Part shown: positions 1-64,000 of the stretch, piece by piece
Layout: the number at the start of each line of letters is the position of its first letter
Numbering within the stretch: the first letter of the stretch is position 1
Source: Piromyces finnis finn
Taxonomy: Eukaryota > Fungi > Neocallimastigomycota
Direction of reading: 5' to 3'
DNA length: 64,000 nt
Assembly (NCBI GenBank): GCA_002104945.1
Contig: MCFH01000035.1
Span: 1 to 64,000 of the forward strand
Position numbers and translations under genes: made by a program
The notes under the pieces: model-generated
The model's input: the letters and a program-made list of their open reading frames with translations, nothing else
Told to the model about the DNA's origin: nothing
The model's database searches: none

Positions 1-505
1 TTGAATATACAAAATTTTTATTATAATTAAAATGTAGTTGATATTTGTGTAAAAATTTATTGCCTAATAACAAATCTGTTGGAAGATTTTTAATAATTAG
101 AAATTTTTCTTTAAAAGTAATTAAAAATTTTGAATGATTAATATAGATAGTAGTCTTAAAATATAAGAAGGTGTATGTATCAATAAATATTGAACCACTA
201 ATTCCATTTATTTCAATTGAGTGTAATAATTTGTGTGGTTTTAGTTTTAATTTATTGACCAAGTTGATTGAAATAAAGTTGCAATATGAGCCACTATCTA
301 AAATTAAATTGTATTGATTTTTATTAATTGAATTTTTTAAATCATAAAGTTTGTTTAATTTAATTGGGATAAAAAATTTTAAGTTGAAAAATGTTGTAGG
401 CAATTTTTTATTTATTTTAGAGTCATATGTAGGAAAGTTGTAATGTATTATTTTTGTATTATGAACTCTCTTAGACTCTCTTGAGAGTTCATTTCTTAGT
501 TTTTT
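1..505 (-). CDS. Pol N-terminus (retropepsin-type aspartic protease), partial, in the -1 frame relative to gag
   Basis: Manual translation of the minus strand is open from about 520 to base 1: ...NQYNLILDSGSYCNFISINLVNKLKL...INGISGS...KNLPTDLLLGNKFLHKY. It has the LDSG catalytic motif (L codon at 301-299) and the D-LLG flap/terminal motif. There is no ATG, so it is absent from the ORF track. Confidence 0.9.
461..505 (-). other. Programmed -1 ribosomal frameshift signal (slippery heptamer plus hairpin)
   Basis: In-frame A-AAA-AAC at 505-499, a 6-nt spacer TAAGAA containing the gag stop, then a perfect 10-bp stem ATGAACTCTC/GAGAGTTCAT (492-483 and 470-461) with a 12-nt loop. Confidence 0.85.
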
Positions 506-1407
506 GAGTTCATTTTTTGAACTTTATTGACATAATTATTATTATTGTTTGAATTTTGATAATGGGTTTTATTCTTATTGAATTTCCTATTGTTTCTCTT
601 ATTGTAATGTTGATTTTTATTATTATTATTATTGATATTTAATTTATTATTAGTAGCAAGAGAATTTTCAAAAATTATACACTTTGTAACCATTTCACTT
701 AAAGTGTTAGGTAAAATATCAGCTTTCTTAATTTCATTCTTATATTTTGGATGTAAACCATTTAAAAATATTAGTGAAAGACTAATGTCATCTATCTCTA
801 AACAACGACTTAAATCTCTAAATTTGTTAATATAATCGTTCACTTTTCCATAAGCTTGTCTTAATTCTATTAATTGAATCATGGCTAATTTGGTACTGGT
901 AACATTTGAAAAAGCTTTGTTTAATTCACTTAATAGTTCGTTCATAGTCATAGGAGTAATACCATCTTTATATTTAATATGATACCAAGTTCTGGCAGAA
1001 TCACGTAATCTAACAACAACAAAGTTAATTTTTACTTCTTCAGATAGTTGATTGTTAGGTGGAGTTTTAAAGGTAGCTTGGCAGAGTTCGCAGAATAACT
1101 CAGTCTGAGTAGTATCACCAGTAAAGAATCCTGGATCTGGTACTTGTTTGATAGGATAGGTTCTATTACGCATTATAACATCATGATCTTCATCATAATC
1201 AGTAGAAGATTCCTCGGTTTCAGTATAATTAGCACGACTCTTAAGTTCCTTTAACATAGCATCCATACGTTCTAACAAGGAGGTGGTATTTTTATCCAAT
1301 TGTTGAGTGATATACTTGTCTAATTCACCACAAAGATTTTTCTTAAATTCTTCTAAATCTTGAGGCTTTAGGAATTGTTGAACTGGTTTAGGTGTTGGTT
1401 GAGTCAT
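496..1407 (-). CDS. Retrotransposon Gag (capsid-like), 303 aa, no CCHC knuckle
   Basis: PDPGFFTGD...ELFCELC...F and LRQ..G.V.DYINKFR.L..FLNGL..K motifs typical of Ty3/gypsy gag. It lies between the LTR/PBS and the protease. Confidence 0.88.
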   Translation of the reverse strand: MTQPTPKPVQQFLKPQDLEEFKKNLCGELDKYITQQLDKNTTSLLERMDAMLKELKSRANYTETEESSTDYDEDHDVIMRNRTYPIKQVPDPGFFTGDTTQTELFCELCQATFKTPPNNQLSEEVKINFVVVRLRDSARTWYHIKYKDGITPMTMNELLSELNKAFSNVTSTKLAMIQLIELRQAYGKVNDYINKFRDLSRCLEIDDISLSLIFLNGLHPKYKNEIKKADILPNTLSEMVTKCIIFENSLATNNKLNINNNNNKNQHYNKRNNRKFNKNKTHYQNSNNNNNYVNKVQKMNSKN

Positions 1408-1469
1408 TTTTTTTTTTTTTTAATTTTTAAATTAAGTTTTTTCCTAAGGTAGTTATGGTAAAAAACGCG

Positions 1470-1480
1470 GTAAAGATTAT
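1470..1480 (-). other. Putative self-priming primer-binding site (11 nt)
   Basis: Minus-strand ATAATCTTTAC starts immediately after the LTR terminal CA and is the exact reverse complement of GTAAAGATTAT inside the LTR (1725-1715). There is no TGG tRNA-type PBS. Confidence 0.75.
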
Positions 1481-1780
1481 TGTAAAAGTTTTACTAAACT
1501 TATAATTTAATATTAAAATATTAAATTAAATAAAAGGTTAAAAGATAACTAGGTTAGAAAAAAAAAATGTTTTATTAAAATAATCTTAATTGATTTATAA
1601 ATGAATAATTATATTATGTATTATAGTTAAAATAATTCCTTTTTATTTTATTTAAAGAATATATATAATAATAAGATTATTTAATAGTAATACTTATTAA
1701 GTATTAATAAGATAATAATCTTTACAAAGATTTAATTCATAAAACTATTCTAAACTATTTATACTATTTATAATTTTACA
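1481..1780 (-). repeat. 5' LTR, 300 bp
   Basis: Bounded by 7-bp terminal inverted repeats TGTAAAA (1481-1487) and TTTTACA (1774-1780), giving TG...CA ends, 73 bp upstream of gag. The partner LTR is outside the window, so the TSD cannot be tested. Confidence 0.8.
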
Positions 1781-3296
1781 TTTAATACTAAAATAACTTT
1801 TTAGTACATGATTATATTCATAATATATTTTATAATACTAAGGTTAAACTTAAGACTTACTACTAATTATTAAAAATAACTATTGTTTATATATTTATAA
1901 TATTAATTATTTCTTAATTATAATATAATTCATTGAATATAATATTAATAATTATAATCTTTTAATTCAAAGATTATAAATTATGTTATTGAAATAATTA
2001 TTATAAAATAAAGTTAATTAGTTCCGGAAAATAATTTTAATTTAATTAAACAATATTTTTTTTTTTATACTTTGAGTGAATGATTTATGTTTGATATATC
2101 AGGGGTGATCATTCTCTGAATAAACAATTAATCATTGCTAACAAAATATCTTTAAATTGGAATATCTCGTGAACCAGCAGAGATATTGACCTGATTTTAA
2201 GATATGTTGTTTGTCTCGAGCGTGGCTTTCTAACGAACGTAATTATAACCAAAATATTTTTATTCAAAAATCGTCATTCGTTGAGGAGATACGCGTGTTT
2301 TTTCTTATTCCATTTTAACGATAAGGGTTAAAGTTATTTATTATAAAAATTATTAAGGGTTAAGGTCATATTTTAACCTTTTCTAAATTTTTAAATATTT
2401 CTTAATAAAATTTTATAATTTATTTGAAAATAAAATATTTGTTGATTTTGAATTTTCATAAGTGATTTCACAATTCCAAGTGATCTTGAAATTGTAATTT
2501 CACTAGTATTCGTGACAAAATTTCTACTAATATCAAATGTATAATATATTTATAATTATTATTTATCAAAATTGTTACGGTTCGAGGAATTTACTTTTAT
2601 TTATAAAATATTAATAAATTTATTAATACTCAAAAATAATATTAAAATGAAATAAGAAAAATTGTTTTATTAATAAAATTGTTTTATTAAGATATTAATA
2701 TAAAATTATAAAATAAAATAAAAATAAAAATAAAAATATCTGTATATTCTCTAATTCTTATAATATACACCTTTTTATACTTTTTGTAAAAAATTAAGTA
2801 GTGTTAATTAAAAGAATTAGTCTTTAATTATTTACATAATTTTAGTATTTAAATTACTTTTAAATGAATAATAAAATTACATTACTATTATAATAAATAT
2901 TTATACATATTATTAAATTGATTAACATACATTAAAAGTTTACTTTAAATATATTTAACTAAAAAATTTTACTATTTTACAGAAATATTATTCATAATTT
3001 TAATTAATAAAAATTCATTAACTTGATAAATTAAACTAAAAGTTCAATAAACTATAATTTTCAATATATTATTATTACTAAATTAATTTTTAAGTTTAAT
3101 AAAATAAAATTTAAGTTCAATAAAAAATAATTATTAATAATTTTAAATATAATTTAAGTGTATACATTAATTTACAAATAAGAATATTGTAAAGTTTTCA
3201 TACATTTAGGAACAATAATGAATGGATTAGGTCATAATCATTAATTATGACAAGAATAACATTATTTGTTGGTTCCTTAACAAAATTACAAGCACT

Positions 3297-3368
3297 GGGG
3301 ATATAACTCAGTGGTAGAGTGCTTGCTTTGCATGCAAGAAGCCTCGGGTTCGATCCCCGATATCTCCA
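3297..3368 (+). tRNA. tRNA-Ala (anticodon UGC), intronless
   Basis: GGGGATA/TATCTCC acceptor stem, D arm ACTC..GAGT, anticodon stem CTTGC/GCAAG with loop TT-TGC-AT, T loop GGTTCGATCCC and discriminator A. Confidence 0.97.
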
Positions 3369-3914
3369 TTGGTGTTTTTATTTTAAATTATTAAATCCTA
3401 TAGTACCAACAAGTTTATTAATTTATATTTATATAATATGAAATAAAATTATTCTTTTCATATAATTAATTTTAATTAATAAAAAAAAAAAATAATTATA
3501 TAATTAATAATTCCTAATTTGTATAATCTAAACTTTTATAAAGAAAAAGAAAAATATTAAGCATGATTTATAAAAGATAATAATATTAATAAAAAAAAAG
3601 CTTTTATAAATATTATTAAATTGTATTAAATATATCATGTATCAAATTTTGATTTACCAAAATATATAACTAAAAAATTAAACCAAGTAACTTAACCAAT
3701 TGACATAAAATTTTCATGTAAATGACAGGTGTAAATATTATTAAAATATATATATATTAAAAAGGACCAATGACGCCATATATAAATATAAAAAAATTAT
3801 TGGTATGATATTTTTGATAATATTTATATATATATTAATACTTAATTTATTGATATTTTAATAAATTTAGTATTGCTATTACTAGTACTATTTGAATTGT
3901 TATTACTACATATG

Positions 3915-3917
<3 letters not shown>

Positions 3918-3983
<66 letters not shown>
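3918..3983. repeat. (AAT)15 fused head-to-head with (ATT)7 microsatellite
   Basis: Read directly; the strand switch is at the AATATT junction near 3960-3965. Confidence 0.9.
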
Positions 3984-4171
3984 GATATAAATATTTTCTT
4001 TTATTATTGTTGTTATTATATTTTTTTTTCAAAAAAATATTAAGTAAGTATAATTTATTAAAAAATTTTTTTCTTTAGATTAAGAAAAGAATACTTTTTT
4101 TCTTTAATGATAATAAATACTTTGATTTTTTTTTTAACAGGAATCAAATATTTTTAAATTTTATTATTAAT

Positions 4172-7064
4172 TTAATTAAAATTATAATACATGTTATATA
4201 AAAAAATAGAAATAAAAAAATAAAAATTAAAAAAAAAAAATATGCTTAAATAAACACAATTTATAACGTTAAAAATATAGTTATAAATTGTTTTTCTTAC
4301 TTCCATTTCAGGGAGTAAGTATGTGATGAATTGATTCTTATATTTATTGTAAAAAAGTGTAAAAAGATCGTCAAGAAAGCTAAGTGAAGAAGTTCTGTAT
4401 TTAGAGAATTCAGAACATTCTAATATCCAATGGTAAAAAAATTGTTCGTCATATGGACAGACACGAGGGCAGTCAGGAGTAACTCTATTACTGGCAATTG
4501 CAATTCGGGTTGTATATTCATAACCGTATCGAATACGAATAATCCAGGTAATTCCTAAATTTAAGTGAGGTTTGTTGAGACCGATATGCATTAGGCGATT
4601 TGAATTAAGGAATTTGTTGTTAGTATATCTGAGGGCTTTACTTCCATTATTTAGGCTACTATTATTCCAATAATATTCTCTAATATCTTTAGTACTTTTA
4701 ATATTTATTTTCATAAGCTTCTTATGTAGTGAACAAGATTCTTTGGCCCAAGAGTAATGAGACATGGGAGGAATAGATCGGACGAGATCTTTAATAATAC
4801 AATTTGATTTTCTCCATTTAACAAAGCATTTCACTTGTTGCGCAGCACAAATACCTGAAAGGGTAGGAATCTTCATATCTCTTGTAAGAGCATACAGACT
4901 AATAAATGAATTACGTTCGAAAATAAAATCTTTGTTATTAAGACTTTTATTGTGAAAGTTATTGATACTCCATAAAACAGCAGTATTGATAAGAGATTGG
5001 ACTCTTCTAGTTCTATTTTTGTTGGAACCAAGTAAAGGAGCATAATAAGAGACTTTGCTTAAAATATAAGTATGAATTACTATATTTTTTAAGCCAATAG
5101 GAACACAATTGTTAGTGATGAAGCTCTTAAAAGAGAATAAAGATTTCTGAACTTTTTTGTACATATTAAACAGAATAGGAGTCAGAGAAAGATCTTCGTC
5201 GAATAGGATTCCAAGATAAGTATAGCAAGAAACCTTTGGAATCGAGTACATACCGGCGGTGTAAAATGTTGGGTCGACATAACTAGGGGATATATTAAAG
5301 TTGAATAGTTTAACAACAATAGTTGCACATTTATTTATTCCAAAAGACATTTCATTTAAATTGGCCCAATCAAGGACTAGATTGAGCATCTTTTGAAGGT
5401 TCTTCTTACTAGGAGCAATCAGAACAATGTCATCCGCGAAAAGGCCACCACAGCAACATTTATTTCCTAAGCTAACTCCAAGCCTTTCACATTTATTTAA
5501 AATATCATTGATGAAGAGATTAAATAGAATAGGAGAAAGAGGACACCCTTGTCTTACACCACGATTGATAGGGAATTCATTAGAAAGTATATCCAAGAAA
5601 CGTGCACGAGCTTTTGAGGTAGAGTAGAGATTATTGAGAAAATCAAAACACTTACCACGTATACCTAATTTATATAGCTTTGTAAGGATATTAAAAATAG
5701 GAACTGGATCGTATGCTTTTTTAAGGTCAAGAAAAGCAACATAAGTGGCTTTTCCTTTAAATTTTCTTCTTTGACAGATTTCTCTAATGGAAATAAATAG
5801 GCTAATACATTCTTCTTTATTGCGAAAATCAAAGTGCTCAGGTCTTATAAAATTATGAGAAAGAGCATACTTTGAAATTCTATCAGTTACAATTTTTGAA
5901 ATGATTTTAAGACCTACGTTGATGAGAGAAATACCACGATAATTATTGCAATCTGAAAGATCGCCTTTCTTTGGAATAGAAACAATGGAAACAGAGTTCC
6001 ATTTCAAAGGAAAAGATCCATTCCAGATTTTATTAAAAATTAATTTAAGACAATTTCCAACAGACTTATGTTCTTTTTTCCAGTTCTTCGTTACAAAAGA
6101 AAGCTTTGAAGAATTAAATTGGGATACCATCGGGACCTGGAGCCTTATTATTATTCTTCATTGACAGAACAGTGTTTCTAATTTCCTCAATGGAGATGGG
6201 ATCATTAATATCCCATGCTATTTGATTGATATGATTGAATTGGAAGGCTCTTTCCCAGTAACCCCGATTTAAGCTATGATTTGTAACATCAGATGCAAGA
6301 TTTTCATAATGTTCAACCCAACGTTTTAGTTGTTCTTGAGGAGTAAATAAATCCTTGCCACTCTTGTCCTTAAGAGTTGAAACATGAGAGGATGAATAAC
6401 TTGGTTTGGCAAGTTTTTTAAGGCCTTTCCAACCTTGTCTAAAGCTTTTATCAATAAAATGTTTACCGATAGAAACAATATTAGCTTTATAAGGATTGGA
6501 TCTGAATTTACTCTTAACCTTTTTGATAGTATTATATAAATTTTGGTATATGGAGAACTGGTTAAGATAATTATCCATGTCAGCACAATATGAAAGGGGT
6601 TTAGTATTTTTGTAAGCCAGGTGTTTTTCATGTGATAAATTTTTGATGTATTGAGGGCAATGGAATGCTGGACCTTTTAAATCTGCAGGCACAATGGCTT
6701 TTATATCTTTACCTATAGTTTTGGAAGTATCTAAAGATTTGGAAACCATATCGTCAGCCGATAGGCTATTGCAATTTGCTTCAAGCTCAGAAGCTAGAAC
6801 AGCAAAGCGATTACTAGTAAGAATGTCAGAACACTTTGTGTTACAGATATGACTTGACCACTTAAAGGTCTTCTAAGGCTTTTTGAAACCATCAGAAGTG
6901 TCTTTTATACAAGACACAAGGATCGGTTTGTGATCAGAAACATCGTGAAAAACTTCGCAAACTGAAGATTTGTTTATGTGTTCTGTCATAGCTTTGTTGT
7001 ATATAATATGGTCAATGCATGAAAATTTAGATCCCTTTTCCCATGATTGAAGCTTTGATAACAA
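4172..7064 (-). mobile_element. Non-LTR retrotransposon (APE endonuclease + RT LINE), 5'-truncated and disrupted
   Basis: Endonuclease C-terminus IDHII...SDHKPI (6873-7064), linker with KAPGPDGIP, RT motifs NYRGISL, FLDLKKAYD, GVRQGCPLSPILFN and LFADD, and a C-terminal degenerate zinc knuckle (CP...HWILEC). In-frame stops at 6873-6875 and 6114-6116, plus a +1 frameshift in the T6 run at 6074-6079. Confidence 0.93.
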
Positions 7065-9122
7065 AAAAGGTTAAAAAAAAAGGGAGTTACTACTTACCAT
7101 AAGAGTCCATAATAAACCTAATAAAATTATACAAATATATAAATATACATATAATATAAAGTATAAAATATATATATAGAAAAGAGATAGAAAAAGTATA
7201 CAAAAGAATATTAATTGGAAAGAGATTTCTTGGAAAATCTAGAGTTTCAGAGAATAAAAAAAAGAAAAAGATATTACTAAAATCATATAAAATCGTAAAA
7301 AGAAAAAAAAAAGCCGCGCCCCTCGAAAAAATAAAAAAGAAATAGAAAAATAAAAAGATTAAATATGATTATAGTAATGAAAGCCGCACCCCACAACGAA
7401 ATCCAAGAATAAATGAAAGGAATAACAAACTAACTGAAAAAACAAAACTATCTAACTAATCAACATATAAAGAGTAGAAAGGAATAAAAGAACAAAGAGG
7501 ATAAGTAATAAGCTGGGATAACAAAATGTCTATTAAAGCTAAAAATAAAAAGAAATCAAAAATATTCAAAATTAACATTTAATACTACCGAATCAAACAA
7601 TATTAAGTTAAATATTATGTTATAAAGGTTATAAAAAACAACTACTATCTAATATAAGTTGAATGTGCAAGAGAAATATGATATAACAACTAACACTCAG
7701 ATTATCAACTCTACTCTCTCAGTACCATGAGCTTAATCCTTATAATTTTCCTTTAAAGACTAACTAAGCATCCATTGCGCAATACTTGGATTTTTTTTCT
7801 ATTCTCTCAGTACCATGAGCATGAGTAGAGCCCCTTGAGAAACTCCATTTATTAAATAAATGAAGGTACGTTCCCAAGAGGGACCAAGGGGATAAACTCA
7901 AATGAATATAATAAAAAAAATCAATAGAATGTGACCCTCGAACATGAATATTATTCCAAAACTTTTTTCAGGAAAAAATTGAACTTTTTTATTTTATTTT
8001 TTTTTTTTACACAATAAAATATTTATTATAGAATATACCATTTTACACATACTATTTTTTCACAATTTATATAGTTATAATTTCAAAAAAAGAAAAAAAA
8101 AACATTTTTCATTACTATAATATTTTTTTATTATTATTTATTATATTATTTGCATCATTTTTATTTTAAATAATTTAATTTTTTAGTTTCGATTTTATAA
8201 TTTTTTTTTCTTCTTCATAATTTTTAAAATTTTAAAAAATTAAAATATTTTCTTTTTTTATTGTATTTTATTTTTTATTAATTTAATTTAAAAAGAATAG
8301 ATACTAAATATTTACTTTTTAATTTTTTATATTTCTTTATATTTTCTTTTTTAATTTTTTGTAGGGTATTTTTATTAAATAATATTAATTATAAATAAAA
8401 ATGAAAAAATATTTTCCCTAAATTATAAAAAAAAAAAAAGTATTATTAGTTTAAATATTTGATAATTCAATATTTTTTATTGATACATAAAATTATCAAA
8501 TGACATATATAATACTTTTTTTTTTAATATATATTTCATTATTACTTTTTTTTTTTTTTTTTTTAATATACAATTAAAAATGAAAAATATTTATATTTGT
8601 CTTATCTCTAAAAAATATATATATTATTTTTAATTATATTTTATATTGTATAAAGAATATCCTCTAACCTATATTTTTTTTCAAGGATAGGGATAGGTAT
8701 TTAATTTTTTTTTTCTGTACAATAGTAACAAGGTTTTTTTTTTTTTTAATTATAATAATTATTAGGTAAAATTAAAAAATAGTAATTAGGATTATTAATT
8801 ATATATTTTTCTTTTTAAAGTAAGTTTTTTTATAGGGGTTTTAATTTTTTTTTTTTTTTTTTAAAAAAAATCTAAATAATAGATAAAATAAATTAATGAA
8901 TTAATAGATGTGAATATTGATATACTATATACTAATTCTTTTTTTTTTTTAGAATAAAAATGTATTTTTTTTTTCTATTTTCAATCTGAGAGAATAAAAT
9001 TTAAATAATATTCCATTGGTAAATAAGGGGATAGGGGAAGAAAAAACAGATATACTTTTTTAAATATTTTAAAAATTGTTTTTTCTATTTCTTCTTTATT
9101 AGCCATTAGCTTATTATTTAAT

Positions 9123-11383
9123 TTATTCGTGAGAAAGAACAATACAAGTTCTGCATGGAATGTAAACTTGAAGGAAGTTATCACGGTTGTTCCATGAAAA
9201 GTCAGTTGGGTAGTGAGTAATTGATTCATCAATACAGTCATGACCACCAAATTCAACTCTATCACTGTTTAAAACAATGTGATGTGGTGTGTTCCATGAA
9301 GTACCAACACGGTAGTCAGTGAAACTCTTAGTTGGGTGGAAGTTAAAGATGAATAAGAGATCACCACGTTCAAAAACAATAACCTTATCTCCTTCATGCT
9401 TTAAACTAATGTAAGCTTGTGGAGCATGTAACCAACCATACTTTTCTTCTAAGGTTTGCATGGCACGATCAAAGTTATTTAAGAACTTGTAACGTAATAA
9501 ACCATCATCAACAAGATTGAATTGACGACGAGCATAGTGGAAACTATTGCCATTTCCTTCTCTTGGGAAGTCAAGCCATTCTGGGTGACCAAATTCATTA
9601 CCAATAAAGTTAAGATATCCTTCACCACCTAAAGCATGAGTTAATAAACGAATCATCTTATGAAGTGCAAGACCACGGTCAATGATTGGAGTTCTTGGAC
9701 TAAGTTCAGACATAAATTCATACATTTCCTTGTCCATTAACCAGAAAGCAAGAGTCTTATCACCAACTAAAGCTTGGTCGTGACTTTCAGCGTAGGCAAT
9801 AGTCTTTTCCTTGTAACGACGGTTAGTTAAAGTCCAGCAAATATTACCAATATCCCAGTCATCATCCTTTTGTTCCTTTAAGATTTTAATCCACATATCT
9901 GGAATAGCCATAGCTAAACGGTAATCGAAACCGACACCACCTTCTTCAACTGGACGACATAAAGTTGGCATACCAGAAACATCTTCAGCAATAGTAATAG
10001 CATTTGGATAAAGGCTGTGAATCATTTTGTTAGCTAACATTAAGTAGACAACAGCTTCTAAATCAGTGTTTGAACCAAAGTATTCATCGTAGTTACCACT
10101 GAAACCATAACCCATACCATGGTGGTAGTACATCATACTGGTAACACCATCGAATCTGAAACCATCAAATTGGAATTCATCTAACCAATATCTTAAGTTA
10201 GAAAGAAGGAAACGAAGAGTTTCGTAGTTACCGTAGTTGAAAAGACGACTGTTCCATAAGTCGTGTCTACCACGACCACCAGCATGGAAGTATTGGTGAT
10301 CAGTACCATCAAAATTGTTAATACCATCTTCAACGTTATTACAAGCATGAGAGTGAACTACATCTAATAAGACGGTAATTCCCATACCATGAGCAGTATC
10401 AATTAATTCCATTAAATCTTCTGGTGGACCATAACGACTAGAAGCACAGAAGAAGCTTGTAACTTGGTAACCAAAACTAGCATAATATGGATGTTCCATG
10501 ATAGCCATTAATTGAATAACATTGTAACCAAGATCCTTAATTTTTGGAAGAACATCTCTAGTAAAGTTCTTGAAAGTGTTAACCTTTCCTTCCCATGAGG
10601 AAATACCAACGTGAGCTTCATAAATTCTGAGAGATTCTGGCTTTGGTGGTTTTTGGTTCTTAAAGTGATACTTTTCTGGTGGGTTCCAGAAGATACCATC
10701 GTAAGTTGGACTTACATCAAGATCTTGAGTAACTCTACGAATCCAAGCTGGAATACGGTAGAGAACAGTACCGTCTTCTAATGTGAGGACAACCTTAACC
10801 TTGGTATTATGTTTAATTGGTAAAGAACCATCAGCATTTCTTGGAATAACAATATCGAAAGTTCCGAATTCGTCACGATTCATTTTATGAGAGGTACTAT
10901 TCCAGTTGTTGAATTCACCCATAAAGTGAGCTTCCTTAGCATTTGGAGCCCATTCTCTGTAGTGAATACCTTCATCAGTAACATTGATACCGTATTCTTT
11001 GTAACTTTTTGAGAATTTATCTAAACTACCTTCGGTAGTGTTAAGTTTATCATACCATTCCTTGAATAAGTCGTATCTAATAAATTATATATCAGATACC
11101 GTATTAATTATCTTTAACTTTTTATTCTATTGTAATATTTATTTCTTTTCTTTTTTAACATATTTATATTTTCATTTTCACTATCTTTTATTTTTATTTT
11201 ATTTTCTTAATACCTTTTTTGGATTGGTTCACGGTATGGTTCAAGCCATGGATCAAGGTCAATTAATGCATCGACTGGAACAATTTCCTTTTCACCGTTA
11301 ATTTTTTCCTTGGCAGCAATTTTAAGAGAAGCAATATTATTAGTAACTTTTGGTTTACTTTCGTTTTGGATACTGACCATCAT
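9123..11383 (-). CDS. GBE1: 1,4-alpha-glucan (glycogen) branching enzyme, GH13_8; 2 exons (11383-11214, 11076-9123)
   Basis: [33 protein letters not shown] and YAESHDQ motifs. The GT-AG intron 11077-11213 joins the two frames (QKR|YDLFKEW). The start is inferred at AAAATG 11383. Confidence 0.97.
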
Positions 11384-14300
11384 TTTGGATAACTTTAAAT
11401 ACAAAATATAGATAAAAAATTATAATAATAAAAATAAAAATAATAAAAATAAAAATAATAACATAAATAAATAATAATTTATAGTTAGTTAATATTGATA
11501 TATTTTTGGTGGCAAAATGAAATGAAATTTCATTTTAATTAACATTTTATCTATTGTTCTATTTGTTAATTTACCTTTTATATAATTATAGGATTAGAAA
11601 AAAAATAAATTGAGAATTAAATAAATAAATTAATGTATAAATTTTATCTAAATGTGTTTTTATTCTTTATTTGAAAATTAATGTTATTTTCTAGATTATT
11701 TGTTTGTTGTTTTCTATATTACAATTAAATACTCCTTTTAATTTTGAAATATATAATTTTTTTTTACACTATTTTTCTTTAAAAGAAATATTATCTTTTT
11801 TACTATTTTTCAAAAGTGTATTTTTATTTAAAAGTAAAAACAAGGTAATTAATAAAGTAAAAAAAAAAAAAAAAAAAAATTTTTTTTTGGTGTTTATATA
11901 CTTTTTTTATTATTTTTTAATTTAATTTATTTTATTACTGATTTTAGAAATTGTAATAAAAAATGATGAAATGAATTTTTTTAATAATAAAATTTTAATT
12001 CGAACAATGAACAATAGCATCATCATCATTATCTTTATCATAATAATAATAATTTTAATTTTAATATTTATTTATTTATTAATTCTATTTAATTGTTTAT
12101 ATTTAATATTATTTCTTTATTCTTTAATTTATTTTATTTTATATATAATAGTTTAGAACGTTTATATTAAAAAAGTTTAAATTAATTTTTTTTAATAATA
12201 TTAATATTATTTTATTATTATAATATATATCAACATTATATGATTTCATTTCTGTTGAATTTTTTTTTAAAAAAAAAGAGAATATAGTAATGGAAAGCTT
12301 TACGAGAAACAAAAGTATAATAAGTAATGTATAAATAGGTATAGAAAATAGAAACAAATTATTATATTTACATTTTTCTTTTATAGATTTAAAAATCATG
12401 TTAAATTTATGGATTGAATCAATAGTTCACAAGCAAGCAAGTTTTCTTAATAATTATATATCATAAAAATGTAATAAAATATATATTATTTTCTTTTAAA
12501 AACCTAAATGAAATAATAATCCAACGACAAATAGATAAAACACTAAAACACTATATAGTATATTTTCCTTATTATTAAAGGTTTTTTTTTATTCTATTCA
12601 ATTTTCCTATTTTTATTCCTAAATTCAACTTTTTTAAAAAAAATGTTACACTAAAAAAAAACAACCACGATCAATAAAAATTTATTTTAAAATCTTGAAA
12701 TAAGATTATCATTCAGAATAAATACTTGATTAAAAAAAAAAAAGTATTTTACATTTTCCTAAACCACTAGTTACAATAACCGCAGTAACAAAAATTATAC
12801 TGAATTTCGCTTTACTTTTTTTTTTTTCTTTCTTCGATTAATTCTACTTTTTGTATGCAACAAAAGTTAAATTTAAAAAAATTAATTAAGCCAAATTAAG
12901 AAAATATAAATTAAAAATTTAGCGTATATTATTTCAATTTACTTTTTATTTTACAGAATAAAATCTACCATCAATTCGTATTAATTATAATATATATACT
13001 ATATATATTATAATATATATTCATTTATAGAGAAATCAAAAATCGAAAAATATTATTAATATATTATAATTAATATAATATTTTACATTATATTGTAATA
13101 TATGAACGAAATAATCAAGTTTACTTCCAAGCTCTAACTTTAATTATTTCAATTTATTGTATAATATATTATTCATATAATAATTTAAATTGATATTTCA
13201 TTGATTTTTTTTAAATTGTCCCATTATAAATATTATATTAATATATGTTGCTATTTAATATTTTATTAATTATATAATTATTTTAATTCTATTATATTAG
13301 AATGTAGTGTAATATATAATTTGAATTTATATTAGTTTTTTTTAAACAATTTTCTGTATAACATTATTTTCAAAATAGTTTGATTACTGGCTGGAAAACT
13401 ACTCTATAAATACTTAATACCAGAATATTAAAAACGTTCTTTTAAAGATACTAGTGACGGTGACAATAGCTCGATAGATAGGAACATCGATAATTACTGA
13501 CTACTTTTATTCATTTTTAATTTTTAATACCGGTTCTGTATTTATGAAATTTTATTTTTTTTTTTTTTTAAAAAAAAAAAGTTCATTTTAATATGTGTAT
13601 TACAGACCTTTGAAAAAATATCGATCATTTTTAGCCATTCTTTTTCCAATCCATATGCTTGTTGAATAATCTCCTTTTCAATTCTTTCAATTCTTTTTTA
13701 TATGAATAAAGAGTTTAAAGTATACACAATTAAATAATAAAAAAAATCCCAATTTTAATTATTGAAATTAATCATAAATAAATAACAGTGAATAAATATT
13801 AAATAGTGACAATGTTATTTTATGTGAAAATAAAATAATTATTATATTCTTTTTATTATTATAAAAAAAGAATTTATTTAAATCATTACCTTAAAAAACA
13901 TAATTAATCATAAACATCCCTTTTAATTCTTCAATACTTTTGTTTTACTATGTAATTAATGTAATTATAGTTAATAAAGTTAATCTTTATAATAGTAATA
14001 TTTAAAATGAAAAAAAAAAGGATTATTGATATACAATAAATAATGTATTATTTAATCCTATAAATTAACTTCTCATTGAAATTCTTTTTTAAATATAACC
14101 ATTTTTAAATTATTGATTTATTAAAAATCTTTATACTAAAAAAAACTTTATATGTTAATATTCAATTGTACAATATTATCTTTATATTAATTACTCTTGT
14201 TTTTTTTTTTTTTTTAATTAATATATATATGACTAAATTATAAACAAACAATAATAAAGATACGATTTAATAAACAATTCTAGTTGATTTTTTTTTTTTG

Positions 14301-16635
14301 GTTATAAAATAATTCGATAATATTTTTACCTATGTAATCTAACAAAAATATGATAATAGTTGCTATTCTTTCTTATAATATCATTCATGAAAAAAAAAAA
14401 AAAAAAGTTTATTTTTTTTCATGATTATATAGACTCTAATATATAATTTTTATGAAAAAAAAAAAAAATAGCAAATATCAACGTATGATAAGAGTAATTA
14501 AAATTTTATATTTTTCTAATTTTTCTATTTATAGGCATTATTTGTTAGGTAAAACTATACAGTATAATAACAATAATTAATATTGAAAATAAAACTTTAT
14601 TTTATATTTTATAATAAATTATTCCTTTTTGGATATATTTAAGACTATTTTGATAAAACATTCTATATACAACATATATAAATTACATTACATAGTTATT
14701 ATATAAAATACGTTTTCTATAATCATATGATCTTTATTTTTTTTTTAATGATGGATAAGAATGAAACTTCATACTTTGAAGTCTTAATTAAAAATGAAAA
14801 AGTCATGTTTTTAATGAATGCATTTTAATATAAGAACAAAATAATACATGATACTGCATCAAGATGAAATTATAACAGCCATCCTAACTACTTTAATTTT
14901 TCAATAAATGGTGATTCTAATCAAAAGTCTGTTATTAGAAAAAACAAAAAGAATTTATTAATAAAAGAATTAATAGATTATTTTAGAACAATAATTAATC
15001 TAATAAAAAAATTGATAGTATTTAACTTTAAATAATAATTATTTCTTATTTATATAAAAACGTATTATAAAAAAAATATTTTATTGTTACAATTTTTTTT
15101 TTTTTTATGTTACTTTCTTCAATTTTATTAGTTTTATATAATTTAACTATAAAAGTTTAAATGAACCTTAAATTTATACTTTTTTGGTTAAATTAAACAT
15201 CAAAATAATTTAATTTATTAAACATTTAGTTAATATATTATCATATTATTTTTATTTCTATGTTATCAATTAATTAACTTTTTAGTTTTTTCTTTATATA
15301 TTATTTATTTAGTTCATTCATTTATTATTTTAAAAGTTATTGCTGTTTGTCTTAAAAAAAATAGTAATTATTACTAACCAAGAGATGAATTGTAGTAATA
15401 AAAAATCTAGAAAGATAGAAAATATGAAATATATTAAAAAAAAAAAATTAATATAAAAACATGAAAAATTTAAATCAACATTATATTACAATTATTTAAA
15501 TAACTACATTTTTATATAATAATGTATTTGAAAAAAGGTTTGATTATTGTTAATACAAATAGATAAATAGTATACTAGTATACTATAATAATTAAAAAAA
15601 ACAAACATTGTTCTATCAAAAATATATAATATATATCATAAAATGTTTTTATTAGTTAAAGAATGTCAACATTATAACAGTAAAAATAAATAAATATTTT
15701 AATTTTATTTTTTATAGTACATTATCAAAAAAAAAAAAAATTTTTTTAATTTTTATTATATATCAATAAAAAAAAATTTTTAAAAGTTTGAAATAACAAT
15801 TAGCTTTAAAATATATAAGAAAACATCTATTAATAATGCCCATTTTTTGAATTTTATGACGATAATATATATATAGTTTATGATATAAATAAAATTATAA
15901 AGGTTCTCTATAATAAATAATAAATAAAAATTACTTCAAGCCATCCAATTACAAAATCTTAAAAAATAAAAAGTTTTGTTGTTATCGATAACAAAGTTTT
16001 ATATAAAGTAAAAATTGAAATAGAATATCATAAAATTTAATTATTGATAATAAAGTATTTTTAGTCTTTTTTTATTTATTTATTCATTTAGTTAATTCCT
16101 TAACAAATAATTTATACCCATAACATGTAATAACCATTTAAAATTTAATTCTTAACTTTTTAATATCTATATGTTATTTGAAGTGTAATAATATAAGCAA
16201 AATTATATTGATAATTATTTGATGGGGTATAAAAAGATTTTGCTGAAAATTGTCATAAAGAATTATATAAAACTTTAATTGTAATTGAAAGAATGATTTT
16301 CATTAAAATAATAACCTTTAATTATGTCAAATCCTTGTAATTTCTTTTATATATTTTAAAAAAAGATTATAAAAAAAAAGAATAAAATATTCTGTTAATT
16401 ATTTATTGTATATTAAAAGTATTCTTTTATAAATTGTCAATTGAAAGAATATATTTTATTTACTATAAATAAATAGAGATATGTCTTTTTTTTTTTCATG
16501 TATTAACTTTTTATTTTTTTGTTAAAAGAATATAGTTATAAAGTATTTAAAAAAAAGATTTTTGTATTATAAGTAATAATCATAAAATTGCTTTAATTTC
16601 ATCAAAATATTTTATTTATTTAACCTTCATTAATA

Positions 16636-21122
<4,487 letters not shown>

Positions 21123-21721
21123 TTAAATAATAAATAACATAAAAATTTATAATACAGATTATAACTCATATATCAAATTATATAATTTAATCAAAACAAA
21201 TTTATAATAAAAATAATAAAAATAGGATAGTGTAATTATTATTTTTTTTTTTTTTTTTCTTGTACATTAATAATGATAATAAATTAAAACAAAAATGTTT
21301 TATTAAAAAAAAAAATTCACCAAACTCTATTTATAAAAATAAAATATGGTGTTGTTTATAAAACTTTTTTTTTTTTAATTATTAATTATGTATATATAAT
21401 TATATTTATTTATCATTTTGTATTGGAATTTAAATGAAACTAATTATCTACATAACTTTTTCTATATATTACAAGATAAATTATAGATAAACTATTAAAA
21501 TATATATAAAATAAAAAAAAATTTTTTTAAACTATTTAATTAGCATTATATTTATAGGTATATATGATAATAATGATATATATAAAGGTATTGTACTATT
21601 TTATTATAATATAATTAATTATAAAAATATGATAGCTTTTTTTTTTTTTTTTAATAATTATATTATTTATATATAATATATATTAAAAAATTGTATTTAA
21701 TTAACAGGTTTTATCATTTTA

Positions 21722-23154
21722 CTATATAGTAATTTTTGCTTCTTGGTATTTATTATCACGTTCAATAAGTGTTGGCAATCCTTCAGTACCAAACATATGA
21801 TCTGGCATAGCTCTATAATCACCTTGATTATCATTTCTTTTGGTAAGACTTCGTTTAAGTCCTGTTGCAGATCTCTTAAGACCGGAAGCAGATCTTGATA
21901 CACTACGTTTAAGATTACTAAAAGCATCTGGGAACTTTTGTTTTAATTCATCATATTTACTTGGACTTTGTTTCTTTAAATATAATAATCCTATACCTGC
22001 AGCTCCAGATACGGTTACAGCAGTGGAGAGAATACCAATAGTGTATGAACCACCTTCTTCATCTGGAAATTGACTTTCAAGAGCTTTTAACTCTTCATCT
22101 GAATAATTGGTTTGTTGTGGATTTATCGTTTTAGTTTGACCCACAATTGGAGCTTCCTCTGGAATAGTCTTTTCATTTGTTTCATCAGTAATTATATTTA
22201 TATCACCAATAGCTGGAACAACACTGATATTTGTTGAAGTGGCCTGGGAATTTGGAAGTGTTTTAGCCATTGATGCAAGTACTTTTGTTCCCATTGTGGT
22301 TGCAATTGAAGCGGCTGAAGCATTTGGAATGGCAACAGTCTTTGATGAAATAGCATTAAAAGCTACAGCATTAGTATTTGGAATACTTTTAGTTGGGATT
22401 GTTTTGGCTGTTGATCTATTTTGAGTAGTGGTTGTTCTTACTGTTGTAGTAATTCTTCTTGTTGTAGTTGTTCTTGTTGTAGTTGTTCTTCTAGTAGTTG
22501 TAGTAGTTTTTGGAATGGCGTTTTTATTAAAAGTACCTCTAGTTTCATTATTTTTAATCATTCTCAAAGCTTGTTCCTTATACATTGAAACAAATTGAGA
22601 TTTACTTAAACCTAATGATTTAGCAAAACTTTCAGTTTGACTAGGTGGGTAAATAATTTCTCTTGAGATTTTACCATTTGAAAATGCAGCAACCCAAATA
22701 ACAGGGAAGACACCATCATTTATTCTACGAACACTTTTAAAAGCTTCTCTACTAAGATCAATATGAGAATCTTTACATTCATGACAGGAATCAATAATTT
22801 TTACTTTTACCATTTTTCCAAGATATTGTTCTTCTCTATTATCAACAGCCATAACTACCGCGTATGAATCACACAAATTTCTATTATATTTGGTACTCTA
22901 TTATTTATAAAAATATATTTTTATATTATTAATAATTTTATCAAATAATTCTTATTATACTATATTTTACATACAATTGCTGCATAATAATCAGTATCAG
23001 GTTTGGATTGATGATCATAACATGAAGGATTCAATTCAGAATTTACATTTTTATCTTCTGAACCACCATACCAAGTAGCTTGATAGGCATCACCACTAGT
23101 TTTAATAAAGGGGATGTGTAAAGTTAGAATTATTAAAAAGAATATAATCTTCAT
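21722..23154 (-). CDS. Secreted-type RlpA/expansin-like double-psi beta-barrel protein with Thr-rich stalk, TM helix and cytoplasmic tail; 2 exons (23154-22975, 22897-21722)
   Basis: Signal peptide MKIIFFLIILTL, ATWY, YYAAI|STKY, VKIIDSCHEC..SHIDLSREAF (DPBB signature), T/R-rich linker and hydrophobic GILSTAVTVSGAAGIGLLYL followed by KK. The GTATGT...TAG intron 22974-22898 keeps frame. Confidence 0.82.
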
Positions 23155-24442
23155 AACTTTTATATCTTTTTCTTTATCTTATATTTATTTATTCTTTTTT
23201 TCTTATTAAAATAAATTATCTTATATATAATATGAAGCAAAATATAATAAGATATATTAAATAAAAGATAAAATTAAAAATAGTTGATTAGTACTATTAG
23301 TATAATTAATAATTAATTCTACAAATTAATTGATTGATTTAAAAAATGATGAATAATACAATTCTGTATTTTGAATAAACTTGTTTAATTGTATATATAT
23401 AGAATTAAATTTCTTCTTTTTAAAATATCAATTAACATAAAATATAAAATAATAGTGTAGTAATGATATTATTAGATATACTACTATGGATAATTACATT
23501 TTATCAGCATAAAAAAAAATTTATAAGATATAATTATTATAATTATAATTTTGGAAAAAATATCAAAAAAATAAAAAAAAGTAGAATAAATTAATATTTT
23601 ATATTCCTCCTAAAAAATCATATTTAATATATTATTTATTATATTATAATATATAACAATATGACAAATTTTAATGACTTTTTTGTGTAATCATTGTTTT
23701 GTTTTTTTTTTAATTAAAATAATATTTGGTGATTTTAAAGTTTTATATTAATTATACTTTAATAATTTACAACTTATTAATATATTTGTTAATTAAAAAA
23801 TATATATTTAATATATTATAGCATATATAATTAATTTAATACTTTTTAGTAAAAAAACTTATTATTTAATTAAAAATTTAAGATTATCTATTTAATGTGT
23901 AACATTAAGGTAAAATGTTCCTAATAATTAATTTTGTCTAAACTTAATTTATTAAAATAAAATTTAATATACAACTTTAATATGTATTTATGGCTTGACT
24001 CATACAAAATAAGAAATCTAATAAAAAAAGTTTTTTATTGTTATTTACAAAAAAATATAATAAGATTTTAATAAAGCCTTAATTGGGCTTTCACTACCAA
24101 ATAAAGAAATGTTCCATTTTTAATTTAAAATATATTAATTTCATATTCTAAAAACATTTTAACAAAATCAGAAGGCGGTAAAAAAAAAAAAAATTTAACG
24201 ATTATTATTGCTTTTAACAATAAACAAATGACTTTTAAATTATTAATGCACAATATTGATTTTTTATCAGCAATAATTGTTTTGTTTATATATTCAAATA
24301 TTATATTACTATGATAATGACCATTATTAAATATTATTATTATAATTATAATAGTATAATTGTATTTTAATTTTTAGAATTTTTGAATTCATTCTTATTA
24401 ATTTTTTATTATTAACCATTCATTTTTATTAATATTTATATT

Positions 24443-24475
<33 letters not shown>

Positions 24476-25140
24476 TTATATGTTTATTTATATATATTTA
24501 TATATTTATTTATTTGTTTATTTATTTATTTGTTTATTTATATTAAAAAATAATAATATAAATATTCTAGCTTTTGACTAAAGCAATATATTTTCATTTT
24601 AAATTAAAAAAGCGGTTATTTTTTTTTTAAAAAAAAATTACTATATTTAGAAGTAATTTTTAATGAATGAAAATTTAATTTTTTTTTTTTTTTTTTTTAC
24701 ATTCTTCTATTTAATAATGACTTGTTGGTGGAGGAAAATTTTTTATTATATAAATTTATGATATAGCATAGTAATTTAATGAAATATATAAATATAATAA
24801 TGTTATTACTACATAAAATATATCAAATAATATGTTTTTCATTTTCTCTAATAAAGTAAGCAATTACTAATTAGTAACTTTTTCTTTAATTTATTTAAAT
24901 ATTATTTATAAGTATGCATACACATCAATTAATAGTTTTATTTGTTATGCCATAATTTATATCAAATGTATTATTTAAAAACAAATTTAAAATCTAAAAA
25001 TAAAAAAAAAATATTTATTAAGAATCATTGTAGAATTTTATATACTTTTCAAAGAAACTCTAGAAATTTTATTTTAAAATTTTGAAATCCATAATACTAA
25101 TTTTATTAAGGATTTCTATATCAATCAATCTAAAAATAGT

Positions 25141-25221
25141 GTAAAATTTGATCCCATAATTTACAAAAATGTGTTGAAATTACTCATATATCTAGCAAAA
25201 TGTACCAGGTCCGATATCTTT
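25141..25221 (+). pseudogene. Ty1/copia reverse transcriptase relic
   Basis: Translates to VKFDPIIYKNVLKLLIYLAKCTRSDIF, resembling the copia RT segment Y....G.L.YL...TRPDI. The flanks are degenerate. Confidence 0.65.
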
Positions 25222-25723
25222 CTTTTTTTTTTTTTGCTCTTGAGAAAACCTTCCTAAGCATTTAATGAATACTAATAAGTTAAAACATGACCGTCGTGGT
25301 TTTATTACAGCCTGCTGACTCTGCAGGGGGACACCAAGGACCGAAAATTAACATCAAAATCTAGATCTTTTATTTTTTAAAATTTTATCATGTGGATTCA
25401 CATGATAGTGTGTAGAACAAGTTGTTCTTTTATTCTATTAGTAGTGGACGGTGTATGAGCTATCAACACCATAGTTGACATCCTCGTCCTCAAGAAGATA
25501 TTGGAAACAATTAATCCTTTCAGATGACTAATAAATGCGACAATATTTGGAATTATAATTAAATGTCCTTTTAGGTTTAAGCAAACTATACAATATTTTT
25601 AACATTAATACATTGATATTAATATTTTAAATGCAAAATGTAATGTAAATATATGGTCCATATATTTCAATTTACTAATACAAATCATAGAATGCATGTA
25701 TTAAAAAGATTTCATAGTATATA

Positions 25724-26255
25724 GTCGTTCCAGTTTTTATCCTGGTTGTTAAGGCGTTTCCTTAGCATACATAAGGCTTCTGGTTCGACCCCGCAGATGT
25801 CAGTGCCTGTGGATTTTCCCACTGGGTTTGCCATGGGTTGGGTTATGATATTCAGGTAAGTATAAATGAACTTTCTAATTTACTACTATGATAATAACAC
25901 TCGTCTAGCCGGCCTGAGAGGGTCTAGTGTACATGGTACATTCCAAATTAGAACTTAATAAGTGGTGACTTAGGCTATGCCAATAACACATAATATTCCT
26001 TAATCAATTTAAGTGTAAACATTAGGGGGCGGTTGACACGTGATCAAATTGACTATAAGAGGCTTAGCATTGTAGTTGTGAAATATCGTACAACGACATG
26101 CATCTAATGTACATGGATTAAGTGAGCGTCGAAGCTGAAGAAACAGTATGACAGACCAGGAGGGTCACAACCACCTAGCAATAGGAATGAGCCAACGTTT
26201 CTCTAAGAACCACCATTGGAGCTAACTCTGATCGATGGGAGAAATGCACTCGGAA

Positions 26256-26335
<80 letters not shown>
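25724..26335 (+). mobile_element. tRNA-Ala-derived SINE-like retroposon with poly(A) tail and target-site duplication
   Basis: Head has GGTTGTTAAGGCG (A-box-like), CC-TTAGCAT (Ala-AGC loop, 25762-25768) and B box GGTTCGACCCC (25782-25792). The body is GC-elevated and non-coding, with an A77 tail at 26259-26335 and an exact 13-bp direct repeat TTCATAGTATATA at 25711-25723 and 26336-26348. Confidence 0.88.
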
Positions 26336-26337
<2 letters not shown>

Positions 26338-27602
26338 CATAGTATATAATGATGAGAAAAAATGAAAACATCCAATAGATATTTGATCTAAAGGAAATGT
26401 TAGAATAAGAAAAAAATAACATTAGTGATATTATTATAATAAAATATTCAATATATATTGTTTTTAAATTGGTTATAAATTTACTATAAATGAGTAAAAA
26501 AAAAAAAATTACTTCCAAAATCTTTACATAAATTTATAAAATATGAATGTTGTAATGCTATTTCCAAAAATTGAAAATTTTAATAAATGTCAACCAAATA
26601 TAAAAATAGGTATATTAGAATAAACATATAAATGTAGTTTTTTGTCATATTTATAGCATAAAGCAAATACACATAGTTTGAATATATTAATATTATTTAT
26701 ATACTATATATTAAAAATAATAAGTATTTATAATTGTTAGTGTTTAGTTATAAATATCCAATTAGTAATAATTAATATTAATAAAGAGTTTATGTAAAAA
26801 AATTACTATATTTTGCTCAATGTATTTTATATTGCTACTATTATTAAGGAAATGCTCCGAGTAGCAAAGCTCCATCCTCTTCCTATACGTACCTGTTTCT
26901 TAATAATTATATTATCATACAAATGAATTTTTAATCTCTAATAAAAATATATAATATATATATGTTAAGATTTTTTATATTTAGTGAGCAAAATATAATA
27001 GTTTTACATAAAACTCTTTATAAATATCTAAATACAGTTTAATATAATTAAATTTAATAATTAAACATTTATATTAAATCATTAATAAATATAATTATAA
27101 TGTATAAAATCATAGATCTACCATTTATTATATTATCATTTGCAAGAAGTATTAATAGTATAAAAAAAAAATTATAATTATCAAAAATCTTTATACTTTT
27201 AAGAGGTATTTTTAAAAATATTTTTATTATTTAATAATATTAATTTTATATCATTTCTAATGTGTTACTGGCATATTCCGATTTTTTTTTTAATTCATTA
27301 CGGGTTAGGGTATATACAAATTTAACAGTAAAAATCATTTAATATATAAACATTTCATACATCATATATATATATATTTATATTATTATTTTTTAATTTT
27401 TTTTTTTTAACATTTAACATAATATTCAAATTGAATATTTGAAAAAAAAAAAGCTTTAACAAAAATTAATAAAAAGGAATTAAAAAAAAAATAATAATAT
27501 ATGTATGATAAGCACAAAAAATTAATTTAAAAATTAATAATACATAATACAAAAAATATTAATAATAAATCATAAGAATTAAATTTAAAAGTTAGTAATA
27601 CA

Positions 27603-28136
27603 ATGTCAAGTTCTGAAAAAACTGATTGTAAAGTTTGTTCAAGTTTTAGAGCCTGGTCTAAAAATGAAAGTAAAAAATTAAATTCACCAACAGTAACATC
27701 GACCACAAAAAAATGTAGAATATGTGATGTTGTTAATTTTTCAAAAAATAAATTACAACAACTTTTTAGTAATAAAGTTCAATCAAAAGAAATTTTTGAA
27801 TGTCCACCAAATGCTCAAGAATTAGGTAGAGCAACTTGGACTTATCTTCATTCTGTTGCTGCTTATTATCCAGAAAAGCCAACACGTAAACAACAAAAAG
27901 ATATGCAATCCTTTTTACGTATATTTTCAGAATTTTATCCATGTAAACCTTGTGCTAAATATTTAGTTAAAGAAATAAATGAACATCCACCACAAGTAGA
28001 AACAAAATCAGCATTAAGTACATGGGTATGTCAATTACATAATGAAGTTAATGCTAGACTTGGAAAACCAATCTTTGATTGTTCTAAAGTTGATGAACGT
28101 TGGAAAACCGGTCCACCAAATGGATTTTGTGATTAA
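27603..28136 (+). CDS. ERV1: FAD-linked sulfhydryl oxidase Erv1/ALR, intronless
   Basis: CPP..ELGRATWTYLH..AAYYP, redox YPCKPCA, W.CQLHNEVN.RLGKPIFDC...ERW, and N-terminal CxxC shuttle motifs. Confidence 0.95.
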   Translation: MSSSEKTDCKVCSSFRAWSKNESKKLNSPTVTSTTKKCRICDVVNFSKNKLQQLFSNKVQSKEIFECPPNAQELGRATWTYLHSVAAYYPEKPTRKQQKDMQSFLRIFSEFYPCKPCAKYLVKEINEHPPQVETKSALSTWVCQLHNEVNARLGKPIFDCSKVDERWKTGPPNGFCD

Positions 28137-28853
28137 TCAAAATCATAAAATTATTTTATAATTTAATTATTTTAATTATAAAAAAATTTTTTTTAAGAGT
28201 AATTTGAAAATAATAAATTAAATGTCTATATCATGTATTTAAACAATTTCCGCTATTAATAATTAATTATATATTAGATATTATAGAAATCATTCTTAAT
28301 AATTAAATGCTTTTTTTTTTTTTTTTAATTTGAAATCTAAATTAATTAAAGCCATCTTTAGATATACATAATAATATTTATGTATTATAAAATATAAAAT
28401 AAATTTTAAAAAAAAGTTTATAAAAACATATAAACTATAGAATTTTCATTTTTATTACCATTCTTTTTTTTTTTTTTTTTAAAATTAATAACTTCAATTA
28501 GTCAATAAATAAAATAATCAAATATCCAAATAATAATATACAAAATGTTTAAAATGTTTGTATTTTTTTTTAAAAAAATATAACATATAGCTATGGGTAA
28601 TAATTAAAAATCTTTAAAACTAAACAAAAGGAGTAATAAAAAATAGAGGGTTATTAAACTGTTTACCATCATCACTACAATATAAATGAAAAATATTTAT
28701 AATATGAATATTTATTAAAGTTCAATTCATTCATTTATGACTATGATTGTTGAATATGTATCATGATAATGCCTTTTATAATCATTCCTTTTTTCCTTTT
28801 GTATTATCATCATCAACGTATTATAGCATTTTTATTTATTTATTTATTTTTAT

Positions 28854-28892
<39 letters not shown>

Positions 28893-29155
28893 TTTATTTT
28901 ATTTTATTTTAATTTTTTTTTTTCTTTTGTAATTTCGTTAACTTTATAGATTTTTAATCCTGCTTTTTTTATTTTTTATATTTTTTTTTTTATTTTTTGC
29001 TTTTTTTTTTTTTATTATATATATATATTTTTTTTCTTGAAATATATTATGTTTATGTTACGATTTAAATATTATTTATTATTACATTTTGTTTTTCTTA
29101 AGGCTAGTCTTTTATATTGTCTTTTAATTATTTTTATTTTTTAATTTTAATTTAT

Positions 29156-31532
29156 TTAAATTTTAAGTTTGCTTAAAGCAGTTGCAAGATCAAATTCCCA
29201 AACAACAATTTTTCCATCAAGACCACTAGTAGTAAAACTAGTAACATTATCTCTTGTGCCAGAATAAATTCTGATATCACTATTATATTCATTTCAAATT
29301 ATTATTAAATATAAATATAAATAAATAAATATGCATAGAGAAAAGTGTTAGAAATTTTATAATCTTATAATCTTAATATAAAGTATTAAAAAAAAAATAA
29401 AAAGTAAAAATAATTATATATGCGAATATTTTTAAATCTTCATTCAATTTACTTAATAGTGTTTTGGTGAGTAGTTGGGAGACTAGAATCATCATTAGTT
29501 TCTTGACCTCTTGAGTCCATTTGTCTGAATTTATTGAATGCATTTGAAACAACTTCTTCCTTCTTTTCACTTTGGTCAAGTTTTCCCATATTAACCCTAT
29601 TAAATTAATTAGAATTAAAAAATTATATATTAGGCGTGTATAGATATTGTTTTTACGTATAATTAAAAAAAGTATCGTGTATTATATAAATTGAAAAAGG
29701 CTTATACCAATTCATTGGTGAAGATTCTTCATATAAGATTGGACAACAATCGTAACCGATGGTAATTACGTGATGTTCATCTGTGAAGAGGAGAGAAAGA
29801 TATGGAAGATCTTTATTCTTAATAGTGATAACTTCATTAGTTTCTCTATATAAGAATGAAATAGAGGAATCATGTCCTATTTAGGATTCAATAAAATATA
29901 TGTAATATATTAATTTTTATCCATATAAATTTTTATTCTATACAAAGATATTCTTATTTGTCATTTCGAAAAAAAAAAGAAAAGTGAGAGGAAATAAAAT
30001 AGAATTACCAATAAAGGCGACAACATTTCCACTTGGGGAAAAGGAGACACCATGAACCCATCCACTAATCTTATTTTCACTAATTAAAGCTCCAACAGAC
30101 TTGATCTTCTTGTTTCTGTTTATTATATAAATAATAAATATAAATATAAAAAAATTCATTTTTACTGTATGATCTTTTATAGTTTCATTAGATTCTTACG
30201 AAGTAATAGCTTCATCGGTAACGGTAGAGAAGACACGAACCTATTTATTTTATTTCAAATAACGTTATTAATATTTTGATAATTTGACATAATAATTAGA
30301 CAAACGATATTATTTTTATGACATTACTTTTGAATCAGCAGTACCAACACCAAGATGGAAGTTATCTGGGTGCCAGTCTAAGGAAAGAACAGTTGAACGT
30401 AATTTGTTGATATGAATACTACGCCACCAATTGTTTCTTTCATCATAGTAACAAACAGCAACATTCTTAGCACCAGTACCAACAGCAAATTTATTTTCTT
30501 GTGGACTCCATTTAACAACAGTAGCAGCACGATTAATACGAAGAATAACTAAAGTTGGTTCCCAACCAGTAGCGGTTCTTTTCCATACGTATGCATTACG
30601 ATCTTGAGAACATGAAACAATTCTATCAGTTTCTGGAGCCCAGTCAATACTGGTAATAAGTTTATCATGCTTTGTAAATATAATTTTATTTGGGGAAATT
30701 AATTATTTAATAAAATATATTAAATGTCATAATAATGTTAATGATGTTAAATTAATTTATTTCATATTATTTTTTTTTATTGTAAATGTATAATAAAAAG
30801 GAAAATTTTAATATTTCTGTATATATTATTATATATTTCCTCCATTCCCAACACTTTTCTATAATTTTATTTTTTGTATTTAAATTTTATATTTAATATT
30901 TATTTATCTATCTATCTATCTATATTTATTTAACGCTACATTTTTTTTTTTTTATTTTATATTTTTCTTACGATGTAGTTTTGTTTTAAATAGAAATATA
31001 ATCTATATAAAATTGTTTTGAAATATTACTGAAACGAATGTTTTTGTGCAAAATAATAAAATAAAATAATATTGTCTTAAAATAATATTGTATATATATT
31101 ACTTCTTTTAAAGCAGTTTCAAATTCCCAATTATTTCCGTTTTTCTTGTAAATGTGAATTTCATTGGTATTTGGACAAATAGCAACCTCTTTATGTATAA
31201 ATCATTTACATTATATTTGATTTTATTAAAATAAATGGTGGTGTTTATTTGTGGTGTGTGATAATTTTTTATGTAAAGAAACAAAATAAATTATGTAAAT
31301 ATATGTATAATTGTATAAAAATTAAAAGTATTATATTTTATTATATATATAAATTTATTTTTAATAGATTAAAAGAATGTATGTATTTTCTTTTTTTATT
31401 TTTATTTTCTTTAAAAAAAAAGTTTAAATAAAATATTTTATAATATTTATTATTTTTACCAGATCTATCCTTGTTGAATGAATGACAAGTTATTGGGCAT
31501 TTAACAATTTGAAATACATTAGCAACACTCAT
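29156..31532 (-). CDS. ARPC1: Arp2/3 complex WD40 subunit ARPC1/Arc40, multi-exon
   Basis: [11 protein letters not shown]|[74 protein letters not shown] and C-terminal [13 protein letters not shown]...KLKI-stop at 29158-29156. Confidence 0.95.
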
Positions 31533-34181
31533 TTTAATATATATATATATATACTGTTGTTTGAAATTTTAAATGAATGGAATTATATTTTCTATTAATG
31601 GCAAAAGAAACGCATTATTATTTATTATAAAAAATAAATTTATTAATATTTTTTTTCTTAAATTTTATTTTACACTAAAGATAATAACTATAATTAGAAT
31701 TATTATATAAATTTATACTAAAAAATTTTAAATTTTGATGATAAAATATTAAACATATTGATTTATAAAGATAATATAAACTATTTTTTTATCATAACTA
31801 CTTTTATATATAATATTTTTATAATAATAAATAGTTAACTTTACTTTTTATATTTTATATATGTAATAAAAAGGTGTGATGTATTATTTACTTCTTAATT
31901 TTTTTAATTAAAAAAAAAAATAAAATAAAATAAATAAATAAAAAAAAACGATATATATAAATAAATATATAAATAATTTTAATTAAATTTATTATTTAAT
32001 TAAATAATTTATATTTTTTTTTATTTTTTATAATATTTTAAAATTTAAAAAAGATTAATTACAAAAAAATTGTACATTAATGTATTAACATATTTAATAT
32101 TATAATAGCATCATGTAAATAATAAAGTAAATAAGGAAATATATACATATTATAAAAAAATATAACACTTTATAAAAAAAAAAAAACGGAAATTACAAAG
32201 TTTTATATATTCAATAATTCTCAAAGTTTGAATAGACATTTAACCATAAATTATTATAATATAATTAATATACATAATTAAATTTTAAAAATCAACAACT
32301 AATTCCCTATTCCAAGACTAGCTACTCTATTTTTTTCTAACTTGATGTTGAATTTATCTATTTATTATTATTTTGGAGGGATATAAATTAATAAACAAAC
32401 AAAAATATTTTTTATATATTTTTTCATAATTGCTTTTTTTTTTTTTTTTTATTTAAAAAGATGAAATATTACGCCTATTTTTATCTCCTTACATATATAT
32501 ATATTTATTTTTTCGCCTAATTTCTATGATCTAGTTATATTTATCATTCATTTTACTATGTATACATTTCAGTTATCATTATCATTTTTATTTATGTTAA
32601 AAAAATTAATACTGTATATCTAAGAAGTATTTATCCATGATAATGTGTTATTATTAATTCAATCTATCTAAATAGTAAATATATAAAACCTTTATTACTA
32701 AAAATAAATTATTTAAATAATTATTATGGTTAGTTCAAAAGAAGCTTTATTTTTTTTCTACACAATACAATATTGTAAATGTATACGTAATCTCTAAATA
32801 AATAAAGATAATCGTAATAAAAAATTAAAATAGTATAAATATTAAATATTTATATTATCATCATAGAAAAACTTTGATTTATATATAATATTGATATTAT
32901 TTATAATAAACAAACGTTATACTCTTTTAAATTTATATAATTATTTTTATTAGAAATTTATGTATAGGGATGAATGGAATGGATGTACTATAATTTATAT
33001 TCTACTAAATTTATATAGAGTAATATTTATTTTATGTCAACTTTTATTCAAAAATAAAAAAGTAATAAAATAAAATGTTTTTTTTTTTTTATTAATGTGC
33101 TTTTTTTTATGTACCTTTTTTTAGGGTAATAAATTTTCCAATGCTACGGAAAATATTTTTTTGAAATAAATGAAATTTATCCTATTAAAATTTAAAATTT
33201 TCATTACTCATCACCACTCAATATAAATAAATTTTAGTTATTTAATATTATTCTTAATAAGGATTTATATTTCTTTTTTAAACTTGTTCAATAGTTTAAA
33301 TTAATTTCATTTTTAAACTATTTCAAAATATTCCTTTTTTTTTTTAATAAAAATAATAATGACTAATAAATTGGATTAATATATAAAACTTATATCATTT
33401 TTACCATGATTATATTAATACGCGTCCCCTACTACCTACTAATACCTATGATTTAAAATTATTTAAATAATTAGGTTAAGGAGAATATCATAAAAATAAT
33501 TATAAATAAATATTATTCAAATTATAAAAAAAACTAATTATTAAAGTTAATATAAAAAGTTTATTATTAATTAAATATCATATTTGTTTATAAAAAATTA
33601 ATTAAACTTTAATTTATATTATTTATATATGGGACACATCCATTTTTATTTCTAATTAAAAAAGAAATGATTTAATAAATATAATATATTGTAAATATTA
33701 TATAAATAGTATTGTATATTGTTAATCATTGATAAACTAACCTTCCGCACTTTCTATTAAAAAAAAAAATATATATATATAAAGAATAAAATTTTAACTT
33801 TTTTTTTTAAAATATATATCGAAAAATACAAAAAATTATATATACTCTAAAAGATATTTTAATAGTCACAAAATAATTAGTATTTTTGAGATATATAATT
33901 CTAAATCACATTAAAAATTTGTTAATACTTTTTTTTCTTTTGTAATATATAAACAAAATTATAAATTTGTTTATATTTTTATATTAATTACACTTTTAGG
34001 AAATTTTAAACATAATAGAAGTTCTTTTTTTCAGACAGTTTAATAAATTTAAATTTGTAGGAAATTTAAACATAAAATATTATCAACTATTTATTAATAA
34101 TTCAAATCAAATTTTGATTAATTAAAAGTCATCTGAATAAAAATTCAAAAATTTATATCTAAATAAAAATAATATAATACT

Positions 34182-36011
34182 ATGAACGCAAAAAAATTTT
34201 CTTTAATGTTATTGGCATTGTTCGCTAAACATGCCCTTTCAGATTGTCCAGATGGAATAAAAAAACAAGGATATCCATGTTGTTCAAGTTGTATTGTGTA
34301 TTTTTCTGATAAAGATGGCCAATGGGGTGTAGAAAATGGTAAATGGTGTGGTATTCAAGATTATTGTAATGGTTTACCTACTGATTGTCCATCTTCTATT
34401 ACAAGTCAAGGTTATGCTTGTTGTAGAGGTTGTGACGTTGTATATACTGATGAAAATGGTGATTGGGGTATAGAAAATGATTATTGGTGTGGTATTTCTC
34501 AATCATGTAAGAATAAACCTGTTGATTCAAACTCAGCTCCACCATCTCAAGCTACTTCTCAAGCCACTTCAGATGATTATGTAGATCCAAATAGAAAGGT
34601 ACAACCTGTTGTAATGTCAGACTATTCTTCAGGGGTATCTGTTCACGATCCATCTGTTGTCAAAAATGGTAATAAATATTATATTTTCGGTTCTCATATG
34701 GATACTGCTTTTACTACTGATTTATGGAAGTTTACAAAGTTATATACAGGTGTTAATGAAAACAATAAAATGTTTTCAAATTTATTCTCAAAATCAAATT
34801 ATGGTGCTTTCAACTTTGTTGGTAAAAATAGTGAAGGTGGATTCTCAGTTTGGGCTCCAGATGTTATGTTTAATAAGAGAATGAATAAATGGGTTCAATA
34901 TTTCTGTACTTCTTCTACATATATTAAATCCAGTATTTGTTATGCTTTAGCTGATAATATTGAAGGTCCATACACTTATAAGGATTGCTTCATCTTCTCT
35001 GGTATGGATTCAGGTAGTGTTGGTAAAACAAATATTAGAGCTATTACTGGTAGTGATAACGGTAATCGCTATTTCCCAGGTAACAAATACAATAATAAGG
35101 TCTATCCAAATGCCATTGATCCAAATGCATTCTACGATTTCAATGGTAAATTATGGTTGGCTTATGGTTCATGGTCTGGTGGTATCTATATCTTAGAATT
35201 AGATGAAAGTACTGGTCTTCCAAAACATAACATCAATAATGGAAATAACATAGATAAATACTATGGTAAGAAGTTAGCTGGTGGTAATCATCAATCTATT
35301 GAAGGCCCATACATTTTACCACATAAAGCTGCTGGATATTACTATCTTTTCGTTTCCTATGGTACTCTTACATCTAACGGTGGTTACCAAATTCGTTTAT
35401 TCCGTTCAAAGAACCCAGATGGTCCATATACTGATGCTGCTGGTAGAGAATTTATGAGTGGTACTAATTCCAACTTTGGTGTCAAGATTATGGGTAATTA
35501 CAATATTCCAGGAAGAAGCCAAGCTTACATGGCTCCAGGTCACAATTCTGCTTTAATTGATGACAATGGAAAAATCTTACTCTTCTATCACACTCGTTTC
35601 AATGATGGTCAAGAATATCACGAGCCACGTATTCATCAAATGTTCCTTAACAAGGAAGGATGGCTTGTTGCTGCTCCATATGCTTACACTGGTGAAACCA
35701 TTTCTCCAACTGGTTATAGTATGAATGATATGGTTGGTAGTTACAAGTTATTATTCCACTTCCATACTAGAATTAATGGTGAAATTTCTAATCTCTACAC
35801 CATTAACTTAAACCAAGACTTTACTGTTACTGGTAAATACACTGGTACTTGGTCTTATGATAAGGGTACTCATTACATGACCATTACTCTCAATAACTAC
35901 ACTTATAGTGGTGTCTTTGTTAAGCAATTAGATGAAGCTAAGTCTGCTACTGTTACCTCCTTTACCGCTATTGGTACAACTAATGATAGTGTTTGGGGTG
36001 TTCGTTTCTAA
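34182..36011 (+). CDS. Cellulosomal GH43 endo-arabinanase-like glycosidase with signal peptide, two N-terminal fungal dockerin (CBM10-like) modules and a C-terminal beta domain; intronless
   Basis: Two C....QGY.CC..C...Y.D..G.WG.EN..WCGI repeats; GH43 catalytic motifs VHDPS, WAPD, AIDP, IEGP, PGHNS and YH.RF. Confidence 0.92.
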   Translation: MNAKKFSLMLLALFAKHALSDCPDGIKKQGYPCCSSCIVYFSDKDGQWGVENGKWCGIQDYCNGLPTDCPSSITSQGYACCRGCDVVYTDENGDWGIENDYWCGISQSCKNKPVDSNSAPPSQATSQATSDDYVDPNRKVQPVVMSDYSSGVSVHDPSVVKNGNKYYIFGSHMDTAFTTDLWKFTKLYTGVNENNKMFSNLFSKSNYGAFNFVGKNSEGGFSVWAPDVMFNKRMNKWVQYFCTSSTYIKSSICYALADNIEGPYTYKDCFIFSGMDSGSVGKTNIRAITGSDNGNRYFPGNKYNNKVYPNAIDPNAFYDFNGKLWLAYGSWSGGIYILELDESTGLPKHNINNGNNIDKYYGKKLAGGNHQSIEGPYILPHKAAGYYYLFVSYGTLTSNGGYQIRLFRSKNPDGPYTDAAGREFMSGTNSNFGVKIMGNYNIPGRSQAYMAPGHNSALIDDNGKILLFYHTRFNDGQEYHEPRIHQMFLNKEGWLVAAPYAYTGETISPTGYSMNDMVGSYKLLFHFHTRINGEISNLYTINLNQDFTVTGKYTGTWSYDKGTHYMTITLNNYTYSGVFVKQLDEAKSATVTSFTAIGTTNDSVWGVRF

Positions 36012-37001
36012 GATAATTAATTGTTAATATTTAGTTGTACAAACTATTTATGTATTTTTCAATTTTTTATTATTAAATAATGTACGATATAGATTAATAG
36101 TAAAAAAAAAAAAAAGAGAAAGATATCTTTTATATTTTTTAATTATTAATTATTGTAAATAAATAATAAAAGCTTTTAATAAAAAAAAAAAATCTTTAAA
36201 AAAAAACGATTAAAACAGTTGATTCTTTAGAAAAATAACTATTCTCACTATATATTATCATAGTTAGTATTTATAAAAAAAAAAAAAAAAGAAAACAATT
36301 GTTGGACTAAATTATAGAAAATTCGTGATGGCATCACATGCATTATGTAAAAAAATTTTGATAAAAAAAAAAAAAACATATAATTAAAATTTTATTAATA
36401 ATGTTACAATGATAAAGATTTTATAAATTTTTAATTATTATGAATTAAAATTAAATTAATAATTTTCAAAGGCCAAATATACCCATTTATATATATATAT
36501 ATATATTTTTTTTTTTTTTGTAAAAAAAAATTAAGAAGCAATATTGTATATTTCCAAACCTATAAAGCCTTAGTAAAATATATGTATATTAATAAGTCAT
36601 ATACATAGAAAAGATAATACAAGCAAATAAAGTAAAACAAAATAAATAAATAAAAAACCAAAAAAAAAAAAAAATAAAATAAATAATTTTATGTAACTAT
36701 CAACTATTAAATAATATTTATAATGTGAAATGGGTTATACACACATTTCTTTAAAAAAAAAAAAAAAAAAAATAAAACTTTTCTTACTAATTTTTAATAA
36801 TTTTAAAAATAAATATTTAAACTAGAATATTGGATTTCTCTATAAACATTACTTTTAATAATAAAGAGAATTTACAATTTATAAATTAAAAATACTTTTA
36901 TAAAATAGTTTAAAAATCTAAAAGATAAAACGAAGCAAAAAAATAAAAATATCTTTTAATCTTTAATAATAATATACTTTTCTAAAATATATTTTACCAG
37001 A

Positions 37002-37898
37002 ATGCTTTTATCAAACATTAAACCATTAAATACTTCCTTATTAAGACCAATTTCGAATTCTGTTTTTACTGGACTTAATATTAATAGAAACCAATACAAA
37101 TCACTTTATTTAAACACTAAATTATCAACTATTTCTTTAATAAACAAAAGATACCACAATACTGAAACTGCAAATGAATTAACTGCACCTAAACAAGGCT
37201 ACAGTACAGAAGAATATACCAGTAGAAATAATAATAGAAAAAAGGAAAAAAAGGAAAAAAAACGTTCAGGTTTTTTAAGTGGAGGGTAATTCTAGATACC
37301 TTTTTTTTATTATTATATATTAGTAGAATTAACAAAAAATATTTGTAAAAAAATATAATATGGTATATGCTATCTAATGATGATAATTATAGTTTATCAT
37401 TTAGTAAATTTTAAAAGTTTTGGTTTTATAAAGGATTTCATTTAATTTGGTTTATTTTTTAAAAAAAAAACTATAATTTGTTATTTTGAGAAAAATATAT
37501 ACAAATTTTAAAGAATGAAATTCTTATTATTTTTTATATTTCATAATTTATATAAATATTATAAATAATAATATTATATTTAATAGAATGTTTGGTTTCT
37601 TACTTGGTTTTTCTTCTGTATTTGGTATTGGATATTTCTTTTTAATTCAAGATTATCAAGTTAGTAAAATATATCTTATGTCTCATACTTTCATTAATAT
37701 TTAATAATATTATAATATTTTTTATATTAAAATTTTAATCTTTTTTTTTTTTTTTTTAAAAATAGATATCTAATGATTCATTAAGAAAAAGTATTGATAC
37801 GTTACAAGGTTCTATAATAAAGGTTTATATAGATAGTTGCTTATAATATATAATATATAAATTATTAAAATAATAATTTAAAAATGAATAAATTATCC

Positions 37899-37943
<45 letters not shown>

Positions 37944-38412
37944 TTATAGATATAGATATCAATAGATATATCGATTTTATTAAATCCTATGTTTGAAAAC
38001 TTTATTAACTAAAATTTAATTTTTATAATTCAAAAGATAAAAAGAAATAATAGAGAAATTGACGAATTAATTGAAGAATTAAAGAAACTCAAAAGTGAAG
38101 CTATTACTAAAGATGAATTTAATGCTTATCAAAATAATATTAAGGCAGTATTAGTAAGTATCTATAAAATTCAAAAAAAAAAAAAAAAAAAAAAAATAAT
38201 AAATGCTTCAAGTAATAATACAATTAATATTTTTGATCATAAATAATAATAATAATTATATTATTATTGTGTAAAAACATTTTTTTTTATAGAATGAAAT
38301 TAAGAAGGAGCAGACAAAAGAAAATTCTAATTTATCAAGAATGAATGATAATATAGCAAAAAATCTTCAACAAAAGAATAATTATAACTTTTTCCTTCCA
38401 ACAGATGAATGA
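37002..38412 (+). CDS. Small single-TM coiled-coil protein with predicted mitochondrial/hydrogenosomal presequence; 5 exons (37002-37285, 37587-37659, 37766-37822, 38037-38153, 38293-38412)
   Basis: All four GT-AG junctions keep frame: MLLSNIKPLNTSLLRP...KRYH...SGG|MFGFLLGFSSVFGIGYFFLIQDYQ|ISNDSLRKSIDTLQGSIIK|IKRNNREIDELIEELKKLK...|NEIKKE...PTDE-stop. Confidence 0.75.
37901..37939. repeat. (AAT)n microsatellite in an intron
   Basis: Read directly. Confidence 0.9.
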
Positions 38413-40360
38413 TAAATGAATTAAAAAAGGAATAAAATGTAATAATGATAATATCATTTTTCTATAAATAAATAATGATAATACAATAATCCATTTTATA
38501 ATTATTAAAAAGAAAATTTACAAAAGAATTCAAAAACAAAACAAAACAAAATAAAACAAAAAAAAAAAATACCAAATAAATTTTTGTTTTTTATAAATAA
38601 TTAATTTGATGTTAATATGAATGTTTAAAATAACATAATCAACTTTATATCATTCCAATTTTTTTAAAAACATACTTTAAAATAATAATGAAATAAAAAA
38701 AAAAAAAGTATTTTATTATATTACAAAAATTAAATTGTTATGTAAATAAAAGTGAAAAATGAAGTAATAAAAACTAATTGAAAAAATAATATCAATTAAT
38801 TAAATCGATATATTATTAAGATGGCTTTTTCTTTCATTTTTATATATATTATTAACAGGTTAACACTTGTAAAATATATAGGTTCATTTAACTATTTTTA
38901 TATATGAAAAATGAATTTATGTTTTAAAGAAGATCATCTATATATACTATTTTTTAATAATAAAAATCCTATGGAGATGTGATAGATTATTTATAAAGAA
39001 AAAAAAAATATTTTAAATAGGCTATAGTATTATTATTATTATTATTATTTTTTTATAGTGAATATGTTAAAATCAAATTTTGATACATTAAATTATTAAT
39101 ATTTATTTCATATATACATTTACTATAAGTGTATTTTATGAAGATAAGATAAAATATCAAAAAAAAAAAAAAAGTTTTGATGCATTCCTATTGCTACTGC
39201 AGCTATTAAACTGTCCCTTTTAGAATATTTCTCTATTTTATTTTTTCTTTAATACTTATTAATTAAAATTATTAAAAAAATTACATTTTTTTTAACCATC
39301 CTGTTTATATTAAAAACGCTATAAAAATTTTAATTTTTAATAAAACAAAAAAGGAAAAAAAAAAAATTAAAAAAAAACCAACATTTTGTCAAACAATTCT
39401 TACTATTAATAAAATACAAAAACATAGATTTATTATAAAATTTTCAAAGAAATTATTTTTATTATAAATATAACATTTCTATTATAAATAATGAAAAAAA
39501 TACCACTTTATTAGCTTATTCATTTTTTATTTTTGAAAAGTTTTTTTTTTTTTTTTCTTTGGGTTTAGATTACCATTATACTAATAAAACATATGAAATT
39601 TATTTGTTTTTATAATATTTATTAATTATTTTTTATTATTTAATTTTTTTTTACATTGTTAAAATAAAAAGGATCTATTAATATATTATACAATATATTA
39701 TAATAAATTTATTTCTACTATTCAATAATTTATACAATATATTCAATAGATTAAATTTAAATAAAAGATACAACTTTAAGTATTAATAAAATTTTTTTGT
39801 GTTATCTTAACATTATTATGTAATATATTATTCAATATAATATAATATATGAACAATAATATCAAAACCAATATTGTATTACTATAACCAAAAAAATATT
39901 GGTTTATTGGATAGGTTAAGAATGTATTAAAAATGTATTAAAAATGTTTTAAAATTATTAAAAATGAAAATAAAATTAGTATTTGATAATACACCTATTT
40001 TATAGGTACTCTATAGCGCAAGGTCGCACCTAACAATTATTTTTATATATTGAAAAGAGAGAATATGCATATATAAATTATAAAAGTGTTAAACTACAAA
40101 GGATATTATTGATATATTTATTTATATGTTTATAGGGATAAACTTATTTAATAAGCTTCTTATAATTTATTTAATTACTAGTAATTCATTCATTTATTTA
40201 TTATGATTATGATTGTTAAAAATAATCCTTTTTTTTTTTATTTATATTATTATTTTAATAGGAAAATTTAATTAGTATCAAGCATTATTATTCGTTCAAA
40301 AATCATTTATATTTCAATGTATTGAATATTATGTATTACAATATAAATAAAAAAACTCGA

Positions 40361-40393
<33 letters not shown>

Positions 40394-41115
40394 AAAAAGA
40401 TAAAATAATAAAATTATAACATTAAAATAAAATTAAATAATTAAAATAAAAATTTTAATATAATAAAATTTTATTTTATTTTTTATTTCATTTTAATATC
40501 TTAAAATCAAATAAAAAACAAAATAAAATAGAGAATTAAAACAAATAAATAAAAAGAATAATAGAATAAAATAAATTTATAATAATAAAATAATTAATGT
40601 AAGTATACCGAATAAAAATGATATATAATTAAATCTCAATTTGTATATATATATTATTATATGTTATTTGTGATATATGTTGTGTGAAATTTATTTTTAT
40701 TTTTCACTGTAAAGTTTGTTATATAAAGTCTTAATAAGAAAGAGTTATATTTTATTTTTTATTATTATTTTAGTTTGTATAACTAATTAAGAATAAAAAA
40801 TAATAACTGCTTTTATTTTTATTTATATTCTCTTTATAACAGATTATAAATAATAAATAAAATCAATAAAGCAAAGCAAAACAAAAGAACAAAAATTAAT
40901 ATAAAAATTAAAAAATAAAATAAATATTAGAATTAACAATTATAAAATAATAACAATAAATTAAAATAAAATAAAGCAAATAACAAATAAAATAAAACAA
41001 ACAATAAAGCAAATAATAATAATAAATTAAAAAATAAAACTATATATTATATAACAAATTAACAAAAATAAATATTCAAATAATTTAAAAATATAATAGC
41101 ATATATAATATAAAA

Positions 41116-43950
41116 ATGGCTCCAATAATTATTGACACTGGTATTTTCGATAAGCCAATTCTTATCCAAAATGACATTGTTAATCAATCAAGAATTGTAA
41201 AAGAAATTATAATTGAAGAACAAAAGCCAATTATTATTGATACTGGTATTTTCGACAGACCAATTCTTGTTCAACCACAACAAATTGCTCTTGGTGAAAA
41301 CTTAAAGCAAGTTAGTCAAAGAAGCTACGTTGTTCAAGAAGGTGACAACGAAGTTCAAGTTGAAGAAGTTGTTTATGAAGAATATATTGAAGATGATGGT
41401 GTTGAAGGTGAAAAAGTTATAGTTGAAGAAATTGTCGAAGAATATATTGATGAAAACGGAAACGTTATTAGAGAAGTTTCTGAAGTAATTGAAGAAGTTA
41501 TTGAAGAAGAAAAGCCAGTCATCATTGACACTGGTATTTTCGACAGACCAATTCTCATTCAATCTGGTGTTGAACAACCACAACCAAAAGAAGTTGTAGT
41601 CGAAGAACCAGCTGAATGCAGAGCTGACACTGGTTGTTGGTGGTTATTCGCCAAACCACAAACTGCTGAAGTTGTTATTGAAGAACAAAAGCCAATTATT
41701 ATTGACACTGGTATTTTCGACAGACCAATTCTTATTCAATCTGGTGTTGAACAACCACAACCAAGAGAAGTTGTTGTTGCTGAAGAAGAAAAGCCAGTCA
41801 TTATTGACACTGGTATTTTCGACAGACCAATTCTTATTCAATCTGGTGTTGAACAACCACAACCAAGAGAAGTTGTTGTTGCTGAAGAAGAAAAGCCAGT
41901 CATTATTGACACTGGTATTTTCGACAGACCAATTCTTATTCAATCTGGTGTTGAACAACCACAACCAAGAAAAGTTGTTGTTGCTGAAGAAGAAAAGCCA
42001 ATTATTATTGACACCGGTATTTTCGACAGACCAATTCTCATTCAATCTGGTGTTGAACAACCACAACCAAGAGAAGTTGTTGTTGCTGAAGATGAAAAGC
42101 CAATTATTATTGACACTGGTATTTTCGACAGACCAATTCTTATTCAATCTGGTGTTGAACAACCACAACCAAGAGAAGTTGTTGTTGTTGAAGAAGAAAA
42201 GCCAATTATTATTGACACTGGTATTTTCGATAGACCAATTCTCATTCAATCTGGTGTTGAACAACCACAACCAAGAGAAGTTGTTGTAGCTGAAGAAGAA
42301 AAGCCAATTATTATTGACACTGGTATTTTCGATAGACCAATTCTCATTCAATCTGGTGTTGAACAACCACAACCAAGAGAAGTTGTTGTAGCTGAAGAAG
42401 AAAAGCCAATTATTATTGACACTGGTATTTTCGACAGACCAATTCTTATTCAATCTGGTGTTGAACAACCACAACCAAGAGAAGTTGTTGTAGCTGAAGA
42501 AAAAAAGCCAATTATTATTGACACTGGTATTTTCGACAGACCAATTCTTATTCAATCTGGTGTTGAACAACCACAACCAAGAGAAGTTGTTATTGAAGAA
42601 CCAGCTGAATGTAGAGCTGATACTGGTTGCTGGTGGTTATTTGCTAAGCCACAAGTTCAAGATGAACCAGCTGAATGTAGAGCTGACACTGGTTGCTGGT
42701 GGTTATTCGCTAAGCCAGAAACCTCTGAAATTATTGAAGTATCAGAAGCTGAAGCTAAGGAAATTGTTATTCCAGTTTCAGAAGAAAAGGATAATACTGT
42801 TTTAAAGGTTCAATGCAAACTTCCATTAGGATATGAAGCTAAACAATGGGTTCCATATGCTAGCCGTTCCATTGAATGCTACACTAGCTTACCACTTGGT
42901 ATTGATTTCCATACTTCTGAAAGACAATGGGTTCCATATGCTAACCGTTCCATTGAATGCAACACTAGCTTACCACTTGGTATTGATTTCCATACTCCAG
43001 AAAGACAATGGGTTCCATATGCTAACCGTTCCATTGAATGCTACACTAGCTTACCACTTGGTATTGATTTCCATACTCCAGAAAGACAATGGGTTCCATA
43101 TGCTGGTCGTTCACTTGAAGTTTTATGTGCTTTACCACTCGGCTATAACCCAGTTGAAGAAGTAAAGATTACACCAGTTGAAGAGGAAAAGGTTGTTAAG
43201 GAAAGAGTTATTGAAGAAGCTCCAGTTGTAGAAGCTCCAGTTGACAATTCTGAAGTTATTGAACAATTAAAGAAAGAAATTGAAGCTAGAGATCAATTAT
43301 TAAAGAAGAAGGAAGATGAATTAAATGAATTAAAGGATATTGTTGATAAAAAGAATAATGAACTTAAATTACAAAATAATGATTACCAAAATTTAATTAG
43401 ATCAAATGAAGAATTAAACCACCAACTTACACAATTAAATATTATTAACAAGAAGTTACAACAAAGTGTTAATCAAACTAGTGGTTTAATAACACCAAAT
43501 GAAAAGGAAATTGATGAAAAGGAAATTGATGTCGATAATACTTTATTAAATTCAGAATTAGAAAATGTTGCCATTACTAACGAAATTAAATTAAAGAATT
43601 CAGAAGTTGAAAGACTTACTTCTAGAATTGTTGCATTAAACCAACAACTTGCTAGACTTACCTTAAATGTTGATGAAGAACATAAGAAGGATAGAAAAAT
43701 AATTTCAGAATTAAAGTCAAGAATTGATGGTTATTTAGAAAAATTAGTTAAATTAAACGGACAAGTTAGTGCCTTAACTTTACTTGTTGATGAACTTAAG
43801 CGTAATAAGGAATCTGCTACTAGCGAACCATCTGATTCTAATGGCAACAATGCTCTTGCTAAGAAACATCTTTACCTTTCTCCAGAAAGCAGACAAATCA
43901 TTACAAATATTGTTTCTAGAGCTACTCAAAATAAGTGTAGCATTTTATAA
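41116..43950 (+). CDS. Unrecognised 944-aa intronless protein: three internal repeat families, coiled coil and C-terminal CaaX (CSIL)
   Basis: Uninterrupted 2835-nt ORF in very AT-rich DNA with strong codon bias, synonymous variation between repeat units and a heptad-rich C-terminal quarter. Confidence 0.9.
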   Translation: MAPIIIDTGIFDKPILIQNDIVNQSRIVKEIIIEEQKPIIIDTGIFDRPILVQPQQIALGENLKQVSQRSYVVQEGDNEVQVEEVVYEEYIEDDGVEGEKVIVEEIVEEYIDENGNVIREVSEVIEEVIEEEKPVIIDTGIFDRPILIQSGVEQPQPKEVVVEEPAECRADTGCWWLFAKPQTAEVVIEEQKPIIIDTGIFDRPILIQSGVEQPQPREVVVAEEEKPVIIDTGIFDRPILIQSGVEQPQPREVVVAEEEKPVIIDTGIFDRPILIQSGVEQPQPRKVVVAEEEKPIIIDTGIFDRPILIQSGVEQPQPREVVVAEDEKPIIIDTGIFDRPILIQSGVEQPQPREVVVVEEEKPIIIDTGIFDRPILIQSGVEQPQPREVVVAEEEKPIIIDTGIFDRPILIQSGVEQPQPREVVVAEEEKPIIIDTGIFDRPILIQSGVEQPQPREVVVAEEKKPIIIDTGIFDRPILIQSGVEQPQPREVVIEEPAECRADTGCWWLFAKPQVQDEPAECRADTGCWWLFAKPETSEIIEVSEAEAKEIVIPVSEEKDNTVLKVQCKLPLGYEAKQWVPYASRSIECYTSLPLGIDFHTSERQWVPYANRSIECNTSLPLGIDFHTPERQWVPYANRSIECYTSLPLGIDFHTPERQWVPYAGRSLEVLCALPLGYNPVEEVKITPVEEEKVVKERVIEEAPVVEAPVDNSEVIEQLKKEIEARDQLLKKKEDELNELKDIVDKKNNELKLQNNDYQNLIRSNEELNHQLTQLNIINKKLQQSVNQTSGLITPNEKEIDEKEIDVDNTLLNSELENVAITNEIKLKNSEVERLTSRIVALNQQLARLTLNVDEEHKKDRKIISELKSRIDGYLEKLVKLNGQVSALTLLVDELKRNKESATSEPSDSNGNNALAKKHLYLSPESRQIITNIVSRATQNKCSIL
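41680..42600 (+). repeat. Coding tandem array of nine 102-bp (34-aa) units
   Basis: ATTGACACTGGTATTTTCGA recurs at 41701, 41803 and onward with a 102-nt period; unit DTGIFDRPILIQSGVEQPQPREVVVAEEEKPIII. Confidence 0.95.
42810..43150 (+). repeat. Coding tandem array of about four 81-bp (27-aa) units
   Basis: CAATGGGTTCCATATGCT recurs with an 81-nt period; unit QWVPYANRSIECYTSLPLGIDFHTPER. Confidence 0.92.
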
Positions 43951-45314
43951 ACAGCGTTAGTACTTTTATTTATCTTTTTTATTTTCTATCAGTAAATTAT
44001 TTTTAAAACACACAGAAAATAATTTAGAAAAAAATATTTTTAAACGACATCAATCAAACGTAAAAAAATTTCAAAAAAAGGAAAAAACTATTAATATTAT
44101 TAATAATAGCAATAATACAACATCACAATTTTTTTTTATTATTTAATTATTAATCTAGTATTATTTAATAGTATTTTTTTTTTTTTCTTTTTTAACGATA
44201 TTAAAACATTTTAACTTTATACATTAAAATATAAATATTAAAAATATAGATATTAAACATTCATTAATTTATTTAATAATATAATATATAGTATAAAAGT
44301 AGCGTTTAGAATTTATTTATTTTTAAATGTTAATTTTTGTAAAATTTAAAAAAAAATTTTTTACAATAAAAACTTTTAATAATTTAGAAAAAAAAAAATA
44401 TTGTTTTATTTATTTTTTTTTTTAATAATATATATATAATTATTATTATTTATTTAATATATAATATTTTTATTTTAATATATATAATGATTATTTATTT
44501 AAATATTTAAAAGTAAGGAAAAAAAAAGATAGAAAAAAAAAAAAAAAAAGAAATAATTAATATGGAATATATTTTCTATTTTTTATTCTTTTACTTTTTT
44601 TTTTTTTAAAAAAAAAAAGGAATATTATTAAATAATCTTTTTTGTATTGATTGATAATTTAAATAATAATTTTATAAAATTTTTTTAAAAAAAAATAATT
44701 ATCAATAAAGATTATTTTTTAAAAAGTATGTAATTGAAAAAAAAAAAAGAGTAACTAATTATTAAAAAAAAAAAAAAAATAATTTTTTTTTTAAAATGTA
44801 ATAATAACAACAGTAAAAAAAAAAAAAAAAAAAAAAATTGTTATTTAAAACAAACAATAATTAAAAAATTAAATAAAAATGTATTTATAAACCTTTAATA
44901 ATATTAAAAAAAAAAAAAAAAATAGATTTATACATTTTTTATTTTTATTTATATGTATATATTTTTATTATTATTTAATGAATTGTGCCGTTAATTCTAT
45001 ATATTGAGTATTTTTAATGTTAATAATATTATTAGTATTTTTATTTTTATTGTTATTATTATTAGATTAATAAGTTATTGCTTAGATTTACGTTATTTTA
45101 TTTATTTTTTTTATTTATTTAAATTTTAATTTTTATGTTATTTACGTTATATACGTTATATATTAATTATTATTTTTGTTTGATTAATTCCCAAAAAAAG
45201 AATCAACTTTTTTTTTTTTTCACTTTCAAATAGAAAAATTAAATAGTTAGGTGTTATATAGGAAAGAAAAAGAAAATGTTCCATTTCAATTTTTTTTTTT
45301 TTTTTTTTAATGAT

Positions 45315-45428
45315 TTACACACTAACGTTCATTGCTGATCCTCTTAAACCGATAAGTTTAACTTTATTTTCAGAGGTCCATTCAAAACGAACATTTTCAA
45401 TAATGGCATTTAAACTAACAGTATTTTC

Positions 45429-45478
<50 letters not shown>

Positions 45479-48400
45479 AAGATATTAATAGATATTAATA
45501 TAATTTATTACTATTTTTATTTTATTTTATTCTTATTTTATTTTCTCTTATTAAAAATATTTTATTTTACCTGAATTTTCTCCTTTAATTTCAGTACCCA
45601 CAGAATAGGAACGTATACTTTTCATAGGGGCATTATTATTATCACTACTATTAAAGGTTCCTACTAACATACCTAAGAAGCTAGGTGACGGTTGCCATAT
45701 TCTAACTAATGCTTCTTCTAAGGAATATGATGCTATTAATTTACCATCTGGTGAGAAAGAAACAGCTGTAACAGGTTTTTGATGACCCTATATAAATTTA
45801 GTGTTAAAATATATAATTGTGTTTTCATTATTATTTTAAAGATTTTTATATTATTATTATTTTCTAATATTGATTTATAAACTTACTTCTAAAATTTGCC
45901 AACGAGTACCAGTTTTAAGATCATAGATTAAAATTAAACCTTCAATACTACCAATAGCAATACGTTGAGAATTACCATGGAAAGCAATGTTTGGGAATTT
46001 TTTTACTAAATCATGAAGACTTAAAGTAACGGATTGTATCATATTTTCACGCATATTTGGAACGTTTGGATCTAATGATTTTACAACTGCCTCAACTATC
46101 TTAGACAAATATGGATAGATAATTAATGGTTTCTATAGATAAATTATATAAATAGATAAATAGAAATGTATAAATATATATAATTGAAAAGAATAAAAAT
46201 AAATTTTAATGAATCAACGGTTGTTATTATTATTATTATAATATTACCTTATTAATAAAAAGACTAAGAAGCTGTAAACCTGATTGTCTCTCATATATAT
46301 TTTTTGAATGAACTAAATCAAATGTCAAAGTAGTAATAAATAATGGGGTATTATAAGTAGCAATTTGAATAAGTGCTTGACGAGCTGTAAGATTCATTGC
46401 TGAACTAACACTATGGTTACTATTAGTACGAGCACGTGCAGAGTTAGATTGGCTTAAATTGTCTGCTGTAGTGGAATTAGTATGAATGTCATTTTTATTA
46501 CGGAATGATGTACTTCTGTTTTCCATTGAACTAGTACCATTCTTAATAGCACTACTATTATTTGAAGCCATCGTTGCAGATGTACTATTACTAGATAGAT
46601 TTGCTTTTTGAGTAAGTTGACGATTAAGTTGACCTTTAAGGGATTGTGAAACAGAAGGGGTTGAAGTGGTGTTAATGTTAGAAGTTGAATTAGTATTATT
46701 ATTGATAGATGCTTTACTTGAAATGATTGAATTAGTGGGTGAAGTATTAGTAGAATTATTTGTTGAATTGGAACCTAAATTAGCTAAGGACATTATAAGA
46801 CGAATAACAGCAGATCCATTAATATGAGGTTCCCATACTAAAAATCCTTTACCAATTAATTCTACAGCTGCAATTCTATGTTGTAAACTAGTCTTATTTT
46901 CAATAATTAATAGTAAGGCCTTTGATATTTTACTACAGAAACTATTGATTGATAATTTTTATAAAATAGTAGATAATTATTTAAGAAATATAATAATAAT
47001 AATAATTATTATTAAATAATAAATAGTTATTTTTTTTTTTTCTCTACAACTTTTAAATCTTCTTCATTAGTGTTATTATAATTGTATAAAAAGTAAAATA
47101 TTTACTTATAATTAGACTTTAATAATTCATTTTCATCGGCTCCAATAATACCTAAAAGCATCGCTGCTCTTAATGATATTTTGGTTAATGATTTAGGATC
47201 ATCTATTATTACTATTATCACATATTAAAGAATTAAGAATATATTGTTTAAAAAATAAATATAAAATTCTTTTTTTTTTATGTTCTATTAAAAAAATAGT
47301 TTATTAATAAAAATTAATTATTTATCAATTTACAATAGGGTTCCCAGTAATTTAATATTCTATTTAATTCCTTTTCAGTTATTTTACTCAATGTTGATCT
47401 ATAGAGACATCTTGCTGCTTGTTGAATATCATCTATAATAATTATAAGTTTATAAATATATTTTATTAAAAAAATAAATATATTGAGTTTTCATTAAAGA
47501 AATTATTTAAAAATTACTTGTAGAATCAAGCCAATATTTAGTTAAATGTGAAAAGGATGGATAATTATAATCTGGTCCTACTATACTAGATAACATAATT
47601 CCATAATGAGTAATAATTGATACAACATCATCTTCATTACCTAAATATATTATTATTATTTAAATTATTTAATATCCTAATAAAAATAAAAAAAATAAAA
47701 TGCTCGATTTTAATTATATTATTTACCTTTTTCTGCTGAAAATATTGGTACAAAGGATAAAATTTTTATTAATCTTGATGCTGTATATAATGGTGATATT
47801 TTCCAAACTTGGTCATCTGAAGAGAATGGTGCTAATAATGAAAATTGATTTTCTACTCTATAATTCAATTCATATAAAAGCAATGATAATACAATTATTA
47901 TCTTAACGTTTTACTTATTAAACCAAATATATATATTTCTTTAAACCTTACCCTTTAATACCTATTGTAATATTCTTTCTGTTGGGTTTTAGTCCTATTT
48001 TTTTGACACATATATTATCTAATTCTGTATCAATTTCCCATGTTAAAAGAGATGAAAACAAAAGCTGTGTGAATCTTCGATAAAGATTTGATAAAGACTT
48101 TCCATTTGGGTTTCCTATTCCTTTAAAATGACTTGATTTTAACATAAGTGATATTCCTAGTTGTTTGGATGTTTTATTGGATCCATTTTCTGGTGAAGAA
48201 CGTCCACTTCTTATTTTTTTTGGAGATCCAGGTGTACTTGAATAAGCTGAATTAGACATTCGATGGAAATAATTTATTTCATTTATCAGCTGTTTTATAT
48301 TAATATAGAATACAATAACAGGAATTTGTCCTTTTTATTTATTTATTTATTTATATTAATAAATGTAATTAATATAAAATTAATAATTTAAATTCTTATA

Positions 48401-51400
48401 ATGTAAAAAATATATATCAGAAACTTTTTTATTAATTACCATATGGTATAAAATAAACTGGGAAAATTGACAAAATTTGTTTATTGTTTAATTTTGAATA
48501 ATCAGTATTAAATGGGTTAAATCTATTTATAAAATAGTATCACAAAAATTAAAATTAATTTATAGTTTTTTATTAAAATATTTTTATAATATTTACTTAA
48601 TAGTAACATCGCAATTATCTATTATTTGTTCTGAATAATATGGATCAGTTATGATTCTATCAAGATGGTTAGATTTTAACTATATAATAAAAAAAAAAAA
48701 AAAAAAAAAAAGAAATCTTAACATTATTTGAATATATATATTTTTTATTTATATATTGAAATGTTGAGTTAATTTACATGCCAAACGGAAACAGATTTAT
48801 CTATACATTGAACACATATATAATCGCCATCTAATTTCCATGAAAGACGTGAAACTTCTGAATTATGTCCAGTAAAATGGTATATACTATAAAAATAATT
48901 ATTTAATTAATATATGTTTTTAATTATATAATTTAAAAATAGATTAAAAAAAAAAAAAACCATAAATTCATTTTACCATTCCAATTTTTCCAAATTAAAT
49001 ATTGATATAGAATTATCGTCTGAAAATGCTATAACACAATTTTGTAATAAGTCTCCTTCTTTTTCTTTTGGAACTTGAACAAATTGAGCAACTGCTCTGG
49101 TGTATTCATTATATTTGTATAATTGTTTTCCAGTTCTATTATATAATAATATATAAACATTTATTATTATTATTTTAATTATCATAAATTTAATTATAAT
49201 TTTATAAATATTTCATTATGAATTAAAAAATCACAACTATAAGAAGATTAATACTACTAATGTACATACTCTAGATCCCAAATAATTGTTGATGCATCGG
49301 TACTACTACTAAATAATAATAGCTTTCCATTGGAATTAATTTTTTTAGGTACAAATAAAGAAACTACTCTACTAGAATGTCCATTTAATGTAAAAACTTC
49401 ATTTTCAGATTCTGAAAGGGAATTAATGTCATATAAGAATGGATAGTATAATGGCATGACTTTTATCATTCCACTTTCTATTAAAGACATATTTTTATTA
49501 ATATTTAAAATAAGAAAAATTGGAAAAAAATTAGAATATATATATTTTTGATATTAATCGCCATTATTACATAAAAATTTTATATTTATTAAATTATTTA
49601 TTTATATATAAAAATCATTACCATAACCAAATATAATAAAAAGTGATGAAAATGAAGTTACAGCCGTTACTAATGATTTTTTAGGATAATTATCAAATTT
49701 TACATTCCATAATTCTTCCAATTGAGTCTCTTTTATATATAATTTTTAATTATATGATAAAATAAGTTAATTTTTAATATTATAAATATATTTTGATTAT
49801 AGTATTATTTATAATATTTTTTTATTCATCGTGTATAAATTTTGTATTTACCACAAAATGGATTAATAGTTAAAAATACATCCTCAATAGAACTAGTAGG
49901 GGTATTTATTTCGGCTTGAATAGGAAAACTGTCAGTATTATTTGAATTACTGGTATCTATTGATTTTTTTCGATGATAGGTGACATATTTTGATGGATCA
50001 ATGTATGAATAGAATGACCAATAGGAAATACTAGCTGAGTTATTTATATTTTGAACAGATATAATATGAATTGTTGAGTTATTACTTTTCATACATTGAA
50101 CATCCGCTTCATCGAATGGATTATGAGGATTTATTGATGTTGAAAATTCACCAATTAATGTGTAAGGACTTTCAACGTATAATTAAATGAAAATAAATGT
50201 AATATATATGTTAAATTTGGAGAAACATTAGTAAATAACATAACCATAACCTTATATTAAAAAGTATAGTAATTATTACTTATTTGTTTCCATTAATTCA
50301 AGTTCTAAGTTTGATTTTTTTGTTATTATATGACTTTCTGAATTTGAAAACAGTATTACGTTTGAATCATCTACCTCTGATATTTGATTTTCATTTACTT
50401 TACTCAATTCAGATTTTTGACCAATATAATAAACAAATATTTTTGAATCCTTATTATTTTATAAATTTATTAATATTTATTAATATTTGTAATTTTTTGA
50501 TTTTAATTAAATGTATTAAATTTTTATTAATAAATAATTAATAAAGCTTACTGTTGTCCATAAAATAAATGTTTTTGATGACAAAAATTTTCCCTTTTTC
50601 CATATATGGCCTTGTGGTGATACTATTTTTAATATTGGTAATTCGATATTAAGCTTTTTAGAATACATCTAGAAATTTAAAACATTGAATAAAAGGATTT
50701 GAAATTATATAATTAGATTTTTTTTTTTTTTTTTTAATTTATATAATTTAATTTGATATGTATTTTATTAATAGCTAAAATATATTTAAATAAAATAAAT
50801 AGATATTTACAAGACATATATCTCTTGAAAGAACGAAAAAAATATCATTATTATATTCATTGATACAAATTTGAATAGCTTTTGGTATAGTTTGATTATT
50901 ACTTTTTGTTTCTTCATTAATCAAATTAAGTTCTATTTCATCAAATTTAAATATTGACATTTCACCACTTTCATATGTTAAATATAATTCAGAGGTTTCT
51001 AAATAAAGCATTTAAAATTACAATCATTACTATATTTTACTAAAAATAAATACAATGCTACATTAATAATACTTTAATAATTTACCATTTCTTAATTTCA
51101 TTGCAGATATCCAGTCATTATTTATATTAATAATTTGCTTAATCTATTTAATTATTAAATATTTAATTATTTAATTATTAGTTATTGTTAGTATTATTAT
51201 TCCTATTTAACTTTATATATTAAATACCTCTAATGTATCTACTGATAATATATAAATATCACATGAGTAACCAGAACATATTAAATATTTCCTTGATTTC
51301 GTAACCTAATTTTGAAGTGATTTTTTCAAAAGATGTCGATAAATAAGCTAATTAATTTATCTCTGTAAATAAATATATATACACAATTTATTATTAATGT

Positions 51401-52140
51401 TCTGAATAATATTTATTTACTTGTATAGAAGTTATTATTTCATTGAAAAGTTGTTTTTGTTTTAATATGCAATGCCCATCGTTTAAATCCCATGTTATAA
51501 CAGTACTAAATATTTTATTTTATTTTTAATTATTAATTATGTAAATATTTCAAAAAAAAAAAAAAAAAAAAAAAAAAAGAAAAAAAAGTATATATATATA
51601 TATTAATTTTATTTCATCTGAATTAAAAAGAATTTATTCAAATATATAATTTATATAATTTATAATAATTAATCTTTTTTTTTTTTTTTTTTTTTTTTTT
51701 ACCCATCTTCTGATATTGAAATGATAGCATTCTCATCATCATTTGACAATTCTACATTTAATTTTACTAAAGTAAGTGCAGTAACAGTTGTTTCGTGTCC
51801 TAATAAACATAAAGTTGGCATAAACTATTTTATTGATAAGTGATAAGTATATAAAATTATTATTATAAAATGTAATTTCACAAAAATATTCAAAGAATAA
51901 AACAGTAAAACAGTATTAATTATTAAATTTGTATAATATATGTGTTATTATATTAACAAATTTTAATTTTACTTCTTTTTTTCCATTAGACTTATTAATA
52001 ATTTTAAAAATCCAAATCACACCATTTTTAAATGTTACTATTAAATTGTCGAAATTTTTAGTACACAGTGCTTCCACAGCTTTTAACTTATGAAAAGGAT
52101 TCGCATTCCAATATGTGAATGGCGTATTAAGTTGAGACAT
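45315..52140 (-). CDS. WDR7: Large WD40 protein, WDR7/WDR72 (Rabconnectin-3 beta) family, many exons
   Basis: N-terminus P.TYW...H......IVTF.NG.IWIF, LLGHETTVTAL and AIISISEDG. C-terminus ARQALIQIA...LFITTL, KFPNIAFH...RIAIG..G...YDLKTG.R..ILE|GHQKPVTAVSFSPDGK.IASYS. Stop at 45317-45315. Exon structure is not fully resolved. Confidence 0.82.
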
Positions 52141-53462
52141 TCTAAAATTGTACTTTTAATTATTATTTAGAACCATTTAGTGAAATATATGGATGTTAAA
52201 ATAAATAATTTTATTTTATTAACATAAAGAAGAAGAAGAAGAAGAAAAGAAAAAAAGATATTATTGAATTAATAAATGGGATTTCTTTAATTAATTTAAT
52301 TATTAAAAACTTCATTATAATATTTTTTAAAATGTTTTTTTTTTTTTTAATAGTAAAATAATAAAAATAAAATAAATATAATAGTAGTTTTAAAATTATA
52401 GTTCATGTTAATATTAAATTTGATGATATACCTAAATAACTTGTTATTTAATACTTCCAAAGATTATTAATTTATCAATAAAATTATCGGAAATAGTATA
52501 AATATAGTAATATCTTGTTGAATTTAATACCAAAATATAGTGGTCTTTCCTGTATTAACAAAATTTTTTTTTTATTTAAATAGGTATTATTATTATTAAT
52601 TATTATTATTATTATTATTATTTGATATTATATATTTTCTTTAATTTTTGTATTATAATAATTGTTCTTTTCTTCACAAAATGTATATTATTTTATATAT
52701 ATATATTTTTTTATTTATTATTGAATTATTATAGAACCAAATAAAAAACAGAAAAGTTTTTTTTATTGCTATATTATTATTTTTTTTATTCAAATATTTA
52801 TGATATTATTATAAAAATATATTTATTTATTTAAATGGGATTTCAATTATTTTTGACTTTCTATATTTAAAAAATTTCATTGTTTGATGAATGACCTTTT
52901 ATTTCTTTCTCTTTTTATTTTGAATAAACTTATGTACCCTTTACCCTTTAATTTTTATATTACATAAGAAACTTTTATTCAGTAATAATTTTTATATAAA
53001 ACTATTTTAGAATTAGTCTTTTACTTATTTATTAACCTTAATAAATAATGAAATTTCATATTTAACAGAAACAAAATACTATATCTAATCATGTGATATG
53101 TGTGTGATACAGATTGATTTTATGTAGAAATTAACTTTAAATAATAATAATTTAAATTATTATCTATATCAAATTTATCTTTAGTCCTAATATAATATTT
53201 TTTCTATTATAAGAATACTTTCTAATATTAAATATTCTCTTGATTGCATTTGAAAACTAATAAATAAATAAGCTATAATCCAATTATTATAACAGTATTA
53301 TATGGATCATACATTTATAATATCTTTTTTATAAATCATTAACTAATTAAAGTAATTTTAGATTATTTTATTTTATATTTTTATTATTTTATATTTTATT
53401 TTATACTTAAGGTTTTTACTACATATTTTTATATAATTATACTTATTTATTATTTTATTTTA

Positions 53463-53465
<3 letters not shown>

Positions 53466-53538
<73 letters not shown>
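53466..53538. repeat. (ATT)n microsatellite
   Basis: Read directly. Confidence 0.9.
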
Positions 53539-53701
53539 TAAATTATTATTATTAATTTGATCAATTTTTTAACTAAAAAGCATAATAGAATTCTATATTT
53601 TATTTATTCTTTTAAAAAGAAAACAAAAAAAAAAAAAAAAGCAAAATTTTTATTAAAGTATGATAAAAAGAAATAAGATTAAAATGTTATTTATTTTAAG
53701 T

Positions 53702-59344
<5,643 letters not shown>

Positions 59345-59662
59345 TTTTGATTATTATTATTATTTTAAAGCTATTATTATCAATTGTTTAATTCTTCAAT
59401 TTTGAATAATCTTCTAAATTTTATTATTGTTGTTATTACTAAACTGGATTTTAAAATTACAAAAGCAGAATTTTTTAAAGAAAAAAAAAATAAGTTGAAA
59501 TTTGTTATTATATTAATAAAATAAATATTATAGTTACATACTTTAATATAGATATGTTAATTTTAAAAAAATATATAATTATTGATATACAATTTTATAA
59601 ATTTTGAAATGAAATTATAATTTTTAAAATTAAATTTCAAAATCAAAATCTTTATATATAAT

Positions 59663-59711
<49 letters not shown>

Positions 59712-60081
59712 CAAAAATGCTGCTATATTAAAGCATTGATTTTTCACACCAATAATAAGATATTTTTAACATTTTATTTTTCATTTATTTATTTTCTTAT
59801 TTATTTATTCACTTATTTAATATACATTTTTAATTTTTATTCTTATGGCAAATTTTAAATTATGGTAATTTTAAAAACCTAAAATTAATTTACACTACGT
59901 ATTATATAGGTAAAAAGTAGTACCAAACTTTATTACTTATTATTCATATTTAAATAATAATTCATCTCATCTTTATAATTCGGAGAAAAATACATCTTTA
60001 AAAAAAAACAAATAAAAATAAAAATTAGAAGAAAAATAAAATAAATTTTTTTATGATTCTATTATTATAATAAAAAAGAAA

Positions 60082-60891
60082 ATGGCTTCAAATAACACTA
60101 AATCTGATAGTCATGAAAAAGCTGTATATATTACATTAATATTATTATTTTATTTATTTTTCTATGTCATAAATAATAAAACCATATATTATAACAATCC
60201 ATTATCCTAGATATCAGATGCTATTTTCATTGAAAGAATAAAAAAGGAAAATAAATATTATAAAGTTTATGATAGCTATACACTAAATAAAAACATCACA
60301 AAAAGTAAATAATAAAAGCCAATATACAGATATTTACATTAAATAAATGATGTATATAAACTATTTTTAACATTCTTTACATATATTTATTAATAGAACT
60401 TGTTAATACTGAAAAACCTCAATGTGTATCTGTACAAGATAGAAAATTAACAGAAGAAGTTGATGGTATATATAATATAAAATAAATATTTAATAAAATC
60501 CACAAATAATTGCATATATTTATCTAAAAATATTTTATATTTCATATAAATATGCATTTATAAATAGACGAATATATTAAATTAGTCGAATATAGTAATT
60601 TACCACCAAATAAAAAATATATTCTTCCCCTTACAGAATCTCAAAATTATGGATGGGAGAGCAAAGTTTTAGTAAAAATCAATTTTTCATTTACAATTTC
60701 ATGATGAACAAAATAAAATATTTATATTTACATATTAATTACTTCCTTTTTTTCTCTTAACAATTAAATTTTAGTTACCAGAAACAATGACTGATCCAAG
60801 ATTAAGATTCCCTATAAAATCAACAGATATAAGATTCAACGCTGAATGTTCAAAACGAAGTGGAACTATGGCTGCTACTAAAAAAAACTAA
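60082..60891 (+). CDS. FAM183/CFAP144-like small flagellar protein, 5 exons, absent from the ORF track
   Basis: GT-AG exons join in frame: MASNNTKSDSHEKA|ISDAIFIERIKKE...|..TEKPQ...EEVD|DEYIKLVEYSNLPPNKKYILPLTESQNYGWESKVL|LPETMTDPRLRFPIKSTDI...KKN-stop. The P.KKY..P.TE.Q..GW motif resembles FAM183. Confidence 0.62.
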
Positions 60892-61184
60892 TTATTAATT
60901 TTATTACTTAAATATAGTACTGATAATAATTATCAAATTATTTTATTCTAAAAATAACATGGAAAATATCTTTTCTATATAACATTAATAATTCGAGAAA
61001 ATTACACAATTTATTATTTAATTTAAATATTATAACAAGTTATGACAAGTTAATATTTTATTTTATATATATGTATAAATAATCAATAAATATATTATCA
61101 CCTAATTTGTAAATTCATATTTAAAGGATGTATAATATTATACTAACTATATATATTCTTGTTTTTATTTTTTTCTTTATTAAT

Positions 61185-61410
<226 letters not shown>

Positions 61411-61515
61411 TGCTGTGTGGGTGTGGTTGTTTTTGTTGCTTGTTGTTGTTATTATTATTTAATATCATTATAAAAAATTGTGTGTAATTTTATTTTAATT
61501 TATGGTTTTAAATTT

Positions 61516-63700
61516 TTAAATTGCTGTATTTGGAGTTTCTGGAGAAATCGGGGTACCTATATTTTCTGTATTATTTGGTTGAAGTTCTAACTTATGTTGG
61601 CATTGCAATGGAGGTGCAGAAAGAGGGGATGGCGAGTTTAAATCATCAACAGAATAGAATAATGGTGAAGGCTCTATTACTTCTTGCATATGATTGTATT
61701 TATTAAAGGAACTCTTTTTAATACTACTTTTTAATGACAAACTATATGGAAGAGTATGTTCTACTATTTTCTTATGATCCCATTTTGGATAATTCGATAT
61801 ATGGTTTGCAGTTTTTTCAGCAGTAACTTGATCACCAATTATAGGATTTGTAGTATTACTTTTACTTTTAGGTTCTATGGATGATTGATTTTTAATGCAT
61901 ACTCTCCATTTTTCTATTTCCATTACAATTTGATTTACACTTAACCAATTTAATATATTTATTTTCCTTTCACTTGATTCTTCAATTCCACATTTATTTT
62001 CAATATCTTCATTATTTTCATCATGATTACTTAATGATATTTTATCTCCAAACTTGGCTTGTTCGATTAATTGTTTTATATGATCACCTAAATATTATTT
62101 AAGAAAAATAGAAATATTAATAAATTATACACAATAAATATTTATTTTCGAGAAATATTTACAAAAGAATGGTATAACATTATCATCTGGGTATGGTTGT
62201 AATTCTAATTGTTGTATTTCATAATGATAATTATAAGAGTTTGAGAATATATTATCTAATTCTTCCATACTTTCAATTAAATCATTTGGTAATGACTGTT
62301 TAAAAATAAATAGAATAATATATATTAATCTTAATTACTAAAAAAAAAAAAAAGACATTAATTTATATAGTATAAAATAATAGAATTACCTCCCATAATA
62401 CATGTTGTCTTACAAATAATTGATTTTTCAAACTGAAATATATTGCTGCGGCTGAATTATAATTCTTATTCACTAAACAGGCCTATTTTAGGTAAATATT
62501 AAATTAATTTAAAATATATAATGATTTAATTTATATCTAATATTCTATTTCTACCTTGGCGATTTTTATAAATTTTTTTAATGCAAATAATTTTTTCTTT
62601 ATAGTTAATTGTTCTCCAATTACAGTAATAGTATATTGAGATAACTATTAAAATATATGAAAAAAAAATTTTAGTATTAATTATAGTAGTAGCTGTTTTC
62701 GGTTGATACTGATAACTTACCTGATAAAACCATGAAATGTAACTCAAAACTATTCTTATTGGTTTATATAGCGTAAATTTACCAAAATTTTCATCCATCA
62801 ACTTTGTACCTTCTAGTAAATATATATAATAATCTGGTTCAATATCTTTAAATAACTGTTTTTCATGCAATAATAATTGAGAGCTGAATTCTTGAGATGT
62901 CATAATTAATGCCCATGGTTTTTTATTATCATTTGGAATTGAAAATTTTGATTTTGTTGGATTGCTTGAATTTTCATTTATAAATGTATATTGTTTGGTG
63001 AAAAGAGTTAATTTCTACATATATATGATAACAATAAAATATTTATATTAATATTTTATTATTGAAATTTAAAAAAAGTATGAATAGTTTATATTATAGC
63101 ATTATATATATAATATATATTTTTTTAATACTTGTTTTCTCAACACAGTATCTAGTTTTGTATACTCTCCGTAAAGATTAGTATTATTTATTAAATCGCC
63201 AATTTGGTTCATAAATTTATTTAATAAACCCATTACAGCACTACTAGTAAAATCATGCCAATGTAATCTTATCCAAAAGTTTAATAATTTCAAACATCTC
63301 TGCTGAATATTTTTTTTATTCTCATCATAGAAAAATTCTTGATCTTTAGTTGGATTTTGCGGTAATTTAACATTAAACCATGATATAATAAATTTTAATA
63401 AATCAAGTGGTGTAATATAGAATCTATAGGATACTAAGAAAGCATCTGTTAATTGCGTTTCTGTTTTCCATATTTATTGAAATTTTTTTTGTTAATTTTA
63501 AATACATAAATTAGTAAAAAAAAAAAAAAAATATATAGTTTTATTTAAATTCATTATAATAATTTGTTTTATTACAAGTACCTTGAGCAGTTGGGAAAAT
63601 TAAACTATCCATTACAGCTTCCAATGAGCCTTCGTATGGAATAGCTTTACCTTCTATTTCTTTATATTTAATACCATCTATCCTCATATCAAGTTCATCT
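61516..63700 (-). CDS. Ras guanine-nucleotide exchange factor (REM + CDC25 domain), 5' end unresolved
   Basis: GSLEAVMDSL, DAFLVSYRFYITP.DLL, QRCLKLLNFWI..HW.DF (REM domain); EFSSQLLLHEKQLFKDI, ISWFYQVS, NYNSAAAIYFSL and IPF (CDC25 domain). The last exon ends at 61516. Confidence 0.8.
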
Positions 63701-64000
63701 TTTATTAATAAAATATAAATTATTGTATAATTTATACTTTTAATATATAAATTGCCCTATTTATTTTTTTATGATTTTATATATATAAATATAATTCCTT
63801 TATCTTTTCATGTTTTAATTTAATAATACCTTTATATATATTTAATTCTCTCGATAATGTTTGTATATCTATAGAAAAAAATAAATTATTGAACATAAAA
63901 TAAATATTGTAATTTTGTTACCCATACCATTTTATTAATCATATAAAATCTTAAAATATTAATATTAATAATATTAACCATTAACATCACACTCCGGAAA

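Follow-up and report, generated by a model that had tools for sequence, protein, structure and literature searches.

B-type lamins and Dictyostelium NE81 combine a long coiled coil with a short tail and a conserved CaaX box, an arrangement from which a lipid-anchored filament or scaffold is expected. The alveolins, articulins and epiplasmins of alveolates and euglenids feature E/V/I/P-rich low-complexity repeats with short strand propensity and form a cortical membrane skeleton beneath the membrane. In golgins such as giantin, golgin-84 and CASP, a C-terminal membrane anchor is combined with a coiled-coil stalk and N-terminal capture motifs, and the tails of K-Ras4B and the Rho family consist of a polybasic run plus a CaaX box. 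According to the CaaX rule, an aliphatic residue at a2 and Leu (or Phe) at X lead to geranylgeranylation by GGTase-I; a non-aliphatic a1 residue such as Ser or Asn is tolerated, though less than ideal. Finally, readthrough genes, including those for fungal and mammalian proteins with a cryptic PTS1 as well as Drosophila hdc and genes of several viruses, where a hairpin stimulates readthrough, are marked by a conserved stop codon, a conserved in-frame extension with coding-like substitutions and a stem-loop a short way downstream. In the case of Drosophila Syx17, readthrough yields an extended isoform with an added targeting signal (PMC3982998).

Likenesses to all of these systems are found in a gene of the anaerobic gut fungus Piromyces finnis, located in a window of 64,000 nucleotides, i.e. 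the whole stretch of DNA analysed. The architecture of the encoded protein suggests a membrane-anchored, multivalent scaffold or tether that is restricted to gut fungi, a reading to which a probability of roughly 0.55 is assigned. In addition, seven orthologues share a conserved in-frame hydrophobic extension and an RNA hairpin shortly downstream of the stop codon, which constitutes a new finding.

Gene structure and repeat architecture

The gene consists of a single uninterrupted frame of 944 aa (41116..43950, plus strand, TAA stop included). The sequence-only reading had described it as intronless, and this is borne out by N. lanati (982 aa) and several short contigs, each of which likewise carries one continuous ORF. 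The features of the coding region are as follows.

41116..43950, plus strand: complete intronless ORF, 944 aa (ORF list; orthologous ORFs)
41122..41163, plus strand: motif A copy 1, PIIIDTGIFDKPIL, aa 3-16 (regex; invariant in orthologue alignment A2)
41227..41268, plus strand: motif A copy 2, aa 38-51 (regex; orthologue alignment A2)
41515..41556, plus strand: motif A copy 3, aa 134-147 (regex)
41605..41658, plus strand: motif B copy 1, EPAECRADTGCWWLFAKP, aa 164-181 (regex)
41671..42595, plus strand: nine 34-aa (102-nt) tandem units, each with one motif A and an E/V/Q/P-rich spacer (Tandem Repeats Finder, regex)
42598..42717, plus strand: second and third copy of motif B, aa 495-512 and 517-534 (regex)
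42802..43146, plus strand: motif C array of 27-aa units with LPLG and QWVPYA.RS.E, four full units and five LPLG (Tandem Repeats Finder, regex)
43249..43815, plus strand: coiled-coil stalk of three long helices, aa 712-900 (AF2, heptad count)
43882..43923, plus strand: short conserved C-terminal helix (within YLSPESRQIITNIV...), aa 923-936 (orthologue alignment, AF2)
43936..43947, plus strand: CaaX box Cys-Ser-Ile-Leu, aa 941-944 (ORF end; orthologue alignment)

Regular expressions applied to the translation, together with Tandem Repeats Finder, reproduced the previously given repeat counts (12, 3 and about 4, with a 9-copy array of 34 aa) exactly. Motif A, P[IV]IIDTGIFD[RK]PIL, starts at aa 3, 38, 134 and 193 and from there at intervals of 34 aa until 465, which places nine of its 12 copies in the 34-aa array. 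Motif B is present three times (aa 164, 495 and 517) and motif C, QWVPYA.RS.E, four times at a spacing of 27 aa (aa 577, 604, 631 and 658) in a region that also holds five copies of LPLG. At the DNA level, Tandem Repeats Finder delimits one array with a 102-nt period (41671-42595, 9.1 copies, 96% matches) and another with an 81-nt period (42843-43104, 3.2 copies, 97% matches). These arrays are far beyond chance. Motif copy number varies by species, while the motifs themselves are short, hydrophobic and strictly conserved, and they also occur in other gut-fungal proteins. Elsewhere in the window, neither a further motif copy nor another ORF ending in a CaaX box was found. Antisense and alternative-frame ORFs within the arrays (e.g. 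41644..42576, minus strand) were discarded as by-products of the repeats.

Codon usage is skewed (Pro CCA 70/70, Gln CAA 63/63, Gly GGT 35/40, Phe TTC 17/18, Lys AAG 39/55); the strong bias reported earlier is therefore real, though partly inflated because the repeat units are nearly identical. Going by this bias, the gene is apparently well expressed. Its neighbour encodes a GH43 protein with CBM10 dockerins, and the locus is syntenic with N. lanati and Piromyces E2; both observations confirm the gut-fungal origin of the DNA. In public protein models of the gene, TGA is read as Trp, repeat units are spliced out, or frameshifts are present.

Residues 1-711 are acidic and repetitive and adopt no confident fold in AF2 models (pLDDT < 50); the motif C region modelled alone reaches a pLDDT of 49.7 at best, and each of its units receives a single short strand of low confidence. 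The following segment, in contrast to this part, is modelled as helices at residues 712-787, 801-850 and 857-900 (pLDDT 70-84), and the best a/d heptad positions are hydrophobic at 0.71-0.83 compared to 0.30-0.40 overall. Hence, the coiled coil of about 200 aa proposed earlier is recovered at about 190 aa. This stalk should dimerise or oligomerise the protein. It carries two copies of the family motif LN..LA.LTL..DE, and only 44 residues separate its end from the C-terminus.

Distribution and relation to known protein families

Among 1.84 billion representative proteins, 17 matches were obtained at E <= 1e-3, about a dozen of which are convincing. The convincing relatives all possess the same motifs, and the named ones belong to Piromyces, Neocallimastix and Orpinomyces. 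A distant paralogue subfamily (P0007, P0009 and L013) shows 25-31% identity. An extended hunt for orthologues using the C-terminal region, short pieces, one metagenome scan and P0014 yielded only L011/L012 and L014. Judging from these searches, the protein is restricted to the anaerobic gut fungi (Neocallimastigomycota).

That no family had been recognised in the sequence-only reading agrees with the outcome of the database searches: no Pfam family passed for the whole protein or for pieces of it, the PDB sequence search gave no match, and Foldseek returned nothing at E <= 1e-3, only generic helical hairpins being listed beyond this limit. On the whole protein, the Pfam models AAA_28 (41 bits) and Lactamase_B (30 bits) appeared to match, but in both cases the score is the sum of 12 weak repeat matches with no single stretch passing; a two-unit piece scores 15.3 bits for AAA_28 (cut-off 22.7) and 12.6 bits for Lactamase_B, both under the cut-offs. 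Placement of the predicted protein outside every described family is supported by these results.

The C-terminal CaaX box

The protein ends in KCSIL followed by the stop codon, with the Cys exactly four residues from the end. In the window and in all orthologues, a2 is Ile and X is Leu, while a1 is Ser or Asn; the resulting pattern C-[SN]-I-L terminates nine orthologous sequences (window, P0003, P0005, P0006, P0012, P0016, L003, L011 and L014). The distant paralogues P0007 and P0009 end in CNIL, and the full-length paralogue on L013 has a polybasic run with CIIC behind it at its end. GEK and a further stop come next after the CNIL stop of P0007, and CNIL is therefore the true terminus there. 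An intron hiding the real C-terminus had been suspected from P0001 and P0004, whose models run past CNIL. This was dismissed, as the DNA has a plain in-frame TGA that was read as Trp; no splice donor arrangement is present in the DNA at this site, and genomes and short contigs proved collinear. Conservation of the CaaX box in other gut fungi, on which the earlier proposal of prenylation hinged, is thus established for every orthologue, none of which is devoid of the terminal Cys, and extends to the paralogue subfamily. Since C-x-I-L is conserved in orthologues and paralogues and matches the CaaX rule, a candidate geranylgeranyl anchor at the C-terminus is well supported.

With respect to the target membrane, the two subfamilies differ. 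The paralogues P0007, P0009 and L013 terminate in a Lys/Arg run plus CNIL or CIIC like K-Ras4B and Rho family proteins, and this subfamily looks targeted to the plasma membrane; however, their tail is attached to a repeat and coiled-coil protein of >1200 aa instead of a GTPase. The window protein is devoid of such a run (no 10-residue stretch contains at least five Lys/Arg), and its subfamily features neither a polybasic nor an extra-Cys second signal, which makes an endomembrane, i.e. the ER or the nuclear envelope, the presumed default destination.

Proposed role and alternative explanations

Under the scaffold or tether reading, residues 1-711 would display 12, 3 and 4 copies of the three motifs, while the stalk at 712-900 would pair or oligomerise the chains. 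GGTase-I would geranylgeranylate Cys-Ser-Ile-Leu, followed by trimming and methylation, as suggested by the CaaX rule and by conservation. The lipid would then fix the C-terminus to the cytosolic face of the membrane so that the motif array projects into the cytoplasm, where it could bind many copies of its partners. This layout is reminiscent of the golgins, although there is no sequence or fold kinship; the anchor would be a CaaX box here, with a transmembrane segment only if the stop codon is read through, and the repeats make the N-terminal part highly multivalent. The role is drawn from the architecture alone; for the N-terminal 700 aa, self-assembly would be just as plausible.

Two other readings of the protein have to be weighed against this role. 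The sequence-only reading had pointed to lamins and to cortical proteins, according to which the gene product would be a divergent lamin-like intermediate filament with a CaaX box or a protein of the alveolin/articulin/epiplasmin type; its assignment to a membrane skeleton, the zoospore or the nuclear envelope is conjectural. The coiled coil plus CaaX box, as in B-type lamins, and the E/V/I/P-rich repetitive stretches, as in alveolins and articulins, speak for such a kinship, and the family motif LN..LA.L presumably resembles the start of an intermediate-filament rod. Nevertheless, this kinship appears very improbable. Neither the whole protein nor its C-terminal 244 aa matched the Pfam Filament model at E <= 1, and only generic coiled-coil models emerged below threshold; LTD, the lamin tail model, matched neither the whole protein nor pieces of it, and the same holds for IMCp, the alveolin model, at E <= 1. 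PDB and fold searches were equally empty and relatives are confined to gut fungi. In comparison to B-type lamins and NE81, the window protein lacks the intermediate-filament rod signature, a basic NLS-like cluster and an Ig-like tail domain, carries about 700 aa of unique N-terminal repeats, and has Leu at X, which predicts a geranylgeranyl group by GGTase-I, whereas lamins are farnesylated. With regard to alveolins, articulins and epiplasmins, the conserved cores of the window protein (IIDTGIFDRPIL, DTGCWWLF and LPLG..WVP) are unrelated, and those proteins are devoid of the coiled-coil and CaaX module.

Another possibility, which is unlikely though less so than a kinship with the skeletal families, is a protein without lipid anchor that is soluble or bound to the cytoskeleton, e.g. 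in the flagellar apparatus of the zoospore, with C-x-I-L serving another purpose. A fibrous structural protein could likewise be built from repeats and a coiled coil. Moreover, gut fungi possess special kinetosome-associated structures that are lineage-specific, as is the protein. This is opposed by the preservation of an exact CaaX-type end (Cys in position -4, Ile in position -2 and Leu or Cys as the final residue) across two subfamilies with 25-31% identity, and by the combination of the CaaX box with a polybasic run in one of them, a classic arrangement for membrane targeting.

The region downstream of the stop codon

The sequence-only reading had stated that the protein has neither a signal peptide nor a transmembrane helix. 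This applies to the ORF itself, where the maximum Kyte-Doolittle mean over 19 residues is 0.96, but is qualified by the sequence beyond it, where strongly hydrophobic in-frame codons follow the TAA directly; once the extension is joined (first stop written as X), a 17-residue mean of 2.76 is reached. Three features are concerned.

43948..43950, plus strand: stop codon TAA; either TAA or TGA is found here in orthologues (DNA comparison)
43951..43995, plus strand: in-frame post-stop extension TALVLLFIFFIFYQ, 14 hydrophobic codons ended by another stop; upon readthrough, a candidate tail-anchor segment (orthologue DNA alignment)
43955..44046, plus strand: hairpin in the 3'UTR, with the post-stop extension as its 5' arm; five orthologues have a strong form, the window a weak one of z about -0.7 (folding vs shuffles)

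In all seven orthologues the stop codon (TAA in two, TGA in five) is followed by 14-20 in-frame hydrophobic codons, mostly by Lys-Phe, and by a second stop. Variation within the extension resembles that of coding DNA: synonymous variants occur for Ile (ATC/ATA/ATT), Leu (TTA/TTG), Ala (GCG/GCA) and Lys (AAA/AAG), and indels are exclusively 3 or 6 nt long. In an author-built codon alignment of these seven related sequences, pN/pS is 0.37 in frame 0 and 0.77 and 1.37 in the other frames, with a pS of 0.57 in the tail compared to 0.55 in the upstream coding sequence. Upon 5000 column shuffles, 1.3% attained the frame-0 pN/pS and 5.5% were stop-free, and none were both. Bases other than T are distributed over codon positions 1, 2 and 3 as 43/19/54, i.e. 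with a deficit at position 2. Furthermore, only frame 0 stays open for 14 codons or more in each of the seven sequences, and it is also the most hydrophobic one. As a control, syntenic neighbour genes meet the next stop 0-9 codons past their own.

The hairpin is present in 7/7 orthologues with differing stem sequences. Five of them give z values of -6.9, -6.3, -3.9, -3.2 and -2.0, and in three of these it begins 7-8 nt past the stop (L004, z -6.9; L014, -6.3; L011, -2.0); in L002 and L003 it starts farther downstream, and in the window and L001 it is weak. Per-clade alignments, from which covariation was read, reveal two compensatory pairs in clade N and a conserved 19-pair stem in clade P. 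The stop contexts are TAA-ACA, TAA-ATT, TGA-ATC and TGA-ATA, with no leaky context (UGA-C or stop-CAR-YYA) among the orthologues. Selenocysteine recoding was rejected, given TAA in two orthologues and no SECIS by Rfam, which matched no other RNA family either.

Two interpretations of this region compete. In the first, which remains tentative, a leaky stop assisted by the hairpin would act as a translational switch between two membrane anchors: the terminated form would be geranylgeranylated at its CaaX box, while readthrough would bury the Cys and append about 17 hydrophobic residues plus Lys as a transmembrane tail. Efficient readthrough would render the Cys internal and therefore not prenylatable; even at a low level, it could provide a second, tail-anchored isoform. 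Such an isoform is conceivable because the conserved hairpin is positioned after the stop and its 5' arm forms the in-frame transmembrane-like extension. The open frame in seven orthologues, its codon-like substitutions and indels, the shuffling result, the avoidance of codon position 2 by non-T bases, the early stops behind neighbour genes, and the strong hairpins, three of them close to the stop, all argue for translation. On the contrary, TAA-A and TGA-A are not known as leaky, the strong stem of the Piromyces-like clade begins >20 nt downstream of the stop, the window hairpin is weak, and the statistics derive from few related sequences. The hairpin is also a confounder: hydrophobic codons would arise incidentally from a T-rich arm, and Lys and stops near the A-rich apex. 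Readthrough genes described so far differ in two respects, as the candidate transmembrane tail would here replace a lipid-anchor signal and the stop context is not known to be leaky; a literature search found no precedent for readthrough exchanging a CaaX signal for a transmembrane tail and nothing relevant on readthrough or prenylation in gut fungi. Moreover, hydrophobic tails encoded by 3'UTRs generally act as degrons (bioRxiv 10.1101/2022.07.20.500724; PMC10364623).

In the second interpretation, which is given even odds, the hairpin would be a 3'UTR element of the mRNA for stability, localisation or 3'-end formation, and the hydrophobic frame would go untranslated, arising only because the 5' arm is T-rich. 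Persistence of the hairpin in every orthologue despite stem divergence is consistent with this, as are the compensatory pairs and the 19-pair stem. Likewise, two of nine control gut-fungal 3'UTRs fold better than shuffles (z -3.1 and -2.1), in the paralogue L005 the stop is immediately followed by a hairpin that begins with the A-rich arm and leaves no open extension, and L013, judged by eye and unfolded, continues T-rich and then A-rich with merely seven hydrophobic codons before charged ones. However, an RNA element alone leaves the third-position pattern in unpaired spacer codons, the exclusive 3n indels and the position-2 deficit of non-T bases unexplained, and N. lanati has lost the outer stem yet retains an intact extension of 18 codons.

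Concluding remarks

Anaerobic gut fungi are important degraders of lignocellulose whose cell biology is almost unexplored. The gene is specific to their phylum and combines a clear predicted membrane-targeting signal with three new high-copy peptide motifs; it thereby offers a handle on a lineage-specific membrane-associated structure and on the partners that bind the motifs. As other gut-fungal proteins share the motifs, a private intracellular docking code may be built from them. The case also exposes annotation traps in the public models of the gene. If the extension is translated, the gene would extend functional readthrough by a new class, the anchor switch, and would provide a compact cassette of stop codon and hairpin for recoding studies in an extremely AT-rich eukaryote. 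Should the switch prove true, one lineage-specific scaffold would exist in both lipid-anchored and integral-membrane forms.

Gene architecture and genomic neighbourhood

The gene at 41116..43950 (+) consists of one open frame of 944 aa, and the repeat architecture proposed by the sequence-only reading was recovered by regular-expression counts on the translation. Motif A, P(I/V)IIDTGIFD(R/K)PIL, occurs the expected 12 times, nine of these copies forming an array in which they recur exactly every 34 aa between aa 193 and aa 465; motif B, EPAECRADTGCWWLFAKP, is found three times, as announced, at aa 164, 495 and 517; and the approximately four motif C units correspond to four QWVPYA.RS.E copies at 27-aa spacing plus five LPLG copies. 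At the DNA level, the motif A array comprises 9.1 copies of a 102-nt unit (96% matches) and the motif C array 3.2 copies of an 81-nt unit (97% matches). The encoded protein is highly acidic and abundant in E, I, V and P, with a net charge of -30 at aa 1-192 and of -33 across the motif A array. The codon bias claimed earlier holds, usage being strongly one-sided (CCA 70/70, CAA 63/63, GGT 35/40, TTC 17/18, AAG 39/55), though these figures are partly inflated because the repeat units are near-identical. Long ORFs in alternative frames or antisense to the gene, at 41644-42576 (-), 41672-42289 (+) and 42833-43165 (+), were rejected as genes, being periodic repeat by-products within the arrays. In the 5' flank, an A-rich imperfect short-period tract of AATAA/AAATAAA-like units (40852-41074) reaches to about 40 nt from the ATG.

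The window has a G+C content of 14-34%, and the genes flanking the target on both sides are syntenic with Neocallimastix lanati (L001) and Piromyces sp. E2 (L002).

Features of the window
37002-38412, 46236-47436, 48973-49110 and 54040-55578: syntenic neighbours; among them are a WD40 gene, a PEX1-like AAA ATPase and two further genes, one small and upstream, the other downstream on the minus strand
34182..36011 (+): GH43 with two CBM10 fungal dockerins and GH43_C
496-6749 (-): retrotransposon remains: gag-like ORF at 496..1407, reverse-transcriptase ORF at 4172..6130 and, adjoining the latter, an ORF of 211 aa at 6114..6749
3296-3369 (+): tRNA-Ala(TGC), between the retrotransposon ORFs
9123-10922 (-): CBM48 plus alpha-amylase ORF (glycogen-branching-enzyme-like)
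20367-21122 (+): TPP-enzyme C-terminal fragment
21722-22876 (-): DPBB (expansin-like) ORF
27603-28136 (+): Erv1/Alr sulfhydryl oxidase

A GH43 enzyme with CBM10 dockerins is a hallmark of anaerobic gut fungi; the product of 34182..36011 is a typical cellulosome component of this group and places the window in Neocallimastigomycota.

Two public gene models of orthologous loci require correction. The N. lanati locus is a single uninterrupted 982-aa ORF, and the 306-nt 'intron' of the 880-aa model P0005 (L001 6001-8949) represents exactly three repeat units. The Piromyces E2 locus carries one internal stop within the array; model P0003 (L002 6001-9276) spans this stop and contains an out-of-frame stretch. 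Several contigs hold the target gene alone with short flanks, and three from different samples (L008, L015, L010) share a contig end about 250 nt past the stop; both patterns look like transcript assemblies, which would argue for expression. Contig L003 may be a chimeric assembly, since a 454-aa ORF located 90 nt past the tail (2852-4213, +), which features a simple GMNLN-type repeat and weak pentapeptide-repeat matches, is not syntenic with the window.

Distribution of the family

A word search retrieved six orthologues of 58-70% identity, two of which, from Piromyces sp. E2 and N. lanati, are recorded as 'hypothetical protein', together with three distant paralogues (P0007-P0009, 29-31%); P0010 (Orpinomyces) and P0011 resemble the target protein in motifs only. 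When 1.84 billion representative proteins were scanned exhaustively with phmmer, just 17 reached E <= 1e-3; every convincing match has the motifs of the target, and P0018-P0021 and P0023 appear to be repeat noise. Searches with the C-terminal region and with a short C-terminal piece returned no further relatives. The family is thus real and has few members, all of which, within the reach of the data, belong to Neocallimastigomycota.

Repeat valency differs across species (A 8-13, B 3-5, C 3-6). The paralogue subfamily includes a full-length member of 1372 aa, read from a metagenome contig (L013 871-4989, +), which shares the A, B and C motifs and features many LN..LA.LTL coiled-coil repeats; an ORF upstream of it (34..705) has a hydrophobic C-terminal half. 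Motifs A and B share the core D-T/N-G-hydrophobic-aromatic and occur in the otherwise dissimilar gut-fungal proteins P0010, P0011 and P0017 as well, a recurrence that fits putative portable peptide ligands.

Predicted structure and family status

In an AF2 model built with a 7-sequence alignment, long helices span aa 712-787, 801-850 and 857-900 (pLDDT 70-84), followed by a short helix at aa 923-936, while everything upstream of residue 711 stays below pLDDT 50 and forms short strands at motif cores only. Since the best a/d heptad positions are hydrophobic at 0.71-0.83 in each long helix vs 0.30-0.40 overall, the coiled coil postulated before is supported, at a length of roughly 190 aa. The motif C region modelled alone reached a pLDDT of 49.7, with one strand per unit.

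The impression that no known family is represented was borne out, as Pfam, PDB sequence and Foldseek searches assign the protein to none. AAA_28 and Lactamase_B exceeded the Pfam cut-offs as whole-protein scores, yet with zero passing stretches, and a two-unit piece scored 15.3 and 12.6 bits, respectively, both below cut-off; the scores are a weak strand-turn match summed twelve times. No other Pfam model passed. Kinship with the lamins, alveolins and articulins invoked before found no support, as no Filament, LTD or IMCp model matched even at E <= 1, and the protein does not qualify as a member of the intermediate filaments, alveolins or articulins. PDB sequence searches gave GCN4-type coiled-coil noise or no match, and Foldseek against PDB returned no match at E <= 1e-3 for the full-length and motif C models.

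The CaaX terminus

A CaaX box directing geranylgeranylation by GGTase-I features Cys at -4, an aliphatic a2 and Leu at X. The target protein ends in KCSIL followed by a stop, as read previously, and Cys is kept at all available C-termini, including those of orthologues: CSIL in the window and CNIL in P0003, P0005, P0006, P0012, P0016 and the products of contigs L003, L011 and L014. The refuting observation named beforehand, an orthologue without this Cys, was thus not encountered among them. In the alignment of the C-terminal module, Cys, Ile and Leu are invariant, as is an upstream Y-x-L-S/T-x-E segment. The distant paralogues P0007 and P0009 end in CNIL preceded by a Lys/Arg-rich stretch, and the L013 paralogue reads KKKKKKR...K and then CIIC; in P0007, CNIL is the true terminus because the sequence behind its stop reads GEK-stop. 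Polybasic stretch and CaaX box constitute a classic membrane-targeting pair. By the CaaX rule and this conservation, the C-terminus is a well-supported candidate geranylgeranylation signal, and at sequence level the protein has all the hallmarks of a GGTase-I substrate.

The conserved region behind the stop codon

Models P0001 and P0004 (contigs L003 and L004) continue beyond CNIL with Trp and a hydrophobic tail into the 3'UTR. The Trp is a plain in-frame TGA misread by the gene caller; the tail itself is no artefact. In all seven orthologous 3' ends analysed, the frame continues past the stop with 14-20 hydrophobic codons, in most cases adds Lys-Phe and then closes at a second stop.

Post-stop region of seven orthologues (stop codon; post-stop peptide; hairpin z-score against dinucleotide shuffles, 100 nt folded from the stop unless stated)
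Window; TAA; TALVLLFIFFIFYQ; -0.7
Piromyces sp. E2 (L002); TAA; ISALLFLFFIFFFFKIFF; -3.9
Contig L003; TGA; ILALLFIFFIFFLFKFVFKV; -3.2
Contig L011; TGA; ILALLFLFFIFYLIKF; -2.0
Contig L004; TGA; ILALLLLIFIYIKF; -6.9 (112 nt folded)
Contig L014; TGA; ILALLLLIVIYVYSKFPF; -6.3
N. lanati (L001); TGA; ILALLLLVAIYIYSKFHF; about 0, inner stem only

Substitutions in the extension are mainly synonymous or conservative (ATC/ATA/ATT, TTA/TTG, GCG/GCA, AAA/AAG), and indels measure 3 or 6 nt. Its Nei-Gojobori pN/pS is 0.37 in frame 0 vs 0.77 and 1.37 in the other frames, and its pS of 0.57 equals the 0.55 found in the coding sequence upstream. When the columns were shuffled 5000 times, 1.3% of the shuffles attained this pN/pS, 5.5% were free of stops and none combined both. 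Non-T bases number 43/19/54 at codon positions 1/2/3, i.e. position 2 is avoided. Frame 0 alone is open for >= 14 codons in 7/7 orthologues and is the most hydrophobic; in the syntenic neighbour genes, the next in-frame stop lies already 0-9 codons past their own. With the stop written as X, the Ile-Leu before it and the extension form a segment of about 17 residues (Kyte-Doolittle mean 2.76) that, if translated, would be a plausible tail anchor.

The same region folds into a hairpin whose 5' arm is the hydrophobic extension, whose 3' arm is A-rich and whose apex is close to the second stop; the stem sets in 7-8 nt past the stop in L004, L014 and L011. Run clade by clade, RNAalifold finds a conserved stem of 19 pairs among the Piromyces-like sequences; for the Neocallimastix-like ones it gives 14 pairs and two compensatory changes. 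An Rfam search of the region gave no match, hence no SECIS element. Nine control 3'UTRs ranged from z +0.3 to -3.1, those of the amylase-like gene (9026-9125, -) and the DPBB gene (21625-21724, -) having hairpins of z -3.1 and -2.1, and post-stop hairpins may be general in gut-fungal mRNAs.

The hairpin allows two readings. Programmed readthrough has as its textbook layout a stop followed, after a short spacer, by an extended stem-loop, and the apparent coding-type constraint on the extension (pN/pS, shuffles, indels, codon position 2) favours functional readthrough to an extended isoform. The stop contexts TAA-A and TGA-A, on the other hand, are not among the known leaky ones. The hairpin alone might account for the conservation, at a probability of about 0.5, since its T-rich arm gives hydrophobic codons free and places Lys and stops near the A-rich apex; moreover, paralogue L005 features a post-stop hairpin, its A-rich arm leading, without a TM-like frame. 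Paralogue L013 is T-rich and then A-rich past its stop (sequence not folded), with seven hydrophobic codons only. Readthrough is further weakened by published work in which hydrophobic 3'UTR-encoded tails usually serve as BAG6 degrons (bioRxiv 10.1101/2022.07.20.500724; PMC10364623), and we regard it as possible, though somewhat less probable than the hairpin alone. No paper was found in which readthrough replaces a CaaX box by a tail anchor, and such a recoding feature is possibly novel.

Proposed mode of action

With the CaaX features present and membership of the filament, alveolin and articulin families unsupported, the protein is filed as a putative prenyl-anchored coiled-coil scaffold made of novel repeat families. 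It resembles lamin B and NE81 as a lipid-anchored coiled-coil scaffold and golgins as a tether with a C-terminal anchor. CaaX proteins without a second signal reside at endomembranes by default; because the window protein is devoid of a polybasic run or extra Cys, it would be expected there, while the polybasic paralogues look plasma-membrane-bound. The acidic N-terminal 700 aa are predicted to be disordered and to precede a predicted coiled-coil stalk. Geranylgeranylation of Cys941 would pin the dimerised stalk to the cytosolic membrane face, from where the motif array would extend into the cytoplasm, serving as a tether or as a platform for multivalent docking.
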